Source: a virus | Virus record (IMG/VR): IMGVR_UViG_3300027974_000020 | Span: 105,198-169,197 of that record | Direction: 5' to 3' (one strand) | DNA: 64,000 nucleotides | Shown: piece by piece, positions 1 through 64,000 of the stretch | How the letters are laid out: the number at the start of each line of letters is the position of its first letter | How positions within the stretch are numbered: the stretch's first letter is position 1 | Made by a program: the position numbers and the translations under genes | The notes under the pieces: model-generated | Database searches by the model: none | The model's input: only the letters and a program-made list of their open reading frames with translations | What the model was told of the DNA's origin: nothing

Positions 1-90
1 CAGATTTAATGATACGAACTCATAGAAATGATGATCAATACAATTTAATACACACCTTAGCAAAAAAGAACCATGGAGTAATTTAATAAA

Positions 91-747
91 ATGAAAAAAA
101 TATACTTAATTGGAGACTGTCATTTATCTAGAGTTTCTGAACATTATGAAGAAGATAACAACCAAGTTGACATGACTTTTTGGGGCAAGGCAGCAAAGAA
201 AATTTGGGATCTAGATTTTCAAGAAATGTATAAAGAGGATGAATTGTCTTCTGGCAAAGAGTCACAAAAATTTCAAAATGATGGTGTTATTCCATTTTCT
301 GAAATAAAAGATGATGGAATATTATTTTCTTGGTTTGGATATGTAGATGTAAGAACATTCTTATCAGCATATGATAACGCAGAAACTGTGGCAAGAAAGT
401 ATATAGACCAATTAAAACAAAATTTTAATAATTCAAAAATAGTGATAATAGAACCACTCCCGCAGTTTACGGAGATGCTATTAAAGTATGAAGGGATCAG
501 CCCATCTTATACCTATGAGCAAAGATTGGAGCAGAATAGAAAGTTCTTAGACTCCATGCATGTGCATGCGCGTGAGGCTGGAATAACAGACTTTATTCTT
601 CAATCGGAGATACTGGATTCATTAGGTGTATCTAAGTTAATTCCTGAAATGACACATGATAAAGCTCCTCATCCAGTAGATGGCCTTCAAGACAAATATA
701 ATAAAAAAATATTAGATCTATTTATAAAAAAGGCATTAGAATTATAA
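91..747 (+). CDS. hypothetical protein, weak SGNH/GDSL-like pattern
   Basis: 218-aa ORF. N-terminal LIGDCH resembles GDS(H) block I, and C-terminal HPVDG resembles the DxxH-type block. Confidence 0.5.
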   Translation: MKKIYLIGDCHLSRVSEHYEEDNNQVDMTFWGKAAKKIWDLDFQEMYKEDELSSGKESQKFQNDGVIPFSEIKDDGILFSWFGYVDVRTFLSAYDNAETVARKYIDQLKQNFNNSKIVIIEPLPQFTEMLLKYEGISPSYTYEQRLEQNRKFLDSMHVHAREAGITDFILQSEILDSLGVSKLIPEMTHDKAPHPVDGLQDKYNKKILDLFIKKALEL

Positions 748-1290
748 ATGATTAAGTTAACTAAAGATATTTTATTATTTACAGATTTATTTGAAGATTT
801 AGATAAAATATTTTTAAATTTAACAGAACTAGACTGGAAAATGTGGGGTCGAAATAACAATGATCCAAACTACAGAATTGGCGAAACAGGCACAATAGAC
901 GATAACGAGTATTTATCTACTCAGATAAAATCTGCTACTCAAAAATGCCTAGATGATTATATGCTAAATTTGGGTATAGATAAAAATTTATATTATCATT
1001 ACCAACATGGTCTATATGTAAGAAAATGGGATTTTCCAATGGCCGGCATGAGTGCTCATAGAGATTACACTTATGATGATCAAGGTGGAATCAAAAAAGT
1101 TGCATATACAATATGCGGTTACCTTAATGATGATTATGAAGGTGGATTAATAGAATTTCCGGAACACGATCTTTCGATTAAACCGCCGGCTGGATCCGCA
1201 ATTGTTTTTAACTCAAATGAATTACATCTGGTAACAGACTTAAAAGATAAACACAGATACATGTGGTCTTGCTTTGTTTATAACAAATAA
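748..1290 (+). CDS. 2OG-Fe(II) oxygenase (prolyl-4-hydroxylase-like)
   Basis: HRD, YLNDDYEGG, LHLV and R-Y motifs give the HxD...H triad plus the 2OG-binding Arg. Confidence 0.85.
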   Translation: MIKLTKDILLFTDLFEDLDKIFLNLTELDWKMWGRNNNDPNYRIGETGTIDDNEYLSTQIKSATQKCLDDYMLNLGIDKNLYYHYQHGLYVRKWDFPMAGMSAHRDYTYDDQGGIKKVAYTICGYLNDDYEGGLIEFPEHDLSIKPPAGSAIVFNSNELHLVTDLKDKHRYMWSCFVYNK

Positions 1291-1386
1291 TCGACTCATG
1301 CTAATCCTTTGATCCCCCGCCCCAAATCCGCGGCGAATTATTTTTTTTATTTTTAATAATTTGTAGTATTATGATACTATAAGGGG

Positions 1387-1776
1387 ATGGAAGAAAAATA
1401 CTTATGGATACTTTTAGGGCTTATATTTGGAGTTACTATTAGACTTATGAATGAACACATCTTTAGAAAGATTCTATCCTTTTTTATGACCTCTAGAGAT
1501 CCGCACTATGACGAGTCTGGCCTCTGTTCATTTGCAGTTGGTGAATCTGAAGAGTTAACCAAGTTTATCACCATTCATGGAGACGCAAAAGGTAATCTTA
1601 TATTCTCTGCTTTTGAACCAGAAGAATGGGAGATGATGGTTGGTATGTGTGAAATTACCGGTAAAGACATTTCTCAGTTTATTGAAGAAATCCAAGAGGA
1701 TAATAAATCAAGAATGCTAGTAGTAGATCCAACTAAATTTACAGATGATGATGAGGATCCATTCGGAATGTTCTAG
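1387..1776 (+). CDS. hypothetical membrane-anchored protein
   Basis: N-terminal hydrophobic segment; AAGGGG SD; TGnTACTAT extended -10 upstream. Confidence 0.65.
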   Translation: MEEKYLWILLGLIFGVTIRLMNEHIFRKILSFFMTSRDPHYDESGLCSFAVGESEELTKFITIHGDAKGNLIFSAFEPEEWEMMVGMCEITGKDISQFIEEIQEDNKSRMLVVDPTKFTDDDEDPFGMF

Positions 1777-1799
1777 TAAGATATAAAAAGATATATAAA

Positions 1800-1835
1800 A
1801 AAAGACCCCTATCCATTCGGAGAAGGGTCTTTTTT
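1800..1835. terminator. bidirectional intrinsic terminator between convergent genes
   Basis: AAAAGACCC...TTCG...GGGTCTTTTTT hairpin with an A-tract and a T-tract, between 1387..1776(+) and 1851..2069(-). Confidence 0.75.
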
Positions 1836-1850
1836 AATTTATATAGGTTT

Positions 1851-2069
1851 TTAGAAGTCTGAGCTATATTCGTAGTTATCCATATCATAATTATCGTAAT
1901 TTACTCCAACTTGGGCTGAAGCGCCATAATAAGTCTTTACACTAAGAGCATCCTCAAATTCATCTTCAACCCACTGTAGACAGTCTGGACAACGTAGATT
2001 ATCATCATACATTCCCTCTGATACCACTATCTCTGATGAACAGTATGGGCAATCTATAAAGCTTGACAT
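1851..2069 (-). CDS. small acidic zinc-ribbon protein
   Basis: CPYC...CPDC pair; GGGAAG SD-like sequence upstream on the minus strand. Confidence 0.65.
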   Translation of the reverse strand: MSSFIDCPYCSSEIVVSEGMYDDNLRCPDCLQWVEDEFEDALSVKTYYGASAQVGVNYDNYDMDNYEYSSDF

Positions 2070-2473
2070 ATTCTTATCTTCCCTTCGCCTTATTAGGCAT
2101 TGTTGTTATGGATGTTTATTCTTCTTATTATATAACAGCTCAATCATAATACACATTTGTATAGATCAAAACAACTCCTGATCAAACTTTTTTTCTGCGG
2201 GCCAATTCTTATTCTCAACCTGTATAAACATATATAAAATTCCTATAAGCCTAAAAAATAGGTAAAAAATATAAGGGGGTAATAGTGAGTATATGTTGTG
2301 CTTCATAAGTTTTAACGAGGCCACCCCTGTATACCCCATCGCTCCTCTGTTTACAAGAGCTAACCGTTGACAATGAGGTTATAAAACACAATGTAAGTCT
2401 GACACTACATAGGCGAAGGTGATATGGATGCACCTACCAATACATCCCACTACATGTTCCTTAAGGAGGAGAC

Positions 2474-2767
2474 ATGTTTACATCAATCATTGAGTGGTTA
2501 GTATTCCTTACAGTAGTAGGCAGTATCGCAGCATCTGTAGGCCTGATGGTCTATGGTGTGTATGTGGTCGTGTCAGATATAAGTACTGTTAATGCAGTGC
2601 TGGTCTTGACAGGGCTATTTGGTACAGTGTTCTCACTGCTTGCGCCATTTATATTCAATGGTGTTATCCCAGCTAATAACTGGGGATTAATGGTTGGTTT
2701 TAGCTGCTGGTTGGTAGCTCTTCCTGCCTTTATAATACTGGGTGCTTGGGCTATAGAGCGCAAGTAA
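2474..2767 (+). CDS. hypothetical membrane protein (3 TM)
   Basis: TAAGGAGG SD; three hydrophobic stretches; followed by a terminator. Confidence 0.75.
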   Translation: MFTSIIEWLVFLTVVGSIAASVGLMVYGVYVVVSDISTVNAVLVLTGLFGTVFSLLAPFIFNGVIPANNWGLMVGFSCWLVALPAFIILGAWAIERK

Positions 2768-2781
2768 TCAGTTAATCAACT

Positions 2782-2852
2782 AAGAAGGCTCTTCCATGGT
2801 AGTGCATGGGAGAGCTTTCTTTTTTATGGCTAGGTATAAGACATCTAGCTAT
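2782..2852 (+). promoter_or_regulatory. terminator + CTAG element, copy 1
   Basis: GCTCTTCCATG/CATGGGAGAGC hairpin, T-tract, then ATGGCTAGGT-ATAAGAC-ATCTAGCTAT. Confidence 0.75.
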
Positions 2853-2905
2853 GTCTCATCAGATCGACATTAACTGTCTGTGACCCCAGCGTAGGTAGTG
2901 GCTGG
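2853..2905 (+). ncRNA. candidate pseudoknot leader RNA, copy A
   Basis: GTC..GAC stem; loop CAGAT pairs with downstream GTCTG; then TGACC and a hairpin. Homologous to copies at 7953, 8746 and 9460. Confidence 0.6.
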
Positions 2906-2967
2906 ACAACACACTGCTATGGAGACACGCGTGCCATATATAACAGCGTGTAATAAGGAGGTAGCTT

Positions 2968-3252
2968 ATCGCTGCTATAACACAAGGTAAGACAGTTACA
3001 TTCAAGCAAGTTGATGATATCATCAATTCTGCCGCTAAGGAATACCGGGTTTACCACTACAATGGTGGACAGGTCTTCATCCGTTTAAGCGCGTTGGATA
3101 ATATGATGATGGTTATCGACCATTCAACAGTAGACATTACAGTTGAGTTGTTTGACGGAACTGCATACTTGGCTGCATATGCCAATAACAACACTGAATA
3201 CAGCAACCGTTTTATTGCTGCGCCATCACAATTGGCTGTGTTGTTTGCTTAA
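2968..3252 (+). CDS. 94-aa hypothetical protein with putative ATC start (absent from ORF track)
   Basis: TAAGGAGG SD, 6 nt, then ATC. The frame (IAAITQGKTV...LAVLFA) is open to TAA at 3250-3252, just before the next terminator. Confidence 0.7.
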   Translation: MAAITQGKTVTFKQVDDIINSAAKEYRVYHYNGGQVFIRLSALDNMMMVIDHSTVDITVELFDGTAYLAAYANNNTEYSNRFIAAPSQLAVLFA

Positions 3253-3260
3253 GTAAGTAA

Positions 3261-3331
3261 TAAAGAAAGATACCCTGGGGTCTTCGGACCCTGGGGTTCT
3301 TTTTTTATGACTAGGACAAAGGTCTTATGTC
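3261..3331 (+). promoter_or_regulatory. terminator + CTAG element, copy 2
   Basis: cTTCGg-loop hairpin, T-tract, then GACTAGGAC-AAAG-GTCTTATGTC. Confidence 0.8.
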
Positions 3332-3356
3332 AATACTCTCTAGGAGGGGAGTAGAT

Positions 3357-3626
3357 ATGAATATGAAAGACAAACTAATAATGGCAATAATTGCAGTATT
3401 ATCAGTGCTTGCAATTGTTAGCTTTGTAGATGCAAGTAACAACCCAGTATCCTGCCAAGTTGACAGTTTGGTAGCGACATATGGAGATACCTATTGGACA
3501 TTGAGCAGTGATGCTGGTTGTGTTGGTGGGTATGATAAGCAAAGTAGGGTTGGGCAGATAATTGATCTTAATGGAGGTTCTGCGGATCTCCGTCATGGTC
3601 AATTGGTAATATTCCCAACTAAGTAA
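3357..3626 (+). CDS. membrane-anchored LysM-domain protein (YneA/ChiZ-like architecture)
   Basis: N-terminal TM or signal peptide, then a GDTYWTLS...IIDLN...LRHGQLVIFP LysM pattern; AGGAGGGG SD. Confidence 0.75.
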   Translation: MNMKDKLIMAIIAVLSVLAIVSFVDASNNPVSCQVDSLVATYGDTYWTLSSDAGCVGGYDKQSRVGQIIDLNGGSADLRHGQLVIFPTK

Positions 3627-3644
3627 ATTAAGTAAGTAAACCCA

Positions 3645-3718
3645 AAAAGAATTCCCCGAGCTGGTACCCTCTGCCAGCTTGGGGTTTTCTTTTTATGACT
3701 AGAGCTCAGGCTTTAGTC
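3645..3718 (+). promoter_or_regulatory. terminator + CTAG element, copy 3
   Basis: CCCCGAGCTGG/CCAGCTTGGGG hairpin, T-tract, then GACTAGAGC-TCAG-GCTTTAGTC. Confidence 0.8.
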
Positions 3719-3830
3719 GGGCTATAAGCGTTACGCCCTGAAAGTAATGCACCGGTCGTTGGCTACCGTAAAGCTAACACCTGTTGCGCAATTTGGGACT
3801 TTCTCTCCCAAAAAAACAGGAGGAATACTA

Positions 3831-4154
3831 ATGATTACAATGATCATTATCGCAACACTCATGGTTGTGGCTGCAGTTGCAGTTACAGTCTGCGTGATGC
3901 AGCAAAAGGCAATCGTTCTGATCAATCAGATCAAGAACCTCATCGTTCAATTGAGCGAAGAGAAAGCAAAAGCAGCCAAGGTTCTTTCCGAAAAGGAACA
4001 AGAACTGAGGGAAGCCAAGGATACAGCACGCCGTCATTTAAATGATTGGAATGCTCTCTACTTGGAGAAAAGGGCAGCTGAAGCCAAAAAGGCAGAAGCA
4101 GCAAAGAAGACAGAAGCGAAAGCTACTGTAAAGAAGACCAAAACAACCAAATAA
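3831..4154 (+). CDS. membrane-anchored coiled-coil protein with Lys/Ala-rich tail
   Basis: AGGAGG SD before ATG 3831; N-terminal TM followed by a charged helical region. Confidence 0.75.
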   Translation: MITMIIIATLMVVAAVAVTVCVMQQKAIVLINQIKNLIVQLSEEKAKAAKVLSEKEQELREAKDTARRHLNDWNALYLEKRAAEAKKAEAAKKTEAKATVKKTKTTK

Positions 4155-4188
4155 GACAAATTAGGGAAAGTCCTAATTGCGCAACAAC

Positions 4189-4250
4189 AAAAGATGCCCT
4201 GGGGGTTAACACCCCTGGGGTTTTCTTTTTATACCTAGAACATAGGTCCT
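4189..4250 (+). promoter_or_regulatory. terminator + CTAG element, copy 4
   Basis: Hairpin, T-tract, then ATACCTAG-AACATA-GG. Confidence 0.7.
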
Positions 4251-4279
4251 TATAATAAGTGAAGGGAGGTGAAATAGAA

Positions 4280-4453
4280 ATGGAAAACGCTAGGAATGGC
4301 ATATTCCCACATAAGTGTGGATGGCCATCCTGTGAGTTTGTAGTGGAATTGGACGATGAGCCCAATTGCTTTACTCATTCACCAGACAGCGGCAGTTCCG
4401 AGGTCGGCTACTCTGCAAGGAGAGATGCTGAACGCGGAATCGTACGGTTCTGA
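4280..4453 (+). CDS. small Cys/His (putative zinc-binding) protein
   Basis: GGAGGT SD before ATG 4280; C-x4-C...C-x2-H. Confidence 0.65.
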   Translation: MENARNGIFPHKCGWPSCEFVVELDDEPNCFTHSPDSGSSEVGYSARRDAERGIVRF

Positions 4454-4520
4454 TGGGATGGCAGCCAACTGACTAAGAGTCGGGGCAGATGAATAGTGCC
4501 TGGCAACAGAAACTATCATG

Positions 4521-4588
4521 AAAGAATAATCTCAGGGGTTAGCATCCCTGAGATTTTCTTTTTATGACTAGGGAAAAGGTCTCTAGTC
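4521..4588 (+). promoter_or_regulatory. terminator + CTAG element, copy 5
   Basis: AATCTCAGGG/CCCTGAGATT hairpin, T-tract, then GACTAGGGA-AAAGG-TCTCTAGTC. Confidence 0.8.
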
Positions 4589-4682
4589 TGGTTAGCAGAC
4601 CATAATCTGTTTAGCCGTAGCTGTACATACGGTGCCAGCGTGATGGGCGCATCCCATCTTTATGATTTCTTAAGGAGGAATC

Positions 4683-4973
4683 ATGTTCGGCATCATATTG
4701 CTACAAAACTGGTTGACTTTTGCGATATTCGCAATTTTGATATCAGTCTCGGTAATGATCATTATCGAGGAAACAAAAGGTAAAGGTATCATTAACACTA
4801 TCCTATACACTTTAGGATTTGTGTCACTGTTGTCTTTATGGCCTGTATTTAATATCTATACAGCCATACCTATCACAAACGATAATAATTTATTATTTAT
4901 AATAGCTTTATTTACAACATATTTTGCTCTGGTATTTGCTGGAACAGAGTTGATGGATAAAGCTACAAAATAA
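4683..4973 (+). CDS. hypothetical membrane protein (3 TM)
   Basis: TAAGGAGG SD; hydrophobic segments. Confidence 0.75.
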   Translation: MFGIILLQNWLTFAIFAILISVSVMIIIEETKGKGIINTILYTLGFVSLLSLWPVFNIYTAIPITNDNNLLFIIALFTTYFALVFAGTELMDKATK

Positions 4974-5025
4974 TAAAAAACTAGAATACTTTAGTTGTAC
5001 AGAGCTAAAGTTTTCTTACCAAACT

Positions 5026-5090
5026 AAGAAGTCCTTGGGGTTAGCATCCCAGGGATTTCTTTTTTATGCCTAGTGGATAGGTCACTAGGT
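5026..5090 (+). promoter_or_regulatory. terminator + CTAG element, copy 6
   Basis: Hairpin with GTTAGCA loop (as in copy 5), T-tract, then CCTAGTGG-ATAGG-TCACTAGG. Confidence 0.8.
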
Positions 5091-5139
5091 AGGCAATCTT
5101 ATTATGCCTACAAATAATAAGAGGAAGGGGAGCCTCATC

Positions 5140-5325
5140 GTGTCTGACACCTTGAAGCGCTTTCCTACCCTGACCTTACAATGCGCAGACACAATCTGCT
5201 TCATTTGTAAGACAGAAACCAAAGTCAATGGGGATACCAACCCCTATGACCTTGGTTTTGCCAGGGTAGGTGGCAACTCCGCCAACGGGTACGAGATCTA
5301 TCACATCTCGTGCTGCAACGGCTGA
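5140..5325 (+). CDS. small putative zinc-binding protein
   Basis: AAGGGGAG SD before GTG 5140; CFIC...HISC. Confidence 0.6.
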   Translation: MSDTLKRFPTLTLQCADTICFICKTETKVNGDTNPYDLGFARVGGNSANGYEIYHISCCNG

Positions 5326-5385
5326 GTTAGCCTAATACTGGCCACCTGTGCCTGTCTCATAACTGGGGGACATTAAACTACTCAG

Positions 5386-5455
5386 TGAGAGGGTAGCCCA
5401 AAGCATTAGCTAGGGCTACCCTCTTTTTATATGACTAGGAGAAAGGCTTCTGGTT
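5386..5455 (+). promoter_or_regulatory. terminator + CTAG element, copy 7
   Basis: GAGAGGGTAGCCC/GGGCTACCCTCT hairpin, T-tract, then GACTAGGAG-AAAGG-CTTCTGGTT. Confidence 0.8.
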
Positions 5456-5483
5456 AAACCAAACATACAACAAAGGAGAAACC

Positions 5484-5753
5484 ATGCGTACATCACCACG
5501 CTGTGTTGGTATAGTAAAACCAACAAGTAGGCGAGTGTTAAAGAAGGGGTTGGAGAGGTATCCTCAGATAAAGGGGGATGTAACTCAACAACGGTGCTTA
5601 AAAAGTATCAACTGCCCACACCACAGGGTTGCTAATGCTAGAATTATGGAGCTTCCATTAGAAGAACCATATGTAGAGCTAACAAGAGAGCAAATAAGGC
5701 AATTGATTAACATCGGTTACATGGCTGAAACAGGCCGTCCATACTACTTATAG
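5484..5753 (+). CDS. hypothetical basic protein
   Basis: AAGGAG SD; 89-aa ORF. Confidence 0.65.
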   Translation: MRTSPRCVGIVKPTSRRVLKKGLERYPQIKGDVTQQRCLKSINCPHHRVANARIMELPLEEPYVELTREQIRQLINIGYMAETGRPYYL

Positions 5754-5777
5754 ACCATAGGTCAAAGGAGAATAACA

Positions 5778-6905
5778 ATGAAATCATTAAAGCGTTTATT
5801 AATAATCTCTACTGTTGCAATTTCTTTTATTGGGGTCAATGAAAGTTCTGCTTCAGCTAGAAATAACAAATGTGTAAAAGTTGGCACATTTAAAACGGCA
5901 GTAAAAGTTAAGTACGAATGCAAGAGATTGACCACAGGTCTCAGATGGGTAAAGGTACAAACAAAAGTTGTACCAACAACACCTGCTGAAGTTATAATAC
6001 CAATACCAACTGATTGGTCAAATATTGAAAAGTATGCACAAAACATACCATACGCAGCATGGAAGGCAAGTGTTGGCGCGATCACCACTGGTATGCCTCA
6101 GATGCCAACAGTGAATATCATTAATGGACCAAATGCCCTTATAGCTTATTCAACTCCGGAAGTTAAGATTAATTTAACATCACGTTTATTTTCATCTGCA
6201 AAGCAACTTTCGCAGGTAAATATTATGCGTTTTGGGTATGATGATATTGGATGGGCTAATTCAAAGTGGTTAGAGCAATTTAATGGCCAAGATAATTCTG
6301 TTCCAAGAGAAATATTCGATACGTGTAAAACTACCACGACATGTTGGGGTGGCATTTCGCGCAATACCAAAAGTGGAATAGCTTGGTTTGCTTTGGCAAC
6401 AATGAAAGATAATCTATCTGAACCTAAACTTGTAAACGGGACTAACTACGCGCACTCATATGCTCATGCAATCCAATACGCAGCACTGTCTGAAATACCA
6501 GCACAAAGACTGCCAAGATGGTTGCTTGAAGGAGTTGCTACTTATTCACAAGCTGCTGTTGAAGGCATGGTAAGTTTTGATTTATACAAGTCTGAACGCA
6601 CAAGAGAAACAGGAGGATTAAATAACTCTCTTGAATGGCTTGAATCATTTCTTGCCCCAACAGGCAATGATTGGTCTCATTGGAACAAATATACTGGTAA
6701 TGATTCTTGGAGAGTTTATGATGTTGGTTTTATGGCAACCGAAGCGTTAGTAGCCCTCAGAGGACCAAACACTGTAATGAGTTTGTATACAAAAGTAGGA
6801 AGTGGTCAAACTTTTGATCAAGCGTTTAATGAGCTATATGGAATCTCTTGGGCTGAAGCTCACAAGATAATTGCTCGTGTAATTTCCTTACAAATTAACA
6901 AATAA
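5778..6905 (+). CDS. secreted gluzincin-like protein, catalytic Glu apparently lost
   Basis: Signal peptide; HSYAH in place of HExxH, followed by PRWLLEGVA and a YDVG motif. Confidence 0.6.
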   Translation: MKSLKRLLIISTVAISFIGVNESSASARNNKCVKVGTFKTAVKVKYECKRLTTGLRWVKVQTKVVPTTPAEVIIPIPTDWSNIEKYAQNIPYAAWKASVGAITTGMPQMPTVNIINGPNALIAYSTPEVKINLTSRLFSSAKQLSQVNIMRFGYDDIGWANSKWLEQFNGQDNSVPREIFDTCKTTTTCWGGISRNTKSGIAWFALATMKDNLSEPKLVNGTNYAHSYAHAIQYAALSEIPAQRLPRWLLEGVATYSQAAVEGMVSFDLYKSERTRETGGLNNSLEWLESFLAPTGNDWSHWNKYTGNDSWRVYDVGFMATEALVALRGPNTVMSLYTKVGSGQTFDQAFNELYGISWAEAHKIIARVISLQINK

Positions 6906-6912
6906 TCTTATT

Positions 6913-6973
6913 AAAGAATAGAGGGTCCTTCGGGGCCCTTTTTTCTTTATGACTAGTGGATAGGCCACTAGTC
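6913..6973 (+). promoter_or_regulatory. terminator + CTAG element, copy 8
   Basis: GGGTCC-TTCG-GGGCCC hairpin, T-tract, then a perfect 9-bp stem GACTAGTGG-ATAGG-CCACTAGTC. Confidence 0.85.
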
Positions 6974-6993
6974 TTTAGTTAAGGAGAAGAGTA

Positions 6994-7320
6994 ATGAAAG
7001 AAATGGAATGGTGTGGATGCATGGATGTGCGTTCATGGAAAGATGGCTTTGCTGATATTTTTAGCAGAGAGTTAGTAGAAGGTAAAAGAAAAGGTGAGTT
7101 GTATGAATTGTTTGAAGTTAAAAGCTTTGAAGAATTTAAGGATGAGTTAAGTGATATTGCATGGGGTGTAGGACGTATTGTTGGTGGTTTGGTTGGTAAG
7201 CCATATGTACGGATTATTGGTGATGCAATACATTACAATAAGGTTGTTTCTCGTATGAATGAATATGGTTGTATGAGGAGCAAGCGATTTCTTATTAAGG
7301 GTGAATGTCCTAATAAGTGA
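6994..7320 (+). CDS. hypothetical protein
   Basis: TAAGGAG SD. EELSD-like DELSDI motif is reminiscent of MazG-like helical proteins (weak). Confidence 0.65.
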   Translation: MKEMEWCGCMDVRSWKDGFADIFSRELVEGKRKGELYELFEVKSFEEFKDELSDIAWGVGRIVGGLVGKPYVRIIGDAIHYNKVVSRMNEYGCMRSKRFLIKGECPNK

Positions 7321-7350
7321 TTTAAGTTAATTAGTAAATAATTGACGGGG

Positions 7351-7413
7351 TATGCCCCTAGGGTCGTTTGATCCTAGGGGTATATTTTTTATGCCTAGTG
7401 GAATGGCCGCAGG
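7351..7413 (+). promoter_or_regulatory. terminator + CTAG element, copy 9
   Basis: CCCCTAGGGTC/GATCCTAGGGG hairpin, T-tract, then GCCTAG-TGGAAT-GG. Confidence 0.75.
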
Positions 7414-7436
7414 TTATAGATTATAGGAGAAGAGAA

Positions 7437-7868
7437 ATGAAAGAGAAAGCAATTATAGTTGATATTGATGGTACTTTGTTTGAAGAGGTGCCAGGTTGGA
7501 CAATGGAGACTGATGCATGGTGGGTGGAAGAAACACTTAAGATGCGTGAGTTGAAAGTTGGAATTGGATTAATTAAAGTATTTAAGGAAATGGGATTTAA
7601 GTTGGTTTTCTTGACAGCAAGAGGACAAAGCTGCAAGAAGAATACTTTGATTAAGTTTAAGGAAGCTGGTATTGATAACTTGGTAGATTCGATGTGGCAC
7701 AGGCCAGTTAAGTGGAATGGCGTGGCACCAGTTGAATATAAGAAGTTCATGATGCAACGGATTATGAAAAAGTATGATGTTGTGTTTGCTATGGATGATA
7801 GCGACAAGAACTTGGAAATGTTTAAGGGATTGGGTATCAAGGTATTTGATGCAAAGAGGTGGTGGTGA
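7437..7868 (+). CDS. HAD-family phosphatase (PNK 3'-phosphatase-like)
   Basis: DIDGT motif I, LTAR motif II, K, and MDDS motif IV; AGGAG SD. Confidence 0.8.
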   Translation: MKEKAIIVDIDGTLFEEVPGWTMETDAWWVEETLKMRELKVGIGLIKVFKEMGFKLVFLTARGQSCKKNTLIKFKEAGIDNLVDSMWHRPVKWNGVAPVEYKKFMMQRIMKKYDVVFAMDDSDKNLEMFKGLGIKVFDAKRWW

Positions 7869-7890
7869 GGTTATTGATAAACCTCAGACC

Positions 7891-7951
7891 AAAGAAACTA
7901 GGGTCCTTCGAGGCCCTTTTTTCTTTATGACTAGGACACAAGTCTTAAGTC
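7891..7951 (+). promoter_or_regulatory. terminator + CTAG element, copy 10
   Basis: GGGTCCTTCGAGGCCC hairpin, T-tract, then GACTAGGAC-ACAA-GTCTTAAGTC. Confidence 0.8.
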
Positions 7952-7952
7952 T

Positions 7953-8001
7953 GTCTATTGGTAGACATAAACTTCATGACCCCACTATTGGTAGTAGGTG
8001 G
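7953..8001 (+). ncRNA. candidate pseudoknot leader RNA, copy B (shorter)
   Basis: GTCTA-TTGG-TAGAC, ATAAAC, TTCATGACCCC, then a hairpin. Confidence 0.5.
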
Positions 8002-8054
8002 CAAATCATACTACCAGGGCACAGCCTTCACTGTGACTAATAAAGGAGAATAAA

Positions 8055-8735
8055 TTGGAAATGAACGAAGAGCCCAAAGCAATGCCAAAGTGGTTGGGTA
8101 AATTCCCAGCCTACATCAAACAATTGTGGTTGGATTCAAACAAAATTGAACCCACACCACCAGTGGAACCATCACTGCCAGCAGAAGGCGAATTTCGTTT
8201 TCTGTTGATTCCACAAAATGACACAAGCAACTCCGAGGCGGTACCGATGTTGGTGCTCATCCAGAAAGTACTTCAAGATGGGTACTTCCAGGTAATGCTT
8301 ACTCATTGTGAAGATGCAATGCAAACATACTCTGATCTTTACGTCACTAGTGGCGAAACAGGTTTGGGGTATGGTGTTTTCATTAGCACCGCAATACAAA
8401 ATCAAGCTAACGTGAATTGCTTGAGCGAAACTGCAGTTGGTAAGTTGATTCCTTCAATGGTACGAGCTAGGGGTACATACAATTTTGGACCTAATGATGA
8501 GTGGCGCAGAGGACGTCGCTTTTCTTCAGATCGATTTGTTGCACAACTAGATCCACGTTGGAAGTTCGTTAATGAACAACTTACTGCAATGCAATACCTA
8601 CTGGGCGCATATGAAGATGAAGGCGATACTCGTGACTCTGAATTGAGCGCAAAACACCAAGCAGAAGACATGAAATCGTTTTACCAAGTTGACCGTGACA
8701 ATGGTGAACTTCTTCCATCGCAGAAAAACAACTAA
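8055..8735 (+). CDS. hypothetical protein
   Basis: AAGGAG SD; 226-aa ORF with a TTG start, or ATG at 8061. Confidence 0.7.
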   Translation: MEMNEEPKAMPKWLGKFPAYIKQLWLDSNKIEPTPPVEPSLPAEGEFRFLLIPQNDTSNSEAVPMLVLIQKVLQDGYFQVMLTHCEDAMQTYSDLYVTSGETGLGYGVFISTAIQNQANVNCLSETAVGKLIPSMVRARGTYNFGPNDEWRRGRRFSSDRFVAQLDPRWKFVNEQLTAMQYLLGAYEDEGDTRDSELSAKHQAEDMKSFYQVDRDNGELLPSQKNN

Positions 8736-8745
8736 GTAAGTAATA

Positions 8746-8800
8746 GGTCTGATTGGATCGACCTTAACTGTCCATGAACCAACCGTTAACCAAGAGGTTG
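8746..8800 (+). ncRNA. candidate pseudoknot leader RNA, copy C
   Basis: GGTC-TGATTGGATC-GACC, TTAACT, GTCCA (pairs with loop TGGAT), TGAACC, then a CAACC/GGTTG hairpin. Confidence 0.6.
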
Positions 8801-8843
8801 TAATTCACATGGTTATTTAATCACAAACAAAAGGAGAAGGATA

Positions 8844-9362
8844 ATGTCAGATAACAAAAACAAATTCCAGTCAAGGCTGGATGCAATCTCAAAGGTTGCA
8901 ATTGTTTTACATGCCTTTGGCACATGGTATGAACTACAAATTGAATCCAGTGACAAAAATCGGTTGACTGATGGGGCACTGAAGTATACACAGCATGTTA
9001 GCTTGTTCCCAAGCAGCAGAACATTGTATTCTTTTGTTGGTGTTTCAGAAGATGGTGCAATTGTCAATGGTTTCATGCATGATGGAACAAGCAACGACAA
9101 TGGTGGTTATGGCAGTGATTCGTTTGAATTGACGATGAAAGATGGATCACACAAAGTCATAACAGGACCATGGAGCTCAAGACCAGGAGTTCATACTGTT
9201 AACAGCGGTATTCAATACACTGAAGTTAGAGTTGGTTATGGTATGTATGGATTCTCAAGGGAATTCATTGAAGCCATAATTGATCGATTTAACCTCGATG
9301 TAAATCTTGACTCAGTAACTTTGGAAGACAAAGAAATTAATCTGAAAGTAACACCTAAGTAA
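8844..9362 (+). CDS. hypothetical phage protein
   Basis: AAGGAG SD; 172 aa with GYG...GPWSS motifs. Confidence 0.7.
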   Translation: MSDNKNKFQSRLDAISKVAIVLHAFGTWYELQIESSDKNRLTDGALKYTQHVSLFPSSRTLYSFVGVSEDGAIVNGFMHDGTSNDNGGYGSDSFELTMKDGSHKVITGPWSSRPGVHTVNSGIQYTEVRVGYGMYGFSREFIEAIIDRFNLDVNLDSVTLEDKEINLKVTPK

Positions 9363-9400
9363 GTAGCAGCGGTGAGCCTGGAGTTAGGTTTCAGGCTAAG

Positions 9401-9458
9401 GAAATTAGGGTCCTTCGGGGCCCTTTTTTCTTTATGACTAGGAATAAGGTTCCAAGTC
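9401..9458 (+). promoter_or_regulatory. terminator + CTAG element, copy 11
   Basis: GGGTCCTTCGGGGCCC hairpin, T-tract, then GACTAGGAA-TAAGG-TTCCAAGTC. Confidence 0.8.
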
Positions 9459-9459
9459 C

Positions 9460-9513
9460 GTCTGATTGGATCGACGTAAAATGTCCATGACCCCTGGTTA
9501 TTGGTTACCCAGG
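9460..9513 (+). ncRNA. candidate pseudoknot leader RNA, copy D
   Basis: GTC-TGATTGGATC-GAC, GTAAAAT, GTCCA, TGACCC, then a CCTGG/CCAGG hairpin. Confidence 0.6.
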
Positions 9514-9576
9514 ACAACTACGTAACCAGAGAGACACTATCTCTCTATAATAAAAAGTGTAATAAGGAGGAATGTT

Positions 9577-9966
9577 ATCAAAGAGCAAATCAACAAAATC
9601 AACCAGGTCACTGATGGTGACAAGGTCAAGTGCGAGCCGTGCTTTGGCACAGGTAAGTACATGAGCAAAACCGTCATCGATGGAACATGTTTCCGTTGCA
9701 AAGGCACTGGTTCAGAAAAAGCAATGTCAATCAAGCAATACAATTTCATCAAGGAATTGTTCATGGCATTGGTGAAAATGAACATCATTGTGAAAGAGAA
9801 CAATGAATGGCATGAAATGGTTAACACCATGAACCAACACAAGGATGGAATTACATTGCGGTCATCCAAGTGGGCATCAGACAAGATTGAGGAATACAAG
9901 GCTCGCAAGAACCGTGTCCTCAAACCTAAGAGGCCAGTGTATTCAGTTACCCACTGTGGAATTTGA
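9577..9966 (+). CDS. DnaJ-type CxxCxGxG zinc-finger protein with putative ATC start
   Basis: TAAGGAGG SD, 6 nt, then ATC in frame with ORF 9661. The extension supplies the first CEPCFGTG, which pairs with CFRCKGTG. Confidence 0.7.
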   Translation: MKEQINKINQVTDGDKVKCEPCFGTGKYMSKTVIDGTCFRCKGTGSEKAMSIKQYNFIKELFMALVKMNIIVKENNEWHEMVNTMNQHKDGITLRSSKWASDKIEEYKARKNRVLKPKRPVYSVTHCGI

Positions 9967-10070
9967 GCAGTGGGATGAACCACAGTGGGTAACTGAAGAA
10001 TGGAAAGCTGGAGAAGATGCAGAGGCTGACATATACTAGCACCGCCAGGTGTATAGGTAGTCATCAAGTC

Positions 10071-10131
10071 AAAGAAGAGGGGGTCCTTCGGGGCCCTCTT
10101 TTCTTTTATGCCTAGGACACAGGTCTCAGGC
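10071..10131 (+). promoter_or_regulatory. terminator + CTAG element, copy 12
   Basis: GGGTCCTTCGGGGCCC hairpin, T-tract, then GCCTAGGAC-ACAG-GTCTCAGGC. Confidence 0.8.
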
Positions 10132-10157
10132 TAACACTCTCTAGGAGGGGAGTAATC

Positions 10158-11609
10158 ATGAAGAATAAACCAACAACAAACAAGGAGGAAACGGTGTATA
10201 AAGACACTGTCTACGCAAAACTGAGAAGGGCACTTTACAATGTCATTCTCGAAGGTAAATTCATGCAAGAAACTCAATGGGACGAGAATGGACGATGCCA
10301 CATGGTTCAGACATTTGGTGACCGTGGAATTATTGCAACAATGCAACGAAAAGCAAATAACAAAGGATGGGTTGTATTCTTTACTTTGTGCATGTACAAG
10401 CACGAGCAAAATCACATTCCATTCATGCGTGATTTGAAAGTTAGATTGACTATCAATGAAACTCCATCTGGAGTAAGATTATTGTGGTTTGTTAATGGTA
10501 AGCCACAATGGATGGTAGAAAGTAGTCAAATGGCTTTCTCAAATAAATTCCATCATACTGGACATATAGTTCAAGAAGTTATTAATCAGATCAAGAGTAT
10601 ATATTCTCCTGAAGATTTTATACCGATCTTGAAGTACATGCAAAATCCAACATGCAAAGAGTATACTTTGTATGGCCTTAACCAAAGGTGGATGAAAAAG
10701 TTATCAGGTGGAACAAACCCTAGGCAAATCTTGAATAAAATCTATGGCAAAGATGGGCAGGATGGGTTGAGCAGAAATGCTTTTGGTTCAAATATTGGCA
10801 AAAAGAGTTTTGCTACATTTGCTATAGCAGCTGAGCTAGTGCGATATTTGAAATCATTTCCTACATCATTCTTTGATAAAATCATTCTTGATGACTTTGC
10901 AGTACAAGATATTGCATACTTGGGGATGATGTATCAAGATGTAACTTACATCCAATATTTCATTAAGTACTTTAATCACAGTAAAATCCAACAAGATTTT
11001 ATTAATGCGATTAATAACTTTGAAATGTATCCACATTCTGATTATGACATTTCAGATGCTACAGAACGTTTCTTTAGGATGAGCATTTGGCAGGAAGCAC
11101 GTGATACCGGCAGGATGTTCAAGGAAATAAAGAACAGAGCTGTTCGGAGAAACATCATTGCACTTAAAGGCACGGTTCAAGAAACCCATGACCTTGTCAC
11201 TATCGAGAATGCAAAGCTAGCTCGAGAAGATAAGCAAATCAAATACAGTGATAAGAGCCTTATCCTGGATGGTCAACAGATAACAGATAATATTATTTCT
11301 GTTCTTCCGAAGACAACGTTTGATTTAATATTATGGGGTTCACAACAGCACAACTGCATAGGTAGCTATGGAGATCGTGTTGCTCGTGGCACAGGTGCGA
11401 TTGTTGTTGGATTCAAAGATGTGACAACAGATACTTGGGTCGGCCATGCTGAACTCAATAACTATTTCAACAGCTTTGGAAGTTCTTGGACAATCATGCA
11501 GTTGAGGGGCAAATATAACTCAAACCTTGATGAGTCAGATGAAACTACTATTCGTTTGTTTCTGGACAACATACTCAATGCTTGGAATGAAGAGTTAGTA
11601 TTGCCATAA
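10158..11609 (+). CDS. PcfJ-domain protein
   Basis: C-terminal HD...LPKT..DL..WG..QHNCIGSY...QLRGKYN pattern typical of PcfJ-like domains. Confidence 0.75.
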   Translation: MKNKPTTNKEETVYKDTVYAKLRRALYNVILEGKFMQETQWDENGRCHMVQTFGDRGIIATMQRKANNKGWVVFFTLCMYKHEQNHIPFMRDLKVRLTINETPSGVRLLWFVNGKPQWMVESSQMAFSNKFHHTGHIVQEVINQIKSIYSPEDFIPILKYMQNPTCKEYTLYGLNQRWMKKLSGGTNPRQILNKIYGKDGQDGLSRNAFGSNIGKKSFATFAIAAELVRYLKSFPTSFFDKIILDDFAVQDIAYLGMMYQDVTYIQYFIKYFNHSKIQQDFINAINNFEMYPHSDYDISDATERFFRMSIWQEARDTGRMFKEIKNRAVRRNIIALKGTVQETHDLVTIENAKLAREDKQIKYSDKSLILDGQQITDNIISVLPKTTFDLILWGSQQHNCIGSYGDRVARGTGAIVVGFKDVTTDTWVGHAELNNYFNSFGSSWTIMQLRGKYNSNLDESDETTIRLFLDNILNAWNEELVLP

Positions 11610-11628
11610 AGTTTTACCTCAGGTAAAT

Positions 11629-11703
11629 AAGAGAGAAGGGTCCTTCGGGACTCTTTTCTTTTATGCCTAGTTCACAGGTCTCAGATCACTGAGGTCGCTA
11701 GGC
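11629..11703 (+). promoter_or_regulatory. terminator + CTAG element, copy 13 (upstream of RNA polymerase gene)
   Basis: cTTCGg hairpin, T-tract, then GCCTAG-TTCACA-GG. The partner CTAGGC is at 11698-11703, beyond an inserted hairpin. Confidence 0.8.
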
Positions 11704-11739
11704 AAGTAATACAAACCAATAAACCCTTAAGGAGGGAAT

Positions 11740-14331
11740 ATGGAAGACCAACCGGTCAAACCGCCCGATGCAGCGGCCAATGCATCAACAAAGGAGAAGA
11801 AGATGCCAAAAGGTATCATCACTTTCCTGAAGGGGCGCTTTCGCGTTCTGACAAATAATCCAACTCCGAAAGAGGAGCAGGCATACAATTTGTCTCAGGA
11901 AACCAATAAGCCAGTCCCGTTTGGACGGATCAAGACTGTTACTGGATACAATTATGTCCAGGACGTCTACGCTGTTCAGACTGGTGACTTCACCTACTCC
12001 TTGTTGGAGAACAAACTTACTAAGCGGGGAATTAAGTTCCGTTTAGGAGTCGTCTCTAACAAGGATCTATCAGAGCTCGTAATCAAACACGAACTGTTCA
12101 GTCTTAATGACATGATCAGTAAGTGCAGGTTCGCATGGGCTAACGCATCATACACCTTCTTCCTGGAGGTTCAAGACAGTAAAGAAGCATCAAGCTTTGA
12201 TCTGTCTGATCTTGGGTTGGAGGTCTATGACTTCAAGAAGACCAGCAAACGTTTGCAGGAAGTGACTCGTATCACTCAAATGCATTCGTCTGGTCCGATT
12301 GGCAAACTTGATTATCGCATGTTGGAAGATCTTCCTGGTGAAGAACTTGCATATGATGGTCCAGTATTTGTCAGCGACTCATTTGCAGTGCGTTCTTGCT
12401 TTAGTATGACTGATGGTCCTGCTAAGAACAAGCACATTGCAATGATCAATCGCGGTAAGATCGGTCCAATGATTGGTCGTATTCTGATGGATCAAGGTGA
12501 AGTTAAGGGCCTTGTCCACGTTGTTCCACGACAACAGCTAGGTGCGGATGTGGTTTTCCACAAATCTGCTCTGAAGCGAGAGTTAAAGACTGACGATGGA
12601 CGTTGGCACTATACTGCCTTCAAACACAAGAACCTCCACACTGCTATGTGGGATATGCAAACTATGTTCAATAACCATACCTGGTTAATGACCAAAGAGC
12701 AATTCACACTGGACATGGAGTCTGTTATCACTGACTTTAACAAGTCTGTTGAGAATGGACAGCTTCCTGACTGGATTATCCACCAGGAAACTGACGGGCA
12801 CAAGGATGACTCAGCTCCACAAGTAGAGCATGTGACATCTGGCTGGAAGAAGAGTTACATCCGCTGGCAACAAGCTGGTTTGGATGTAACTGCATCTAGC
12901 AACCTCGTCTACATGGCTTTCGGATCATTGCTGAACCAAATGCGTTCTGCTTTGAAACGAAACACGTGGTGGGTTCCCATCTCTAATGCCTTTACGGCGA
13001 CAGTAACCACCTTCGATGCTTTGGAGGTCATGGGTAACTTTGAGCTGCCTCAGCACAAACGAGACATGGTGTTCTTTGATGAACGCTTTGGCTGTATTGT
13101 GCCGACTAAGCGGTTCATTGAGACTGCTGACCTTCATGACACGTGGGATCAGGACGGTGACCAAGCTAAGTTCATCCGCATTAAACTGTGGAGTTCTTCG
13201 CTTGTTATGAGCCTTGATGGATACAACCATCCGGAACTCAGGGAAACATATGTCATTCCTGCTGATTTGGTAGTGCCAAGCACTCCTGAAGAGGCAATTG
13301 ATATGTGTGTCGTTATCCGTTCACCAAACGGTCCTGGCGGTTACTCTATCGAACGGTTTGATGCTGAAACGATGCCATGGCTTCGTGTAGCGGAAGATCG
13401 TGTACAGGTAATTGATCTGGCCAAAGCACCAGCTGCAATGAGCACTTTGCTCGTTACAACTGAATGCGGTCAGATTAATAGCTCCACTACCTACAGCAAG
13501 GAATTGTTCAACCGGGATCATGCTCTTAATATGATCTTGGCACAGATGAATAACCCTGGTGTTGGTAGGTACGCTAATCTCATTATGGTTTGGGCTGCAA
13601 CATTTGGTCCAAGCTATCCTGATAAGTTGCCTGCAATTGGTAACGATGTCATTGACTGTGTTCAACAGACCGCAGACCTTGGTTCATTTGTTCAATTGCA
13701 AAGTGACTACTCAGAAATGGCTGAAAGCATTGCTCAGGCGATCATTGACAGCGGTTGTGGTATTGACCGTTATGTTCTTGAGACCCGGTTCCCTGCACTC
13801 AGCGATGAGACACGCCAAATGCTGGTAGATATTGCAGTAGACGGTCAGTTTACTGAGATGTACAACGCATACAATCAAACTATTACAAAGGTGCAAAATA
13901 TCGCATCCAAGGGTAGCTTTGATCTGCGTTTGACATCTGACACTCGTAACAAAGTGTACAATGCAATTCCAGCTATGAGGGAGTCAACCTCTGTTTGGTG
14001 CCGTGGCATCTGGTCAAAGTATGAACGTGAACTCTCAAGGGTTGACGGTAAGTACTCTGAACTGTCCAAGAATACCAATCGCTTTGTAAAGATGTCTGCT
14101 GTTGCACAACGCACAGAAGAAATCTCTACCATCATTGGTGCACTGTTGGATGAAGTCAAGGCAACATCACATCCTGAGCTCTATGCTCTTGCTATCTACC
14201 GTTGGATCATTGATCCGGAACTGACTCGCAGTAAGTATGGCGTGTCTGACCGTATCATCTTCCAGAACGGAATAGACGGACAAGAGACCATCATGGATCT
14301 CATTATCACAGCAATCAAGGACCTGAAGTAA
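11740..14331 (+). CDS. single-subunit two-barrel RNA polymerase (YonO / RNAi-RdRP-like), paralog 1
   Basis: DGPVFVS, GRILMDQGEVKGLV..SALK (DPBB-A lysines), DQDGD (13147-13161), IRSP, GVGRYAN and IDC motifs. Confidence 0.8.
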   Translation: MEDQPVKPPDAAANASTKEKKMPKGIITFLKGRFRVLTNNPTPKEEQAYNLSQETNKPVPFGRIKTVTGYNYVQDVYAVQTGDFTYSLLENKLTKRGIKFRLGVVSNKDLSELVIKHELFSLNDMISKCRFAWANASYTFFLEVQDSKEASSFDLSDLGLEVYDFKKTSKRLQEVTRITQMHSSGPIGKLDYRMLEDLPGEELAYDGPVFVSDSFAVRSCFSMTDGPAKNKHIAMINRGKIGPMIGRILMDQGEVKGLVHVVPRQQLGADVVFHKSALKRELKTDDGRWHYTAFKHKNLHTAMWDMQTMFNNHTWLMTKEQFTLDMESVITDFNKSVENGQLPDWIIHQETDGHKDDSAPQVEHVTSGWKKSYIRWQQAGLDVTASSNLVYMAFGSLLNQMRSALKRNTWWVPISNAFTATVTTFDALEVMGNFELPQHKRDMVFFDERFGCIVPTKRFIETADLHDTWDQDGDQAKFIRIKLWSSSLVMSLDGYNHPELRETYVIPADLVVPSTPEEAIDMCVVIRSPNGPGGYSIERFDAETMPWLRVAEDRVQVIDLAKAPAAMSTLLVTTECGQINSSTTYSKELFNRDHALNMILAQMNNPGVGRYANLIMVWAATFGPSYPDKLPAIGNDVIDCVQQTADLGSFVQLQSDYSEMAESIAQAIIDSGCGIDRYVLETRFPALSDETRQMLVDIAVDGQFTEMYNAYNQTITKVQNIASKGSFDLRLTSDTRNKVYNAIPAMRESTSVWCRGIWSKYERELSRVDGKYSELSKNTNRFVKMSAVAQRTEEISTIIGALLDEVKATSHPELYALAIYRWIIDPELTRSKYGVSDRIIFQNGIDGQETIMDLIITAIKDLK

Positions 14332-14349
14332 TAGGTTCTTCCGAGTAAA

Positions 14350-14452
14350 GAGAGAGAGCCCCTGGGGAAACCTAGGGGTTCTTTCTTTATTCCTAGATCC
14401 TAGGTCTTTAGTTATTATATTAATATTTTTTTTTCCTAGATCTTAGGACCCT
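14350..14452 (+). promoter_or_regulatory. terminator followed by two variant CTAG-N6-GG elements (copies 14 and 15)
   Basis: GCCCCTGGG-GAAA-CCTAGGGGTT hairpin, then TTCCTAG-ATCCTA-GG and TTCCTAG-ATCTTA-GG. Confidence 0.65.
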
Positions 14453-14675
14453 ATTCTAAAGTCACTCGGCGATTGCTTAGCCCTCAGACTCAAAATAGGC
14501 TGAGATTCTAAATCCTCTTTGGCTCATTTCCCTTGACGGGCTTGGGCTAAAAGGGGGGATTTTCTCTCTTCTTTGCTCAATGTCCCTAACGGGTCTGGGC
14601 CAAAAGGGGGGGATTATTCCCTATTATAAAGGCATTCTTGGGAGCCTACAATTCCAAGAGAACAAGGAGACGATT

Positions 14676-15188
14676 GTGACACTCACAGTCTACATTAATA
14701 CCCCTCCTGCTGTTCGGGAGAACAAGACCACAGGTGAGACTTTCTTCTCATCTTTGGTTGGCGTTTCTGCCGAACTCAGGGCAACACTTCCACAGGTGGA
14801 CGTTCTCAACTGGAACATCCAAAAGTGGGAAAACCTCACGCTTGACGCTGAAGTTGCTGCACTCATTGGCTACACCGCTGATGAGCCAGTTGACGAAGTG
14901 GTCATTCCAAAGCACGAAGCCATTGACGCCTTCTTCCAATCTGCTGTTGCAGGTGGACTGAAGTTGGCAATCGTTTGTGACTCCGTCCAGCACGGGAAAG
15001 TCACTGAAGGTGTTAACCCTAACACTAACAAGAACGAGCGCCGTATGGCTATCTGGCCTGAAGGTGAGTTCAGCATTGAACTGTTCAAGCCGACTGCAAA
15101 GGCTAAAGTCAGTGCTGCTACGGCAGACCGCTTGCGTAACAACAAGCAAGAAACAGCAGTAACTTCGGACGGAGATGCACCGTTCTGA
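14676..15188 (+). CDS. hypothetical protein with SSB-like acidic C-terminal tail
   Basis: AAGGAG SD before GTG 14676; ends in SDGDAPF. Confidence 0.7.
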   Translation: MTLTVYINTPPAVRENKTTGETFFSSLVGVSAELRATLPQVDVLNWNIQKWENLTLDAEVAALIGYTADEPVDEVVIPKHEAIDAFFQSAVAGGLKLAIVCDSVQHGKVTEGVNPNTNKNERRMAIWPEGEFSIELFKPTAKAKVSAATADRLRNNKQETAVTSDGDAPF

Positions 15189-15213
15189 GTTGACTGCTCA
15201 TTCCCCAAGGTGT

Positions 15214-15263
15214 GGAGTGTGGGACATTTGCTTCGGCGAGTGTCCTACACTCCCCCTTTTTTT
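15214..15263 (+). terminator. intrinsic terminator
   Basis: GGAGTGTGGGACA...cTTCGg...TGTCCTACACTCC, followed by a T-run. Confidence 0.75.
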
Positions 15264-15490
15264 ACTTAGTTCCTCGGCTACTCCTACGGAGTAGGCCTCA
15301 GAACTAATTCGCTGGCTGACGCCAGCTCAGACTCTTGCTATCCCCTCCTTGGATGTGCTAGCTCAGTAGTATAATAATATTGTATTACTGGGCTAGACAT
15401 TCTAAAAAAAAATTCAACTAGTACAATAGTCACCAAAACTCAACTACAAAAGGGGGGTTTTCTAAATATTCCTATCTTGAAAGGATTGTT

Positions 15491-15709
15491 ATGACATCAG
15501 AAGATACCGTATGGCACATCTCAAGTGCAATCATTGCTGCAATGTTTCCACCTAAATCATGGTGTGAAGAAGCAACCAACGATGAACTTGACAAAGCATT
15601 GTTCAGGGTCCTCAACAGTGAAGGGGAATCAAAAATCTCTCACATCAAAGGACTGAACAAGTTGGATGAAGTCCTTGCTACTCTTGCTAAAGAAGCAGGA
15701 ATAAAATAA
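15491..15709 (+). CDS. hypothetical protein
   Basis: AAGGA SD; stop overlaps the next start. Confidence 0.6.
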   Translation: MTSEDTVWHISSAIIAAMFPPKSWCEEATNDELDKALFRVLNSEGESKISHIKGLNKLDEVLATLAKEAGIK

Positions 15710-15930
15710 TGTCAACAATAAGAATTAACACAAACACGTGTTTGCATTGCAAGCAAGAAGGTTTCATCGAAATGTCAGAAGATGAATACAATCGAGGCAT
15801 CAATGCATTCAACGAAGGAGAATTAATTCAATGTGCATTCCCAGGTCTATCTGTAGATCAAAGGGAACAAGTCATTTCTGGAACTCATCCAGAGTGTTGG
15901 AATGAACTGTTCGCAGAAAAAGAACATTAG
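15709..15930 (+). CDS. small zinc-binding phage protein
   Basis: CLHC...IQCAFP...RE..ISGTHPECW. Confidence 0.7.
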   Translation: MSTIRINTNTCLHCKQEGFIEMSEDEYNRGINAFNEGELIQCAFPGLSVDQREQVISGTHPECWNELFAEKEH

Positions 15931-16210
15931 ATCTACGGGCATTTGTTTGTAAAAGCTGACCCTTTTTGGGTTGCGCAGACATTTGCGCCGTATACAGGTA
16001 ATCAACACCTGAAAACCCCTCGGTAGTCCTATCGAGATGAAGTTGATTATGGATAGACGAGCTATAGCGTCTTTAAACATTTAGGATAGCCTAGGCCACT
16101 GGTACAAGGGCGACACAAGAACACTGTCTGGTATATGCAGAAGAAGCGTTGTATCAATATACTTTTAAAAAATAAGACTAGTACCCTACGTAAAAGGGGG
16201 GAAGGGCAAT

Positions 16211-16312
16211 ATGAAAACAATAACATTAATATTAACATCATTCATCGCCGGCGGACTTACCATGATCGTATGGGTTCGCAGGATGTTCAAAACAATGGAA
16301 GGACAATTATGA
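16211..16312 (+). CDS. 33-aa hydrophobic peptide
   Basis: MKTITLILTSFIAGGLTMIVW...; ATGA overlap with the next gene. Confidence 0.5.
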   Translation: MKTITLILTSFIAGGLTMIVWVRRMFKTMEGQL

Positions 16313-16494
16313 GTTACAAAAAGTTATTTTGGGGCTATGTAACACTAAACGTTATTTGGGGATTTCTTTATGGAATCTACCTTGGTGGCAAACAAGTCCA
16401 AGCAAGCGACAGGATCAGTGAGTTCAAGTTCAGCGATAAAATGCAAGAAATGGTCAAGTACTACGAAAACAAGAATAAGGAACAAGTAGCATGA
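16309..16494 (+). CDS. small membrane protein
   Basis: GAAGGA SD; one TM; ATGA overlaps on both sides. Confidence 0.6.
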   Translation: MSYKKLFWGYVTLNVIWGFLYGIYLGGKQVQASDRISEFKFSDKMQEMVKYYENKNKEQVA

Positions 16495-16664
16495 TGATCC
16501 AAGTCATAGATGGTGAACTACGTACAGGCGTATGTGCAATATGTCACAAAAGAAAACCAACCATAACTGTATCAATAAACACTAAAGGAAGTCGGATACT
16601 CACCACTGAAGATTGGTGCTTAGAAGACTTTAATAGTCTAAAAGAAAGAATATCACTAAAATGA
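16491..16664 (+). CDS. 57-aa hypothetical protein (CxxC)
   Basis: AAGGA SD; ATGA coupled on both sides. Confidence 0.5.
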   Translation: MMIQVIDGELRTGVCAICHKRKPTITVSINTKGSRILTTEDWCLEDFNSLKERISLK

Positions 16665-16762
16665 AGAAACTCACAGCAATCACTACAGCAATAGCATTTG
16701 TTCTTGCCGGCTTAGCCGTATATCTCAAGAAAATGAGACTATTCAAAAAGGATAAATCATGA
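16661..16762 (+). CDS. 33-aa hydrophobic peptide
   Basis: MKKLTAITTAIAFVLAGLAVY...; ATGA coupled. Confidence 0.5.
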   Translation: MKKLTAITTAIAFVLAGLAVYLKKMRLFKKDKS

Positions 16763-16998
16763 ACTCAATACTTATTATTTCACTTGTATTGTCTCATCTA
16801 CTAGCCATAGCCATAAGCGCAAAATGGACATCTAAACTCATCTACACTGACATTAAAACTAATTACGATGTTATTGAGTTTGTGCGGGTGATAGAAGAAG
16901 TTCAATCTAGAAGAAACCACCCCACAGCTAGGCCTCAGTTCTATGATTGGGAAACGGAAGAAAAGTTCGAAAACATCATCGATCAATTCGACAAATAA
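16759..16998 (+). CDS. small membrane-anchored protein
   Basis: AAGGA SD; N-terminal TM. Confidence 0.6.
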   Translation: MNSILIISLVLSHLLAIAISAKWTSKLIYTDIKTNYDVIEFVRVIEEVQSRRNHPTARPQFYDWETEEKFENIIDQFDK

Positions 16999-17110
16999 TC
17001 ATTCTAAACCACCTCCTATAAAAGGGGGGCAATCATAGAAAGGGGTGATGAATGTTCGATTGGTTCTTTGATTTAATAGCTGATCTAATAGATGCAATAT
17101 TCGGAAACTA

Positions 17111-17338
17111 ATGAAAGGAAAAAGTATGCGTAAGCTTGGAGAACTGCTTGGTAAAACCACAGCAGGAAGTAAGGAACTGGTTAAAAGTTCAATTACTGGT
17201 TCTAAGAAAGTGGCTTCTGTCACTAAAACAGCAGTAGTCGATGCAAAATCTGACTTTGTTGCTGGCTTCAAAGCTACTTCTGGTACTCCTGTTGTTCCAA
17301 CAGTAGATACAATAGAAGTTATTGAAGTAACGGAGTAA
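17111..17338 (+). CDS. small Lys/Ala/Thr-rich protein
   Basis: 75-aa ORF; the likely start is ATG 17126, after AAGGA. Confidence 0.55.
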   Translation: MKGKSMRKLGELLGKTTAGSKELVKSSITGSKKVASVTKTAVVDAKSDFVAGFKATSGTPVVPTVDTIEVIEVTE

Positions 17339-17428
17339 ACCCAAAAGGGGGGATTGCGTATCTAGTGCAATCTCTTTATATAATATCACATAACAACATA
17401 TCCCATAATATCACAGAAAGATAATATC

Positions 17429-18472
17429 ATGTCAACACTAAGCAATATGTTTGGTATCAATAGCGATGATCTCGCTCTTGTTACCGAAAATCCCGATGCG
17501 TTCAAAAGCCAAAGCAATACCACGCTACTCCGTAAGGATAAGCGGGTAAAGGCAAAAGGCTCGATCAACAACATCGAAATCCCAACCTACGTCACACTTG
17601 AGAGTGCCTTCTGGACTCGTCTCACTGTGCGTGACCACTACATCAACCGTGCAGGCGCAGAAGCTCGTACCAGCCAAGTATTTGGTGGTGTCTTCAAGCC
17701 AGTCAAAATGAAGGTTGAAGTTGAAATCAACGGTAAAACTATGCTCTTGCAAGAGCTCATCCGCGACCTCATCGCTGAAACCTCTGCAGGCAAGTCAGCC
17801 GACGAAATCAATCGTATCATTGAAGATACAAATCTTCTTCGTGGCTTTGCCGATGGTATGCCGTTGATGTTCCAACAAATGGGTGCCAGCGAAAACGGCT
17901 TCCAGCATGCAATTGAAATCTTCCGTTCCGCAGGAGCAGTAGATGACCTTGCTTCATTGAAGGGTAACAGCCGATTCCACACCTGCTATGACATGAAACA
18001 GAAACAGGGTCTTGAAGTTGTAGCCTTTGAACTTGGTTCAGCAGACCGCACACAATCAAAAACAGGACAGGGCTTTACTGACATCATTGATGCAGTAATC
18101 AGCAATCTTGTTCGTGTCATCGGTCACAAAACAACTGCTGCTATTCTTCGTAAAGAAATTGAAGAAAAAGTTGCAAGTCTTTCGCAAGGTGACATCAAGG
18201 CTAAGCAGACTAAGATTGATTCTGAATTGGCAATGAGCCGTCAGTATCCAGTCATTTGGTCTGGTGCTGCGCGTCAGAAAGACACAACAGAAACTGGCGA
18301 TATGGTTACCCGTGATAAGTACAATGCTGTCAATGCACCTTGTGGTCGTTGGACTGTACTTCTCAATGGTCAAACAGAAGATCTGGATGTATGGTCAAAT
18401 TCGACCAAGCAACCAATCAATGCTGTAACCACCGCAACTGCAGTTGTAGATACAACGGTTAAACCGTTCTAA
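17429..18472 (+). CDS. hypothetical protein, 347 aa
   Basis: Long ORF followed by a long hairpin; no recognisable motif. Confidence 0.8.
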   Translation: MSTLSNMFGINSDDLALVTENPDAFKSQSNTTLLRKDKRVKAKGSINNIEIPTYVTLESAFWTRLTVRDHYINRAGAEARTSQVFGGVFKPVKMKVEVEINGKTMLLQELIRDLIAETSAGKSADEINRIIEDTNLLRGFADGMPLMFQQMGASENGFQHAIEIFRSAGAVDDLASLKGNSRFHTCYDMKQKQGLEVVAFELGSADRTQSKTGQGFTDIIDAVISNLVRVIGHKTTAAILRKEIEEKVASLSQGDIKAKQTKIDSELAMSRQYPVIWSGAARQKDTTETGDMVTRDKYNAVNAPCGRWTVLLNGQTEDLDVWSNSTKQPINAVTTATAVVDTTVKPF

Positions 18473-18581
18473 CTATAACCAACATTTAAGTTCTGCTCTG
18501 GAATATGTTAACCTCATTGCATATTCCAGAGTAGACTTAATTAAAAAAATAACACTAGACCTTTAATGAAAGGAAGGCTCT

Positions 18582-18863
18582 ATGTATATATTAGCATTAG
18601 CAATCCTTCTTGGACTCGCTGTGGCAACCGTCACAGAAATTGTCTATGAAGTTGCACCAGCTATAAGTAAGATTAAGTACCTCGGCAACCCAGATCTTCT
18701 GTTCCCACTGCTTGCAATCCTCGCAGTATGGGCAACTGATACATCTATCCTAGGTGCCTATGGTCTTAACGGTGCAGAATGGTTTGACGTTGTAGGTTCA
18801 GGTTTGGCTGTCGCCGCTGCAACCAAAGCAACTGATGCCGTAGTTAACTATCTTAACAAATAG
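18582..18863 (+). CDS. small multi-TM protein (holin-like)
   Basis: AAGGAAGG SD; three hydrophobic segments. Confidence 0.6.
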   Translation: MYILALAILLGLAVATVTEIVYEVAPAISKIKYLGNPDLLFPLLAILAVWATDTSILGAYGLNGAEWFDVVGSGLAVAAATKATDAVVNYLNK

Positions 18864-18965
18864 TAAACTATAAACAATGATGTTAGCGTGGGTGGTAGAA
18901 CTCTATCTCTATCACCCACACTAATCATAATATTATTTTTTTATTCTAACTCAAAAGGAAATAAG

Positions 18966-19229
18966 ATGAGCACACCAACTGAAGTAGTCGAAATCCAACG
19001 TTGGATGAAAGACGCAGCATGTAAGGGGAACACTGAAGGTGACTGGTTCCCAGAAGCCCCAGGCAATAACTCTGGAGTAAAAATAGCTTTAGCAATATGT
19101 AAAGATTGTCTAGTCAAACAAGAATGCTTTGACTATGCAATAACAAGACCAGAACTATCAGGTATCTGGGGTGGAGTAACATCACGCAAGCGTGGATCCT
19201 TACGAGCCGAAAGGAAAAAAGGTGAGTGA
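18966..19229 (+). CDS. whiB: WhiB-family transcription factor
   Basis: W...AAC...WFP...ICKDC..KQEC...GIWGG: four Cys plus the GIWGG turn. Confidence 0.92.
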   Translation: MSTPTEVVEIQRWMKDAACKGNTEGDWFPEAPGNNSGVKIALAICKDCLVKQECFDYAITRPELSGIWGGVTSRKRGSLRAERKKGE

Positions 19230-19599
19230 ATACCCAACAGATTATCCTCGCAATGGTTTCCATATCTGTCATGGGTGTGGGTCTATGGCTCCGCATCATA
19301 GTCAAGAAAGCCTTCCAGATAATGGATGGACATTCGATCTCAACCTATTCGGATACTATGGCGGTTTTACAGATCCCATTGGAGAAGAACCACAAAGAAT
19401 AAGGTTATGCCACGACTGTGTGCTTAAGTTTCTAAACACATTTCCTCTATTAGGAGTACTCATAGGATCAGGCTGTCATAGTATGTCTGGCCCCAATGAA
19501 AAACCATGCTGCAAATATGCATGGAAACTAGACTCCATAGAGAATAATCATATCACGTGGATAGCCACTGAAGATGGTGAATCTTGGACTGTGTTGTAA
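19222..19599 (+). CDS. Cys-rich hypothetical protein
   Basis: CHGC...GYYGGFTD...LCHDC; GTG start after AAGGA. Confidence 0.65.
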   Translation: MSEYPTDYPRNGFHICHGCGSMAPHHSQESLPDNGWTFDLNLFGYYGGFTDPIGEEPQRIRLCHDCVLKFLNTFPLLGVLIGSGCHSMSGPNEKPCCKYAWKLDSIENNHITWIATEDGESWTVL

Positions 19600-19883
19600 T
19601 GCTTCTTCCCTATAGGCTTATCTATATATGTCTATAGGGAATAAGTACCCTTTGCCCTTGTTTTCGGGGGGGACCCGCGAAGCGGGGGGGTCCCCGATAT
19701 TAAAATGACAACCCTTGTGGTTGTCTTAAAAAATAGAGGTAGTCTTTAGACTACCGAATAAAAAATAAGCCTAGGCTTTAGTCCGCCGGCTTAAAAAACT
19801 TTTTCTACTACGTGTTGTCATAGGCATGTTATACCTGCTATGATATACATATCAAGTAGTACACGACGATAGGAGTAATACAG

Positions 19884-20105
19884 ATGCCTCGGCAACATCA
19901 ATCAAAAGCAATCAAACGGGTCTTTTCAGAACTGACAAGACTCGGCTTTGTAGTAGAGCAAAAAAGATCAGGGTCGTATAGGATTGTACCCCCTTCAACA
20001 ATCCAAGGACCCGTATACACAACTCACGGTACAGAGTCGGCATTGCACCCAATGCGCCGTGACTTTAAAAAATATTATAATATAAACTTAAACTCTATCT
20101 CCTAG
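19884..20105 (+). CDS. HicA-like dsRBD-fold small protein
   Basis: L...GF.VEQKRSGSY.I...V pattern; the canonical HicA His is absent; AGGAG SD. Confidence 0.55.
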   Translation: MPRQHQSKAIKRVFSELTRLGFVVEQKRSGSYRIVPPSTIQGPVYTTHGTESALHPMRRDFKKYYNINLNSIS

Positions 20106-20409
20106 AGATGCGGTTTACTCCTTGTAGGGTGTAGGGTAATATCAGAGCAATCTGAGTTACCTTACACCTTAATAATAAGATTTAACTATAAGAATAAGAA
20201 TAAGAATTAACTTAAAATAAGAATAAATTGTTATCAATATAAAGAATTGGACCCCTCTCAGGGGTGGACCCATTTATAACATATATAAAGTATACAAAGT
20301 GTACATATATGTTCCCCCACATGTCCCCATTTATCCCCATTCTTCTATCGTTATGCACATAACTCAAAACAATGCTTAATTACTCCTAGAAAGAATATGA
20401 GGATTACTC

Positions 20410-20856
20410 ATGAATAACCCTAAGATTGTAGTAGAACAGTTCCTATCAGATCTAATCAATGATGTTTACCCTACCCTTAACAAAGATATGTCTTATCTCT
20501 ATGGAATAGAGAATAAGCAATGTTATGTTTCGGGGGCGGCTCAACTGTTAACTACAAAAAAAGACATATACCAAATACTAGAAGATGATGCGACAGAAGC
20601 TTATACAGCTATGTATGATATTCTCGCATTCTTCATTTGGGGATGGGCTGCACCCCTCCAATCAGATGAAGACCTCAACGTTCCACCTAGTCAACATCCA
20701 GACAAAGTAAGAATATTCTTATCTATGTTCTCCTATAGTGATGGAACTATAATGTCAGCGTTAAAACATTGTGAAGATCCAAATATGCAGTTGCAATTCC
20801 AATATGGAGAAACGCAAGGTCCATTATATGAAACCCTATCTCAACTATATAACTAA
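20410..20856 (+). CDS. hypothetical protein
   Basis: GAGG SD; GWAAP...PSQHPDKVR motif. Confidence 0.7.
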   Translation: MNNPKIVVEQFLSDLINDVYPTLNKDMSYLYGIENKQCYVSGAAQLLTTKKDIYQILEDDATEAYTAMYDILAFFIWGWAAPLQSDEDLNVPPSQHPDKVRIFLSMFSYSDGTIMSALKHCEDPNMQLQFQYGETQGPLYETLSQLYN

Positions 20857-20899
20857 TCTCTAAAACGTCAAAAAATTACAAAAAATTTTGCGGCGGATC

Positions 20900-20972
<73 letters not shown>

Positions 20973-21019
20973 CGAGGCATGGTAATCTAAAGCAATGGCT
21001 TATTACCAAGCCACCAGCA

Positions 21020-21156
21020 GTGTAATCCCCGGGCATGAATTGCCCTCGTGTGACAGTAACCAATCAAAGATTGAGTCTCTACCTCCAGTTAAGAATCTCT
21101 TTGTGTCCACCCAAATTACCCCATAATTGGGTGCCGGGGTTTACACCCCTTTTTTT
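21020..21156 (+). ncRNA. candidate structured ncRNA
   Basis: Closing stem GTGTAA-T-CCCCGG / CCGGGG-T-TTACAC enclosing internal hairpins, followed by a T-run. Confidence 0.4.
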
Positions 21157-21191
21157 AGAAAGGCAATATCTAGTATATTAGAAGGAATGAA

Positions 21192-21671
21192 ATGACTATC
21201 TTAGAACAAGAAAGTAAACTTAAGTCGTTAGGCACAAGAGTGCCTTTGACGGATGATCCTAAAATTAGGGGCATCTTAGCAGTCCATTACAGCCTTTGGC
21301 AGGGCCGCGAATCTATTGAGCATAATGGCAAACAACTGACGGTTTACCAGCCGGCACATAAAGGATATTCATCCGTAGTTATCCCTTCAGAATCGGGTTA
21401 TAATTTTCTGTGGATTACACAGAATATGGAACCCTCTAAAGATAGCTACGGTTCAATGGCTATCCGTAGATCTCAACAGCTTGGGGACAACAAAATGATC
21501 ACCTGGATTGTAGACAATACTGGTGGTAAATTTGTTTATGTAGGTAGCATACATACTACCCATTACTTCAACGGAGACCAAGATGTTATAATCGAAAGAT
21601 ACGTAGAAGGACAGACTGAAGTAGTCTACACAAACATGCCGTTCTATTATCAAGCTAAATCCAAATATTAA
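21192..21671 (+). CDS. hypothetical protein
   Basis: GAAGGA SD; 159 aa. Confidence 0.7.
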   Translation: MTILEQESKLKSLGTRVPLTDDPKIRGILAVHYSLWQGRESIEHNGKQLTVYQPAHKGYSSVVIPSESGYNFLWITQNMEPSKDSYGSMAIRRSQQLGDNKMITWIVDNTGGKFVYVGSIHTTHYFNGDQDVIIERYVEGQTEVVYTNMPFYYQAKSKY

Positions 21672-21764
21672 AATTGTTATACCCCTAAATTTATATAGGT
21701 TTGCATGCCAACCCTATATAATAATATATGAGTTGTAACAATAAAAAAAACATTATCAACAAAC

Positions 21765-21793
21765 TTGCTTAATTTTCATTTTTATACTATAAT
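21765..21793 (+). promoter_or_regulatory. sigma70/SigA-type promoter
   Basis: TTGCTT-17 nt-TATAAT upstream of ORF 21844. Confidence 0.65.
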
Positions 21794-21843
21794 ATTTATA
21801 TACCCTTATACACCTAAATAACCCACAGAAAACGGAGATTGAA

Positions 21844-22059
21844 ATGGCTAAGCCATCAAAAACCCCACTTATTAATCAATTCATTAATTCCAATACAGAC
21901 AAAATTTATTCCACAAAAGAAATGTGTGTACAAATTGGCGTTAGCCTTCCAACACTTCTTAGTTATATTAAGAGCAACACAGAGCGTTTTGAACTTGTTC
22001 AATACGGTGTTTACAAGATCGTTAAGAGTGGTCAACAACCTATTGCAGTTGAGATTTAA
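21844..22059 (+). CDS. small winged-HTH DNA-binding protein
   Basis: STKEMCVQIGVSLPTLLSYI HTH followed by a GVY wing. Confidence 0.7.
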   Translation: MAKPSKTPLINQFINSNTDKIYSTKEMCVQIGVSLPTLLSYIKSNTERFELVQYGVYKIVKSGQQPIAVEI

Positions 22060-22233
22060 TAGTTAGTTTATTTAAAAATAAAGTTACTATTATTGCATCA
22101 TCTATAAACATAGACGGTGCGCAGTCAAGTCTGCTTTAAAACAAGATCTTTTAAGTTAAAAGATTAAGTAGACCCAACCAAGGAGTATTGGTATAAATAC
22201 TTACAATAACAAGAAATGTGATATAATAAATAC

Positions 22234-22406
22234 AATGCCCGTAACATGCGGGCAGGGAAATAATCCCTAACGTAACAGAGTAATACTGTGAAGTCGGAGA
22301 TGGCTAACCTGCCAACTGTGACGGGCATTTCGTATCTGTCCGCACATCTTCGGTTTCGCAACCTGCGCCGTACTAATGGTGTTTCGCAACACCAGACAAA
22401 GACGAA
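22234..22406 (+). ncRNA. candidate structured 5' leader of the transglycosylase gene
   Basis: TGnTATAAT at 22219-22227. Stem AATGCCCGT/ACGGGCATT starts at the predicted TSS. A second domain carries two GTT-TCGC-AAC hairpins and ends at the SD. Confidence 0.45.
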
Positions 22407-22422
22407 AAGGAGCGAACACGAA

Positions 22423-23013
22423 ATGCAAGTAAAATACAAAAAAGCAATGCTAGTATCTATTGTTGCAGGAATATTCCTGTCTTCTGGTATAGCCAATTCT
22501 AGTGCTACTAGGATTGAACAACCAGTACAGGAACCTCCCAGTACCGTCAAGGTACTAACTGCACCCGATAGATTAGACAAATATAATGCAATTGATTCAA
22601 TTGTGTTTAAACATGGAGATATATCTTGGCTTCCATTATTAGCCAAAGAGGCTGGTTGGCCCCGTAAAACGTGGGACAAACTAGGCGATATTATTCTCCG
22701 TGAATCAGGTGGATGCCCCAATCGAATTGGTGGTTCCATAGTTGACAAAAATTGTAATGTAGTTGGGCACTCAGGTGCTGCAAATAAATCCGATTCAGGA
22801 TTGCTACAAATCAATGGAGTCAATTGGGATCCCAAAAGAGATGGCAGACAACTACTTTGTGCAGATTATAGAATCTGTACTCAAGAACAACTCCTGGATC
22901 CGGTTACCAACTTAGTTGCAGGCTATGTCCTGTATCAAAAATCTGGTTGGGATCCATGGGACCCATGTGCATGGGGGCCTAGTTTTGCCCATAGGTGTAA
23001 AACTGGCAAATAA
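22423..23013 (+). CDS. secreted lytic transglycosylase (SLT-like)
   Basis: Signal peptide; RESGG catalytic Glu, DSGLLQIN, LLDPVTN and W.PW motifs. Confidence 0.85.
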   Translation: MQVKYKKAMLVSIVAGIFLSSGIANSSATRIEQPVQEPPSTVKVLTAPDRLDKYNAIDSIVFKHGDISWLPLLAKEAGWPRKTWDKLGDIILRESGGCPNRIGGSIVDKNCNVVGHSGAANKSDSGLLQINGVNWDPKRDGRQLLCADYRICTQEQLLDPVTNLVAGYVLYQKSGWDPWDPCAWGPSFAHRCKTGK

Positions 23014-23034
23014 TTACAAATAAATATTATGAAT

Positions 23035-23064
23035 AAAAGGGGGGGCCTTGTGCCCCTCCTTTTT
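23035..23064 (+). terminator. intrinsic terminator
   Basis: AAAAGGGGGGGC-CTTGT-GCCCCTCCTTTTT. Confidence 0.7.
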
Positions 23065-23111
23065 GTTAATTCAAAACAAAGCATCCCATCGAACTAAAGA
23101 AAGGCTAGTTC

Positions 23112-23534
23112 ATGCTACTAACTATGATGTTAATCTTAGCTATCACTTCAACTCTAGTAGAGTTGTTGATTGCTTCTAAAGTTAAATGGTGGAGACAGAA
23201 GTCTCACGACAGCAAACTGTTCAACATGTTGAACTCGCTATTCCTATCATTCTTGATAGGTTTAGCATTCAGTGCCTCTGGCTTAATTGCCATGGGTGCT
23301 GGCGTAATATCAACCGTGTTGTCCGTTCCCGGCTATCAATTCCTGTATTGGAATTATGATGGCCCAATGGCACAAAAACATGGTGGTAATATGATGTTAC
23401 ATTTGAAATCTAAATGGTTTCAAACAATTAAGGATTTCTTTACACTTGTGTATAAAATCCTGAGAATAATCACATTCCCAATTTGGGGAACTAGATGGGC
23501 AGTAACTAAACTAAAGACAATCAAAACTAAATAA
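23112..23534 (+). CDS. hypothetical membrane protein
   Basis: Multiple hydrophobic segments. Confidence 0.65.
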   Translation: MLLTMMLILAITSTLVELLIASKVKWWRQKSHDSKLFNMLNSLFLSFLIGLAFSASGLIAMGAGVISTVLSVPGYQFLYWNYDGPMAQKHGGNMMLHLKSKWFQTIKDFFTLVYKILRIITFPIWGTRWAVTKLKTIKTK

Positions 23535-23562
23535 AAAAATCGAGTAGACCGTAGGAGGTAGC

Positions 23563-26124
23563 GTGTCACTAATCACATACAGACCAATTGTTCGGCTTCG
23601 CTCAGAAGCAAATGGGCCACTTCGCAGCATGAATGATTACCAGTTCGGATTTTACGATACTGGTTTTCTTCGTCAAGCTATGAAGTCTATCCCTAACGCA
23701 ACAAATTATCGAATGGCTACTATGCCCATTCCACAGAATCCACACGAAGCTCGGATTGCTGAACAGATTATTAAGCACCCCGATGTATGCTATGCCGTAG
23801 TTGATAAAAATAAGATTGCAATTGTTATCATAGAGAACAATCCAGGATGGTTGTCAATCTTTAAAGAAATGGGCTATGAAGTCTTTGCCGGCGATAAGAC
23901 TGGCAAACGACTCAAGACCTTTCATCGTCCAGCATTGTTGAACGCTCACTTTGAAAAAGATGAGATTAAAGTTCACGTTGCTGATTCAACAGACTATTGC
24001 TCATATGACTTTGAGAATGGAGAAGTTGCAAAACAATTTTGCGACCCATCCATTACTAAACGCCTTCTTGATGGCGGTTTTGTAATTTCTCGCAAGTTCG
24101 TTAAAAGAGCAATAGAAAATATTCCAATGTATCATCCAGAAGATACAACTGACAACAAAGAATATTATTATGATTGGCGTATTCGTAAGAAGCTTGTAAA
24201 GAATCTTATGAAAGCTCCAATCCTTAATGTTCGCATTGTCTTTGAAGGAGGCTTCCTCAAGGGCAATGCAATCGTTGTTGACGAAGAACAAATGCCAGAT
24301 GATATTGATATTATTACCAGTAGTGAAAATATTAAATCTGAAATAAAATATCACAATGGTTTTCAATTTCTGGCCGAACCTCAAGGTTCCCATGAACGAG
24401 TCATCACTGACGATCAAACTGTAATCAATTTGGATAATCTTTTCATCACATCCGATATGGATTTCTGGTTAACAGAAGAATATGAGAAGATGTTCAATGA
24501 TGCTATTAATTCTAAACTATTGACTAATTGGCAAGAAATTTACAAACGTCAGTTTCGTAATGTTGCATCAGCAGAAGATGAAGAAGCTAACTCTCGCATG
24601 TCCTATGTGGGATATCGTTGGGTGGCAAGCGGTATGAAAATTACCGATTCTCCATGGCTCTTTGAGACATTAGCAACAAGTCATGCAAAGCCATTTCAAA
24701 AGCGTATTCCAATTCCTTGCACAGTTTATGAGCAAGTAATTCCAGAATCTTTAGCTCGTGTGGCTGGCTATGACATTGATGTTGAGACAGAAACTATTCA
24801 GCGTATTAATGAACTTGGAGTTCATGTTGTCAATGATCTTGACTGGCTTGAGATGTATGAATCTCATGGCGGTCACGACGAGGACGACTACTTCAAATGC
24901 TTTTATCGCACAATGGTTGGTGGACAACAATTCGATGGCGAACGTGTCGTCATCATTTGTCGTTCTCCTAATGGCTATGGTGAGTATTCAATCTTTAGAT
25001 ATGTAGAAGGACAATGGTCTCCAACATGGCATAAAGCAGATGGTACTCCAATTCAGTTTCCTGAAGTTTCTGGACGTGGATGGCCAACTCGTTTGAGTGA
25101 AGCTATCTACCAGAATGAAGTTAAATATGACAAACTTCCATCTGAGTATCAAAATAAAGTAAAACCAAATGGTCATTATACTCCAGACGACGTTATCCAC
25201 GACATGCGTGTAGCTATGGGTGGTGGTAATGTCGGTGGATATGTAAACGCCGTTATGGCTCATTCCCTTGTTTTACACACTCATCGTCCAAACCAACTCT
25301 GCTCCATGGAGAAAGCAATCGACAAATGTATCAATCCAGATTATATCGAAGATGCTCTTGCTATCGATGCCGAAGCTAGAGCTATCGTTAGAGAAATCAT
25401 TGATTCTAAACAACCAATCGATTCTGAATTCTGGAGCCGCAGAGGCTTTTCACGTTATCTAAAAGATGGTGAAACAGTAGATCTTTTCGAAGGAAAGATG
25501 AGTCACATGAACACATTGTGTTCAGAAAAATATCGTGACTACTGTTCTCGAATTCGTGAATGGTCACAAGCAAATGCTGGCCCACCACAGATAGTTCATG
25601 ATCTTGGTAAGCGTTTGTATTTTCACGCACTGCCTATTGTAAGAAACTTTAGAAGTACTATTTATACAGTAAATACTTCTGAAGCTACTCAAGCAACAGG
25701 TACAATTGTTCGCAATTCTTGGGAAGAATTGTATTCTGATATTGTAAATATTGTTAATTCTTTTGATAGAGAAGAAGACAAGCATGATTTTATTATTGCT
25801 ATGTATTCTGTATCTTTAAAAGTACCAACTTCTAGTGGTAAAATAACAGATCAAATTGTTATGAATCGATTTGTATATCCTTATCTAGAAGCAGCTTTAC
25901 AATTTTATGGCATTGCAAATACCGTTGTATTTTCTCCTACCGAAGATGGAGACGTTGATATATTCAACGTTGAAAACAAAGAATGGAGATATCCTAATCC
26001 AAATGGAGATATTGTAGTTTACAATGATCCAATTGAATTTCAAAATGCTCATCGAATAGATAGCACAGTTGTTTTTACAACTCAAGAACCACCAGTCAGA
26101 CAATCTAATATATCCAAATATTAA
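23563..26124 (+). CDS. single-subunit two-barrel RNA polymerase-like protein, paralog 2
   Basis: DGGFVIS, VRIVFEGGFLKGN..SENIK, GGHDEDDYF (24868-24894), CRSPNG, NVGGYVN and AIDK motifs, colinear with paralog 1; AGGAGG SD with GTG start. Confidence 0.78.
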   Translation: MSLITYRPIVRLRSEANGPLRSMNDYQFGFYDTGFLRQAMKSIPNATNYRMATMPIPQNPHEARIAEQIIKHPDVCYAVVDKNKIAIVIIENNPGWLSIFKEMGYEVFAGDKTGKRLKTFHRPALLNAHFEKDEIKVHVADSTDYCSYDFENGEVAKQFCDPSITKRLLDGGFVISRKFVKRAIENIPMYHPEDTTDNKEYYYDWRIRKKLVKNLMKAPILNVRIVFEGGFLKGNAIVVDEEQMPDDIDIITSSENIKSEIKYHNGFQFLAEPQGSHERVITDDQTVINLDNLFITSDMDFWLTEEYEKMFNDAINSKLLTNWQEIYKRQFRNVASAEDEEANSRMSYVGYRWVASGMKITDSPWLFETLATSHAKPFQKRIPIPCTVYEQVIPESLARVAGYDIDVETETIQRINELGVHVVNDLDWLEMYESHGGHDEDDYFKCFYRTMVGGQQFDGERVVIICRSPNGYGEYSIFRYVEGQWSPTWHKADGTPIQFPEVSGRGWPTRLSEAIYQNEVKYDKLPSEYQNKVKPNGHYTPDDVIHDMRVAMGGGNVGGYVNAVMAHSLVLHTHRPNQLCSMEKAIDKCINPDYIEDALAIDAEARAIVREIIDSKQPIDSEFWSRRGFSRYLKDGETVDLFEGKMSHMNTLCSEKYRDYCSRIREWSQANAGPPQIVHDLGKRLYFHALPIVRNFRSTIYTVNTSEATQATGTIVRNSWEELYSDIVNIVNSFDREEDKHDFIIAMYSVSLKVPTSSGKITDQIVMNRFVYPYLEAALQFYGIANTVVFSPTEDGDVDIFNVENKEWRYPNPNGDIVVYNDPIEFQNAHRIDSTVVFTTQEPPVRQSNISKY

Positions 26125-26179
26125 TAACTAACAGTGTGAGTATATTCTGCTCACACTGTTAGTATAAATAAAGAAAGGA

Positions 26180-26566
26180 GTGCTCGTGAGCACTACTACA
26201 TCATATACCAATACACATCCAATTGATGAAATGTTTAATAATATTCGTAATATCATTTCATCTCAACCTATTAGGTCAGATTATATTCCATATGTTGAAG
26301 AAAGAAATTCTGTTTCTTACAAACTTGGAAAATATAGCCGCAAAACTGTATCTTACTTTAAGAGATCAGAGACAAAAGCCTCTATGTTAATTGCAACATG
26401 GGCTGTAGAGAGTTTAGCATACGCTCTTACATTCCTAGTTCTAGTAACTTCTGGAGCTTTTATCACTGCAGCTCTTTGGACAGCTCTTTATGGGTATATT
26501 TCATATGCATTCTTTGCTATGTTGCGCGACGCAGCTGTAGCAAATGTAATTTTTACAAAGAAATAA
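26180..26566 (+). CDS. hypothetical membrane protein
   Basis: AAGGAG SD; two C-terminal TM segments. Confidence 0.65.
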   Translation: MLVSTTTSYTNTHPIDEMFNNIRNIISSQPIRSDYIPYVEERNSVSYKLGKYSRKTVSYFKRSETKASMLIATWAVESLAYALTFLVLVTSGAFITAALWTALYGYISYAFFAMLRDAAVANVIFTKK

Positions 26567-26576
26567 TTACACAACA

Positions 26577-27179
26577 ATGAACTATTCTCAAATTAAATCC
26601 TATGTTTCTGATCCAGAACAAGAGATATTGTCAATAAAATCTTCTTTTGAAGAACACGTATCTTTAGCTGGAAAAGAAACTTATCGCCCAAGAGTTATGT
26701 TCTATAACTTTTTTGGCGAAAAACTTTTTGGCATAGTCTCTAGGCCATACGTTGATCAAACTGATTATATTAGTTCTATCGCAGAAATGATGTATTCTTA
26801 TACTGCTTTAACTGCATCTTCTGCTGTTATAGTTTTAGAAAGTAACATCACTAAAAATGGAAACCTAATTGGCAGTTGTCTAAATGCTTATTTGGTATCA
26901 TCAGATACTGCTCACGCAGTAACCATTCCTTATGATCATGCCCCAGATAATAAAGTTATTTGGAAATCTTCTGAAGAAATTATTAAAGAAGTAGATATGA
27001 ATACAAATTCAGGCATGCCTTTGGAAATGCTAGAATTATCATATGCTTTTTCGCATATTGATGATGCTCCATTTTCAATGCCAGAATTGTTATCGTATTA
27101 TACTTCTATGGGGTTTATATTTAAATCCTTTAAGAAACTTAATTATACATACATAGATTATGCAGAAAATAATACATAG
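26577..27179 (+). CDS. hypothetical protein
   Basis: 200-aa ORF in an operon. Confidence 0.65.
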   Translation: MNYSQIKSYVSDPEQEILSIKSSFEEHVSLAGKETYRPRVMFYNFFGEKLFGIVSRPYVDQTDYISSIAEMMYSYTALTASSAVIVLESNITKNGNLIGSCLNAYLVSSDTAHAVTIPYDHAPDNKVIWKSSEEIIKEVDMNTNSGMPLEMLELSYAFSHIDDAPFSMPELLSYYTSMGFIFKSFKKLNYTYIDYAENNT

Positions 27180-27351
27180 ATTATGTCTTACTCAAACTCC
27201 CCAGAAAAAAAGCAAAAGCTTTATTGCTCAATTAAAGATAAAACTGTTATAGTGTACACTAAAACAGAACCACTTACCGATGAACAATTAGAAGACATGA
27301 TGGTAGATTCTTTACCACATGGATATACGGAACCTTTTATCTAAGGAAAAC

Positions 27352-29043
27352 ATGACTATAACATTACGACCATACCAAACAGAAGCACTGCAGTCTATTG
27401 TAGATTATCTTGAAAAAGGAATAAATAAACAACTAGTAGTGCTACCAACTGGTTCTGGTAAAACTGTAATATTTAGTCATATCCCTCAGATCATACCTAA
27501 TAGTTTACCAATGTTAGTATTAGCTCACCGTGGTGAGCTATTAATCCAAGCAAAAGATAAGATATTAATATCTAATCCTCGTCTTGATGTACAAACAGAA
27601 AAAGCAGAAGATACCGCAGAGCTTAATGGCGATGTCGTTGTAGCTTCTGTCCCCACTTTGGGAAGAGCAGATTCTAAAAGATTATCTAAATTCCCTAAAG
27701 ATTATTTTAAAACTATAATTGTTGATGAAGCACATCACGCTTCTGCTGAATCATATAGAAGAATTCTAGATTATTTTAAACCAAACTTGTTGCTTGGTGT
27801 AACTGCTACTCCTCAAAGATCCGATTCTGTTCGTCTTACAGATGTCTTTGATGAAATTGTATATTATAAAAATATAATTGATCTTATTCAAGAAGGTTAT
27901 CTTTGTAGACTAGTAGGATACAGAGTTAAAACAGACACCGATATATCAGAAGTGGAGACTTCACATGGCGACTACATGGCTTCCCAATTGGAAGATACGA
28001 TTAACACTCCTAGGCGCAATGCTACTGTTGTTAAGTCTTATCTTGAGTTTGCTCCGAACAAAAAAGCAATCGTATTCGCATCCGGAGTTGCTCACGCCAA
28101 AGACTTGGCCACATCCTTTGCGCAAAAGCAGATACCTGTACGAGTAGTACTAGGTGAAACATCAGATGAAGAAAGAAAAGAAATCTTTTCTAAATTCTCA
28201 TCTGGTGAAATTAAAGTAATTGTTAACGTAGGTGTGCTCACTGAAGGATTCGATGAACCCTCTGTCGAATCAATCATATTGGCTAGACCTACTAGATCTT
28301 CACTTCTTTATACTCAAATAGTAGGACGTGGTACACGTTTATTTGAAGGTAAAGAAAACTGCATTATCATAGATATTGCGGACATGACCAAAGGTAAAAA
28401 GCCTCTAGGTTTGCCAACCTTATTGGGCATGCCTGCAGATTTTGATTTGCAGGGTAGTGATCTAGTAGACATCTCTGAAAAATATAAAGAGCTTGAAGCT
28501 TATTGTCCGGGAGAAGCAGTACGTGTACTTTCTCCTGATGACATAGACTTAGCTTATAAGCGTATTGATCTCTTCATGCCTCCTCCACCAAATGAATTCA
28601 TTATGCAATATTCCAGCTTTGTCTGGGCTGAAATTGCAGAAGGTGAATATCACCTTGGATTAAATAATAATGAATCATTAAAGATTTTTGCTGATACTTT
28701 AGGTAGAATAGTTGTATCTCATACACAAAAAACTACTGCTGGTAATCCTCCAAACATAACTATTCTAGGTTATCCAGATGATATTCGAGAAGCATTTGCG
28801 CGAAGCGATAGATGGGTGATGAACAATCGTCCAGTCTCAGTAAATCTTATTAACAATACTGCTGCTTGGAGAACTGATTATCCAACTGATAAACAAGTTA
28901 AACTACTCAAGCGCATTGGTGTACCAGTTACGTCAGACATGACCAAAGGAACAGCAAGCAATATTATTTCTAAATATTACGAAGCTAATCCTAAACCAAA
29001 ATGGCTTGAAAACAAAATAACTTATAACAAAAAATGGAATTGA
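27352..29043 (+). CDS. SF2 DEAH helicase (Irc3/RadD-like)
   Basis: LRPYQ, PTGSGKT, DEAHH, TATP, EGFD and QIVGRGTR motifs; AAGGA SD before ATG 27352. Confidence 0.92.
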   Translation: MTITLRPYQTEALQSIVDYLEKGINKQLVVLPTGSGKTVIFSHIPQIIPNSLPMLVLAHRGELLIQAKDKILISNPRLDVQTEKAEDTAELNGDVVVASVPTLGRADSKRLSKFPKDYFKTIIVDEAHHASAESYRRILDYFKPNLLLGVTATPQRSDSVRLTDVFDEIVYYKNIIDLIQEGYLCRLVGYRVKTDTDISEVETSHGDYMASQLEDTINTPRRNATVVKSYLEFAPNKKAIVFASGVAHAKDLATSFAQKQIPVRVVLGETSDEERKEIFSKFSSGEIKVIVNVGVLTEGFDEPSVESIILARPTRSSLLYTQIVGRGTRLFEGKENCIIIDIADMTKGKKPLGLPTLLGMPADFDLQGSDLVDISEKYKELEAYCPGEAVRVLSPDDIDLAYKRIDLFMPPPPNEFIMQYSSFVWAEIAEGEYHLGLNNNESLKIFADTLGRIVVSHTQKTTAGNPPNITILGYPDDIREAFARSDRWVMNNRPVSVNLINNTAAWRTDYPTDKQVKLLKRIGVPVTSDMTKGTASNIISKYYEANPKPKWLENKITYNKKWN

Positions 29044-29046
29044 TAA

Positions 29047-29508
29047 ATGACTAGAATATTAGCTAAACATCCAACAATTCAACCTGAGAATTATCAAAGA
29101 AGTAAAAATTCAAAAGATTTACGTGTTAAATCTTTGCTTCTTCCTTCTTCTGATTTAATGTATCCAGAATTAATTTTTGATTCTTCTTTAAATATAAAAG
29201 AAAAAGTATTTTATAATTTAGAGGATATTTACCTACTTCCATTACATCCTTATTATCATATCTATATTGATAAATCTGTACAGTATGATTTAAAAAATGT
29301 TAATCCTGTAGCTACTTACATTTATCGTCAATCTATTCGTTCTTTTATCGGCAAAAACAGTATCGAAACAATACATGGAGATGTATTATTTTTCGGTTCT
29401 GTTAATGCAGATACAAAAGAGAATGATGATATCGACTATTCTGTTCCTTACGAAATCGTAGAACAGATAGCTAGATATTATGATTTTAATATTTTCCCAT
29501 CTAGTTAA
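29047..29508 (+). CDS. hypothetical protein
   Basis: N..AT...IHGDVLF pattern seen in DUF3846-like phage proteins (weak). Confidence 0.6.
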   Translation: MTRILAKHPTIQPENYQRSKNSKDLRVKSLLLPSSDLMYPELIFDSSLNIKEKVFYNLEDIYLLPLHPYYHIYIDKSVQYDLKNVNPVATYIYRQSIRSFIGKNSIETIHGDVLFFGSVNADTKENDDIDYSVPYEIVEQIARYYDFNIFPSS

Positions 29509-29553
29509 AATAAAAAAATAGGGTTCGTCAGAATTCCTATAAAGGAGACATTC

Positions 29554-29778
29554 GTGTCACTAAGTATAATGATAAATCAAACATCAGAAGATATCAGCAT
29601 GATTTCTTCTATTAAAAGTTATCTGGTTCAACTCGATCATAATAGTTATGATGTATCTGAATTAGATCTAATACCTTTAGACAACACTATCAAGTGGTTA
29701 AACAATATATTATTAGTTCTTGATGATCCAGAATTTGGTCAGGAAGAACTTTATAATCCACTTGAAATATCTGGTTAA
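29554..29778 (+). CDS. small acidic protein
   Basis: AAGGAG SD with GTG start. Confidence 0.6.
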   Translation: MSLSIMINQTSEDISMISSIKSYLVQLDHNSYDVSELDLIPLDNTIKWLNNILLVLDDPEFGQEELYNPLEISG

Positions 29779-29783
29779 CATTA

Positions 29784-29869
29784 GCCCAGGTGGCGGAATT
29801 GGTAGACGCAAGGGGCTTAAACCCCCTCGGCTAGAAATGGCCGTACGGGTTCAATTCCCGTCTTGGGCA
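29784..29869 (+). tRNA. tRNA-Leu(TAA)
   Basis: Type II cloverleaf with long variable arm; anticodon loop CT-TAA-AC. Confidence 0.92.
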
Positions 29870-29890
29870 CATTAGATAGAAAGTTGAGTT

Positions 29891-30220
29891 ATGCGGCATA
29901 TCCCCAAAATCAAAAATGTATTATATAATGTTTCTTGGATGAATAAAGCCGCTTGCAAAGGTCTTACTCATATATTCTTTGGCAAATATGCAGAAAGACC
30001 ACAATCTACTGTAAGGAGAGAAGCCAGAGCTAAATCTATTTGTAGCCAGTGTTCTGTCTTTGATCAGTGCCGTCAATATGCTAGAGATAATATGGAACTT
30101 GGTTACTGGGCCGGCGAAAACGAATATGATAGATATTTAATTTCTCCTTCTGAAAAAGTTCCAAGCATACATGCTAGAGCTTTAAAAACTTATTCTAATA
30201 AATTAAATAAAAACAATTAA
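29891..30220 (+). CDS. whiB: WhiB-family transcription factor
   Basis: WMNKAAC...AKSICSQC..FDQC...GYWAG. Confidence 0.92.
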   Translation: MRHIPKIKNVLYNVSWMNKAACKGLTHIFFGKYAERPQSTVRREARAKSICSQCSVFDQCRQYARDNMELGYWAGENEYDRYLISPSEKVPSIHARALKTYSNKLNKNN

Positions 30221-30228
30221 AAAATTTA

Positions 30229-30301
30229 TGGCGAGTAGCTCAGTTGGCAGAGCAGCGGACTGTTAATCCGCTTGTCGTAGGTTCGAGCCCTACCTCGCCA
30301 G
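30229..30301 (+). tRNA. tRNA-Asn(GTT)
   Basis: Cloverleaf; anticodon loop CT-GTT-AA. Confidence 0.92.
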
Positions 30302-30303
30302 CT

Positions 30304-30450
30304 ATGACAAAACAAATTACAGACCTTATAGATAATGCTATTAAACAAATATCAGGAAGACAATTAGTTTCATCTTCCGAGATGACTGATCTTCTTCTTG
30401 ATATTAGACTTCATCTTATGATAGATGAAGAATTAATTAAGGTTAATTAA
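30304..30450 (+). CDS. 48-aa hypothetical protein
   Basis: ATG immediately after tRNA-Asn; LIDNA...R.LV...E..DLLLDIR amphipathic pattern. Confidence 0.55.
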   Translation: MTKQITDLIDNAIKQISGRQLVSSSEMTDLLLDIRLHLMIDEELIKVN

Positions 30451-30753
30451 TGAACCCTTTACTAAGAAAATGTTCATCGCTTACAATTAATAAAACTTCT
30501 TGTAAGCGTATAGCTTTAAGGTTTAGCTCTTATTGTAGAGCTCATGAACAACCACACAAAAGAAAGCATTCTTTATGATTTCTTCTATATTAAATCCTGG
30601 TGTATTTGAACCAGATTTTAGACCAATGATTATTTTAATATTAGCTATGACTTTTTCTATAGCTTATGTTATTAAAAAAAATTGGAATAATATTAAAGAT
30701 GATTTTGATGATGATTGGGAATCATAATATTATAATATAATACAAGGAGCAAT

Positions 30754-32163
30754 ATGAGAAAGTCTATTTCCTGGATTGTTTCCGCATCTTTGATCGGAAC
30801 ATTATTTTTTATAAACAGTCCTCAAGTTGATGCTAAGGTATCAATGGACGTAATGCAGGCCACTGGTCCTGTACAGTTTAAATTAAATTTAACTAAAGCT
30901 ATTCCTTACATCTCTGCAAACATCCCGTACGATTCGGGATACAAGGGACAAGGTAGCTACGTAGTAGTTATTGATTCTGGTGTGCAATCTGATCACCCAT
31001 TCCTTGCAGGCAAAGTAGCTCTTGAGGCATGCTTTGCTCCTGTATGCCCTAACGGTACCACTAAGCAGATTGGACCGGGAGCTGCTAAACCAGTTCACTG
31101 GCACGGCACTCACGTAGCTGGAATTATTGCAGGTTCCAATGCAACCATGCACGGTGTTGCACCAGAGGCAAAGATTATTGCTGTCAATATCTTTAATGCT
31201 GCTGGTTCAACTTACGATGAAAATATTATTGAAGCACTTACGTGGGTTGATTCAATATCTTCTGAGTATAATATCGCAGCGATAAATATGTCTTTGGGTA
31301 CTTCTCAAGTATTTAAAACTTCATGCAATAATTATATTCCAGCACTTACATCTATTATCTCTACGCTTAAATCAAAAAATATTGCTACTGTTGTTGCCGC
31401 AGGAAACGGCTATGCATACGGCATGAGTTCTCCTGCGTGCATTACTGACACTGTTAGTGTGGCAGCAACTTATTCTGACAGAGATCTTATTACAAACTTT
31501 TCTAATGTTCATGAAGATACAGATCTTTCTGCTCCCGGTAGTGGAATAAATTCTTCAGATTCTTATTCAAGCTATCGTGTAGCTTCAGGTACATCTATGG
31601 CCGCACCAATGGTTGCTGGTTCATATGCTGTATATCGATCTAAATTTGGCATTCAATCAGTTGATAAAGTCACTTCTGATTTTAGAACTACTGGTATTGA
31701 TGCCAAAGATGATTATACTTCTGTGATTACAAAACGTATAGATTTTAAATCTTTATTTAGTACTGGTTTACCTCCAACTACTACAACAATACCTCCAACA
31801 ACAACAACTACTTTACCCGGAGCAACCACTACAACAACCACAACAATACCTCCAACGGATGAAGAAGTAGAGTTTGGTTTATCAATTCCTTATATTGTAT
31901 CTTTAAAGAAATATAAACCTAATACATCTTATATGTATGTAGATTTTGTTTATAGATACAATGAAACTAAATTATCTTCTTTCATTCTTGATTGTAGATA
32001 TAACAATTTGCCAAATGCTACAAAAGAAGTTTCAGACCGTAATAAAAATTATAATAATTATTTTATTAAAATTTCTACTGCGTCTATTCGTTCATGCAGA
32101 ATGGCTGCAGTAGCTTACGATGGTACAATCGGCCAATATAGTAAATTTGTTTTAGTTAAATAA
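30754..32163 (+). CDS. secreted subtilisin-like serine protease (S8) with Thr-rich linker
   Basis: Signal peptide; IDSG, HGTHVAG, AAGN and GTSMAAP catalytic motifs. Confidence 0.93.
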   Translation: MRKSISWIVSASLIGTLFFINSPQVDAKVSMDVMQATGPVQFKLNLTKAIPYISANIPYDSGYKGQGSYVVVIDSGVQSDHPFLAGKVALEACFAPVCPNGTTKQIGPGAAKPVHWHGTHVAGIIAGSNATMHGVAPEAKIIAVNIFNAAGSTYDENIIEALTWVDSISSEYNIAAINMSLGTSQVFKTSCNNYIPALTSIISTLKSKNIATVVAAGNGYAYGMSSPACITDTVSVAATYSDRDLITNFSNVHEDTDLSAPGSGINSSDSYSSYRVASGTSMAAPMVAGSYAVYRSKFGIQSVDKVTSDFRTTGIDAKDDYTSVITKRIDFKSLFSTGLPPTTTTIPPTTTTTLPGATTTTTTTIPPTDEEVEFGLSIPYIVSLKKYKPNTSYMYVDFVYRYNETKLSSFILDCRYNNLPNATKEVSDRNKNYNNYFIKISTASIRSCRMAAVAYDGTIGQYSKFVLVK

Positions 32164-32189
32164 TTTTAACAAAAAACAATGACTTTGTT

Positions 32190-32265
32190 GCGCTTTTAGC
32201 TCAGCCGGTAGAGCACCGGACTTTTAATCCGTTGGTCCCGAGTTCGATCCTCGGAGGGCGCACCA
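32190..32265 (+). tRNA. tRNA-Lys(TTT)
   Basis: Cloverleaf; anticodon loop CT-TTT-AA; encoded CCA. Confidence 0.93.
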
Positions 32266-32335
32266 TACTAGAAATAATAACATACTGTGATATGTCTTTC
32301 TAGCTTTTTTAATTACAACAACATTAGGAGAATAT

Positions 32336-32680
32336 ATGCCACCATTTGGTAACAAACAAAAAAGAGCAGAAGACAAACGTTCTTCTAATGAAATCGCTAT
32401 AGATTCTGCTAAAACGTCTACCTATAATCTGTGTACTCCAATGTATAAAGCCGAACATATTCGTTTACGCAATCCCATTACTGGCTTAGACAAGCTGTAC
32501 TCTGTTTCTGATCCAGCATTTTATGAAGCTTTTTATGAACTTTCTCAATTGGGTCTTCAAGATAAACTCATGCTTGAAATTGAAACATTTACTGCATCTA
32601 TAGATCCCGACTGGCAACCAGTCTATGATTCTCTTCAAGGCTATTTAAAGGCTAAGGAAAAAGAAAACCAAAATGTTTAA
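32336..32680 (+). CDS. hypothetical protein
   Basis: AGGAG SD. Confidence 0.65.
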   Translation: MPPFGNKQKRAEDKRSSNEIAIDSAKTSTYNLCTPMYKAEHIRLRNPITGLDKLYSVSDPAFYEAFYELSQLGLQDKLMLEIETFTASIDPDWQPVYDSLQGYLKAKEKENQNV

Positions 32681-32873
32681 AAATATAGTTCTTAAAAATA
32701 TAGATTCAGCTCAAAAGAGAAGAGATTCTTTTATCAAAAAGACTCCAGATGATATCTCTAGTATTCGCTTTTGGGATGGATACATATACGCTTTAAATAC
32801 ACTTGTATCAGTTCTCCCCGAAGAGTCTGATCAACAGGATATCGAAGATGAATGGTGGCAGGCAATTAAATGA
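32673..32873 (+). CDS. hypothetical protein ending EDEWWQAIK
   Basis: AAGGA SD; paralogous to the C-terminus of 33568..34050. Confidence 0.65.
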   Translation: MFKNIVLKNIDSAQKRRDSFIKKTPDDISSIRFWDGYIYALNTLVSVLPEESDQQDIEDEWWQAIK

Positions 32874-33184
32874 AAATTAATAATATTAAACCTGGTAGTT
32901 CGACTATACTTATATTGAACTATCTTGGAATGAGAAAAAGAAACAAAAAACAATGGACTACTTTAAAGGAAATTGCAAACTTTTTTCCTCATAAGTTTAC
33001 AAGTAACACAAAAAAAACTGGTAATCTTTCTACTGCTATTAATCGTTTAGTTGAATCTAATTTTATTGTTAACAAAAAAATTAATAATGTAGATAACTAT
33101 TCTATTACTTCACTAGGTTCTGTTGTACCTTTTCAAGTTGCTTCCAATGCAAAAAAGAAATCAAAAGGTGTTATTTATGAATGA
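32870..33184 (+). CDS. winged-HTH protein (MarR/PadR-like)
   Basis: TLKEIA...LSTAINRLVE..FI...YSITSLG. Confidence 0.65.
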   Translation: MKINNIKPGSSTILILNYLGMRKRNKKQWTTLKEIANFFPHKFTSNTKKTGNLSTAINRLVESNFIVNKKINNVDNYSITSLGSVVPFQVASNAKKKSKGVIYE

Positions 33185-33635
33185 ACTACAATTACAGATA
33201 GAGGAACTTAAGAAAAAAATAGTTCCTGAATACTGGAAATCAATAGATGTTGACGAAGGCTGGTATCAAATTGTTATTGATTGCGATAAAGAACTAACAC
33301 AAATAGATCCTGACTATCAAATATATCAAATAAAAGAAAAGTTTGGTAGGCTTCGTTATTATCACAAGGCTTCTCAACCATTTGAAGAAAAAATTTATTT
33401 AAAACTAGCATCTATCGTAAGTAAATATGAAGCTCTTTCTAGTTGCACTTGTGAAGCCACTGGTCTTCCCGGTTTACTTATGAAGTCTCCAAATGGATAC
33501 TACAAAACATTAAATCCACAATGGACTTCTACATCTGAAGTTTATAGTAAATATACTATAGTTAAACATGATACTTATAAACAAACAGATGACATGTTAC
33601 CTTGGCAGCATTCTGATGATAGTGACTACATCTGA
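33177..33635 (+). CDS. conserved phage protein (QIKEKFGRLRYY family)
   Basis: GW...QIKEKFG.LR.Y...CE.TG.PG pattern. Confidence 0.7.
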   Translation: MNELQLQIEELKKKIVPEYWKSIDVDEGWYQIVIDCDKELTQIDPDYQIYQIKEKFGRLRYYHKASQPFEEKIYLKLASIVSKYEALSSCTCEATGLPGLLMKSPNGYYKTLNPQWTSTSEVYSKYTIVKHDTYKQTDDMLPWQHSDDSDYI

Positions 33636-34050
33636 TATGGATACTGTAGATTGGTATAAAGTTTCTCAAGATTGGAAAAAAACAGCAGAACTTTTAGCAA
33701 TAAATATTGGCAATGTTAAATCTGCTCAAGAAATTTATCAGGATATTGCTGATGGTTTATATGATAGAGTTCGCGAAAAAATGGCTATTGAAAAAAATAC
33801 TCAAAATACATTTGATTCCATTCATGATTATGTAAATGTAATTTCTCAAAAAACTTTAATGGCAGAAGCCCAAAGATCGTTAGCAGAAGCTGATGGCACT
33901 AGTGATTATTATTACTGGGAGGGTTATGTTGACGCATTAGATTATGCTATCGATCTAGTCCCTAATTATAATGATTCTCCAGAAACTGAATCACCCGCCG
34001 TAAAAGCTGCTTATGATCTTGAAGAAGATTGGTGGCAAGCAATAAAATAA
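33568..34050 (+). CDS. hypothetical protein ending EEDWWQAIK
   Basis: ORF whose true start is probably further downstream; paralogous C-terminus. Confidence 0.6.
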   Translation: MILINKQMTCYLGSILMIVTTSDMDTVDWYKVSQDWKKTAELLAINIGNVKSAQEIYQDIADGLYDRVREKMAIEKNTQNTFDSIHDYVNVISQKTLMAEAQRSLAEADGTSDYYYWEGYVDALDYAIDLVPNYNDSPETESPAVKAAYDLEEDWWQAIK

Positions 34051-34055
34051 TAAGA

Positions 34056-34128
<73 letters not shown>

Positions 34129-35111
34129 CTATATCTATAATTAACAAAGGATACTATATGAAAAAAATAAACGGTAATAAGCTGCGTAAAAAGCTGCACA
34201 AAATTCTTCCTAATTCTTCTTTTGATAAAGATAATGAAGGTCAGGTTATTATTTACACAGGTTTAAAAGAAACCAAAAACCAAAATTACAAGGTAAAAAA
34301 ATGAACAAGAAAAACTTTATTTCTTTATATAAGATGAATCGCCTATGGGGCGACAGTAGACTTGAAGCAGCATACTGGGCATTGCGCGGTAAAGCATTTC
34401 TTACTTCTTTTGAAGGTCGTCTATTAGAAGACCAAATAGTACAATATGAGAATTGGGGCGATTAAATATTGTGTCTCAAGGAATAAACTGCAATCCTAAA
34501 AAAATTATTCAATGGTTTACTGATAGCGAAAAATGTTTAATGCATTCAAATACATCGTTTCTTGAAGTTGTTGAGATTACTTTATCCAATGATCAATTAG
34601 ACGCATTGATTAAACAGGGAGAGAAAGTTACTAATCAACTTAAAGAAGATAAAAGAAACCCAAAATTATGTTGACCGATTACATTGCCCACACATTAACA
34701 AAATTTAAAAAACAAAAATATGAAAACAAACGCAAAGATTCACACTCTATACACATGCGTATACGTCGTCATCAATCTAAGCGTAGGATAGACGGAGACT
34801 TCAATGCTTAATAGTAAATTTAAAATTGCAGTTTATATCACCATAGCTACTATGTATATGTTTTTTATGATTTCACTAATTGCTTCTTGCGTTGAAAGTT
34901 TATAATGAGTGATCAAATTAAAAATACAGAATCATTTAAACTTATTCAACAAATGCCAAGAGGAGAATGCTCTTATTGTGACCTAGAGTATGACAAGCCT
35001 ACTGGCTTCTTTCCGCCTCACACAGCGTCTCCTAGGTGCCAATCAGGGCATTATAATCACTGTACATGTGATACTTGTTTTTAAACAATATTAAACAACA
35101 AAGGATATATT

Positions 35112-35354
35112 ATGACAACTTTACCAGCTATAGAATTACCGCTTAATCCTGAATCTTATTACGGTCAAAGCAGCACTATACCAAACCTCATGCCTAATTC
35201 TTATATATATATTGGCCCTTCCCGCACTGCTACAGCTGTTCTTGTAAATCATATTAATTACAACCCACAAGGGTGGCATGAATTATACACAGATCATGCT
35301 GTTTATATTGCCTTACCAAATACTAGAGTAGCTTTTAAAAATGATAACTTATAA
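35112..35354 (+). CDS. hypothetical protein
   Basis: AAGGA SD. Confidence 0.55.
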   Translation: MTTLPAIELPLNPESYYGQSSTIPNLMPNSYIYIGPSRTATAVLVNHINYNPQGWHELYTDHAVYIALPNTRVAFKNDNL

Positions 35355-35365
35355 GGAGATTTACT

Positions 35366-35860
35366 ATGGGCATGGATGTCTATGGAAGAGAACCAATCAG
35401 TGAGGTTGGATCTTATTTTAGAAATAATGTTTGGTGGTGGCGGCCACTTTGGAATTATTGCATAACTCAATATCCAGAATTAACTGAAGAAGTTGCAGAC
35501 AATGGTCACAGTAATTCTGGAGATGGATTAGATGCAAAGAAAGCTTATGAATTAGGTAAGAAGTTACAAGAAGATATAGATTCAGGAGTTGTTCTTCAGT
35601 ATAAAGAAGAATATATGCAATATATAGAATCTTTACCTATGTTAGATTGCGAATATTGTGAAGGCACTGGAACAAGACGTGACAAATTAATTGCTACTGA
35701 CACTCCTACTGTGCCTTGCGGTTCTGCTCCGGTTAATTGCAACGTATGCAGTGGTGCCGGTAAGGTTAAAGATTTTTCCGCAAATTATCCATTTTCTGTT
35801 GAGAACGTTCAAGAATTTTCTAAGTTCCTTGTTTGTTCTGGTGGATTTAATATATGGTAG
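35366..35860 (+). CDS. phage protein with CxxCxGxG zinc finger
   Basis: MGMDVYG...YFRNNVWWWRPLW; CEYCEGTG and CNVCSGAG. Confidence 0.75.
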   Translation: MGMDVYGREPISEVGSYFRNNVWWWRPLWNYCITQYPELTEEVADNGHSNSGDGLDAKKAYELGKKLQEDIDSGVVLQYKEEYMQYIESLPMLDCEYCEGTGTRRDKLIATDTPTVPCGSAPVNCNVCSGAGKVKDFSANYPFSVENVQEFSKFLVCSGGFNIW

Positions 35861-36055
35861 ACAAGTCAATTCTTACTGTTCCTCCAGTTCATTTTATGAC
35901 AAAAATACTGGAACGTTATCAACAACAGCTCAAAACATTGGGTTATATAGATGCTCTTGTAAATTATAAAAACTCAATGCAGAATTTGTATATTAGATAC
36001 AATCCTCATATCAGGAGAAGATTTATCACTAGAGATAATGTTCTTCCTAATTGAC

Positions 36056-36127
36056 GCCCGTTTAGCTCAGTGGTAGAGCTCTGCACTTGTAATGCAGTGG
36101 TCCTCGGTTCAATCCCGAGAGCGGGCT
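36056..36127 (+). tRNA. tRNA-Thr(TGT)
   Basis: Cloverleaf; anticodon loop CT-TGT-AA. Confidence 0.92.
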
Positions 36128-36252
36128 CTAGACAGCAGCGTGTCTTACTGGAAACAGTGGGTGAACCTAATGATGTAATTAGCACGTGAGACACATATTC
36201 TCTTGGCATCACTGCTGTCTTTTATCTTTGATAATGATATGATAGGATCAAT

Positions 36253-36459
36253 ATGTTTTTTAAAAAAACTGTCAAAGTAGTATTGATATCTGATTCTACT
36301 GATAGAATTATAGATACAATAAAGTTTTCTAAAAAAGAATTTGATCTATTTAAACAATTGGCAGAAAACAACAATATGACCATTGATCAGTTTTTTTCAT
36401 TTGCTTTAAACAATGCTTTAAAACAGCACCCATTAGATTTAGAAGGAAAGTTACAATGA
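36253..36459 (+). CDS. small ribbon-helix-helix-like protein
   Basis: IKFSKKEF..FKQLA...MTIDQF pattern; AGGA SD. Confidence 0.5.
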   Translation: MFFKKTVKVVLISDSTDRIIDTIKFSKKEFDLFKQLAENNNMTIDQFFSFALNNALKQHPLDLEGKLQ

Positions 36460-36490
36460 CGATTAATCGAATAGGCAGCATATAAGACAC

Positions 36491-36566
36491 AGGGCGGTAT
36501 ACCCTCACTCTTATAAGGTGTTGAAAGGTTAGTTGGTTCACGTGGGTTCAATCCCCACCCGCCCTA
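36491..36566 (+). tRNA. non-canonical tRNA-Ile(TAT)-like RNA lacking a normal D-arm
   Basis: Acceptor AGGGCGG/CCGCCCT+A; T-arm GTGGG-TTCAATC-CCCAC; anticodon arm CACT-CTTATAA-GGTG. A D-loop-like AGTTGGT lies 3' of the anticodon arm. Confidence 0.7.
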
Positions 36567-36580
36567 CTAGAAAGAATTTT

Positions 36581-36862
36581 ATGAAGAAAAATCAAGTTGA
36601 TCAGTTATTTGAGGAAACTTATTCTTCTTATAGCAATAAAATAAACGATAAAGTTATTGAAATACAATCTATTATTATGGAGATAACAGATACTACTTCA
36701 AAGTATTCTTCATTAAAAGAAACTCTTACTTCTCTTTTTGTAAATGAAGATTTTGATGACAATGACACGTTACAAGTTTATGAACTTTTTTCTGCTATAA
36801 TAAGAGATATTAATAGATTGAATCAAGATCTATTTAACATCATGCAAAAAGAAATTAAATAA
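36581..36862 (+). CDS. hypothetical helical protein
   Basis: ATG just after the tRNA-like element. Confidence 0.6.
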   Translation: MKKNQVDQLFEETYSSYSNKINDKVIEIQSIIMEITDTTSKYSSLKETLTSLFVNEDFDDNDTLQVYELFSAIIRDINRLNQDLFNIMQKEIK

Positions 36863-36867
36863 TTTTA

Positions 36868-37182
36868 ATGTTAAATCAAAATCCTAATGAACAAGATTTT
36901 ACTTGGCACAATAAAGCTGCATGTAAAGACCTCCCTGCAGATGTATTTTTTCCACTTAACTATAATGCCTCTTCTTTAGAACAAGCAAAACAAATATGTT
37001 CTAGTTGTCCTGTCAAGGTTGAATGTTTTCAAGATGCAATTAGCAACAACGTTTACGGTATATGGGCCGGCACTACAGAATACCAAAGAAGAAATATTGT
37101 AAATAATTATTACAATGGTGAATATAAAGTAATTACTTTAAAAGAAGCTAAGTATATTTTAAATTCAATAATAAAATCTTAA
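36868..37182 (+). CDS. whiB: WhiB-family transcription factor
   Basis: WHNKAAC...FFP...AKQICSSCPVKVEC...GIWAG. Confidence 0.92.
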   Translation: MLNQNPNEQDFTWHNKAACKDLPADVFFPLNYNASSLEQAKQICSSCPVKVECFQDAISNNVYGIWAGTTEYQRRNIVNNYYNGEYKVITLKEAKYILNSIIKS

Positions 37183-37227
37183 ATCTAATTCAAAGTACTA
37201 GACCTACCTTAGTAAGGATGTACTCCC

Positions 37228-37980
37228 ATGAGCGAGAATTCATATTCTCAAAGCGATGATGATCTTTTCGATTACGATCCTTCTATCGAAAAACCAAAAG
37301 AACAATTATATAATCCGGTTTCAGATATTAAATCAGATAACACACTTCTTAGTGATTTATCCCGGAATATAAAAAATAATGATGACCAAACTTTTGATGG
37401 TCACACGGAAATACGTGTAAAATTAGCTGAAGCAATTCTTGGTTCTTACGACAAATGGATTAATAACGCTAGTTCTGTAGCCTATTTTAGCACCTTAAAC
37501 ACAATGCTTGACGAACTAACAAATGGTCGTTTTAGTGTTATGTATTTCTATAACACAATAGAACAAAAGATACTTCGTCGGATTAATATTAACACTTTAA
37601 TAGGTGAATCTTTTATTGTTAAAAATGACAACACTAAAGATAGTTTAAAAGATTTCTTAGGCAGAATAGGCATCTCTTATGATGGCCCTTATCTTTCAAC
37701 CTATGTAGGAACATTGGTTAGAATATCTAATCACATTCTTATACGGGAAAGAGCAATGTATCTTTCTTTGTCTGAAAGACTTCAGCTTCCTTGTAATCCT
37801 TTAATTTCTCAAGATAGTCCAAACTTTGAAGAAGTTATTGCACTAAGCCAATTTACTGTTACTGATCAACAAGAGAAAATTATTCAAAATCAATTTATCC
37901 ATAATTCTGACGAATACTTTTTAGAAAAACTTAACAATATTAATTTATCTAATATTAACTTTAAAATTAGATCTATATGA
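37228..37980 (+). CDS. hypothetical protein
   Basis: AAGGA SD; 250 aa. Confidence 0.7.
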   Translation: MSENSYSQSDDDLFDYDPSIEKPKEQLYNPVSDIKSDNTLLSDLSRNIKNNDDQTFDGHTEIRVKLAEAILGSYDKWINNASSVAYFSTLNTMLDELTNGRFSVMYFYNTIEQKILRRININTLIGESFIVKNDNTKDSLKDFLGRIGISYDGPYLSTYVGTLVRISNHILIRERAMYLSLSERLQLPCNPLISQDSPNFEEVIALSQFTVTDQQEKIIQNQFIHNSDEYFLEKLNNINLSNINFKIRSI

Positions 37981-38426
37981 ATTCAAAATTTAAGTCTATT
38001 TTTATGTTAATAATTACAGCTTCAGCCCTTGCTGCGATAAATTATACTATTGTTCATTCACCAACAGTATTTATTATCACTGCTGTACTTATTGCTCATG
38101 AATTGGGACATTATTTTGCTGCTATTTCTAATGGCGCAAAAGCAGACATCCCATATATTATACCTTTTCCATTTTTTGGAATAGGAATAACAAGAATTAA
38201 AAACTTTAAAAAATTAGATCCACAGGTTAGAAAGTCCATACTTCTGTTTGGACCTACTGCTGGTGTATTTACTGCTATTATAATTTTATTATTGTCTTTT
38301 ATAACTTCTCTTATAACTCCAATTTCAATTTTAATTATAGCATTGTTTGAAATCTTGTTTAATTACTTTGGTTCTGACGGAAAAAAGTACCGTCAAGCTG
38401 AAAAAGATATAGTGTTTGCTGCTTGA
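37977..38426 (+). CDS. minimal site-2 (M50) intramembrane metalloprotease
   Basis: AHELGH within a TM segment; LFGP; N....DG. Confidence 0.78.
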   Translation: MNSKFKSIFMLIITASALAAINYTIVHSPTVFIITAVLIAHELGHYFAAISNGAKADIPYIIPFPFFGIGITRIKNFKKLDPQVRKSILLFGPTAGVFTAIIILLLSFITSLITPISILIIALFEILFNYFGSDGKKYRQAEKDIVFAA

Positions 38427-38691
38427 TATATTATCATATCCCACACTTATCTCACAGAAAGATCTAACAATGAAAAATGAACAGGAACTTCGCAATACAA
38501 TATCTGAATACCTTGATGATTGTTGTTTTGATATTCACGGAATATCCTCTTCATCTTCTCTATCTTCTGCTTCCGAAGTTCAGCTTGCTAGAATTCTAAC
38601 AAAAATAGCCATAGGAACTGCTTCCATATGGTGGTCTGTAATTGAGTTTAGAGATTTTATATCTAACAGAAAAATATCGAAAGGGTTGTAA
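38416..38691 (+). CDS. hypothetical protein
   Basis: Coupled ORF in an operon; start uncertain. Confidence 0.5.
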   Translation: MLLDILSYPTLISQKDLTMKNEQELRNTISEYLDDCCFDIHGISSSSSLSSASEVQLARILTKIAIGTASIWWSVIEFRDFISNRKISKGL

Positions 38692-39050
38692 TGACTAATA
38701 TTGATAGATTTCATTTTTCATTTGAAATGGCTTCTAAAGTAAAAAAACAATTGGAAGATGAAGCTTTTATTTTAAAGCAAAGAATTGATAAAATTGTTGA
38801 TCATTTTACAATAAGCGACACACCCATATTGAGGTTTATTCTTAATATGGAACCTAATAGAGATGACTTAAAAAAATTATCTAAAGCCTTAGATCGCTTG
38901 GCTGATATAGTCCAAGTTTATGAAGGCATTATGACAAAGCTTTCTGTTGTTAAAGCAGCGGAATCAGATCCAAATTGGTTTGCTTTGGCATTTGGTGATT
39001 TTGAAAAAGAGATTGATCAAGATATAGAAACGTTCTTTAACGCAAATTAA
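38691..39050 (+). CDS. hypothetical helical protein
   Basis: TAATG coupling with the upstream gene. Confidence 0.65.
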   Translation: MTNIDRFHFSFEMASKVKKQLEDEAFILKQRIDKIVDHFTISDTPILRFILNMEPNRDDLKKLSKALDRLADIVQVYEGIMTKLSVVKAAESDPNWFALAFGDFEKEIDQDIETFFNAN

Positions 39051-39054
39051 TATA

Positions 39055-40137
39055 TTGAAAGGTTGCAGCATAGTGAATTCTAAAGCTGATTATACATTCG
39101 TCCAGGAAAATGATTCTATTGTTTTTCGTTCTAAAGTAAAGTCGTTTGATCTTGATCATGTTACCGATAAAGATTTAGCGTCTTTTTATTTTAGCTTCTC
39201 TAAATATGCCACTATGGATACAGGTTTACTTCCCCTTGATGGAACAGGTCTTCTTGGTATACGTAAAGCCGGCGATCATACTCAGGTGATATACCAGCAT
39301 AAGCCTGGTACATATTACGTTAATTGGGGCCAGTACGAAAGAGATGTTAATGCTAAAAAATATTATCTTGCTCAACCTTATAGAATTATAATTGTAGATT
39401 TTATCAATGACAATTTACTAGGTGCAAGAACTTTTTATTCCCCAATCCCAGCTACACATCCGGATATCCCTTTGTACCATGTTAATCTTCCTAACATAAA
39501 TTGCAGAGGATATCGAGGCAATGCTGTTGGTTGGATTTGCTTGTATCACAATGAAGATTGGTCTAATCTTCCATTTAACGAAAGACTTGTAAAAGCTATT
39601 GATCGCTGTTCTGGCACAGAAGCTTACAATGATGGAAACATGAGTGAGACTGATGGTCCAGGTTTTTATCGTGATCACCATAGAGATAATTCTGATTACC
39701 AGTATTTGTGGAATCCACAAGAATGGGAGAGAAAAACTTCTCAAGAAGGTTTTCTTTGGACCTTAGATGAAGATGCTTGGATTCCAGTTCATGTTGATTC
39801 AATTGATTCACAATCTCAACACAATCCAAAAGGAGAAGTTCTTACTCTTAAGATGGCTATTTTTGGAAATTATAAAGCCTATTATGACGATCAATATATT
39901 CCCAAACCAATTAATGCAATTCAACGTAATGAATTTAACAATGGAATTAAATTAATAACCAGTTGGTTTACACGAGCTTTTGTTACTGCAAAAACTAAGT
40001 ATAGTGGTTTAGATTTATTTTCTGAAAGTTCTAAAGTTAGACAAGAAAATATTAAAAATGTTTATGATCTTCAAACTGAACACGAAGAAGATGAACCAGA
40101 TGAAGATCACAACGAAGATGACGAAGGACCATTTTAG
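39055..40137 (+). CDS. prokaryotic E2 (ubiquitin-conjugating-like) protein
   Basis: P..LYHVNLPNI...GWICL UBC-fold catalytic-Cys pattern; directly upstream of JAB-E1-Ubl. The start may be GTG 39073. Confidence 0.72.
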   Translation: MKGCSIVNSKADYTFVQENDSIVFRSKVKSFDLDHVTDKDLASFYFSFSKYATMDTGLLPLDGTGLLGIRKAGDHTQVIYQHKPGTYYVNWGQYERDVNAKKYYLAQPYRIIIVDFINDNLLGARTFYSPIPATHPDIPLYHVNLPNINCRGYRGNAVGWICLYHNEDWSNLPFNERLVKAIDRCSGTEAYNDGNMSETDGPGFYRDHHRDNSDYQYLWNPQEWERKTSQEGFLWTLDEDAWIPVHVDSIDSQSQHNPKGEVLTLKMAIFGNYKAYYDDQYIPKPINAIQRNEFNNGIKLITSWFTRAFVTAKTKYSGLDLFSESSKVRQENIKNVYDLQTEHEEDEPDEDHNEDDEGPF

Positions 40138-40201
40138 TTCTTTAAAATCTAAATATAGAATTTCTTAATAATTTATTTAATTTTAATATGAAAGGAATGT
40201 T

Positions 40202-41956
40202 ATGTCTCAAGTAACTATGGACCAATTAAAACATTTTTGGATGCCCTCAGGGGTCCCATGTTTTATCGCAGATCGTTCAGACATCTGCGACTTAGTAGAG
40301 GGTATGGGTTTCCAAATTTATTACCTTTTGGCTAATGATATTAAAGAAACTAAAGTAACACCTAATACTGCTCACCAAGGAAAATCTTATGGATATGGTG
40401 CAACTACATATACTTATAATTCTCCAGCCGCTCCTCCACCTCCAATCATTACAAAAAATACAAAATTATTTAAAGTAGTTAATAATTTTGTTGGAAGATC
40501 AATAGCTATTTCCGCCGACCCTATGCCAGATGAGTTTTTGTCAATTAACGAATCTTGCGAATACTGCATGCCCCCAATTCCTAATGTAATCATTGATAAA
40601 CTTGATCAATTCTTTAGACTTGTTCATAGTCAACATGGTACAGAATCAATTGTTATTCTTACTTACAATATGAATGCAACTGGCTCAGAAGGTTGGGGCG
40701 TTCTTGTTCCAGATCAAACAAACACTCCAGCACATTGCAAATACGATGCTGACAGCATTGCTGAATTAAAACCTGAAGATGTTATGATTGTCGGATCTGT
40801 TCATAGCCATCCAGAAATGAGTGCTTATGCTTCTGGCACAGATCATGCAGACCAAGCAGATTTTGATGGTTTACATATTACTTATGGTTGGCAGAAGTCT
40901 CAAAACAATGGTGCAACTCAGTACCATCTTGAACTTCAAATGTCTGGTCAAAATTATATTCTTAAACCAGAAGATGTTTTTGAAGATATTTCACTTTTAA
41001 AAGATCCTGATCCAGACGTTGTAGAATGGTCCAATAAAGTAAAAAAAGTTCACCCCCCGTATTCAGCGGGGGTCCCGTCACAAATAACTCAGCAACAATT
41101 TCAGGCTACCCCTCAACGAGCTATACAACAAACGGCTGGGGACTTTAAATCTTTTCACAGTAGTACCCCTCAAATGCAAGAGGCACTATTGAATTTAAAG
41201 CTTCCCTCAGATGCTATTGTTGCTATTGAAATTCAACTTGAATCAGACAATAAAAGCTCTTGCCCATGTTGTGAATATGAAATTGATATTCATGATGTAA
41301 ACAGTGGAGCTTGTACTGTTTGTGATATTCCTTTAGTTTCTACTACTGATTCTATAAATCAAATGTGTTTAAAAATTCATGATTATATTTCCAAAAGAAA
41401 GATTAGTCATACTTCAGCAGTATATCTTTGGGGTTACGATGATAAAGACACCAGAGATTTTATTATAAACATTACTGAAGAATATGAATTTCATGCTTCT
41501 AAATATTCTACTAGTTATTTAGATTTAGGTAATTCCGTTGTACCGGTTACTTCTTCTCACTGGGATTATTGGAGAGATGACGTTGATGATGATGACTTTT
41601 TATTCAACAGTCTTCAGCATGCAACTGCCTGTTGCAACACTCCGATGACTAATGCTCACAGCCAATGCGAATGTCCTGTTATGCTGTTTAAAGAAGATTT
41701 AGTTGATTTTGATATTTATGTAAATAAAATAGAATCTGACATATATAGTTATGACGGAAATTGTTTTAATTGTTCATATTATCACACTACTGAATGCCCT
41801 GCTTTCTACAGTTTAGTTTCTGCATTTGTAACTGATAAAAGTAAATTTCTTTTAGATGAAAACACTCCTAAGATAACTGATTGTTCAAAATTTAAATTTT
41901 TTACTTACGAAGATGAAAGTTTACAAAATCAAACTATTGATATAACAAAAGAATAG
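40202..41956 (+). CDS. JAB/MPN+ isopeptidase with Cys-rich C-terminal region
   Basis: E...VPDQ...GSVHSHPEMSAYASGTD..D (HxH-x7-S-x2-D); several CxxC motifs. Confidence 0.85.
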   Translation: MSQVTMDQLKHFWMPSGVPCFIADRSDICDLVEGMGFQIYYLLANDIKETKVTPNTAHQGKSYGYGATTYTYNSPAAPPPPIITKNTKLFKVVNNFVGRSIAISADPMPDEFLSINESCEYCMPPIPNVIIDKLDQFFRLVHSQHGTESIVILTYNMNATGSEGWGVLVPDQTNTPAHCKYDADSIAELKPEDVMIVGSVHSHPEMSAYASGTDHADQADFDGLHITYGWQKSQNNGATQYHLELQMSGQNYILKPEDVFEDISLLKDPDPDVVEWSNKVKKVHPPYSAGVPSQITQQQFQATPQRAIQQTAGDFKSFHSSTPQMQEALLNLKLPSDAIVAIEIQLESDNKSSCPCCEYEIDIHDVNSGACTVCDIPLVSTTDSINQMCLKIHDYISKRKISHTSAVYLWGYDDKDTRDFIINITEEYEFHASKYSTSYLDLGNSVVPVTSSHWDYWRDDVDDDDFLFNSLQHATACCNTPMTNAHSQCECPVMLFKEDLVDFDIYVNKIESDIYSYDGNCFNCSYYHTTECPAFYSLVSAFVTDKSKFLLDENTPKITDCSKFKFFTYEDESLQNQTIDITKE

Positions 41957-41967
41957 GAGTAAATTAC

Positions 41968-42729
41968 ATGACTGATAATAAACGTTTTGTTGTCATTGGT
42001 GCTGGCGGAATAGGCACTTGGCTTATCGCTGGTCTTGTTAGGCTCTTGGAATGGAAACTTCCTGGTTCAGGTTTAATTATAGTTGATGGTGATAACTATG
42101 AAGAGAAAAATAAAGAGCGTCAAGATTTTGGAAAATTAGGTAATAAAGCAGTTGTTAAAGCAGCTGAACTTACTTCTCAATTTCCTTCTACCACTATTAT
42201 TCCAGTTCCTAAATGGGTTGTTTCTGACGAAGATACGGGTGTATCTGCAGATGACGATGCACCAAGGATTAAAGCATCTCAGCTTATCCGCGAAGACGAT
42301 GTAGTGTTTGCGGTAGTAGACAATTTTGCAGCACGGAAGATTCTATTTGATGCAGCCGCTAAATTAGACAATATTGATGTTTTTACTGGCGGCAATGATG
42401 ATTTATTGTTTGGTTCTGTTTATCATTATCAAAAAAGAAACGGTATACAAGTAACAGAACATCCCGTTACGTTTCACCCTGAATACGAGAATCCACCAGA
42501 TAAAAATCCTGGTGAACTTTCTTGTCAAGAAAGATCTAAACTTGAAGGTGGCACTCAGCTATTGGCTACAAACATGGCTGTTGCGTCCTTTATTTTAGGA
42601 AGAGTCCATAAGACAATAGTGCTAGATCAAAGTCCTGACGAGACCGAAATCTATTTTGACTTAGGACTTGGTAAAGCTGAACCATACAACAGAACAGTTT
42701 CTCAGGTTACACAACCTGTGATGATATAA
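41968..42729 (+). CDS. E1-like ThiF-family Ubl-activating enzyme
   Basis: VIGAGGIG, DGD..E.KN..RQ, NKA, VDN..AR and SCQE (candidate catalytic Cys). Confidence 0.88.
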   Translation: MTDNKRFVVIGAGGIGTWLIAGLVRLLEWKLPGSGLIIVDGDNYEEKNKERQDFGKLGNKAVVKAAELTSQFPSTTIIPVPKWVVSDEDTGVSADDDAPRIKASQLIREDDVVFAVVDNFAARKILFDAAAKLDNIDVFTGGNDDLLFGSVYHYQKRNGIQVTEHPVTFHPEYENPPDKNPGELSCQERSKLEGGTQLLATNMAVASFILGRVHKTIVLDQSPDETEIYFDLGLGKAEPYNRTVSQVTQPVMI

Positions 42730-42745
42730 AAAAAGGAGATATAAC

Positions 42746-42997
42746 ATGGATCAATCATCCAATCAACAGCAGCCATCTGCTGGAAATGGAATGGCAAACG
42801 TTAGATTTGGCGTTTACAATCAACCAGGCAATATCGCTGGTAAGTCTGTAAAAGACGCTAGAGACCAGTTTTCACGCCTTTGGGGAATTCCTCAAGATGC
42901 AGTTGCCTACAAAGGCAAAGATAAACTCGACGAAAACTATGTCATTCAAGCAGGCGACAACGTGGAATTCCACCGTCGTGCCGGCGAGAAGGGTTAA
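42746..42997 (+). CDS. ubiquitin-like (beta-grasp) protein
   Basis: 83 aa; GKSV...YVIQAGDNVEF.R.AGEKG with a C-terminal Gly; follows E1. Confidence 0.85.
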   Translation: MDQSSNQQQPSAGNGMANVRFGVYNQPGNIAGKSVKDARDQFSRLWGIPQDAVAYKGKDKLDENYVIQAGDNVEFHRRAGEKG

Positions 42998-43014
42998 TTA
43001 GTTTTTAAGATCGT

Positions 43015-43061
43015 GGGGGAATCCGTGCGCCTTTCTCATGGGTTCCCCCACACATTTTTTT
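43015..43061 (+). terminator. intrinsic terminator after Ubl
   Basis: GTGGGGGAATCC/GGTTCCCCCAC hairpin followed by a T-run. Confidence 0.65.
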
Positions 43062-43094
43062 ACAAGGCACTGATCTATTCATAGAAAGAATATT

Positions 43095-44696
43095 ATGCTC
43101 TTTAATCAAATAAAATTAGGCTATCCATCTTTATGGATTAAATCAACAGAGTTTGATAGATTAATTAATTCAATTGTTCAATATAATTTTAGAGAGTATT
43201 TTACAATTGATACTGAAAAAGGATTTTCTCAGTACATTGATGGATCTTGGAAACCAGTTCTTGTAGACATTCCAGATCCAGAACAGGGTGGGACTATATT
43301 AACTACCCCATTTGATTTGTCTTTGTGTTACGAATATATTAATAAATATATTGAATCTTCTAATAAACAAGTTAGTCTTATTATTAAAGTTTTTGGCAAG
43401 CCTGAATCAATAATGAATTATGTTCCTTTAATATCATCTCTCCAATCCAAGCACCGTAATATGTTTTGGAGTGATGAAATTGCAAGCTATCCTCAAATTA
43501 TATTTTTATCTTCTTTTGATGTTCCAGAAGATTATTCTTATTTATTTAAATCTTCTAATTTTGCATTTCCAAACGCGCAAGAATTATACCAAATCATTGA
43601 TCATATTAATGTTTCTTCTGAAGGCAAGTTTGTTGCTCAAGATTCTATTAAAGAAGTAGTTAGATCTGGTTTAGGTCTTAATGAATCTGAATTTATAGAT
43701 TATTGCTTACAGTCTGTAGTCGAAAATGGAACTGTTGATCCTAAATATATTTATGATAATAAAATGCGTTCCATTAAACAGCATGGAATTCTTGAAATTA
43801 TTAAGCCAACAATGTCTTTTGATAACATTGGTGGTTTAGATAATATTAAAGACATAATCAGAAGAACTGCTTTTCTACGCGCAAATAAAGATCAAGCTGA
43901 TAAGTTCGGGGTAGTTCCAATCCGCAGAGTATTGATGGTGGGTATACCTGGTACTGGTAAATCTGCTATTTGTCAAGCTACTGCTAACGAGCTTCAACTT
44001 GACCTTGCTAGAACTGGTATAAGCCAAGTAATGAATTCTTTTGTTGGTCAATCAGAAGCTAATATGCGTGCAGTATTTAATCAGATTAAAGCAATGAATC
44101 CTCTTTGTGTTTGGATTGACGAGTTTGGTCGCGACCTTTCTGGTGGTGCTTCTTCTGCTTCTGTTGACGCTGGCACTACAGACAGAGTTCATGGTGAGTT
44201 TTTGACTGGTCTTCAAGAGTTGCCAGAAGAAACATTTTTGATGTGTGCTGCCAATCAATTGGATAATCTTCGTCCAGAAATGTTACGCGCAGATAGATTT
44301 GATAAGATTATATTTGTTGGTATGCCTTCGCTTAATGAGAGATTAGATATTCTCAAAATTTATCTTAAAGAGATCAACACTGATCACCAATTTGATTATT
44401 ATGCTCTTGCAGAATCAACTGAATATTTTACCGGTGCAGAAATTTCTTCTTTAATTCGAGAAGTAAAATTCTTTGTTGTTTCTCAAGATTTTAGACCTAT
44501 TAATACTCAAGATATTATATCTTATGTTCCAAAAATTAGAAATACAATTTGGAACAAACACAGAGACATGGTTCAGTCTATGTATCAGTTCGCTCTCGAA
44601 CAATGGGACTGGGCCTCGACAGAACAATATAATGATGCTAATATGATTATATCTGGCAGATCTTCGGTATCCCCTGAAGTATCTTGGAAAATATAG
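43095..44696 (+). CDS. AAA+ ATPase (Ycf46/CDC48-like)
   Basis: IGGLDNIK; Walker A GIPGTGKS; Walker B VWIDE; SRH AAN...PEMLRADRFD. Confidence 0.9.
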   Translation: MLFNQIKLGYPSLWIKSTEFDRLINSIVQYNFREYFTIDTEKGFSQYIDGSWKPVLVDIPDPEQGGTILTTPFDLSLCYEYINKYIESSNKQVSLIIKVFGKPESIMNYVPLISSLQSKHRNMFWSDEIASYPQIIFLSSFDVPEDYSYLFKSSNFAFPNAQELYQIIDHINVSSEGKFVAQDSIKEVVRSGLGLNESEFIDYCLQSVVENGTVDPKYIYDNKMRSIKQHGILEIIKPTMSFDNIGGLDNIKDIIRRTAFLRANKDQADKFGVVPIRRVLMVGIPGTGKSAICQATANELQLDLARTGISQVMNSFVGQSEANMRAVFNQIKAMNPLCVWIDEFGRDLSGGASSASVDAGTTDRVHGEFLTGLQELPEETFLMCAANQLDNLRPEMLRADRFDKIIFVGMPSLNERLDILKIYLKEINTDHQFDYYALAESTEYFTGAEISSLIREVKFFVVSQDFRPINTQDIISYVPKIRNTIWNKHRDMVQSMYQFALEQWDWASTEQYNDANMIISGRSSVSPEVSWKI

Positions 44697-44704
44697 GAGT
44701 TAAA

Positions 44705-45325
44705 ATGGATTTTGAAAACATCGATGAGTTTATAGAAACGGTTGAACAACCAACTGTAACAGATACTCTACAAAAAGAATACGATAAAGACCTTTATAAA
44801 AAATGGTTTCGTTCTAAAACTCAGAGTGGATTTTTGTCCATTAAGCCTTGGTATCAGGGTTTAAAATTTAAAGTTGATATTGGCAAAACTTCTATCGATG
44901 GCAAATTATTGTCTAGCACAATGGTTTATTTAGACGCTATAGATTTTTCTGCTTATCTTAATTCTGTTGCTAATGGCACTGGTAAATTAAATTATATTCA
45001 GAATGATAAAAGTGGTGTACCAACAACTGAAGGATTTGTATCTTACGGTGGCGGCATTATAGAATCAAAGCCTATATCAAGAATATTTAAATCTCATTAC
45101 TGGCAGAATTCAGACCAGTCTTATGATGATTCTGCTTTTGTATGGAAGTGCGGTCATTTTGCTGCTCGAAAAACTGAATCAGGAGCTTTTATACCAGACA
45201 TGAAAACATCTCTGTCTGTAGATAGTATCAAAGTTACAAGAGCTGAACTATGCAGCATTGCAAATATTATTAACCTATCTTTAATATCTCATGTTACCAA
45301 TAAGTCTGATTGGTACGCAGTATGA
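44705..45325 (+). CDS. hypothetical protein
   Basis: AGGAG SD before ATG 44705. Confidence 0.7.
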   Translation: MDFENIDEFIETVEQPTVTDTLQKEYDKDLYKKWFRSKTQSGFLSIKPWYQGLKFKVDIGKTSIDGKLLSSTMVYLDAIDFSAYLNSVANGTGKLNYIQNDKSGVPTTEGFVSYGGGIIESKPISRIFKSHYWQNSDQSYDDSAFVWKCGHFAARKTESGAFIPDMKTSLSVDSIKVTRAELCSIANIINLSLISHVTNKSDWYAV

Positions 45326-45690
45326 TTTACGATAACGATAATGATACTCTCCAGGCTACTTTAAACACTATGCTTGATACTTTAAATAAAACTGTTCAAA
45401 ATTCTTTTTCTGATTTAGACAATCGTATTGAATCTTTAGAAAAACAAATGGCTACTTTAGTATTGGCTTACGGCGAGCAAGCTGTTTTTATGGAAGCTTT
45501 AATTTCTCAAATTTCTTTTGCTTCTGAACAGGCTCAAAAGTCTTTTCATGAGACTCTTAAAGAAGCTAGAAAGTCTATGTTAGAGGTGATGAAAGATGGA
45601 GCAGAAAATCTTGTGGCCCCAAGCGATCCAGTCCTTGGACAAGCCATTGTCAATATGGCTTCTGAAAAGTTATCTGACATTAATAAATGA
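45322..45690 (+). CDS. coiled-coil protein
   Basis: ATGA coupling; heptad pattern. Confidence 0.65.
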   Translation: MIYDNDNDTLQATLNTMLDTLNKTVQNSFSDLDNRIESLEKQMATLVLAYGEQAVFMEALISQISFASEQAQKSFHETLKEARKSMLEVMKDGAENLVAPSDPVLGQAIVNMASEKLSDINK

Positions 45691-45879
45691 TAACGAATGT
45701 GCTCTGTTTGTTGACAAGCAAAATTACGAGTTACTGAATAGTTTCGAGTATTTATCTAAAATATATGGGTGTGCTAAACAAGTTTACCCTTCTTTTAAAT
45801 CAATGCATTTTATTAATTCAAACTTTTTAGAACATCTTAGATCAAATAAAATAGAACTATATTCAATAGAGGTCCTTTA

Positions 45880-46602
45880 ATGTCAATTATATCTTCTCCA
45901 ATATCTAAAGCTGATTTTAATGAATTGTACACTCAACGGATACAAAATTATAATCAGTTATTAAAGCTTAATCCTGTTACATATTTTGCTGCTTCTGTAG
46001 GGTCTCGTTCCTATCTTAGGATGCTTGTTTCTGGACAAGCACAGGATCATGTTCCGGAAACTCTTAGACAATCAGAAATTGAAGTTATTTTAAATCATAT
46101 AGATAAAGGTAGAACTGTTACTCCATTAGCTATTGAAAAGATTATAAATGAATATCCCCATGTACAGGTTGATCATTCTGGCCAATATGTATTTCCTGGA
46201 GATATAGAAGAATTTTCTTCGACATTTTTTCCCGGTATGCTTCCATCTATAAATAAAGTTATTATTGAACATTTGTTATTTAATAAAGTTATAAACGTTT
46301 TTGGTTCTTCAGCAAAACGATTTTTATTACTTAAAAATTACGATATTTCTGATATATCAATTACCGTAATTCAAAATAAAATAAATTCATGTTCTTATGA
46401 TAAACAAAGCTATGATAATTATTCTAATGTTTTAGAAAAGTATATCGCTACCATTGATGAATCATTAAAGAATTATCAGGTCGATCAACAGTATTTACTT
46501 GATATAGTTGATCGTTTATCTAAACGTGTTTTTGAACTGGAAACTGCTTTGGAAACTCAACAAAAAGAAGGTGTCAGTGGATATCTTCTCAGTTGGCATT
46601 AA
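45880..46602 (+). CDS. hypothetical protein
   Basis: GAGG SD; C-terminal coiled coil. Confidence 0.65.
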   Translation: MSIISSPISKADFNELYTQRIQNYNQLLKLNPVTYFAASVGSRSYLRMLVSGQAQDHVPETLRQSEIEVILNHIDKGRTVTPLAIEKIINEYPHVQVDHSGQYVFPGDIEEFSSTFFPGMLPSINKVIIEHLLFNKVINVFGSSAKRFLLLKNYDISDISITVIQNKINSCSYDKQSYDNYSNVLEKYIATIDESLKNYQVDQQYLLDIVDRLSKRVFELETALETQQKEGVSGYLLSWH

Positions 46603-46625
46603 ATTGAAAGGTATTTATAAAAACT

Positions 46626-47873
46626 ATGGATTCATTTACTAATAAAGAATATTATCAAAAAATACTTCAGTATTTTTATTCTAAAAAAACTGCTCAATAT
46701 CAATTAATCCCATCGGAAAAAATAAACACAAAGGTATGTCAATTAAGTGTTTCTTTGCCCGATATTCCACCGTTTACATATGGTGTCATGCTTAACGGCA
46801 GAGAGAATTTATCAGATAACCACATTGTTATTTGGGATGTTTTTAATACTGGTGAGTTTTATGTCAGCGATGGAGTTTACAATGCTGTAACTTACTTTAA
46901 GGGATTATTTCCTGTATTTTATATTCATAATCTTAGTGATCAAAATACTGGTGTTTTTAATCCAAGTTTAGGAAATTCTTCTGCTGATTCACCAATTGCT
47001 CAAAATATAGGAGAAAAAACTTTTATATATTATAGATATAAAGATAATAATTATGATGGTTGGGCTTTTACCTGGACTTCATTGTTCAGTAATGAACCAA
47101 TAGATCCTACAGATTTTTCAGATAGTGATGAAAACAATTCTCAACTTGAAATTCCATTTGAAGTTGATAGCAATATAGACGTTAACAATGTCAGCAACGA
47201 TATCTTAGCTAATCTTTTCTCTGCGCTTTCAACTAACCAAAGTGCTTCTATGACAAATGAAAAGATTACTAAATTAATTAAAACTATCAAAATTGGCAAA
47301 CAAGCTAAAAATCTTTTGTCTCAAATAGATGAACTTTCTTCTGATTCTAAGAGTTCATCTTCTTGTATTTGTTCTAATTTTACTTGTGTATCAAAATCTT
47401 CTTCTATAAATATAGTTTCAAAAGATCATGCTTTTGCTAATGCACCAGAGGGGTTTAGTTATTGTTCACACAAAAATGCAGAAAAGTCCTTTAACGGAAC
47501 TGTTGCAGTTTGTGCTTGGCCCACTGGTAGCCAGCCTAGATGTTCTTTGTATAGTCCAAAAACTGAATTAGTTGAAAGAAGAAATTCTTTAGATACTTTT
47601 GGGAATATTTTATATGATTTTGAAGTTTCATTAAATACATTATCTAATTTTGATAATGTTATTTTTATTAAAAATATGATTAACAATGAAGTTGTTAATA
47701 CAATTACTTACCCAGCCAATGCTAAAAAAGAAGATGTAATAGCTGAATCTATTCGTGTTCTTGAAGAGTTAATTTTAGCTTGGACAGATCTTCCTCAAGA
47801 AAATAAAAATATTATTTTTCCACAAGTTGAGTCTAGACCAAAGAAAGAAAGTTATATACTTTCATTGGCATAA
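46626..47873 (+). CDS. hypothetical protein with Cys cluster
   Basis: 415-aa ORF. Confidence 0.7.
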   Translation: MDSFTNKEYYQKILQYFYSKKTAQYQLIPSEKINTKVCQLSVSLPDIPPFTYGVMLNGRENLSDNHIVIWDVFNTGEFYVSDGVYNAVTYFKGLFPVFYIHNLSDQNTGVFNPSLGNSSADSPIAQNIGEKTFIYYRYKDNNYDGWAFTWTSLFSNEPIDPTDFSDSDENNSQLEIPFEVDSNIDVNNVSNDILANLFSALSTNQSASMTNEKITKLIKTIKIGKQAKNLLSQIDELSSDSKSSSSCICSNFTCVSKSSSINIVSKDHAFANAPEGFSYCSHKNAEKSFNGTVAVCAWPTGSQPRCSLYSPKTELVERRNSLDTFGNILYDFEVSLNTLSNFDNVIFIKNMINNEVVNTITYPANAKKEDVIAESIRVLEELILAWTDLPQENKNIIFPQVESRPKKESYILSLA

Positions 47874-47885
47874 GAAAGGTTTAAT

Positions 47886-49403
47886 ATGATAAATATCTTA
47901 AATTACGATAGTCAGTATACTGAGTTGGTTACTCTTAATTTTACTAAATATTCTGAAGATTATTGTTACGTAAAAGATTCATATTACCATAATACAAGAA
48001 GTATTCTTCCTTCTATTTTTAATCTTTTTATAGATGCTAGTTATCAAGTTCCAACTCGTTATATAGATCACGACAGGTCTATGAAGAGTACAATTGTTAA
48101 TCCGAATAGTTTGTATCCTATTGCTGTTCGGTATGTAACTACAGATAATGTTTACGTAATTGAACGACCTCCTTTTAAGCTATCTGTTGATTTTAAAAAT
48201 TCTCGAGCTGCTCATAATTCTCCAAAAGTAGAACCTGTTGAAATTTGGATTCCTTGGACTGTAATGGTTCTTCCTTGGAATCAAGTAGTTAATGGTGATC
48301 CTAGCAATTTAAGACTCTATTTTAATGATGGTCCAATACAATCCTTAGATGATTGTGTAGTAGCACCTTATCTTCCTAATTCTTATTCAGATGGAAGAAT
48401 ATGCTGGTCTCATTCTTATAATCAGCTCTTAACTCAGCTTAATGTTTCTGAACCAAATACTGTAGATGTTAATTATTTATATTCCTCTATACTTAATGAT
48501 TATTTAATGGGTGGATGGAACACGGATCTAAATTTTCATTATCGTTATCTTCAGTATAGAGATTCTCACACATTTAATGCACAACTTGAATCTAACAATT
48601 ATCCAATGATTTCTTTATTTGTTGATACATTAAAAACAAATTTAGATTTTTCAAATAAAGTTAGGTCAATTCTTGAAAGTAAGTTTGGATTAACTAAACG
48701 CAGAAGTCTTTCTTGTGTTGATGGTTCTATAATAAAAGATAAAAATAATGTTCCTTGTTCTAAAGATATATACCTTAAATTATTTGCTTTTATGTCTGCA
48801 GCGTCTCTTTCTGATACTCTTGCTTTTGTTTCTGAACTAAAAAGTATTTCACATTCTTCAAAAAGTATTTATAATAAAAAAAATACTATTTTAGAAATAT
48901 CTTCCGTTAATCAAAATGCACACAATAATGATGATAGCATTACTTTATTAGCTTCTACATCCCCGATTAGAAGTGCCGCTGTTAATAATTCTATAGACCC
49001 AGAATTGCGAACAATGAATGCTATCGTAGTTTATGCTAAAGATTATACTCCTGAGGAATCTGGATTTGTATCTTATGCTTCAAGAAGAGGTGATAATCTT
49101 GAGGCTATTTTAAGTGCGGATTTTGCATCGGAAAGTGATTTGCATGAGCTTATATATTTGTCAATGTATAAATTATGTAAACATAGATATAGTTATGAAA
49201 CACAAGATGAGCATAAGCCTTTTGTTGTTGTTATAAATGGTAACACTGGGACATTATCCATATATGATACTGACTATTTAGATGTTTTATTTTCTCAAGT
49301 ATCCAGTAGAATAAAAGAATCTATGTCTAAAAACACTCATTTGAAATCTAATATTCGTGTATCAACCTATGTTGAACAGCATCTAAAGGAGCAAAATGCT
49401 TGA
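47886..49403 (+). CDS. prokaryotic E2-like protein
   Basis: IERPP...IPWTV...LYF...PYLPNSYSDGRICW. Confidence 0.68.
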   Translation: MINILNYDSQYTELVTLNFTKYSEDYCYVKDSYYHNTRSILPSIFNLFIDASYQVPTRYIDHDRSMKSTIVNPNSLYPIAVRYVTTDNVYVIERPPFKLSVDFKNSRAAHNSPKVEPVEIWIPWTVMVLPWNQVVNGDPSNLRLYFNDGPIQSLDDCVVAPYLPNSYSDGRICWSHSYNQLLTQLNVSEPNTVDVNYLYSSILNDYLMGGWNTDLNFHYRYLQYRDSHTFNAQLESNNYPMISLFVDTLKTNLDFSNKVRSILESKFGLTKRRSLSCVDGSIIKDKNNVPCSKDIYLKLFAFMSAASLSDTLAFVSELKSISHSSKSIYNKKNTILEISSVNQNAHNNDDSITLLASTSPIRSAAVNNSIDPELRTMNAIVVYAKDYTPEESGFVSYASRRGDNLEAILSADFASESDLHELIYLSMYKLCKHRYSYETQDEHKPFVVVINGNTGTLSIYDTDYLDVLFSQVSSRIKESMSKNTHLKSNIRVSTYVEQHLKEQNA

Positions 49404-50523
49404 TACAATCAGTGTTGTAACTGTTAATTCCCCTTATAATTCAATATATTCTGTTGCTAAAGTTGTTACTCAATATGGCAGTGAGTATGTTTTGAATCAA
49501 GAGCAGACAAGAGATTATTTACTTAATCATTATTCTTTGGGATATACTACTTTTTCTTCTCATTCTAAACCTACTGGCCTTATGCCTCCTGGTGTAAAGG
49601 CTATTTTCCCTAATGTAGTTGTTTTTGAGCGTCCGCCAACTTATCAGAATGTATTCTATATTGCAGATACAGTATCTGAACGAATGTCTGAAGAACAACA
49701 TGTTTATAGAGTTGCTCTTCCTTGGCAGCTTTATGTTGCTGTTTATAATTCTGATTTTTATTTAACTAATGTTTATATGTATTTTATGGATGCGCCTCTT
49801 ACTTCTATACAGCAGAATATTTATGCTCCAAACATTCCCAATTTCTTTGCAAATGGATTATTGTGTAGGCCTAATTTTTCAACAATGGATGAAGTAGAAA
49901 GATATTCAAAAGATGTTTCTGGTATTATTCATTCTACTTTTGATTGGGTTTGGAATAACGGAACCAATCACGATTTAACTGAATCAATGGTTCTACTTCC
50001 AAAATATACTAAAGATCTTTCTACTACAGTAATCGGTGGCTTACCTATATCTGGTCATTATTTTGATAAAAGCTACTGCAATGGTTATAAGCTTTCTGTA
50101 GCACAAGTTAAAACAGCTTTTGCTTCTTGGGAAAAAATTGAAATTAAAGATATTTTAAATTATAAATGGGTTTCTCCATCTACCCAACTTCATGATGTCA
50201 ACAGTGATAATTATATGTCTTCTATTCAAGAGTCTGCTCCTTATTCTGATAATGTTTATAGTTGGTTATCTGACCATTATTCCGATGAAGATGAAGACGA
50301 TATTATTAATAGAATGGATAATGGAGAATATGATATAGCTGAATATATTTCTTATCTTATAGATAATAATTATGTTTCTCCTCCATTTAATAAAAGAGCT
50401 GATTTTTCTTATGAGCAAATGTTAAATGTTATTTTTTCAGAAAACAATACTTTAAGAAGAAAAACAGTAGGTATTTTGTCTGATATTAAAAAAATAACTG
50501 AGATACTTCAACCTGTTTCTTGA
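49396..50523 (+). CDS. prokaryotic E2-like protein
   Basis: GLMPPG...FERPP...LPWQ...MYF...PNIPNFFANGLLC. Confidence 0.68.
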   Translation: MLDTISVVTVNSPYNSIYSVAKVVTQYGSEYVLNQEQTRDYLLNHYSLGYTTFSSHSKPTGLMPPGVKAIFPNVVVFERPPTYQNVFYIADTVSERMSEEQHVYRVALPWQLYVAVYNSDFYLTNVYMYFMDAPLTSIQQNIYAPNIPNFFANGLLCRPNFSTMDEVERYSKDVSGIIHSTFDWVWNNGTNHDLTESMVLLPKYTKDLSTTVIGGLPISGHYFDKSYCNGYKLSVAQVKTAFASWEKIEIKDILNYKWVSPSTQLHDVNSDNYMSSIQESAPYSDNVYSWLSDHYSDEDEDDIINRMDNGEYDIAEYISYLIDNNYVSPPFNKRADFSYEQMLNVIFSENNTLRRKTVGILSDIKKITEILQPVS

Positions 50524-50548
50524 CACATTTTTCTTTTAATGCTACTAT
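50520..50548 (+). promoter_or_regulatory. sigma70/SigA-type promoter with extended -10
   Basis: TTGACA-17 nt (ending TGC)-TACTAT. Confidence 0.75.
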
Positions 50549-50583
50549 ATATAGATATATAAACTTAAATAAAGGTAGATAAA

Positions 50584-50878
50584 ATGGTCAAAAATGCTAT
50601 TACCGAGCCAATATTTAATAGGTCCGAAGTTGCTCAAATTCTTAATGTATCTACTTTAACCGTTTCTAATAGGGAAAAAAATCGGTAAATATCCTCAAGC
50701 TAAAAGAGATTTAAATAATTATAGAGTATATACTCTAAATGATTTATTTAATCTTCAATTAATTACATATAGTCATGTAGATCCCAAGCCTATTATATCT
50801 ATATTGTATGACAAAGGATATCAAAATATAAAAGTCTTGGGTCAAATGATTGATGATATCTTATCAAAGAGGGTGTGA
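50584..50878 (+). pseudogene. MerR-type HTH gene split by a +1 frameshift at an A7 run
   Basis: FNRSEVAQILNVSTLTVSNREK continues as GKYPQAKRDLNNYRVYT only if one A of 50675-50681 is removed. Confidence 0.7.
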
Positions 50879-51123
50879 TGGACAAAGAACGTTCTAATTC
50901 AGAGTCATACAGTTTAGTAGATGAAGTCCCCGAAGAAATATCGACTGATGTTATAACCGACCTTAAATCAGGTATTTATAATTTATTTATATCATTATAC
51001 AGTCACCTCGTAATTGATTTTGGTGTTGACGAAGCAGTCAATCAATCAACTGCTTTTATCGACGACATATCACTAAACTTTAAACAAATAACCAATAAAA
51101 ACACAGAAAGCCAAACAACATGA
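50875..51123 (+). CDS. hypothetical protein
   Basis: Coupled to the flanking genes. Confidence 0.55.
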   Translation: MMDKERSNSESYSLVDEVPEEISTDVITDLKSGIYNLFISLYSHLVIDFGVDEAVNQSTAFIDDISLNFKQITNKNTESQTT

Positions 51124-51563
51124 TAGATCCAAAAAACATAATAAATATTACCGGTGGAGTCGTTGCTGATCCAGAACTAGTAAACGATGGAAAGATTGCT
51201 AACTTTACCCTTGCAGTTGACTACGCTGGTTCAGAAAAAGGCTCTGATAACAATACAGGTTATTTTGATATAGTTTACTACCTCAAAGATGGAAGTGCTT
51301 TTGCTAGCAAAAATGCATCTTTTATTCATAATCAAATTTCTGAGTCTAAAATCAAAAAAGGTGCTAGACTTTCAATTGTTGGTCGCGTAGTCCAGCAACG
51401 TTGGAAACAAGATGACAAAACTAGAACTAAAATAGTTATCATTGCAGAGCACATTGCTTACGCAGTCACGTCAGGTGCAAAGCCAGCAAATGGTTCAACT
51501 ACTTCTTCAGATGCAAAAGAAACAACTTCTGCTTCAGCCGCTTCGGTTCCAGATAGCTTTTAA
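51120..51563 (+). CDS. ssb: single-stranded DNA-binding protein
   Basis: ITG.V.ADPE...FTLAV...KKG..L.IVGR...W OB-fold pattern. Confidence 0.85.
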   Translation: MIDPKNIINITGGVVADPELVNDGKIANFTLAVDYAGSEKGSDNNTGYFDIVYYLKDGSAFASKNASFIHNQISESKIKKGARLSIVGRVVQQRWKQDDKTRTKIVIIAEHIAYAVTSGAKPANGSTTSSDAKETTSASAASVPDSF

Positions 51564-52297
51564 TGGAAGAAGAATTTGACGAAGCGTATTTAGCTTCTTT
51601 AATTGAAGAAGCTTTAGGCGATAAAGGCAATAACCAAATGCATCCGTCTTCTGGCATGCATCTTGGTTTTGCCGAGTCGAATTTGATGTCTTTGGTTTAT
51701 GATAAATTAACTAAGTATTTTCCTGAGTCTAATTTAAATTCTTTTTTTCAAGATTTTAGATCTGATTTAACATCAAGAAAAGTTTCTTTGTCTATCAAAG
51801 AATTGCATACTATAACCAAAAATTGCAAGAAGTGTTCTTTACTTTCGGCTGCAGAGCTTCCAAAATGGAATGTTGTAGATCCTGATGTTTTAATAATATT
51901 AGAATCTCCAAATATACAATCGGATGCTGTAGATCTCTTGGTTAAAAAAATAAAATCAATTGGATTTACGTCTTCACAGATGTGTTTGACCTATGTCAAT
52001 AGGTGTCCAAAATATGGTAAGTATGAAAATAAAGAAATAATTAATTGTTCTCCTTATTTGCATAACGAAATACAATTACTTAATCCCAAAGTCATTGTGC
52101 CAATGGGTTCTTTAGTTACATCTGTTTTATTAAATTCAGACATAAAAATTAAGGACTATCGTGGTAATTTAGTTTGGCTAGGACATTGGCCTATAGTACC
52201 AACGTATTCTCCTTCATATGCTTTGCGCTCTGGTTCAACCGCGCTGCAGAGTTTTGAAAATGATTTATCTTATGTTTATAAATTTATAAATACATGA
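51563..52297 (+). CDS. uracil-DNA glycosylase family 4-like protein
   Basis: CKKC, ESP, TYVNRCP, C.PYL..EI.LLNPKVIV.MG and TYSPS (catalytic His replaced by Ser). Confidence 0.78.
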   Translation: MEEEFDEAYLASLIEEALGDKGNNQMHPSSGMHLGFAESNLMSLVYDKLTKYFPESNLNSFFQDFRSDLTSRKVSLSIKELHTITKNCKKCSLLSAAELPKWNVVDPDVLIILESPNIQSDAVDLLVKKIKSIGFTSSQMCLTYVNRCPKYGKYENKEIINCSPYLHNEIQLLNPKVIVPMGSLVTSVLLNSDIKIKDYRGNLVWLGHWPIVPTYSPSYALRSGSTALQSFENDLSYVYKFINT

Positions 52298-52307
52298 CAG
52301 GAAAAAT

Positions 52308-52682
52308 ATGACATTACATACTATCTACAATAGAAATGAATTATCTGCATTTGAAGCTTTAGTCACTAAAGATGTTAAATCTCAAATATCTGATTCAGAG
52401 ATGGATACACTTGTTCTAAACATTGATAAGTGGTTATATTGTTTATATGTAATGAAGAGAGATGTGGAATATTATCTTTCTTCTAGAGTTTCTACCAGAA
52501 AAATTTCTACACAACAAATGAAAGATAGATCTGCTCCCCAAGAGGAGCTGACTGTTTTTCTTGCTTCTGAATCTCTTTGGAAAGTTAATACTTTAAAGTT
52601 TTTAAATTCTTTAGAAAAGAAGATTTTGTTTGTTAAATTTTTATCTAAAGAATTATCTAATTCTAAAACATTAGAAGCTTAA
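52308..52682 (+). CDS. hypothetical protein
   Basis: AGGA SD; operonic. Confidence 0.6.
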   Translation: MTLHTIYNRNELSAFEALVTKDVKSQISDSEMDTLVLNIDKWLYCLYVMKRDVEYYLSSRVSTRKISTQQMKDRSAPQEELTVFLASESLWKVNTLKFLNSLEKKILFVKFLSKELSNSKTLEA

Positions 52683-53135
52683 ATGTCAGAATCACTTCTT
52701 CATACTCCAGAACTATTGTTTTCAATAGATTCTACTGTAGATGAAGAATCTTCCTATAATTTAGTTTCTTTGTATAGGTCTACTTTTATTCTAAATAATT
52801 ATTATGATTCAAAAGAATATACTTTAGAACAAATTTTGTATTTATGCACACAATTTGCATTATTTTCTGGTAGAGTAAAAATTGCTTCCAAACAGGATTC
52901 TCCCACTATAGCCTCTAAAATACCTTTAGAGGTTTTTAGATATAAGATGTTAGATGATGGTTCTTGGTATTATGCTAAAACCACACCTAGAAATCATAAA
53001 CCTGGATATATAGTAGAAGGTGCTCTATGGACAAATGGCATGTTCTATTTAACCAGAACTGAAGATACTAAACAGATTTTAGAAGCCACTCTATCCGTTG
53101 ATCAATATACAAAGGATTTACACGGTTACCCATGA
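52683..53135 (+). CDS. hypothetical protein
   Basis: Operonic ORF. Confidence 0.6.
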   Translation: MSESLLHTPELLFSIDSTVDEESSYNLVSLYRSTFILNNYYDSKEYTLEQILYLCTQFALFSGRVKIASKQDSPTIASKIPLEVFRYKMLDDGSWYYAKTTPRNHKPGYIVEGALWTNGMFYLTRTEDTKQILEATLSVDQYTKDLHGYP

Positions 53136-53392
53136 CAATTAAAACAACTTTTTACCGGTCGAGTTCATTTATTACGAATGTCTCTTGGGACGATGATACC
53201 GAAACTTTACTTGTACAGTTTATCAGCGGAACTACTTGGTTATATCATGATGTACCTCAAGATACGTACAACCGTTTAGTTCGTTCTCCTTCTGTCGGAC
53301 AATTTTTTAATAAAAATATTAGAGACAAATATCCAAGCGAAGTAATAAATAGAGCATCTCAGCAGGTGGTGAAAAATGGGGAAGAAAAATAA
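53132..53392 (+). CDS. KTSC-domain protein
   Basis: SSFI..V.WD...L.V.F.SG..W.Y.DVP...Y..L..SPSVGQFFN..IR. Confidence 0.88.
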   Translation: MTIKTTFYRSSSFITNVSWDDDTETLLVQFISGTTWLYHDVPQDTYNRLVRSPSVGQFFNKNIRDKYPSEVINRASQQVVKNGEEK

Positions 53393-53576
53393 AAATAAAC
53401 GTTTTAAAAACTATGGTTATAATTATAGAAACCAGCATTTCTATGAGAATTTTTCCACAAATACCACTGGTTATATCGCTAAATCAGACCAAATAAATAA
53501 AATTGCTTTAGAAGTTTTTGGTTCTTTACATTTTCAAGTCACTGCAGAAGACTAGAATATCTGCTATAATGTTATT

Positions 53577-54185
53577 ATGACTACCATAGTTGCCCTCCAA
53601 GGTGACGGCTTTGCTTTAGTTTCTTGTGATTCCCGTATATCAGATGTAGACAGTAGCGGTTATATTTCACAAGTTAGCACCTTAAAAGAAGGTACTGCAA
53701 AGGTTGCTTTAAACGGCAAATATCTTTTGGGTGCTGCTGGCGATCTTAGGGCAATAAACATTCTTCATCATGCCTTTACTCCTCCTCCACCACCTGCTGG
53801 AATAAAGGGTAAGAAACTCGATCAGTTTTTTACTGTTAAGTTTATTCCTGCACTTCGTGAATGTTTTGAATCTCAAGGCTATGCTACTCCAGACAAAGAC
53901 GAGAAAATGCATATGGCTGAACATGATTCATTATTGATTGTTGCTGTATGCGGGAATATTTATGTTGTTGACGGCGATTATTCTTGGCTATCTGATACAT
54001 CCGGAGTCTATGCTCTTGGTAGTGGTTCTTCTTATGCTCTTGGAGCATTAACCGCGTTAATGCCAAAGACTGCACTAACGGTGCAAACAGCAAAAAAAAC
54101 CGCACTTAAAGCAATGAGTATAGCTTCTAGATTTGACCCTCACACTGGATCTCCATTTCATACTTTTGTTCAGGAAAATCAATAG
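53577..54185 (+). CDS. proteasome-beta / HslV-like Ntn threonine protease
   Basis: M-TTIVA start (Thr1), DSR, K, AG, GSGSSYALG and D..TG motifs; TGCTATAAT extended -10 close upstream (possibly near-leaderless). Confidence 0.85.
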   Translation: MTTIVALQGDGFALVSCDSRISDVDSSGYISQVSTLKEGTAKVALNGKYLLGAAGDLRAINILHHAFTPPPPPAGIKGKKLDQFFTVKFIPALRECFESQGYATPDKDEKMHMAEHDSLLIVAVCGNIYVVDGDYSWLSDTSGVYALGSGSSYALGALTALMPKTALTVQTAKKTALKAMSIASRFDPHTGSPFHTFVQENQ

Positions 54186-54259
54186 CTTATAAATTGTTTA
54201 TAATACGTTTTTATTGATTATTATATTCTTTAACTACATTATTGATTTTAAGGTCTAAC

Positions 54260-54637
54260 ATGAACGAAACTTTAGTTTGCACAGTGTGTGACAAGAAATG
54301 GCAAAGATTACGTGCCCGTGGCAGAAAACCAATTGTTTGCCCTGCATGCGTTGTCCAAGAAGCTTCTGACAATAAAGAACTTCTTACTACCCCTAAAGTT
54401 GAAACTCATAATAATGATTTAACTTCTGATGTAAAAAGCATTCTTTGTAACGTATATAGTGCTTATTATCCGAAAGATATTAATGTTTACAAAATAACAG
54501 AATCTAAACCCAAGGTAAAATGGGTTTGTGTTCATTGTAATTTTGAAATGGTTAGTGTTATACCATTAACTGCTGTGCCTTTGCACAAGTGTTCCAAAAA
54601 CACCTCTTCTCTTACTGAACTATCCTTAGCTAAGTAA
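54260..54637 (+). CDS. zinc-binding protein
   Basis: CTVC...RGRKP..CPAC...CVHC. Confidence 0.65.
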   Translation: MNETLVCTVCDKKWQRLRARGRKPIVCPACVVQEASDNKELLTTPKVETHNNDLTSDVKSILCNVYSAYYPKDINVYKITESKPKVKWVCVHCNFEMVSVIPLTAVPLHKCSKNTSSLTELSLAK

Positions 54638-54935
54638 GTTATATATTATATTAATATATCACTCATTTCATAGCTCAAAAGGATTATATGGAGACTCAAG
54701 AACAAATTAATACACCATTAGATAAGATAAAATATTTTTTATTAAATTTAATTAAAAAGTTATCTGATTTTAAAGTTTTTGTTAGAATAACTGAACTTAT
54801 ATTATCTTTATTATTTACTTTTATTTATGGCAGGAAACCTATAGTATCCTGGTAATCCAGAATATTGGATTTTATCTAATTTTATAATTTATTATATTTT
54901 TTTTATTTACCTATTTACCACAACAGGAGTTTGTC

Positions 54936-55286
54936 ATGTCTACCGCAGCCGTTTCTACTGAAACACAAGTTCATTTAGTCCCAAAAAGGTTTGCAATTGC
55001 TGAACCATCAAAACTTCTCACCTTTCTCAAGGGAGAACCACCAGTAAACGCAGGCAAAGGCCGCAGGCGCAATCCAGTTATCACCCAGATCTACAACTCA
55101 CTTATCGAGAACCGTAATGTATGGGCACACATCAACATACCAATTACAAGCAAAGAGCAGCTTGCATCGCTTCGTGCAGCACTGTACTCAAGAGCAGAAA
55201 AAGATAATTTAACAACTCAGACTTCATCATTGTTTAACGATCAAACAAAAATGTATGACGTTTGGGTAATGCTCACAAACCGATAA
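54936..55286 (+). CDS. hypothetical basic protein
   Basis: AGGAG SD. Confidence 0.7.
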   Translation: MSTAAVSTETQVHLVPKRFAIAEPSKLLTFLKGEPPVNAGKGRRRNPVITQIYNSLIENRNVWAHINIPITSKEQLASLRAALYSRAEKDNLTTQTSSLFNDQTKMYDVWVMLTNR

Positions 55287-55574
55287 TAAAGTTTTACCGT
55301 AAAAGTTTAAATGCTTTTTATGTTGCAAGCATAAAATAGCTCCTTTCGTTAGACTTTTACGGTAATTAAGTTTTACTATGGGGTTAATCTTATTATTTGT
55401 AAATACTTATTGTACTCATTTGTATTTATGCCTATAAGATTAACCTCATGGTAAGCCAAATTCTTTTTTTTTATTTTAATTCAAAAAGTCTTTTTTTATA
55501 CTAGTTCCTCAAGTCGTAACTTTAATGTGGTATAATAGATGTTTAAAGTCCATAAAACAAAGGATGCATAGAAT

Positions 55575-56384
55575 ATGGAATATACTGAACTTTATCCAAA
55601 AGTAGATGTTTATACCGGGCTCTTGCCTGACGCAGATGAATTATATAGAATAATGAAACAGTCTGAAACTGATGCCGATGGAAGATTCTATTTAAGAAAA
55701 TGGGATCAATGGTCCGTATTCGGAACATATACATTGCCAAAAGACAGTGATCTAGAACCAAGAGAATTTGGACAAAGATGCGATGAAGAAAAATATTTAA
55801 GCGATAGAGTATACGAAGCATATAAATCAGCCATAGATGATTACGTTGCTCGTCATAATATTGAACTTCCAGAAGGATCTCATTTAATGACTTCGTCATT
55901 TTCTAAATACAATGATCAGATTGATTATCTAGACAATGACCTAACCATGCAGTACCATACCGATTTTATAATTTGCGAAAAAGACATGCCTGGAGATAAG
56001 TTCTTTTTGACCTGCACTACATATATTAATGATGATTACGATGGCGGAGATATTTGTTTTTACATAGATGGAAAATTTATTAATCATAAACCAAAAGCTG
56101 GAGATATATTAATATTTCCATCAACCGAACCTTATTACCATGGAGTTAAATCAATTACAAAAGGCAATAAGTTTTTTGTAAGAAATTTTATTGTTTATAA
56201 TTTTAATGGAACTGAAGAATGGTTAAAGAATCAAAGATTCTATGGTGCTCATAGGTGGGGCAAAGTAGAACAAGAAAGAGTTGAGCATGAGATGGCCCGC
56301 AGCATGCTTTACATCGTTGATGGTAAAGTGGTACCCTTCGAAGAAGCAAGACCAGATCCAAGATATAAAAATTTAAAAAAATAA
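55575..56384 (+). CDS. 2OG-Fe(II) oxygenase
   Basis: HTD...YINDDYDGG...YHGV...K; TGGTATAAT upstream. Confidence 0.85.
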   Translation: MEYTELYPKVDVYTGLLPDADELYRIMKQSETDADGRFYLRKWDQWSVFGTYTLPKDSDLEPREFGQRCDEEKYLSDRVYEAYKSAIDDYVARHNIELPEGSHLMTSSFSKYNDQIDYLDNDLTMQYHTDFIICEKDMPGDKFFLTCTTYINDDYDGGDICFYIDGKFINHKPKAGDILIFPSTEPYYHGVKSITKGNKFFVRNFIVYNFNGTEEWLKNQRFYGAHRWGKVEQERVEHEMARSMLYIVDGKVVPFEEARPDPRYKNLKK

Positions 56385-56398
56385 TATCAAACAAAATT

Positions 56399-57739
56399 AT
56401 GAACAATAGATTATTTATATTTGATTTAGATGGTGTTTTAGTGGATAGTAAAAAAATTCACTACGATGCTCTAAATGAGGCTTTATTTACCGTTGGTGAA
56501 AAATATATCATTTCATTAAATGAACAGAAAGAATTTTTTGAAGGCCTAACAACAAATCAAAAGTTACAAATACTAACGCAAACTCGTGGGCTTCCTGAAT
56601 ATAAATACGATTTAATTTGGAAACAAAAACAATTAAATTCAATAAGTTTTTTTCAAGAATTAAAAACAGATACTGAATTAATAAATATTTTTAAAACTAT
56701 TAAAAATAATAATATTAAAATTTGTGTTGCCAGTAATAGTATAGAGTTAACAGTTAAAACATGTTTAGAATCTCTCGGATTAATGGATTTTATAGACTTT
56801 TATATAAGCAACGAGAGTGGTATTTCCCCTAAGCCAAGTCCAGATATGTACATCAAGTGTATGGAGCATTGCGCAGTAAGCACTAGCGATACGGTAATTT
56901 TTGAAGATAGTTACATCGGAAGATTAGGCGCTTTTAAAAGTGGAGCAAGAGTTGTTTCTATTGAAAATAGGATAGATTTAACTATAGAAAAAATTACAGA
57001 TGAAATAAATAAACAAGTTAAAAAAATTAATGTATTAATACCTATGGCTGGAGAAGGCTCTAGATTTAAGGCTGCGGGATTTGATTTGCCTAAACCACTT
57101 ATTGACGTTAACGGCATTAGCATGATAGAAACAGTGTACAAAAATATAGGCATTAGTGCTCACTATATTTTTATCGCGCAAAAAAAAGACATTGATAAAT
57201 ATGAAATCAAAGAACATTTATCAAAATTCTGCATGGATTTTACCTTAGTCGAACAAGATGGTAAATTAGACGGAGCAACTAAAAGCTGTCTTTTAGCCAA
57301 GAATATCATTGATAATGATAGTCCGCTTGTAATAGCTAATTCAGATCAATATGTTAAATGGAATCCTAATTTTGTTATACATCAATTTATTAATTCTGGA
57401 ATTGATGGATCAATACTTACATTTCATTCAACCGACACAAAATGGTCGTATGCCAAAAACAATGAGCAGGGTGTTGTCTCAGCTGTAGCAGAAAAAAATG
57501 TCATTAGTGATCAAGCTACATGTGGAATTTACTACTGGAAAAAGGGTAGTGATTTTGTTAATTATGCGGAAAAAATGATACAAAAAAACATTAAAACCAA
57601 TAATGAATTTTATGTTTGCCCTACTTATAATGAAGCTATTGAAGACGAAAAAATTATTATTACTCATAAAGTAGAAGAAATGCACGGTCTTGGCACCCCC
57701 GATGATTTAAAAACTTTTTTAGAAAATCATAGTATTTGA
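56399..57739 (+). CDS. HAD phosphatase fused to sugar-phosphate nucleotidyltransferase-like domain
   Basis: FDLDGVL...KPSP...FEDS; IPMAGEGSRF...PKPLI...GLGTPDDL. Confidence 0.88.
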   Translation: MNNRLFIFDLDGVLVDSKKIHYDALNEALFTVGEKYIISLNEQKEFFEGLTTNQKLQILTQTRGLPEYKYDLIWKQKQLNSISFFQELKTDTELINIFKTIKNNNIKICVASNSIELTVKTCLESLGLMDFIDFYISNESGISPKPSPDMYIKCMEHCAVSTSDTVIFEDSYIGRLGAFKSGARVVSIENRIDLTIEKITDEINKQVKKINVLIPMAGEGSRFKAAGFDLPKPLIDVNGISMIETVYKNIGISAHYIFIAQKKDIDKYEIKEHLSKFCMDFTLVEQDGKLDGATKSCLLAKNIIDNDSPLVIANSDQYVKWNPNFVIHQFINSGIDGSILTFHSTDTKWSYAKNNEQGVVSAVAEKNVISDQATCGIYYWKKGSDFVNYAEKMIQKNIKTNNEFYVCPTYNEAIEDEKIIITHKVEEMHGLGTPDDLKTFLENHSI

Positions 57740-59376
57740 CCATGCATCTTATATCTCATAGGGGAAATATTAATGGAAAAATACCAGATAAGGAAAATAG
57801 TCTTCGCTATATAGAGTCGGCTATAAATCTTGGATATGAAGTAGAAATAGATATTTGGTATTTAGTCGATGAGCGTAAATACTATTTGGGCCATGACAAA
57901 CCAGAGTACCATGTTGATCTATGGTTTATAGATAATATAAAAGATAAACTTTGGCTTCATTGTAAAAATAAAGATGCTCTTTCATATCTCAGAGATGATT
58001 TTGATAATATTAATTTTTTTTGGCATCAAGAAGACAGTTACACGATAACCAGCAAGGGATACGTATGGGCTTTCCCTGGTGAAAAATTAGTAAAAAATTC
58101 AATTATTTTATTTCCAGAAAATTATCCAGATGATAGAAACAAGTTAATTTTATCTTCTGGCATTTGTAGCGACTATATCTCTGATTATGAAACTTATAAG
58201 AATATAGAAAAAATTGAACACAATGAAAACGAGATTATTTTAAAATTAAAAAACCCAGTCTATAATTTTTTTAGTCATAAATTTAATATAAATACAAAAT
58301 ATGAAAATGAATTAAAACTAGCGAGCGATGAAGAGTTTGCTGGATTTAGCATGGGCGTGTCCGGGGACCCATCTATTGATCGTTTATTGCCGATAGTAAC
58401 TGAATTAACAAGTATCGAAAAATATTATGAATACTATAATCACATATCTGATGAAGCTTCTATGAAAATAGAAAATGTTTTTATTTATCCATTTACTGTA
58501 AGATATCACCATAATTTAATGGAACTTTTTCCTAAATTAATTAAATTAAAAAACATTGATCCAAATTTTACATTTTTATTAGCTTCTTGGGCACACGAAG
58601 AAGATATAAAAGAATCTAGTAAACATAGGGATAAAAATAATAAAGATTTATATTTTAATTATTTAATTGAATTTTTAAATGTATTAAATATAAAATATAA
58701 ATTTATTTATAAAGAAAATTTTAATGAAATAATTTTTAAAAATAGTTATATATTTTATGAAAAACAAATTTCTGTTAATCAAAACTTAATTAATAATAAT
58801 GATTCACCACATAATTTTCTTGAAAAAAAATGGGATGAAAAACTTTCCATTTATGGCTATTCCCATAGCCAATTATTCTACAATTTTCACCCAAGCAATA
58901 ATCAGTATCGATTAAAATATATAAATGATTATATTAATAATAACTTAAATTTAAAACAAGATAATTATCCTAAAAAAATATTTATATCAAGAAAAAATTT
59001 TTCTGTAAGAAAAAATATTAATATTATAAATATTGACAATACTAAAGAAAAAAACGTAGAAAAAGTTTTTGAAAAAAATGGATACCATGTTATTAACATG
59101 GAAGATTTTAATTTTTTAGAACAATTAAAATTTTCTTACAACGCATTAGTGATAGCCTGTTTTGTTGGTTCATCAATTTTAAACGCATTTTTTTCTCATA
59201 AAGATGTAAAAATTTTTTATTTAAACCCAATAAATGAAGAATACAACAATGAACCTCACTTAAAGCGTTATTATGATTTTATCCTTGGGGATGCCAAAGT
59301 GCAGCACAGTAGTTACGATATAGACATGAATAGTGAAAACTTTATTGAATTAGAAAATATAATAGAAAATTTATAA
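57736..59376 (+). CDS. glycerophosphodiesterase-like domain fused to GT61-like glycosyltransferase
   Basis: ISHRGN...EIDIW...LGHD...HCKN; then YHH...IFISR...MED.NF.EQ...GS. Confidence 0.72.
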   Translation: MTMHLISHRGNINGKIPDKENSLRYIESAINLGYEVEIDIWYLVDERKYYLGHDKPEYHVDLWFIDNIKDKLWLHCKNKDALSYLRDDFDNINFFWHQEDSYTITSKGYVWAFPGEKLVKNSIILFPENYPDDRNKLILSSGICSDYISDYETYKNIEKIEHNENEIILKLKNPVYNFFSHKFNINTKYENELKLASDEEFAGFSMGVSGDPSIDRLLPIVTELTSIEKYYEYYNHISDEASMKIENVFIYPFTVRYHHNLMELFPKLIKLKNIDPNFTFLLASWAHEEDIKESSKHRDKNNKDLYFNYLIEFLNVLNIKYKFIYKENFNEIIFKNSYIFYEKQISVNQNLINNNDSPHNFLEKKWDEKLSIYGYSHSQLFYNFHPSNNQYRLKYINDYINNNLNLKQDNYPKKIFISRKNFSVRKNINIINIDNTKEKNVEKVFEKNGYHVINMEDFNFLEQLKFSYNALVIACFVGSSILNAFFSHKDVKIFYLNPINEEYNNEPHLKRYYDFILGDAKVQHSSYDIDMNSENFIELENIIENL

Positions 59377-59496
59377 AAACCTAGGCCTCAGGTTACTTCT
59401 TTCAAAAACATATATGCTATACTAGAGGAACGAAGTCAGATGCTCTCCACGGGCAGGGTTAGCAATAGCTCTGCCCGTTGAGTTACAGGAGATATT

Positions 59497-59868
59497 GTGG
59501 GATTATACGACTCAATTCACTTAGAATATAAAAACATTCCGATGCCCCTCAATGCCAATGAGGAAGAAATAGAGTTTATTAAGCAGGCGGTTTATACTGA
59601 TTCTTTTCAGACAAAAGATCTCGCCAACTGCCTTGATCATTTTTTAATTGATGAATATGGAAGATTTTTTAGCCTAAATGTTTCTGAATTTGACCAAACA
59701 ATTGACAAAGAAGAATATATACATCAACATATAGAGTGTTATATGGTGGTAAATGTTGATGATGACAAACACTGGTTAAACTACGACATCAAATTTACTG
59801 ATGGAATTGTGTCAGATATAAAAGTTTTGGAATGGAAAAAGATGAAGATGGGCCTTCAAAAGGGATAA
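59497..59868 (+). CDS. conserved phage protein (MGLYD...FQTKDL...KFTDG)
   Basis: AGGAG SD with GTG start; motif pattern. Confidence 0.7.
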   Translation: MGLYDSIHLEYKNIPMPLNANEEEIEFIKQAVYTDSFQTKDLANCLDHFLIDEYGRFFSLNVSEFDQTIDKEEYIHQHIECYMVVNVDDDKHWLNYDIKFTDGIVSDIKVLEWKKMKMGLQKG

Positions 59869-59878
59869 GTAATGATTT

Positions 59879-59954
59879 GCGGTTGTAACTTAACAGTAGA
59901 GTACATGAGTTTCCGATCCATGGTGTGAGGGTGCAATTCCCTTCAACCGCTCCA
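59879..59954 (+). tRNA. tRNA-Gly(TCC), divergent
   Basis: Acceptor GCGGTTG/CAACCGC, U73 and CCA; loop TT-TCC-GA; T-loop TGCAATT. Confidence 0.82.
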
Positions 59955-59962
59955 ACACTGTT

Positions 59963-61117
59963 ATGTTTGAACGACCTAATTTTATTAAAAATTATTATGA
60001 TGATTTAATAATAATAAAATTTAAAAATCCAAATTTTTCTTTATTTAAGATAAAAAATTCCCCAACTTCTCCTGTTCCATTGCCAATAAGCGCAGAAATA
60101 AATCTGAATAAACATATAAATAAAACTGTTTTTGTTACAGCATTTACGCCTAGATATTTTCATCTACTTCTAGAATGTTTTCCATTAATTCTTGAATTAA
60201 AAAATAAAGTTAATTTATCTGATTTAGTTATTGTGTCACCAATGCCTTTGGATGAGGAAACTGGTTTATTCAAACATTTTACAAATAAATATCAATATCC
60301 ATACTATGATATAAATAATCCAGAAGATACAAAAGTTTTTAGCTTTACTTCTTTATATGGTATTAAAAGCAATTTTAGTATAATACCAGATTTTTGTAAA
60401 TATTTTGGGATTAACTTAATCTGCATTCCTGAACACGAATTCAATAACACATCTTTCGATTATGCGTATTTTATCTATGGAGAAAAAAATCAATATGTTG
60501 ATGATGAATTTGTTTTTATAAGTGAAGAAATGTTTAATCGTGGAACTGTACAGGCAGTTGATCCACCACGTGTTTTAGTGCCTATAAAAATTAGAAAAGA
60601 ATATGGAATAATTTGTCCAGAAATTATACAAAAAGAATATATTGACTACCACATGCTTCTTCCTCATAAAACAAGAAAAGATGATTCGTTTAATTCTTTT
60701 AAATTACTTATAGATAGTTATCCAAAATTTAGTATTATACCAGGAAAAAAAATATATGTATCTAGAAAAAATTTTCCAGATAGAAATGTTTATGAAGAAA
60801 AATATGTAGAAGAATATTTTAAAAAATTAAATTATGAAATAGTATATTTTGAAAATTTGAATATATTTGATCAGTCTAGGATTTGTCAGGAATCAGAAAA
60901 GATAGTTTGCTTGTATGGAACAAGTTTATTAAATTGTGGATTTTGTTCAGATAAAACTATTGTAATTTCAATAAAATATAATATGCCAAAAAATGATTAT
61001 ACAATTAACAGCGCCTACAATTCTATCTTTAGGGGAAATTCAATAGAACATATTGAGCTAGATTACAATGGTGATGATCTACTTGGTTTTATCCAAGATC
61101 AAAAAGACTTGTGGTAA
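59963..61117 (+). CDS. GT61-like glycosyltransferase
   Basis: YFHLLLE..P...KIYVSRK...RNV..E...FENL.I.DQ...GTSL.N. Confidence 0.75.
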   Translation: MFERPNFIKNYYDDLIIIKFKNPNFSLFKIKNSPTSPVPLPISAEINLNKHINKTVFVTAFTPRYFHLLLECFPLILELKNKVNLSDLVIVSPMPLDEETGLFKHFTNKYQYPYYDINNPEDTKVFSFTSLYGIKSNFSIIPDFCKYFGINLICIPEHEFNNTSFDYAYFIYGEKNQYVDDEFVFISEEMFNRGTVQAVDPPRVLVPIKIRKEYGIICPEIIQKEYIDYHMLLPHKTRKDDSFNSFKLLIDSYPKFSIIPGKKIYVSRKNFPDRNVYEEKYVEEYFKKLNYEIVYFENLNIFDQSRICQESEKIVCLYGTSLLNCGFCSDKTIVISIKYNMPKNDYTINSAYNSIFRGNSIEHIELDYNGDDLLGFIQDQKDLW

Positions 61118-61131
61118 TAAAAGGAACTACT

Positions 61132-61536
61132 ATGAAAGAAAAGAAAATAAAGAGCCACGAAGAACGCAGAGAAATATATTTGAAGCGTAGAGAATATATG
61201 AAAGCTTATCAAAATAAATGGATGCAAGATCGTCGTACTGAATGGCTTCAGGAAAATGGACCATGTAAACAGTGTGGTTCTTGGGAAAATTTAGAGATTG
61301 ATCACATAGATCCAAATCAAAAAAAATATAATATATCTACTTTATGGAGTAGAAAAAAAGAGTTTAGAGAAAAAGAATTGGCTAAATGCCAAGTTCTTTG
61401 CAAGTCATGCCACTTCATGAAAACAAACCGAGAAGCCAAAGAATTCGGTCACGGCACGCCCGTAAAATATGCTACCTGTAAATGTGTTCTTTGCAATCAG
61501 ATGAAAAAATTTCATCAAAAGAATATTATCAAGTAA
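61132..61536 (+). CDS. HNH endonuclease
   Basis: CKQCG...LEIDHIDP...KCQVLCKSCH..KT; C-terminal HGT...Y..C.C..C. Confidence 0.85.
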   Translation: MKEKKIKSHEERREIYLKRREYMKAYQNKWMQDRRTEWLQENGPCKQCGSWENLEIDHIDPNQKKYNISTLWSRKKEFREKELAKCQVLCKSCHFMKTNREAKEFGHGTPVKYATCKCVLCNQMKKFHQKNIIK

Positions 61537-63190
61537 TTGCCCTTAGAATAGTTGCTGCGGCTGCAGCCTCTCTTAGCAGGCCAGATTTTGCTGCTCCGCC
61601 GGCAACATGGGCCGATGCTTCAGTCGCAGCACCAAGTAACCTACTAGTTGCTCCAGATCTTTGAACAACTTTTTCAACATTATCCTCAATTGTTTCCATT
61701 GCTATTGAGCCAGCTATCTTTGCTTGTGTAGCTGCAGTAGCTCTTTGTATTGGCATTCTTCTTGGAGCACCAGCAATTGTTTTCATTTCTGCGGGAGAAC
61801 CGACTGCTAATCCCTGCATAGGGAGTCTTCCTGAATTAGTTTTTAAAACATCATCTATTGTTCCAGTAAAACCAATCCCCTTTGCTCGGCCATATTCTTC
61901 TAAATGACTTCCAATTTCTTTTGAAACAAATTGCCTATCCCCTTCAATCATGGCATCTAATCCAGGGATTTTTGATGATTCTACGCCAGAATCAATAGCT
62001 TTTTTTGTACTATGCAAATAGGCTTCAAATGGTGTAGCGCTTTTTGGCAATTCGTCCATAGTAACAGGCACGGGTAAACGACTACCTGGGCCGCCAATAA
62101 ACGTCTCGGTCATTGCTGGGTTATGCATTTCAACATTAAATCCTCTGTTATCTTGGACATAATCTATTCCATAACGAGCTGCTTTCATTCTCTCTCCTGA
62201 TTGATGCATCATTGTGCCAATATCAAGCGCTCTTCCATACTTTTGATTCATCCCAGATATTCTTCTTAGCGGATCGGATAAACTTTCTACGCCTATATGC
62301 TGCGGTTGAACAATCATAGCCTCAATATCGTGCATTCCTACACCAAGTGTCATGGTTTCAAATTGACGAAAATTATTAACAGAACCTCTACCTGGTATAA
62401 AATCGTTTGCAGATTTAATGTGCTCCAAACCTGAGCGACTAGCCTGAGCGGATATATGTTCTGCATCGGTGCCAACAAGAACGGATGCTTGAGCGCCTTC
62501 CGATATTTGAGATAATGGAATTGTAGGATTTTTATGACCTAAGTAATCTCCGGAGGTTATTCTAGTTCTATCAGCAACTTCTCGTCTAAGAATTATTTTT
62601 TCACCCTCCAAACGCGTTTCTGTATCATAACCAAAAGCAGAGAATGCCGTTTGTCCCTTCTCGACGGTCGCCCCATAGGCATATCTGTGCATGATGGGGA
62701 TGTTCTCCCCATAAGTAGCTCTAAGTTCATTTGCGCGAACTTCAGATAAACTTCTTGGAATATTTTCTCCACTTGTAGGCCTTAGCCCAGGTATTGGATC
62801 CTTTTGTCCTTGTGTTGCATTGTAGTATGGTAATCCTTGTTCAAGTTCTGCATTAGCACGTATTTCTGCTAAACTAATTTCGTCAACCAAACCCCCAGTG
62901 TGGCCAACGCCCTTAAGGTCATGGGGTGTCAAAACAACTCCAGAAGCTAATATTTTTCCTGATGTACCACGCCTAGCGTGAACTAAAGATCTTTCATCAC
63001 GACTTGCAGCCCATTGCCCTAATGCATTCTTTAGCCCGGGATCTGGGGCTTGAGGGATTAACCTTTTAGCTGCTTCAGATAACTCAGAATAACCTGGGGC
63101 TGAGACTGAAAGAGCTTGTCTGATAGCGGAGGTTCTTCTAGATGAAATCTGAGATGCACTATTATAGAACTGGTCAATTGTTGCTGCCAT
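61529..63190 (-). CDS. hypothetical Ala/Gly-rich protein, 553 aa
   Basis: Long minus-strand ORF with AAGGA SD; the start is probably ATG at 63190. Confidence 0.75.
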   Translation of the reverse strand: MAATIDQFYNSASQISSRRTSAIRQALSVSAPGYSELSEAAKRLIPQAPDPGLKNALGQWAASRDERSLVHARRGTSGKILASGVVLTPHDLKGVGHTGGLVDEISLAEIRANAELEQGLPYYNATQGQKDPIPGLRPTSGENIPRSLSEVRANELRATYGENIPIMHRYAYGATVEKGQTAFSAFGYDTETRLEGEKIILRREVADRTRITSGDYLGHKNPTIPLSQISEGAQASVLVGTDAEHISAQASRSGLEHIKSANDFIPGRGSVNNFRQFETMTLGVGMHDIEAMIVQPQHIGVESLSDPLRRISGMNQKYGRALDIGTMMHQSGERMKAARYGIDYVQDNRGFNVEMHNPAMTETFIGGPGSRLPVPVTMDELPKSATPFEAYLHSTKKAIDSGVESSKIPGLDAMIEGDRQFVSKEIGSHLEEYGRAKGIGFTGTIDDVLKTNSGRLPMQGLAVGSPAEMKTIAGAPRRMPIQRATAATQAKIAGSIAMETIEDNVEKVVQRSGATSRLLGAATEASAHVAGGAAKSGLLREAAAAATILRAIT

Positions 63191-63248
63191 GAGAATCCTT
63201 ACGGGGTTACTACTATATGTTTATAGTAGCACATCTAGGAGGTGTATC

Positions 63249-63464
63249 GTGGCCGGTAAAAAACCAGCAAAAGTTAATTCTGGTGGGAAAATTAAACAAG
63301 AAGATAGACCAGGTAAAGCTACTCTTTACGTAGCTGGATTCAAGGCGGAGAGAAACATATGTCCAAATTGCAAAAAAGAAACACGAAAAGGCATTGTTTA
63401 TGAGCATCAATCATTGTTGTATTGCAGTAGAGGTTGCATAGCAGCTAGTGGAGTGGTACTATAG
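63249..63464 (+). CDS. small zinc-finger protein
   Basis: AGGAGGT SD with GTG start; CPNC...YCSRGC. Confidence 0.7.
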   Translation: MAGKKPAKVNSGGKIKQEDRPGKATLYVAGFKAERNICPNCKKETRKGIVYEHQSLLYCSRGCIAASGVVL

Positions 63465-63468
63465 CACT

Positions 63469-63849
63469 ATGCAAAATTACTGGCTTTCAGATATTGACTA
63501 TCAAAAATCGTTAGTTAAAAATATTAACGAGATGAAAGATGGGCAGATGCAGGGCAAGGTCGCTCCAGCTGAAAGAGAATTCGCTGATTCTTTATTATCA
63601 ATTGCAAAAAAATACGGCAAGCTTTCGGATAATGACGGTAACGGGATTTGGGTTGGTTACGTCCCTGAAGCAGAAAATGACAACTACGAAATTGGAGTAC
63701 GTTGCGAAAATTGCATTCTTCATGAATCAAAGTCAGTTTGTAAAATTATCAAACAAAGAATCCAACCTGGAGGATATTGCAGACTAGCTGCTATACCAGA
63801 CGGAGTTGTAGGATCATCTAAAAATGATGATGATTCAGATGAAGAATAA
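63469..63849 (+). CDS. protein with HiPIP-like Cys motif
   Basis: RCENC...C.I....I.PGGYC. Confidence 0.6.
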   Translation: MQNYWLSDIDYQKSLVKNINEMKDGQMQGKVAPAEREFADSLLSIAKKYGKLSDNDGNGIWVGYVPEAENDNYEIGVRCENCILHESKSVCKIIKQRIQPGGYCRLAAIPDGVVGSSKNDDDSDEE

Positions 63850-63864
63850 GTTTATAAATAAACA

Positions 63865-63897
63865 ATGAAAGTGTGGATTGACCAAGACCTATGTTGA
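63865..63897 (+). pseudogene. truncated ferredoxin N-terminus
   Basis: MKVWIDQDLC followed by TGA; typical start of actinobacterial single-cluster ferredoxins. Confidence 0.6.
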
Positions 63898-64000
63898 GCG
63901 TTCCTGACCACATTGTGAAGCCGCCGTACGCAGAGACTGGCAAGGTCACGCGCTGGCAGGAATCTGCTGTGAAGTCCCCTGAAATTATTGAACGCATGCG
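63891..64000 (+). other. map: fragment of host-like methionine aminopeptidase (type I) N-terminal region, running off the window
   Basis: MLSVPDHIVKPPYAETG...VKSPEIIERM; abruptly GC-richer codon style. Confidence 0.6.

Follow-up and report, generated by a model that had tools for sequence, protein, structure and literature searches.

The gene array described here makes up the hyperplastic region of early genes in an uncultured phage of ~200 kb, and its cassettes are joined by 15 copies of a compact module in which an intrinsic terminator is followed by a conserved promoter-like element. All coordinates refer to the window, i.e., the whole 64-kb stretch analysed, which is part of a 169,197-bp record. 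We assign a probability of about 55% to the reading that the modules combine terminators with non-sigma-70 promoter-like elements giving rise to transcripts with a 5' hairpin, that they are organised like the promoter-early stem-loops (PeSLs) of T4-type phages (PMC2839356, PMC4122927) and that they belong to a two-polymerase programme resembling that of Thermus phage P23-45. Each module would end the upstream transcript and start the next one from a phage-specific promoter independent of sigma-70. Transcription, as judged from the sequence, would begin at the G of TATG or immediately upstream of it, in which case every cassette mRNA would carry a protective stem-loop at its 5' end. Homology for recombination would also come from the repeated ~70-nt modules, a role that PeSLs play in T4-type phages. 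Candidate readers are RNAP1, which is encoded in the array and would form a feed-forward loop, a second polymerase (RNAP2), or an enzyme present at infection.

The module array occupies one block on one strand

All 15 copies lie on the + strand between positions 2782 and 14449, an 11.7-kb block. Our recount agreed exactly with an earlier note on this DNA, which had listed 15 copies: GG is found six bases 3' of CTAG in 13 of them and is replaced by GA in the copy at 2830 and by AG in the copy at 7931. A weight matrix (positions -12 to +14 around CTAG) run over the entire 169,197-bp record returned 15 sites on the + strand (window 2818-14449), none on the - strand and none outside the array block. 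The scan proposed in the earlier note, run here over this record, reveals a motif that is not scattered. The strict pattern TTTATNNCTAG-N6-GG matched 11 times, on the + strand only, against 0.02 matches expected from shuffles, while TTTATGMCTAG with one mismatch allowed yielded 14 copies (2823-14396). Matches to a covariance model of the element, searched in the 64-kb window, were likewise confined to the array block. The motif is conserved, placed upstream of genes in one orientation and limited to one temporal block. The units that it delimits contain one to three genes each, encoding products of 57-863 aa and preceded by strong Shine-Dalgarno sites, which bears out the earlier description of small-gene cassettes.

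Anatomy of the modules

A module spans ~70 nt and consists of an intrinsic-terminator hairpin, a T-run and an element with a 9-bp stem-loop. The conserved element, previously missed, extends over ~30 nt and comprises the T-run, TTTATG, G(A/C)CTAG, N3 and AAAGGYC; the T-run of the terminator doubles as its upstream part. In line with the previous statement that the copies start in a T-tract, usually that of a terminator, the T-run is present in all 15 copies and a GC-rich terminator hairpin precedes 14 of them, five of these hairpins being GGGTCC-TTCG-GGGCCC-like. Overall, terminator hairpin and T-run occur in ~73-75 of 78 copies. About four copies without the hairpin keep the T-run, and for this reason it is counted as part of the element. 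Terminator-like sites are enriched on the + strand (33 versus 12.9 expected). Across the 78 distinct copies, positions -14 to +3 and +9 to +15 relative to the C of CTAG are near-invariant.

Module 1 (2782..2852; + strand, like all others) combines a terminator (2782-2821) and a T-run with TTTATGGCTAG (2823-2833) and a hairpin (2828-2850); it carries the GA in place of GG. In Module 2 (3272..3331), the terminator (3272-3297) is followed by TTTATGACTAG (3304-3314) and a hairpin at 3309-3331, and in Module 3 (3654..3718; terminator 3654-3684, motif 3692-3702) the hairpin (3697-3718) has a 4-nt loop. Module 4 (4196..4250; terminator 4196-4221, TTTATACCTAG 4228-4238) has a short 5-bp hairpin. Modules 5 (4528..4588) and 6 (5026..5090) consist of terminators at 4528-4555 and 5026-5061, motifs at 4561-4571 and 5063-5073, and hairpins at 4566-4588 and 5068-5090, respectively. 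Module 7 (5391..5455; terminator ~5391-5422, TATATGACTAG 5428-5438) forms a hairpin (5433-5455) with four G·U pairs and Module 8 (6920..6973; terminator 6920-6941, motif 6946-6956) a perfect 9-bp hairpin (6951-6973). They are followed by Module 9 (7355..7414; terminator ~7355-7380, motif 7388-7398, hairpin 7393-7414), Module 10 (7900..7951; terminator 7900-7917, motif 7924-7934, hairpin 7929-7951), where AG replaces GG, and Module 11 (9407..9458; terminator 9407-9424, motif 9431-9441, hairpin 9436-9458). Module 12 (10078..10131; terminator ~10078-10098, motif 10105-10115, hairpin 10110-10131) resides upstream of a PcfJ-like gene (10158-11609) and Module 13 (11631..11703; terminator ~11631-11656, motif 11660-11670) upstream of the RNAP1 gene. 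The hairpin of the latter (11665-11703) is a long form, in which an outer GCCTAG/CTAGGC stem encloses an inner hairpin. Module 14 (14358..14405; terminator 14358-14379, TTTATTCCTAG 14386-14396) has a short hairpin (14392-14404). Module 15 (14426..14449) is degenerate and consists of a T-run (14426-14434), CTAG (14436-14439) and GG (14446-14447) without TATG or terminator. The reported placement of one copy before the polymerase gene and two after it was found again, 73 nt upstream and with CTAG at 14393 and 14436 downstream.

A covarying hairpin with sense-strand bias

The second half of the element is a 9-bp hairpin with a 4-5-nt loop. Its first base is the G of TATG, CTAG lies in its 5' arm and GG in the loop. 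Of 12 window copies, all 12 have stems that start at this G, and their z-scores range from -1.3 to -5.2. Paired cells amount to 81-82%, compared with 23-50% when the partner is slid, and the covariation score, to which positions -2 to +6 with +12 to +20 contribute as covarying positions, was exceeded in none of 500 shuffles. Folding is more stable for the sense than for the antisense sequence (-8.8 versus -6.8 kcal/mol, p 3e-5), and the 42 G·U pairs versus 13 A·C pairs point to the sense (coding) strand. Concerted variation is seen in the relative L027, where GTAG replaces CTAG in all six copies and the four copies with a clear stem (8540, 8923, 9112 and 12558 in L027) carry a compensating TAC, TTAC or CTAC in the 3' arm. 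Because the hairpin covaries with a sense-strand G·U bias, its 5' arm is most likely transcribed, and the loop with GG probably belongs to a hairpin in the transcript. Transcription starting at the G of TATG, or before it, appears to fit better than a start at GG.

Initiation at GG is what the earlier note had proposed, the segment from the T-run to CTAG-N5-A being read as a phage polymerase promoter with its start six bases after CTAG. The G residues at +10 and +11 are indeed conserved (91% and 78%), the CTAG-N5-AGGYC spacing is constant even in the long-form copies, where those bases pair differently, and the proposed layout is that of the AR9 and phiKZ virion polymerase promoters with an AT-rich motif, N6 and G+1 (PMC5312081). 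However, an RNA beginning at GG would be devoid of the 5' arm, leaving both the covariation between the two arms and the 3:1 preponderance of G·U over A·C unexplained. Only a requirement for a hairpin in the non-template DNA would evade this objection, and we consider a start at GG unlikely. Late promoters of the phiKZ nvRNAP have the sequence TATG with G as +1 (PMC5312081), and this G corresponds to the position where the hairpin begins here. While the phiKZ and AR9 promoters resemble the modules in being short phage-specific motifs, they differ in that the enzymes are multisubunit and the consensus includes neither a fused terminator nor a 5' hairpin.

It has to be considered whether the DNA itself extrudes the hairpin and an injected polymerase recognises the resulting stem-loop. 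Hairpins serve as early promoters in phage N4 (PMC4496689), QDE-1-type enzymes act on single-stranded templates as judged from PDB titles, and the loop is conserved. But N4 hairpins reside on the template strand, whereas the pairing bias seen here favours the coding strand, and the 9-bp stem with its 4-5-nt loop contrasts with 5-7 bp and 3 nt in the N4 type. A giant T7-like virion polymerase of the N4 type was not detected, which is weak evidence because the PF00940 control was silent in all genomes. Taken together, such a structural promoter strikes us as highly improbable.

In the loop and the 3' arm, the bases A-G-G-Y-C are conserved beyond the needs of pairing, with their spacing kept in the long-form copies. 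A plain stabilising hairpin is therefore not a sufficient explanation. Conserved loop bases are expected of a protein-binding site and would suit an element acting only in RNA. In that case, read-through would yield one long transcript of the array or a small number of them, and the module would serve as an inter-cistronic processing or stability site or its hairpin as the site of an RNA-binding regulator or antiterminator. We regard this as rather doubtful. It is consistent with sense-strand selection on the hairpin and with the presence in the module of a U-rich single strand flanked by two stems, which is the classical cleavage context of RNases E, J and Y. An endonuclease cutting the U-rich linker would produce an upstream mRNA ending in a hairpin and a downstream mRNA beginning with one. 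The premise is that single-chain two-barrel polymerases may ignore intrinsic terminators, and YonO-type enzymes are described as being without the flap that mediates hairpin-dependent termination (PMC5467207). Also, the module-less relative G001 carries homologous genes in tight operons. On the other hand, ~30 near-invariant nucleotides including the DNA-palindromic CTAG exceed the requirements of housekeeping RNases, a phage endoribonuclease was not recognised, and 14 strong terminators in series would be costly if read-through were intended. Furthermore, no conserved promoter was found upstream of Module 1 except for an AT-rich region ~1.4 kb away, and a bidirectional terminator separates this region from the module.

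Two single-chain polymerases and the candidate readers

The array ends with the gene for RNAP1 (11740..14331, + strand), a single-chain two-barrel RNA polymerase-like protein of 863 aa with a DQDGD motif, and synteny is maintained in that RNAP1 is the last array gene in every module-bearing relative examined. Residues D470, D472 and D474 of DQDGD, a DxDxD metal-binding loop, are invariant in 29 homologues down to 28% identity. In Foldseek, the AlphaFold2 model (pLDDT 86) matched RDR2 and QDE-1 with a probability of 1.0 and E values of 4e-8 to 1e-5, P74-26 gp62 and a phage chain titled 'P32 gp64 RNA polymerase' also with a probability of 1.0, and P23-45 gp96 more weakly, the TM-scores being just 0.26-0.42. 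The model indicates that the gene does encode a QDE-1/RDR2-like two-barrel fold, and together with the invariant loop these matches sustain the earlier view that the array terminates at a two-barrel polymerase gene. With RNAP2, the phage carries two such polymerases of ~850 aa each. The RNAP1 gene lies within the array, so the enzyme could be the first to read the array only if it came with the virion or arose from read-through. A second motif class begins directly after its gene, and RNAP1 more plausibly reads this class.

The motif had been described as free of sigma-70 boxes, and this proved correct. Sigma-70-like sites are not enriched (45 found versus 50 expected) and none coincides with the motif, the conserved core contains no -35/-10 boxes and no TANNNT or TATAAT hexamer in register, and a sigma factor gene was not found in the record. 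It is very unlikely in our opinion that the modules are unusual promoters of the host RNA polymerase, for example of an actinobacterial enzyme redirected by a WhiB-like or other small early protein. The phage encodes WhiB, which suggests an actinobacterial host, and the WhiB family binds region 4 of sigma-A. RNAP1 is itself an array product, so a pre-existing enzyme must act first, and the presence of modules varies between lineages sharing both phage polymerases. Against this stand the core without an in-register hexamer or -35 box and the location of the whiB gene (18888-19229) in the next gene block outside the array, so that its product would be made later.

The preferred reading, a promoter-like module in a two-polymerase programme, has a close counterpart in Thermus phage P23-45, where each of the two two-barrel polymerases has a motif of its own and the first motif class includes the gene of the second polymerase (PMC10770324). 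Both phages have two distantly related single-chain two-barrel polymerases and a first motif class before early genes including a polymerase gene, and in both systems there are relatives without the first class. Among P23-45-type enzymes, the RNAP1 model resembles the non-virion ones, i.e., P74-26 gp62 and the P32 chain, and gp96 only weakly. The two systems differ in that they share no sequence similarity, that neither a tape-measure fusion nor any other virion polymerase candidate was found in the present phage, and that the present motif is distinct and includes a probable RNA hairpin; the P23-45 motifs have been mapped, whereas the starts proposed here are deduced from sequence. The suggestion of an undescribed transcription system holds insofar as lineage and motif had no match in the phage records or literature searched, but phages with two polymerases and motifs of their own are already known from P23-45 (PMC10770324). 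YonO of SPbeta is, like RNAP1, a single-chain two-barrel phage polymerase with a DxDGD-type site; it transcribes a single late operon, for which there is one start site, and no sequence has yet been defined for its promoter (PMC5467207). A sequence relation between YonO and RNAP1 was not detectable.

Hardly any promoters are known for single-chain two-barrel polymerases of the YonO/QDE-1-like kind, and mapped motifs exist only for P23-45. The module provides a compact, sharply defined and deeply conserved candidate promoter (~30 nt plus hairpin) in 78 natural variants and sits beside two clonable 850-aa polymerases. If functional, it would constitute a small orthogonal transcription unit, a natural module that unites promoter and terminator with the polymerase. 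As a tentative possibility, QDE-1-like single-chain phage RNA polymerases of this kind may form a new family known from metagenomes only, with the modules as its first defined promoters; these enzymes would recognise the T-run/TATG core plus the hairpin-forming initially transcribed region. A largely host-independent cascade would then run from class I modules to RNAP1, from the AAAAGGGGGG class to RNAP2 and from RNAP2 to the late genes, with the modules doubling as recombination joints of early genes.

Conservation and cassette exchange among relatives

The module consensus is unchanged in phages whose RNAP1 is just 37-43% identical, a conservation that far exceeds that of the DNA around it. 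Two complete relatives, one of 216 kb and the other of 209.7 kb with terminal repeats, have 7 and 15 gene-strand copies of TTTATGRSTAG, respectively, all within the block that immediately precedes the RNAP1 gene. RNAP1 is present in every multi-copy contig whose polymerase region was retrieved; contigs L019 and L026 stop short of it. Both polymerases are encoded by G001 (97% complete), in which modules are absent and terminators upstream of RNAP1 are few, and G002 contains RNAP1 and RNAP2 without the motif. The case of G001 argues that the module is not an obligatory promoter of either polymerase.

Cassette order, the comparison of which in related contigs had been proposed before, differs between relatives with polymerases 90-97% identical, as does cassette content. 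The 3' end is fixed among close relatives and consists of the PcfJ-like gene and then RNAP1. Five of ten homology breakpoints fall into modules, which make up 8.9% of the region (p 1e-3). It is well supported by these sequence comparisons that the modules are junctions where cassettes are gained, lost and reordered, as the earlier note had suspected in calling the motif a homology point for shuffling. Like the present modules with their putative promoter part, PeSLs are small composite terminator/promoter repeats located in a hyperplastic early region; the genes between them are small, have unknown functions and come singly or in small groups, and the repeats act as homology points for insertion, deletion, replacement and reordering of cassettes between related phages. 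In PeSLs, a stem-loop terminator is joined to a host sigma-70 early promoter, while here the terminator is joined to a putative promoter made up of a T-run, TATG and a sequence-specific hairpin. Moreover, the T4-type phages are unrelated to the present phage, which carries genes for its own two-barrel polymerases. The PeSL principle that regulatory modules are recombination joints driving early-gene turnover would thereby be extended from T4-type coliphages to an unrelated uncultured lineage with polymerases of its own. An individual case is the unit of Module 9, which is missing in the relative L036 between the same two genes (88-92% DNA identity). The ends of the short contigs L041 and L042 are assembly breaks at the repeat.

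Number and placement of the modules

Fifteen copies of a composite module, made up of a terminator hairpin, a T-run/TTTATG/G(A/C)CTAG element and a 9-bp hairpin, lie between window positions 2782 and 14449. The strict motif put forward in an earlier note on this DNA is real, with 11 matches against 0.02 expected, and 14 copies fall in the interval when one mismatch is allowed. A weight matrix spanning -12 to +14 around CTAG picked up 15 sites when run over the entire record; every one is on the plus strand and within window 2818-14449. The description of the motif was equally accurate with regard to how many copies have GG, GA or AG, to the T-runs and recurrent GGGTCC-TTCG-GGGCCC terminators, to the positions around the gene for the 863-aa polymerase-like protein RNAP1 (11740-14331) and to the lack of sigma-70 boxes: sigma-70-like sites are not enriched and none coincides with the motif. 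CTAG usage as such was uninformative (observed/expected 0.96 in the array, 0.69 elsewhere), and an Rfam search of leaders and modules returned no known family.

Many public contigs of this phage group, such as L041 and L042, measure 2.7-2.9 kb and stop at a module; the module repeats break up short-read assemblies of these phages. Contigs of 2.7-2.9 kb carrying the RNAP1 gene alone were considered as transcript assemblies that mark start sites. This was rejected because they begin within the T-run or upstream of the terminator, and their ends are therefore assembly breaks at the repeat.

The module combines a conserved sequence with a strand-specific hairpin

The architecture of the module is composite and conserved, and it includes a hairpin that is strand-specific. 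Across 78 distinct copies, drawn from this phage and its relatives and numbered from the C of CTAG, the conserved element exceeds the originally described motif in length, with strong conservation at -14 to +3 (T-run, TTTATG, A/C/G, CTAG) and again at +9 to +15 (A-G-G-Y-C-n-C). The element contains a 9-bp hairpin with a 4-5-nt loop, whose 5' arm reads G-M-C-T-A-G-N-N-N and in which the 'GG' sits at the boundary of loop and 3' arm. When 32 copies are aligned without gaps, 81% of cells pair, compared with 30-50% when the 3' partner is slid, and none of 500 shuffles exceeded the covariation score; a model-based alignment of 42 distinct copies left this picture unchanged. Covariation with the pairing partners is seen at the variable base M and at all three N positions. 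In the related contig L027, all six copies read GTAG, and all four with a clear stem carry a compensating TAC, TTAC or CTAC in the 3' arm. The sense strand folds more stably than its complement (-8.8 versus -6.8 kcal/mol, p 3e-5) and the hairpins hold 42 G·U versus 13 A·C pairs. The hairpin has therefore been selected on the coding strand, most simply because it acts as RNA. Some copies are 'long forms', in which an outer GMCTAG/CTAGKC stem encloses an additional inner hairpin while the CTAG-N5-AGGYC spacing is unchanged; both sequence and structure are thus constrained. About four copies in relatives keep the T-run without a terminator hairpin, and the T-run is consequently part of the element itself. 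We also asked whether the invariant ATG opens a leaderless mini-ORF. A coding constraint was rejected because ORFs beginning at this ATG range in length between 4 and about 40 codons and because invariant bases ignore codon positions.

Each module would end one transcription unit and start the next from a phage-specific promoter. The stem begins at the G of TATG in 12/12 window copies folded. Initiation at this G would provide every mRNA with a 5'-terminal stem-loop lacking an overhang, a classical protection from 5'-end-dependent decay. Such a start would fit the rule for the phiKZ non-virion polymerase, whose promoter is TATG with the G as +1 (PMC5312081). The earlier note had placed the presumed start at the GG, which matches the rule of the AR9/phiKZ virion polymerases (motif, N6, then G+1; PMC5312081) but leaves the covariation of the hairpin unexplained. 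It is also possible that the module is an RNA-only processing site or a regulator-binding site. With regard to the enzyme that would read the modules, host RNA polymerase has no recognisable boxes there, and the array itself encodes RNAP1. Among described systems, that of phage P23-45 comes closest: each of its two two-barrel polymerases has a promoter motif of its own, the gene of the second polymerase belongs to the first motif class, and some relatives are without the first motif (PMC10770324). The modules are a real, conserved and previously undescribed family of cis-elements, which extends the known ideas of phage-specific promoter classes and of mobile regulatory cassettes resembling the promoter-early stem-loops (PeSLs) of T4-type phages.

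Cassettes are exchanged at the modules

When the arrays of relatives with 90-97% identical RNAP1 were cut at the modules and the pieces clustered, the window read. G E I. K H A A B B C D F, and four related contigs read E G J K M L H A A B C D F (L053), E G L J N H B C D (L054), O P E I B A A B C D F (L057) and E G J N H B C D F (L059), C being a PcfJ-like gene and D the RNAP1 gene. The 5' part is variable in content and order while the 3' end is fixed. The adjacent genes 6994-7320 and 7437-7868 share 92% and 88% DNA identity with genes of the related genome G003, despite only 37% identity of RNAP1. A module lies between the two genes in the window and in contig L019, with differing terminators and stems, and none is found there in G003. 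The modules make up 8.9% of the region and contain five of the ten independent homology breakpoints (p 1e-3). These comparisons show that the modules serve as joints of recombination. Breakpoint clustering and cassette turnover of this kind have been described for T4-type PeSLs, where cassettes likewise vary and breakpoints fall at regulatory joints (PMC2839356, PMC4122927).

Seven modules are present in G003 (complete, 216 kb) and 15 in a further relative, G004 (complete, 209.7 kb, terminal repeats); in both they lie on the gene strand throughout and are confined to a block ending at the RNAP1 gene. The genome G001 (97% complete) and its clade encode both polymerases, have few terminators and no modules, and arrange homologous early genes as tight operons. 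The module is thus conserved where present, and neither polymerase depends on it as an obligatory element. An RNAP1 tree, built to see if the modules were lost in a nested way, gave no clear branching order. TAYCATCTAG sites in G001 were considered as a diverged module but number only two.

The PcfJ-like protein (window 10158-11609; PF14284, E 2e-11) is encoded by the sole sizeable gene common to the module-bearing genomes and missing from G001. In module-bearing phages it always directly precedes RNAP1, and it is missing from the related genome G002 as well. As a specificity factor for the module it is not convincing, because contigs L032 and L033 carry the gene with no module found in their sequenced flanks and because a PDB search with its structural model (pLDDT 87) gave no clear fold match.

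Two distant polymerase paralogues

RNAP1 found no match in Pfam, PHROG, PDB sequences or GenBank phages. Its 77 homologues are metagenomic and unannotated, and D470, D472 and D474 (DQDGD) are invariant across the 29 homologues compared. An AlphaFold2 model (pLDDT 86) matches RDR2 and QDE-1 (E 4e-8, probability 1.0), P74-26 gp62, which is a polymerase of a Thermus phage, and a phage chain titled 'P32 gp64 RNA polymerase', and only weakly P23-45 gp96 and gp66 of the crAss-like phage phi14:2. The 853-aa RNAP2 (23563-26124) is a distant paralogue with 18% identity, and in all genomes examined there are just these two paralogues, separated by about 11 kb. Between lineages, identity is 61-69% for RNAP2 versus 37-43% for RNAP1; judged by these values RNAP1, encoded within the shuffled array, evolves much faster. 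Searches with an RNAP1-family profile and the RNAP2 protein revealed no third or virion polymerase in the record studied (G000) or in G001, G003 and G004. The record has no match to the sigma-70 r2 family and none to the T7-type polymerase family, the latter a weak result as its control matched nowhere.

A second motif class and structured leaders

Right after the RNAP1 gene begins a second motif class, AAAAGGGGGG, with seven copies on the plus strand only (14550, 14603, 15449, 16193, 17021, 17344 and 23036), the last of which precedes the operon containing RNAP2. ATTCTAAA occurs 20-97 nt upstream of four copies, in three cases within about 50 nt. Relatives carry GGAATAAGT(C/G)GGG or AAAAGTGGGG at corresponding places, and the class differs by lineage, with GGAATAAGTCGGG in G003 and G001 and AAAAGTGGGG in G004. 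This position suggests a candidate promoter class read by RNAP1. In the minus-strand block, a k-mer search for a motif of late genes gave nothing specific.

The long 5' leaders share a structured RNA element (GTCnnATTGGnnGAC ... TCATGACCC ...), with copies at 2850-2960, 7950-8040, 8745-8830 and 9455-9575. It has no Rfam match and is also found in the module-less relative L038; the copy at 9460-9570 is 89-90% identical to pieces at other positions in contigs L036 and L026. The cassette genes at 2968 and 9574 have apparent ATC starts, 5-6 nt past an identical GTGTAATAAGGAGG ribosome-binding site, and an in-frame stop at 2962 lies just upstream of the ATC at 2968. Only when read from ATC does the 9574 ORF give a weak, sub-threshold Pfam match to the DnaJ CXXCXGXG zinc-finger domain (E 0.004, 17.8 bits versus a 32.7-bit cut-off).

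Genome setting

The linear record of 169,197 bp (estimated 80% complete, 35% G+C) ends with the window as its final 64 kb and plus-strand block, while genes in the first ~104 kb lie on the minus strand. Among these, outside the window, are giant ORFs of 3505 aa (G000:C1:21353-31867), 2212 aa (G000:C1:36994-43629), 1922 aa (G000:C1:4801-10566) and 1515 aa (G000:C1:10570-15114), none with a polymerase signature; residues 1255-1513 (~260 aa) of the first match PHROG 20474, annotated 'endolysin', and the last has a match to a family of virion structural proteins. G+C is 38-47% in the early and polymerase block (window 2-26 kb) and about 23-42%, mostly 28-38%, elsewhere in the window. The window encodes a WhiB-family transcription factor (18888-19229, E 1e-14), as do close relatives, which suggests that the host is an actinobacterium and that host RNA polymerase is used to some extent.

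An AT-rich region at 1316-1386 (…TTATTTTTTTTATTTTTAATA…TACTATAAGG), immediately 5' of ORF 1387-1776, is kept in module-less relatives (L038 5678-5764, L032 4086-4169, L033 about 3857) and is a candidate host-type promoter heading the early block. Downstream of the same ORF lies a bidirectional terminator (1796-1826).

Follow-up and report, generated by a model that had tools for sequence, protein, structure and literature searches.

Terminator, TATG motif and covarying hairpin units open the early gene cassettes of an uncultured lake phage: a candidate stop-and-restart signal

An uncultured lake phage of approximately 200 kb, represented by a 169-kb contig that is 80% complete, carries about 14 early gene cassettes, each opened by a terminator, a T-rich/TATG motif and a small hairpin. 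In the window (the whole 64,000-nt stretch of DNA that was analysed) there are 15 copies of the motif, all on the + strand between 2825 and 14448, starting at positions 2825, 3306, 3694, 4230, 4563, 5065, 5430, 6948, 7390, 7926, 9433, 10107, 11662, 14388 and 14431. The motif is confined to this single 12-kb, one-strand block and occurs nowhere else in the contig. The original prediction covered copies 1 to 13 (2826-11703); the weak copies 14 (14388) and 15 (14431) lie outside that range. The units and two polymerase genes are arranged as follows.

2782-2850, + strand: unit 1, terminator stem 2782-2821, T-tract and TAT to 2827, hairpin 2828-2850 (8 bp, 7-nt loop)
3263-3331, + strand: unit 2, terminator, T-tract, TATG 3306-3309, hairpin 3309-3331 (9 bp, one bulge)
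3645-3718, + strand: unit 3, terminator, TATG 3694, hairpin 3697-3718 (9 bp, 4-nt loop, -13.4 kcal/mol)
4189-4247, + strand: unit 4, terminator, variant TATA, weak 5-bp hairpin 4233-4247; sigma-70-like -10 downstream (4228-4256)
4520-4588, + strand: unit 5, terminator, TATG 4563, hairpin 4566-4588 (9 bp, 5-nt loop)
5026-5090, + strand: unit 6, terminator, TATG 5065, hairpin 5068-5090 (9 bp, two G-T)
5387-5455, + strand: unit 7, terminator, TATG 5430, hairpin 5433-5455 (9 bp, three G-T)
6914-6973, + strand: unit 8, UUCG-loop terminator, TATG 6948, perfect 9-bp hairpin 6951-6973 (-14.5 kcal/mol)
7347-7414, + strand: unit 9, terminator, TATG 7390, hairpin 7393-7414 (one mismatch, z -1.3)
7900-7951, + strand: unit 10, terminator, TATG 7926, hairpin 7929-7951 (one bulge)
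9407-9458, + strand: unit 11, terminator, TATG 9433, hairpin 9436-9458 (one A-A mismatch)
10071-10131, + strand: unit 12, terminator, TATG 10107, hairpin 10110-10131 (one A-C mismatch)
11636-11703, + strand: unit 13, terminator, TATG 11662, two-tier hairpin 11665-11703 (outer 7 bp and an inserted 8-bp hairpin)
11740-14331, + strand: gene of polymerase A (863 aa), the last cassette of the array
14350-14448, + strand: units 14 and 15, terminator, then tandem degenerate copies (TATT 14388, TTTT 14431) with 5-bp stems only
23563-26124, + strand: gene of polymerase paralogue B (853 aa), candidate alternative reader of the motif

For copies 1-13, a Shine-Dalgarno sequence and a start codon are found 43-135 nt downstream, while the next called gene after the tandem copies 14 and 15 lies approximately 240-285 nt away. 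Unit 13 stands directly 5' of the gene for polymerase A. We take polymerases A and B to be single-chain two-barrel RNA polymerases; an HMM of polymerase A matches paralogue B (E 5e-20), and polymerase A has no Pfam or PHROG match. The contig gave no match to the T7-like polymerase family (PF00940), a search in which the control genomes gave none either. The giant open reading frames are without informative family match, and hhalign of the polymerase profile against those of 3503 and 2206 aa returned a probability of about 0.1%. Within the 80% complete contig, no virion polymerase able to read an earliest-class promoter was found.

Fourteen of the 15 copies are preceded by a strong terminator (GC stem and T-tract), and terminator-like sites number 28 against 8.9 expected. 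With such terminators upstream, the genes 3' of each would otherwise be silenced. Sigma-70-like sites are at chance level (27 found, 28.4 in shuffles) and a good -10 of this type is present in unit 4 only; their lack of enrichment was counted in favour of a phage-specific promoter. An Rfam search of positions 2000-18000 yielded nothing at or above the gathering score.

The element also lies upstream of the same polymerase gene in three related phage lineages, so that conservation spans four lineages and, with the window array, 46 copies in total. They share an asymmetric logo in fixed register from -12 to +14, with TAT in 45-46 of the 46 copies, the following G in 42 and the TAG of the 5' arm in every one. 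Information content reaches 1.4-2.0 bits in the 5' arm compared with 0.3-0.9 bits in the 3' arm, which drifts via G-T wobble; the 5' half thus appears to be read as sequence, while the 3' half need only pair. In lineage G005 the 5' arm reads GGGTAG in place of GNCTAG, with an accompanying change in the 3' arm. A long asymmetric logo in fixed register is typical of a polymerase signal.

The hairpin, of 8-9 bp and with the G of TATG as its first base, forms in 11 or 12 of the 15 window copies (z <= -2.9 against dinucleotide shuffles in 11); copies 4, 14 and 15 have a 5-bp stem only, with copy 9 a marginal case. In 37 of the first 39 copies, and in most of the seven from G005, the first base of the helix is the G of TATG or the base after it. 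All five pairs of matching arms named in the original prediction are present (copy 3, 3697-3718; copy 5, 4566-4588; copy 7, 5433-5455; copy 8, 6951-6973; copy 11, 9436-9458). Its description of the loops, as 4-5 nt and ending in G or GG, fits most copies; the length limit does not hold throughout, as loops reach 7 nt. Folding also bears out that copy 13 keeps its outer stem across an inserted hairpin, of 8 bp, and the copies of like two-tier build include the one ahead of the polymerase gene in the relative G001; such a build is also recorded at 15777 in L023, upstream of the orthologous gene. In one copy from a relative, L018:2093, the hairpin has been lost while the linear motif remains, with a ribosome site at +22 from the G. 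This layout excludes, for that copy, a start downstream of the hairpin, and makes the hairpin auxiliary to the motif.

The covariation claimed for the stem proved significant. When the 5' and 3' halves of the window copies were re-partnered, none of 5000 permutations was as stable as the native combination (z about -6.5), and the same half-swap over 39 copies including relatives gave z of about -11. In an untuned 27-row alignment, 85% was paired compared with 77% after shuffling (0 of 500), with a sharp peak at slide 0, and RNAalifold returned a 9-bp helix with four compensatory pairs for the in-register set of 14 rows. The inner pairs (positions 7-9 with 15-17) each use three to four Watson-Crick types, and A-T, C-G and G-C are all used in the pairing of position 2. 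Imperfect pairs on the coding strand are mostly G-T, as had been predicted, with 44 of these against three A-C 1x1 mismatches. Folded with RNA parameters, the + strand is the more stable in 33 of 39 copies; DNA parameters give 34 of 46. Pairing rather than sequence is conserved, and it is conserved on the coding strand; compensatory change and the G-T bias together uphold the earlier proposal of selection for the structure on the top strand, which is the coding and non-template one. A double-stranded operator, in which a dimeric regulator recognises CTAG half-sites, would suit the palindromic CTAG cores and the second, ACTAGT-containing palindrome that lies upstream of several copies in G001. 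We regard it as highly improbable, given the unequal conservation of the arms, the covariation of the three inner pairs (unneeded under a protein half-site model) and the strong bias of G-T over A-C.

Is the hairpin formed in DNA or in RNA? Its mean stability is approximately -9.0 kcal/mol as RNA and -3.8 kcal/mol as DNA, a difference that was counted for an RNA-level hairpin. Alternatively, the folded non-template strand or an extruded cruciform could open or mark the promoter for a two-barrel polymerase, with a function like that of the hairpin promoters of phage N4. Related enzymes do prefer single-stranded templates, as crAss-like gp66 transcribes single-stranded and not double-stranded DNA (bioRxiv 10.1101/2020.03.07.982082), and G13 and G14 are conserved both in the loop and in the stem, at a constant distance from TATG whatever the pairing. 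The N4 virion polymerase, however, reads a hairpin of the template strand that has its centre at -11 and a loop of 3 nt, the non-template hairpin being melted by SSB (PMC4496689). The N4 promoters P1-P3 (n=3) resemble the present element in serving as signals for early genes in a phage that encodes polymerases of its own, and in having conserved bases inside the stem and variable positions that need only pair. They differ in that the N4 hairpins lie on the template strand, have 5-7 bp and a purine-centred loop and serve a T7-like enzyme, whereas those described here (n=15) lie on the coding strand, have 8-9 bp and loops of 4-7 nt, begin at the putative +1 and come with no T7-like polymerase match in the search described above. 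The N4 analogy of the original prediction therefore fits poorly: the template-strand version is the weaker, DNA stability averages only the -3.8 kcal/mol given above, and the loops are not stable DNA mini-loops. The 44 G-T wobbles would moreover be A-C mismatches on the other strand, disfavouring a cruciform, and L018:2093 has the motif without the hairpin. A DNA-level hairpin promoter is accordingly a rather improbable explanation.

The best explanation, to which we give about an even chance of being right, is a unit made of an intrinsic terminator and a phage-polymerase promoter, in which the hairpin is the 5'-terminal stem-loop of the cassette mRNA. The strong intrinsic terminator would end upstream transcription; a phage-specific promoter, with the T-rich tract and TATG as its core and polymerase A or B as candidate reader, would follow; and transcription, as we infer, would begin at the G of TATG, give or take one or two bases. 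The start region would then fold in the RNA into the 8-9 bp hairpin from this G, so that each early cassette, that of polymerase A among them, would yield an mRNA with a stem-loop at its 5' end. The late promoters of the phiKZ non-virion polymerase likewise have a TATG core, in their case with G as +1 and a required downstream sequence (PMC4666361), and the phage enzyme that uses them belongs to the two-barrel superfamily; with a start at the corresponding G, a possibility that the original prediction did not raise, the hairpin would be the 5' end of each mRNA. Unlike the polymerases of the lake phage, which are single chains of 863 and 853 aa, the phiKZ enzyme is split and multisubunit, and its promoters show no conserved downstream sequence or hairpin. 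Another precedent is Thermus phage P23-45, which has two two-barrel polymerases and two promoter motifs, the first class of which drives the gene of the second polymerase (PMC10770324). Both phages have two distant single-chain two-barrel polymerases (putative in the lake phage) and a conserved motif before the earliest genes, including a polymerase gene (here unit 13 before A), with a second motif class downstream. They differ in that no virion-fused polymerase was found in the present contig, and the text of the P23-45 paper makes no mention of a promoter hairpin (PMC10770324).

The same units could instead be processing sites, as the original prediction allowed, where a long read-through RNA is cut by a sequence-specific endonuclease in the 3-nt UAU linker between two helices, giving an upstream mRNA with a 3' hairpin and a downstream mRNA with the same hairpin at its 5' end. 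If the T-tract is taken to pair with the purine tract upstream, only TAT is left between the terminator helix and the hairpin, and the RNA-level fold and strand bias suit cutting equally well. Such a mechanism presumes an early-region polymerase that ignores terminators, and thirteen strong terminators in series favour restart over read-through; several relative copies without an upstream terminator helix, on the other hand, would be read through. A fixed, information-rich motif of about 18 positions would be unusual for RNase E or RNase III. The latter needs about two helical turns of double-stranded RNA, for which stems of 8-9 bp are too short. With no candidate nuclease identified, and with the phiKZ precedent of TATG with G as +1 favouring initiation, we consider processing unlikely, although it is the chief rival.

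If the stop-and-restart reading is correct, what would the stem-loop do? Stabilising stem-loops at the 5' end are found in the E. coli ompA leader and in the T7 gene 10 leader, where the structure extends from +1 of a class III promoter and has as its 5' arm the conserved promoter bases +1 to +6. As in these leaders, a short hairpin would stand at the mRNA start, and pairing matters rather than sequence; in the phage units, by contrast, loop bases are conserved too, the terminal pair is often G-U and the function is a proposal. Most likely, the stem-loop would protect the mRNA against decay that depends on the 5' end, and it may also help a minimal polymerase to peel the nascent RNA off the template. 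Several observations count against the restart unit with a 5' stem-loop. The terminal pair is G-U in 14 of 33 helices, a weak closure for a stem that should protect the 5' end, and four window copies fold poorly. The T-tract could also be accounted for by the terminator, as its C interruptions appear by eye, in a few units, to be paired with the upstream purine tract, and a virion polymerase suited to an earliest-class promoter was not found in the contig, which is 80% complete. A role as pure stabiliser also leaves G13 and G14 unaccounted for. It is conceivable, if quite unlikely, that the hairpin is itself part of promoter recognition, with a single-chain two-barrel polymerase reading TATG joined to a hairpin that folds in the coding strand or in the nascent RNA.

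The units also mark indels and swaps between related phages, as observed for one pair, this phage and G002. Unit 8 and its gene are about 95% identical in G002, and unit 9 is wholly absent between the orthologous G002 genes, an indel of about 95 bp. In this they resemble PeSLs (promoter-early stem-loops), the composite terminator/promoter motifs of T4-type phages (PMC2839356, PMC4122927): in both cases a restart signal comes straight after a stem-loop terminator, small genes of unknown function lie between the units in an early region that is plastic, and related phages differ by gain, loss and exchange of units and cassettes. The PeSL promoter, however, is a host sigma-70 early promoter, whereas the present motif combines T-tract, TATG and CTAG with no -35/-10 pattern and has its own covarying hairpin. 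Could recombination be the purpose, with the element acting as an attC-like single-strand site or a mere homology block that moves cassettes between phages? The cassette at 6994-7868 is shared with G002 at 86-94% protein identity, compared with 37% for the polymerases, the two phages differ by an indel of one entire terminator-motif unit, and the PeSL elements of T4-type phages move cassettes by homology (PMC4122927). Nevertheless, homology swapping needs no hairpin and leaves the covariation unexplained, the 20-23 nt element is far shorter than attC, and no integrase was found among the large open reading frames scanned, a set that does not include the small ones of the array. A recombination signal is therefore very improbable, and cassette exchange is probably a by-product, not what the element is for.

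To our knowledge, very little is known about the promoters that compact single-chain two-barrel phage polymerases use, and motifs have been defined for P23-45 only. The YonO promoter is undetermined (PMC5467207), and no motif was found for crAss-like gp66 (bioRxiv 10.1101/2020.03.07.982082). The present analysis yields a sharply delimited candidate signal of 30 nt, for which nature supplies 46 variants and compensatory mutants, along with two candidate enzymes; promoter specificity, the choice of start site and what a hairpin at +1 does can therefore be tested directly in vitro. Should the hairpin take part in recognition, a structured promoter would have evolved independently of that of N4, on the opposite strand and for a polymerase of another fold. 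Together with PeSLs, the terminator/promoter units would provide a second example, not based on sigma-70, of such units serving as seams for the exchange of phage gene cassettes.

The window covers bases 105198-169197 of a 169-kb IMG/VR phage contig. One arm of this contig, 100 kb long, lies on the minus strand and carries giant ORFs; the other, on the plus strand, starts near 102 kb. About 6 kb into the latter, after a seven-gene block without terminators, an array of a single repeated element begins: an intrinsic terminator, a T-tract, the tetranucleotide TATG, whose G (position 1) is the putative transcription start, and a small hairpin. A search of the whole 169-kb contig, which is ~80% complete, found 15 copies, all on the + strand and all inside the window.

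2825, 3306, 3694, 4230, 4563, 5065, 5430, 6948, 7390, 7926, 9433, 10107, 11662, 14388 and 14431, + strand: TATG starts of copies 1-15
11740-14331, + strand: gene of the final unit, encoding the 863-aa putative polymerase A
23563-26124, + strand: gene for its 853-aa putative paralogue, polymerase B

A GC-rich stem with a T-tract lies directly 5' of 14 of the 15 copies, and terminator-like sites across the array stretch number 28, against 8.9 expected. A ribosome site and start codon follow copies 1-13 at 43-135 nt, which divides the block into 13 units of one or two genes; for the tandem copies 14 and 15, the next called gene lies ~240-285 nt downstream. Between the terminator and the next ribosome site, the element is the only conserved sequence; a search of 2000-18000 against Rfam gave no match at or above a gathering score. 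With 13 strong terminators in series, the downstream genes, including that of the polymerase, would be starved unless transcription restarts. The leading interpretation, to which we give about an even chance, is that each unit joins a terminator to a promoter for a phage polymerase and that the mRNA begins with the hairpin as its 5'-terminal stem-loop; transcription would restart from this promoter after each terminator.

Further features of the units were observed. Terminator stems (3263-3305, 10071-10106 and others) are apparently lengthened by an upstream purine tract pairing with the T-tract, whose C interruptions seem, by eye and in few units, to face upstream G's; such pairing would leave TAT alone unpaired between the terminator helix and the hairpin. 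At least five terminators carry a UUCG tetraloop. A second hairpin adjoins the first without a spacer at 3719-3740, 4589-4603, 5091-5109, 7952-7967 and 9459-9477, and the long leaders have a further conserved segment in common.

Searching IMG/VR with polymerase A returned 14 loci at 37-43% identity, while tblastn against GenBank phages gave no match. Among the related phages, the element occurs 16 times in G001 (209.7 kb, complete) and 7 times in G002 (216 kb); in both, the array occupies a single block on one strand, immediately upstream of the polymerase A orthologue. G005 has 7 variant copies, with GGGTAG as the 5' arm and a 3' arm changed correspondingly; in G003 and G004, the element is found once each at most. 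Together with the window, this amounts to 46 copies. A motif pattern scan of IMG/VR returned 88 stretches, nearly all lone chance matches, with no clusters beyond the relatives already known, and a metagenome scan with the unit-8 leader for transcript-derived contigs gave 0 matches. Five G001 units (L023:7780-7822, 8095-8138, 8220-8263, 11880-11921 and 14040-14081) have no terminator helix; its place is taken by a conserved upstream element that includes ACTAGT within a 10-bp palindrome, and the T-tract and TATG come after it.

Of the 15 window copies, 11-12 are folded by RNAfold into a helix of 8-9 bp whose first base is the G of TATG. Eleven of the 15 reach z <= -2.9 relative to dinucleotide shuffles; just 5 bp form in copies 4, 14 and 15, and copy 9 is a borderline case. 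The original prediction was of a covarying hairpin folding on the top strand. The five arm pairs it quoted are all correct in the sequence, and its two-tier fold of copy 13 agrees with RNAfold; this two-tier build recurs in several G001 copies with different bases in both tiers, one of them (L023:15777) preceding the polymerase A gene of that phage. The covariation is borne out as well. In a test with chimeras, each 5' half being fused to a 3' half from a different copy, none of 5000 random re-pairings was as stable as the native combination (sum -352 vs -224 +/- 11 kcal/mol for 39 copies; -134 vs -83 +/- 8 kcal/mol for the window copies alone). Position 7 pairs as G-C, A-T, T-A, C-G and wobble, positions 8 and 9 show three to four pair types, and position 2 shows A-T, C-G and G-C. 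In an untuned alignment, paired cells make up 85% against 77% in shuffles (0/500), falling to 28-54% when the partner is slid, although shuffle tests overstate independence because the copies are related by descent; the stronger evidence for covariation is the cross-lineage compensatory changes together with the re-pairing test. For the in-register class, RNAalifold returns a 9-bp helix with four compensatory pairs. It returned no structure from a mixed 27-row MAFFT alignment, since there the 4-nt and 5-nt loop classes are out of register.

The predicted top-strand folding holds: non-Watson-Crick positions comprise 44 G-T against 3 A-C, and in 33 of 39 copies the fold of the + strand is the more stable one (Wilcoxon p = 3e-6). 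Mean hairpin energies calculated with DNA parameters are -3.8 kcal/mol (+ strand) and -3.2 kcal/mol (- strand), compared with -9.0 kcal/mol for the + strand as RNA. The sequence is constant in the 5' arm (TAG in 46/46, C in 39/46) and drifts in the 3' arm, suggesting that recognition of the 5' half depends on its sequence and that the 3' half need only pair. Coding-sense RNA is the simplest level at which both could hold. Two very improbable alternatives, an attC-like recombination signal and, marginally less likely, a dimeric operator, do not account jointly for the covariation and the difference between the arms; the operator was rejected on this arm asymmetry. It is also conceivable, if unlikely, that read-through RNA is cleaved in the UAU linker, which would leave an identical 5' hairpin. 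An RNase III site was ruled out by stem length and a sigma-70 promoter by the lack of enrichment of sigma-70-like sites.

In gapless register, the logo opens with a T-rich stretch (-12 to -4), TAT (-3 to -1) and the +1 G; N, C and TAG come next, then three unconstrained positions, a W at position 10, an A at 12, G13 and G14, and pyrimidines thereafter. G13 and G14 are conserved in the 9-bp class, where they fall in the loop, as well as in the 8-bp class (4-nt loop) and the G005 variant, where they belong to the stem; a purely stabilizing hairpin would not account for this conservation irrespective of pairing. Could the hairpin instead act as a promoter at the DNA level? The fixed G13 and G14 and the preference of crAss-like gp66 for ssDNA would fit, but the energies, the strand bias and one copy in G002 (L018:2093) disfavor this, and we regard it as quite improbable. 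That copy keeps the linear motif with the hairpin absent and a ribosome site at +22; thus the motif can exist without the stem, and the RNA start must be at or before the hairpin region.

Which polymerase would read the element? The polymerase A profile matches polymerase B (E 5e-20), which is the more conserved among relatives (60-69% vs 37-43%). G003 encodes both and has no array, so the presence of the element does not follow polymerase B; a different repeated motif, GGAATAAGTCGG, lies downstream of its polymerase A. No T7-like polymerase was matched in the contig, the control genomes being silent too, and no polymerase similarity pointing to a third or virion enzyme was found in the giant ORFs of 3503 and 2206 aa. 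The former (G000:C1:21350-31864, minus strand, outside the window) is without a Pfam match, and its PHROG match is to a family annotated as endolysin, with 1954 positions; it probably encodes a giant protein of the virion or for ejection. Another three ORFs, 1510-2206 aa long, are located nearby.

Other signals accompany the array. Six + strand copies of a second motif, AAAAGGGGGG (14549, 14602, 15448, 16192, 17020 and 17343), begin where the CTAG units end, downstream of polymerase A, and precede gene starts by 9-33 nt or more; the motif may represent a second class of promoter or an unusual ribosome site, and was not found at the corresponding place in the relatives' loci L021 and L018. In two cassettes with long structured leaders (sites at 2954-2970 and 9563-9579), a perfect TAAGGAGG is followed after 6 nt by ATC, and the vicinity offers no in-frame ATG, GTG or TTG; reading from ATC gives open frames of 94 and 129 codons, so that ATC is the putative start codon. 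The 483-aa cassette protein at 10158-11609 has a PcfJ-like domain (E 2e-11).

A phage-polymerase promoter of this kind has precedents. In phiKZ, late promoters consist of TATG with G as +1 and require downstream sequence (PMC4666361). In P23-45, which has two two-barrel polymerases, there are two classes of motif, and the gene of the second enzyme is driven by the first class (PMC10770324). As the 5' end of the mRNA, the hairpin would likely protect against 5'-dependent decay. A secondary, speculative idea is that it may assist the separation of RNA from template by a polymerase that has no lid element; YonO is without such elements (PMC5467207).

The cassette at 6994-7868 has 86-94% protein identity to its G002 counterpart, and the polymerases A of the two phages are 37% identical. 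In DNA, the pair (6900-7868 and L018:2685-3550) is ~95% identical, and this near-identity beside a diverged polymerase A points to a probable recent cassette exchange. Within this stretch, the G002 copy of hairpin 8 has a G-to-A change that breaks pair 3, and unit 9 is a clean indel of ~95 bp. In T4-type phages, PeSL have a terminator-then-promoter architecture around small swappable genes (PMC4122927); the array resembles them in its putative terminator-then-promoter layout, its probably exchanged cassette and the indel of unit 9.

What the first reader, a model, noticed from the sequence alone, without database searches (positions are those of the whole stretch)
2853..9513. Four-copy H-type pseudoknot RNA motif in cassette leaders
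Seen at 2853, 7953, 8746 and 9460: N-GTC-loop-GAC-N', a TAA(A/C) linker, GTCCA/GTCTG, TGA(A/C)CC, then a variable hairpin. The outer pair covaries (T-A, T-A, G-C, C-G). The loop-tail pairing also covaries (TGGAT:GTCCA versus CAGAT:GTCTG). Three copies directly follow the CTAG element. A weaker fifth copy may lie near 4586. I do not recognise it as a known riboswitch. The hairpin/A-rich linker/pseudoknot layout resembles part of pistol ribozymes and preQ1-type knots, but their other elements are missing. It could be a riboswitch, a 5' exonuclease block, an antitermination signal or a protein-binding site.
Basis: partly seen in the sequence, partly recalled or inferred. Interest (0 to 1): 0.75.

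Follow-up and report, generated by a model that had tools for sequence, protein, structure and literature searches.

The report
Tandem-pseudoknot leader RNA of phage cassettes
A roughly 70-base RNA made of two small pseudoknots in a row sits in front of many small genes of an uncultured 200-kb lake phage and its relatives; its fold is strongly supported by compensating mutations, it matches no catalogued RNA family, and its job is still unknown.

Summary
The four copies are real (2852, 7952, 8746, 9459; + strand). They are the only matches to the composite pattern in the 169-kb record.

Its loop pairs with bases about 9 nt downstream.

The element is modular:
- a 5' domain, either pseudoknot PK1 or a plain hairpin (copy 7952);
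- a CAUGAMC linker;
- PK2 with an A-rich third loop.

A fifth copy lies at 2337-2397, not at 4586.

Covariance models and pattern scans gave 74 distinct instances in about 65 freshwater phage or metagenome contigs. On 47 aligned sequences 88% of cells pair, against 72% in shuffles (0/500) and 33-42% when partners are slid. No Rfam family matches.

Across the family most copies start 5-14 nt after the upstream stop codon and end 22-83 nt before the next start codon. There is roughly one per cistron, ahead of 27 unrelated small-protein families.

The long PK2 stem and the free Shine-Dalgarno argue against a riboswitch. The one-per-cistron pattern argues against antitermination.

My best guess is a constitutive leader that protects or insulates the downstream cistron's mRNA, or a protein or ribosome docking site. 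This is inference. It appears to be a new RNA family of unknown function.

The parts
2337..2397 (+). It has a plain 5' hairpin (CTCT 2345-2348 / AGAG 2356-2359). PK2 stem 1 is TAACC 2361-2365 / GGTTA 2377-2381, the third loop is TAAAACACA, and stem 2 is weak (ACA:TGT only). It follows a GGGGTATACCCC-type box and precedes gene 2474-2767.
   Evidence: cmsearch R1 E 9e-9 and R2 E 0.0015; sequence
2852..2918 (+). Copy c1.
- PK1: stem 1 TGTC 2852-2855 / GACA 2866-2869; stem 2 CAGAT 2860-2864 : GTCTG 2876-2880.
- Linker: TGACC 2881-2885.
- PK2: stem 1 CCAGC 2886-2890 / GCTGG 2901-2905; stem 2 GGTAGTG 2894-2900 : CACTGCT 2912-2918.
   Evidence: E 1.6e-9
2918..2951 (+). Possible third hairpin or pseudoknot of the long leaders: TATGG 2918-2922 / CCATA 2934-2938, and ACACGC 2925-2930 : GCGTGT 2946-2951. 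The Shine-Dalgarno AGGAGG at 2956-2961 follows directly.
   Evidence: Read from the sequence. ACACGC:GCGTGT, ACACT:AGTGT and ACACAC:GTGTGT covary among c1, c4 and relatives. No statistical test was done.
7952..8017 (+). Copy c2.
- 5' domain: plain hairpin TGTCTA 7952-7957 / TAGACA 7962-7967 with loop TTGG, and no loop-tail pairing.
- Linker: ...CATGACC.
- PK2: stem 1 CCACT 7982-7986 / GGTGG 7997-8001; stem 2 TTGGTAGTA 7988-7996 : TACTACCAG 8009-8017.
   Evidence: E 1.7e-10 with R2
8746..8815 (+). Copy c3, intercistronic and starting 2 nt after the all-frame stop run TAAGTAAGTAA.
- PK1: stem 1 GGTC 8746-8749 / GACC 8760-8763; stem 2 TGGAT 8754-8758 : GTCCA 8770-8774.
- Linker: TGAAC.
- PK2: stem 1 CAACC 8780-8784 / GGTTG 8796-8800; stem 2 TAACCA 8787-8792 : TGGTTA 8810-8815; third loop TAATTCACA.
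   Evidence: (E 8e-28)
9459..9529 (+). Copy c4.
- PK1: stem 1 CGTC 9459-9462 / GACG 9473-9476; stem 2 TGGAT 9467-9471 : GTCCA 9483-9487.
- Linker: TGACC.
- PK2: stem 1 CCTGG 9493-9497 / CCAGG 9509-9513; stem 2 TTGGTTAC 9501-9508 : GTAACCAG 9522-9529.
A further hairpin lies at 9528-9546, and ACACT:AGTGT may pair up to 9560.
   Evidence: E 4.4e-6
2828..2850 (+). CTAG hairpin that abuts c1 (GGCTAGGT / ATCTAGCT, with G-U pairs). Equivalent hairpins lie at 7929-7951 and 9436-9458 and abut c2 and c4 with no spacer.
   Evidence: G-U pairs occur only on the + strand, so the hairpin is probably in the same RNA.
2968..3252 (+). Gene served by c1. It apparently starts at AUC, 6 nt after AGGAGG. An in-frame TAG lies two codons upstream, and the conserved N-terminus lies ahead of the first canonical start.
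8061..8735 (+). Gene served by c2 (224 aa, no Pfam match).
8844..9362 (+). Gene served by c3 (172 aa, no Pfam match).
9577..9966 (+). Gene served by c4. It apparently starts at AUC, 6 nt after AGGAGG. The CxxC...CxxC region lies upstream of the first ATG.
5353..5385 (+). Solo PK1-like module: TGTC/GACA with CTGGG:CTCAG. An intrinsic terminator follows it instead of PK2. It is not a full member.
   Evidence: E 3.7, 5' half of the model only; sequence
4586..4680 (+). It has a hairpin GTCTG/CAGAC, then CATAATC, then other hairpins. It is not recognised as a member.
   Evidence: No hit with R1 or R2, filters off, E<=10

Best explanation
SHOWN. This is a conserved, sense-strand structured RNA of about 65-75 nt with three modules:
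1. A 5' domain. It is either a small H-type pseudoknot (4-bp stem, loop pairing with a 5-bp tail across an A-rich UUAAAU linker) or, interchangeably, a plain 5-6-bp hairpin.
2. A conserved single-stranded linker, (C)AUGAMC.
3. A second H-type pseudoknot, PK2: a 5-bp stem, a 10-13-nt loop, an A-rich third loop (UAAAACACA-like) and a 4-9-bp second stem.

The element occurs about once per cistron in the small-gene cassette region of a clade of roughly 200-kb freshwater phages.

INFERRED. It folds without a ligand and belongs to the leader of the downstream gene. It most likely forms a compact pseudoknot block at the 5' boundary of each cistron's mRNA. After cleavage in the AU-rich stop-codon spacer, or directly after the upstream hairpin, this block would shield the downstream message from 5'-end-dependent decay. 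It would also keep the A-rich ribosome-binding region that follows free of pairing with whatever lies upstream. That would give expression that does not depend on context, which would suit cassettes that shuffle by recombination.
For: Structure:
- 74 distinct instances were parsed.
- On 47 aligned sequences 88.2% of cells pair, against 72.4% in shuffles (0/500) and 33-42% when partners are slid. The covariation score is 0.42 against 0.15.
- PK2 stem 1 is 93% paired and stem 2 is 90% paired, with 5 of 6 pairs changed on both sides. A MAFFT alignment of 30 sequences gives the same picture.
- Matching each PK2 loop to its own downstream stretch beats every one of 20,000 permutations.
- The invariant U-G pair in PK1 stem 2, and the lack of any - strand hits, fix the strand.

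One per cistron, tied to the downstream gene:
- Every copy has a Shine-Dalgarno and start codon 22-83 nt after PK2 (mode 28-31), whereas upstream contexts differ.
- Copies c2 and c3 lie in one terminator-bounded unit, one before each gene.
- Relatives carry 3-4 copies at 0.5-1-kb spacing.

Constitutive fold:
- PK2 stem 2 is 4-9 bp, and the Shine-Dalgarno lies outside the element.

Position:
- 34 of 40 intercistronic copies start 5-14 nt after the stop codon, in an AU-rich spacer.

Shuffling:
- The single element of record G002 matches the 5' end of one G001 element and the 3' part of another. This fits gain or loss of a cassette by recombination between elements.
Against: - No transcript ends, half-lives or probing data exist. 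The host, and so its RNases, is unknown.
- Many cassettes of the same array do without the element, so it is not needed for expression as such.
- The unpaired positions are well conserved: the linker GA, AA in the PK1 third loop, and U in the PK2 first loop. A purely mechanical block would not obviously need that. It fits a specific protein, ribosome or catalytic role at least as well.
- Nested-structure folding gives no significant z-scores. That is expected for pseudoknots, but it offers no support either.
Confidence: 0.4

Rival explanations
1. The element is an operator or docking site. A phage-encoded or host RNA-binding protein, or the 30S subunit or protein S1, recognises PK2 and the linker. 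This sets translation of a regulon of small early or middle genes, as T4 gp32 uses a leader pseudoknot or RegA controls many early mRNAs.
For: - There are many copies before unrelated genes, which suggests a regulon.
- Unpaired nucleotides in the linker and loops are conserved while the stems vary freely.
- The commonest position puts PK2 about 30 nt upstream of the start codon, at the edge of a 30S footprint.
- Some served genes use the weak start codons AUC, AUU or UUG.
Against: - The distance to the start codon varies from 22 to 83 nt, with extra hairpins in between.
- No candidate binding protein was identified.
- Neighbouring proteins have no informative Pfam or PHROG matches.
Confidence: 0.27
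2. The element is a new class of small self-cleaving ribozyme that cuts the polycistronic RNA between cistrons.
For: - It is intercistronic, occurs in phages and in many copies, is compact and pseudoknotted, and has about a dozen well-conserved unpaired positions.
- Its hairpin, A-rich linker and pseudoknot layout recalls the 5' part of pistol.
Against: - No Rfam ribozyme model matches, even at E<=10.
- The 5' domain can be swapped for unrelated hairpins, and the second loop of PK2 varies from 0 to 3 nt. That is unusual for a catalytic core.
- The depth of divergence is shallow, so the conservation is weak evidence.
Confidence: 0.1
3. The element is a processive antiterminator acting on RNA polymerase, like the put RNA of HK022. 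It would let transcription run through the many intrinsic terminators of the array.
For: - It is a roughly 70-nt two-domain RNA.
- Three window copies lie just downstream of the terminator plus CTAG element, in an array of at least 12 terminators.
- The phage encodes its own unusual RNA polymerases (earlier notes, not tested here).
Against: - There is one copy per cistron rather than one per operon. Copies c2 and c3 are in the same unit.
- Most family members sit between genes with no terminator nearby.
Confidence: 0.08
4. The element is a riboswitch for a global signal.
For: PK2 has the same layout as preQ1-I: a 5-bp stem, an 11-nt loop, an A-rich tail and a second stem.
Against: - The second stem is 4-9 bp, stable without a ligand.
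- There is no terminator or Shine-Dalgarno-sequestering platform.
- 27 unrelated, non-metabolic gene families lie downstream.
- No Rfam match.
- The element was not found in cellular genomes: 185,579 species were scanned with one pattern, and the only hit was a 1.9-kb contig of a metagenome bin.
Confidence: 0.05

Closest known systems
T4/T2 gene 32 mRNA operator pseudoknot
   Same: An H-type pseudoknot at the 5' edge of a phage mRNA leader, followed by an unstructured A/U-rich stretch leading to the ribosome-binding site. In the long-leader copies the second stem abuts stem 1, as in the gene 32 knot (from my own knowledge of the T2 structure).
   Different: The gene 32 operator is one knot, one copy per genome, upstream of the ssDNA-binding protein gene that it autoregulates. 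Here there are two knots in tandem, at least 5 copies per genome, before 27 unrelated small genes. There is no sequence similarity.
preQ1-I riboswitch (Rfam RF00522)
   Same: PK2 shares its dimensions: a 5-bp stem, a loop of about 11 nt, an A-rich third loop and a second stem formed by the loop and the tail.
   Different: No model match. The second stem is much longer. The Shine-Dalgarno is not part of the knot. No queuosine genes are involved, and the element is phage-only.
Pistol self-cleaving ribozyme (Rfam RF02679)
   Same: A hairpin whose loop forms a pseudoknot, followed by a UUAAAU-like A-rich linker. Pistol is also common in phage-like DNA.
   Different: The enclosing P2 and P3 helices and the G-U cleavage site are absent. 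The pseudoknot partner follows the linker directly. No model match at E<=10.
Intercistronic RNase III sites of T7 early mRNA
   Same: A repeated structured RNA between the cistrons of an early phage transcript, one per gene boundary, with structure conserved through covariation.
   Different: T7 sites are long, imperfect duplexes of about 20 bp. These are short pseudoknots that do not resemble RNase III substrates. Processing has not been shown.
Plant-virus class 3 exoribonuclease-resistant RNAs and flavivirus xrRNAs
   Same: A hairpin whose apical loop pairs with sequence just 3' of it, placed at the 5' boundary of the RNA to be protected.
   Different: There is no sequence or model similarity. 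Ring topology cannot be assessed from sequence. No bacterial or phage xrRNA is known to me.
PeSL mobile regulatory cassettes of T4-type phages (promoter-early plus stem-loop repeats)
   Same: Short repeated regulatory sequences that flank small genes in a hyperplastic region and appear to serve as recombination points for cassette shuffling (G001 versus G002).
   Different: PeSLs are promoters plus simple stem-loops. This element is a pseudoknotted RNA under selection for its fold.

Membership tests
Pistol ribozyme (RF02679) | Match to the family covariance model | tested here: not met
   cmscan of 2700-11800 at E<=10 lists no pistol hit. None appears at gathering score in the whole window.
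Pistol ribozyme (RF02679) | P2 and P3 helices enclosing the pseudoknot partner, and a G-U cleavage site in the internal loop | tested here: not met
   The partner strand GTCCA follows the linker directly and is followed by UGAMC and PK2. There is no enclosing helix.
preQ1-I riboswitch (RF00522) | Match to the family model | tested here: not met
   No hit at E<=10.
preQ1-I riboswitch (RF00522) | A short ligand-dependent P2 that takes in or abuts the Shine-Dalgarno or a terminator, and queuosine-related genes downstream | tested here: not met
   The second stem is 4-9 bp. The Shine-Dalgarno lies 11-70 nt further on. The downstream genes fall into 27 unrelated small families.
T4 gene 32 translational operator | A single H-type pseudoknot at the 5' end of the leader, then an A/U-rich unstructured run to the start codon | tested here: inconclusive
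   The layout is similar in the short-leader copies. However, there are two knots, and many leaders hold further hairpins.
T4 gene 32 translational operator | Located upstream of the ssDNA-binding protein gene that binds it | tested here: not met
   The downstream genes are diverse small ORFs. The window's served proteins that were scanned (2474-2767, 8055-8735, 8844-9362 and the C-terminal part of 9577-9966) have no Pfam match.
HK022 put-type antiterminator RNA | One element per operon, just downstream of the promoter and upstream of the terminators to be read through | tested here: not met
   There is one per cistron, and 40 of 68 copies follow an ORF stop directly. Copies c2 and c3 share one unit.
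HK022 put-type antiterminator RNA | Binds elongating RNA polymerase and suppresses termination | not testable with these tools
   This needs transcription assays.
Exoribonuclease-resistant RNA (xrRNA) | A pseudoknot that closes a ring around the 5' end and halts a 5'-3' exonuclease | not testable with these tools
   The topology cannot be derived from sequence. It needs an RNase J or Xrn1 assay, or a solved structure.
H-type pseudoknot (structural class) | Two stems in the order A-B-A'-B', each supported by compensatory changes, with loop lengths able to span the stems | tested here: met
   PK2 has a first loop of 2-4 nt, a third loop of 6-10 nt (up to 18 with an inserted mini-hairpin) and stems of 5 and 4-9 bp. 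PK1 has a first loop of 4 nt, a third loop of 6-7 nt and stems of 4 and 5 bp.

The most novel reading that the evidence does not exclude
The tandem pseudoknot could be the first phage or bacterial counterpart of viral exoribonuclease-resistant RNAs. It would act as a mechanical block that stops 5'-3' (RNase J-type) or 5'-end-dependent decay at each cistron boundary. Alternatively, it could be a new class of self-cleaving ribozyme that punctuates the polycistronic transcript.
Probability: 0.15. Interest if true: 0.85.

Novelty: new variant of a known kind. Interest (0 to 1): 0.6.

Why it matters
Few phage cis-acting RNAs are known beyond terminators, RNase III sites and single-gene operators.

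This element is compact, occurs in many copies, and has unusually clear covariation for two consecutive pseudoknots. It marks cistron boundaries in a clade of large uncultured lake phages that, according to earlier notes of this scan, carry unusual single-chain RNA polymerases.

If it stabilises or insulates messages, it would be a natural, portable 'part' that lets shuffled gene cassettes be expressed independently of context. It would then be a candidate tool for synthetic operons. If it turns out to be a nuclease-resistant RNA or a ribozyme, it would open a new class in bacteria and phages.

It is short enough for direct probing, cleavage and decay assays on synthetic RNA, so the uncultured host is no obstacle.

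Tried and rejected
- **Rfam.** Searches at gathering score over the whole window, and at E<=10 over 2700-11800, found only tRNAs and chance-level hits. Nothing lay on the motif.
- **Cultured phages.** Megablast of 2400-12000 found no match. A helicase protein search found only distant phages at 39% identity or less, so there is no host clue.
- **Protein-based search.** A search for relatives with the 172-aa downstream protein found none.
- **Chance pattern hits.** L050 and L054 lie in GC-rich coding DNA and were discarded. Ten of the 11 pattern hits in cellular genomes are not recognised by the model.
- **Nested folding.** MFE folding of the five leaders gave z-scores from -1.3 to +0.5. This says nothing about pseudoknots or about Shine-Dalgarno access.
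- **Leader peptide.** I considered a peptide starting at the conserved AUG of the linker. The frame and length change with the 10- versus 11-nt loops, and stem 2 changes rewrite the peptide, so I rejected it.
- **Shine-Dalgarno-like GAGG.** I considered the GAGG at the junction of the second loop and stem 1 of PK2. It is not conserved in the other stem variants, so I rejected it.
- **Extended plain hairpin.** I considered GTC(T)GAT/ATCGAC in place of PK1 stem 2. The G-to-C change in the CAGAT variants breaks it, while the loop changes are compensated in the tail. It was rejected for type 1.
- **More distant relatives.** Those with 42-43% polymerase identity, including a complete 209.7-kb genome, have no copy with either model.
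- **Published candidate set.** The supplements of the 2023 catalogue of 8,495 IMG/VR candidate structured RNAs are not held, so I could not check whether this motif is an unnamed entry there.
- **Literature.** Full-text searches found no description of the motif.

Full report
**What the window is.** The window is the last 64 kb of a 169,197-base IMG/VR virus record. CheckV estimates it at 80% complete, and close relatives are 205-216 kb. No cultured phage is close. Bases 2.8-11.7 kb hold an array of small + strand genes. Each is followed by a GC-rich hairpin with a T-run and a TTTATG(A/C)CTAG(G/T) element, about 12 copies in all.

**The observation.** The four sites exist as described. A composite regular expression finds exactly these four sites in the whole record, all on the + strand. 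A stricter 25-mer pattern taken from three of them also occurs in ten other IMG/VR contigs. Rfam 15 gives nothing at the sites, either at gathering score or at E<=10.

In every copy, the 'variable hairpin' after TGAMCC has a loop that is complementary to a stretch about 6-9 nt beyond the hairpin. Window examples:
- c3: AACCA:TGGTT
- c4: GGTTAC:GTAACC
- c2: TTGGTAGTA:TACTACCAG
- c1: GGTAGTG:CACTGCT

Relatives add GTCAT:ATGAC, GACCC:GGGTC, GGTCA:TGATC, ACTCTA:TAGAGT, GACTC:GAGTC and more. The element is therefore two H-type pseudoknots in a row.

**Building the family.** A covariance model built from nine gapless copies (R1) found 30 distinct instances in the whole records behind those loci. These include a fifth copy in the window at 2344-2404. 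Further instances came from three searches:
- loci around homologues of the 863-aa gene at 11740-14331;
- one metagenome scan with a looser PK2 pattern, which gave 62 loci and 66 model hits;
- a scan of IMG/VR with the same pattern, which gave 18 loci.

After removing duplicates, 74 instances could be parsed. The same pattern in 185,579 species genomes gave one true hit, on a 1.9-kb contig of a lake metagenome bin. The element therefore looks phage-specific. More distant relatives, including a complete 209.7-kb genome with terminal repeats, have no copy.

**Anatomy.**
- *5' domain, type 1.* This is pseudoknot PK1: a 4-bp stem N-GUC/GAC-N', first loop UGAU, a 5-bp second stem, one C, and third loop NUUAAAU.
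- *5' domain, type 2.* This is a plain hairpin, GUCYA-UUGG-URGAC. Copy c2 and many relatives have it.
- *5' domain, type 3.* This is some other hairpin. The 2344 copy has it.
- *Linker.* (C)AUGAMC, with the GA almost invariant.
- *PK2.* A 5-bp stem 1 occurs in at least 12 different complementary versions. The first loop is GUU, GAU or similar. Stem 2 is 4-9 bp in about 20 versions. The second loop is 0-3 nt. The third loop is pyrimidine plus an A-rich run (UAAAACACA, CAAAACAUU, ACAACAC, UCAAACAA).
- *Long leaders.* Some, including c1 and c4, add a third hairpin or possible knot ending in GUGU-AAUAAGGAGG.

**Statistics.**
- On the 47-sequence MAFFT alignment A7, the four helices give 88.2% paired cells, against 72.4 +/- 0.8% in shuffles (0/500) and 33-42% when partners are slid by 1-3 columns.
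- The covariation score is 0.42 against 0.15 (0/500).
- PK2 stem 1 is 93% paired, with three pairs changed on both sides. PK2 stem 2 is 90% paired, with five of six pairs so changed.
- The 5' stem is 96% paired. Its outer pair is seen as CG, UA, UG, GC and AU.
- PK1 stem 2 is 73% paired overall, because type 2 rows lack it.
- The less well aligned 30-sequence set gives the same picture.
- In my own test, pairing each PK2 loop with its own downstream stretch scored higher than all 20,000 permutations among 22 distinct loop classes.
- PK1 stem 2 is backed by four different compensated versions (TGGAT:GTCCA, CAGAT:GTCTG, CGGAT:GTCCG, TGCATC:GATGCA), plus the one-sided change TGGAT:ATCCA.
- The alternative of an extended plain hairpin is broken by the G-to-C change in the CAGAT variants.

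**Copy list in the window.** With model R2 and filters off over 1-16000, there are five copies: 8746 (E 5e-15), 7952 (2e-10), 2852 (2e-9), 9459 (4e-6) and 2337 (0.0015). Nothing is found at 4586, even at E<=10. A PK1-like module alone sits at 5353-5385 and is followed by a terminator.

**Context.**
- Of 68 instances with enough upstream sequence, 40 follow an ORF of at least 40 codons. In 34 of those, the element starts 5-14 nt after the stop codon.
- Another 17 follow a hairpin or box: the CTAG hairpin or a GGGGTATACCCC box.
- Downstream there is always a Shine-Dalgarno and a start codon. The distance from the end of PK2 to the start is 22-83 nt, most often 28-31.
- The encoded proteins fall into 27 unrelated families of 34-190 aa. 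The served proteins of the window that were scanned have no Pfam match.
- Copies c2 and c3 lie in one terminator-bounded unit, one before each gene.
- Relatives carry three or four copies at 0.5-1-kb spacing.
- In the window, the three CTAG-associated copies abut the CTAG hairpin with 0-1 nt between them. That hairpin has G-U pairs on the + strand only, and the first base of the element takes part in a covarying pair. The RNA must therefore start upstream of the element, and probably upstream of the CTAG hairpin. This is inference.

**Function.**
- *Riboswitch is unlikely.* The second stem is long enough to form without a ligand. There is no terminator or Shine-Dalgarno-sequestering platform. 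The genes are unrelated, and the element is absent from cellular genomes.
- *A put-like antiterminator is unlikely.* The element recurs once per cistron, and mostly with no terminator nearby.
- *What fits best is a role tied to each downstream cistron.* I favour a constitutive, compact block at the 5' boundary of the message. It would protect against 5'-end-dependent decay after cleavage in the AU-rich stop region, and it would insulate the A-rich ribosome-binding region from upstream sequence (confidence about 0.4).
- *A close rival is a docking site* for a protein or for the 30S subunit that co-regulates these genes (about 0.27). The conserved unpaired bases speak for it.
- *A new ribozyme* (about 0.1) cannot be excluded from sequence.
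- None of these steps is shown. Only the fold, the strand, the distribution and the contexts are.

**Cassette shuffling.** Record G001 has gene X, element, gene B, element, gene A. Record G002 has gene X, element, gene A. The G002 element matches the first G001 element at its 5' end and the second in its 3' part. This is what recombination between two elements would leave.

**Comparison with known systems.** The closest in working principle are:
- the T4 gene 32 operator knot (a single copy upstream of an SSB gene);
- preQ1-I (same dimensions as PK2, but ligand-dependent and Shine-Dalgarno-linked);
- pistol (hairpin, A-rich linker and knot, but with P2 and P3);
- T7 RNase III sites (one per gene boundary, but long duplexes);
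- viral xrRNAs.

The element meets the defining features of none of them. It is best filed as an undescribed family of pseudoknotted phage leader RNAs. One caveat: it may be an unnamed entry among the 8,495 IMG/VR candidate RNAs of PMC10690425, which I could not check.

**Earlier notes of this scan.** Another first-stage note on the same stretch had already called these 'tandem H-type pseudoknots'.

Noticed in passing
window 2968-3252 and 9577-9966: Both genes served by the long-leader copies appear to start at AUC, 6 nt after AGGAGG. In the first, an in-frame stop lies two codons upstream. In both, conserved protein sequence (KQVDDIINSAAKEY; the CxxC zinc-ribbon-like motif) lies ahead of the first canonical start. 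Homologues in relatives use AUU, AUC or UUG.
   Followed up: partly
window 8724-8745, 9358-9368, 3270-3285 and relatives: Gene ends often carry TAAGTAAGTAA-type runs that place a TAA stop in all three frames.
   Followed up: no
window 2828-2850, 7929-7951, 9436-9458 and the other TTTATGMCTAG sites (2823-11671): The CTAG 'promoter-like' element is a covarying hairpin with G-U pairs on the + strand only and an NNAGG-type loop. It is probably part of the RNA. It directly abuts the pseudoknot element, which leaves little room for a conventional promoter between the terminator and the leader.
   Followed up: partly
window 2305-2336; also L026, L027, L028, L040, L046, L070: A second conserved upstream box, TTTAACGAG-CCCAC-GGGGGTATACCCC (a palindromic GGGGTATACCCC core), precedes some copies at variable spacing of 2-9 nt. 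It could be a promoter or an RNA hairpin.
   Followed up: no
window 5353-5385: A PK1-like module alone (TGTC/GACA with CTGGG:CTCAG across TTAAACTA), followed by an intrinsic terminator instead of PK2.
   Followed up: partly
L030 (G001) 642-1203 versus L021 (G002) 1501-1578: The single element in G002 looks like a recombinant of the two elements that flank an extra gene in G001. The elements appear to be crossover points for cassette gain or loss.
   Followed up: partly
L023:1923-2011, L042:1501-1569, L090:7635-7703: Some copies carry an inserted mini-hairpin (AGCU-AGU-AGCU) in the third loop of PK2, which lengthens the loop to about 18 nt.
   Followed up: no
G000:C1:79801-79865 (outside the window): A weak model hit (R2, E 0.37) elsewhere in the same genome. 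I did not examine it.
   Followed up: no
window 20900-36127 and 59879-59951: Seven tRNA genes lie scattered between + strand genes (Rfam hits).
   Followed up: no
L075, L095, L104 and other metagenome contigs: Several metagenome contigs begin or end within a few bases of an element, as expected if the repeated element breaks assemblies.
   Followed up: no
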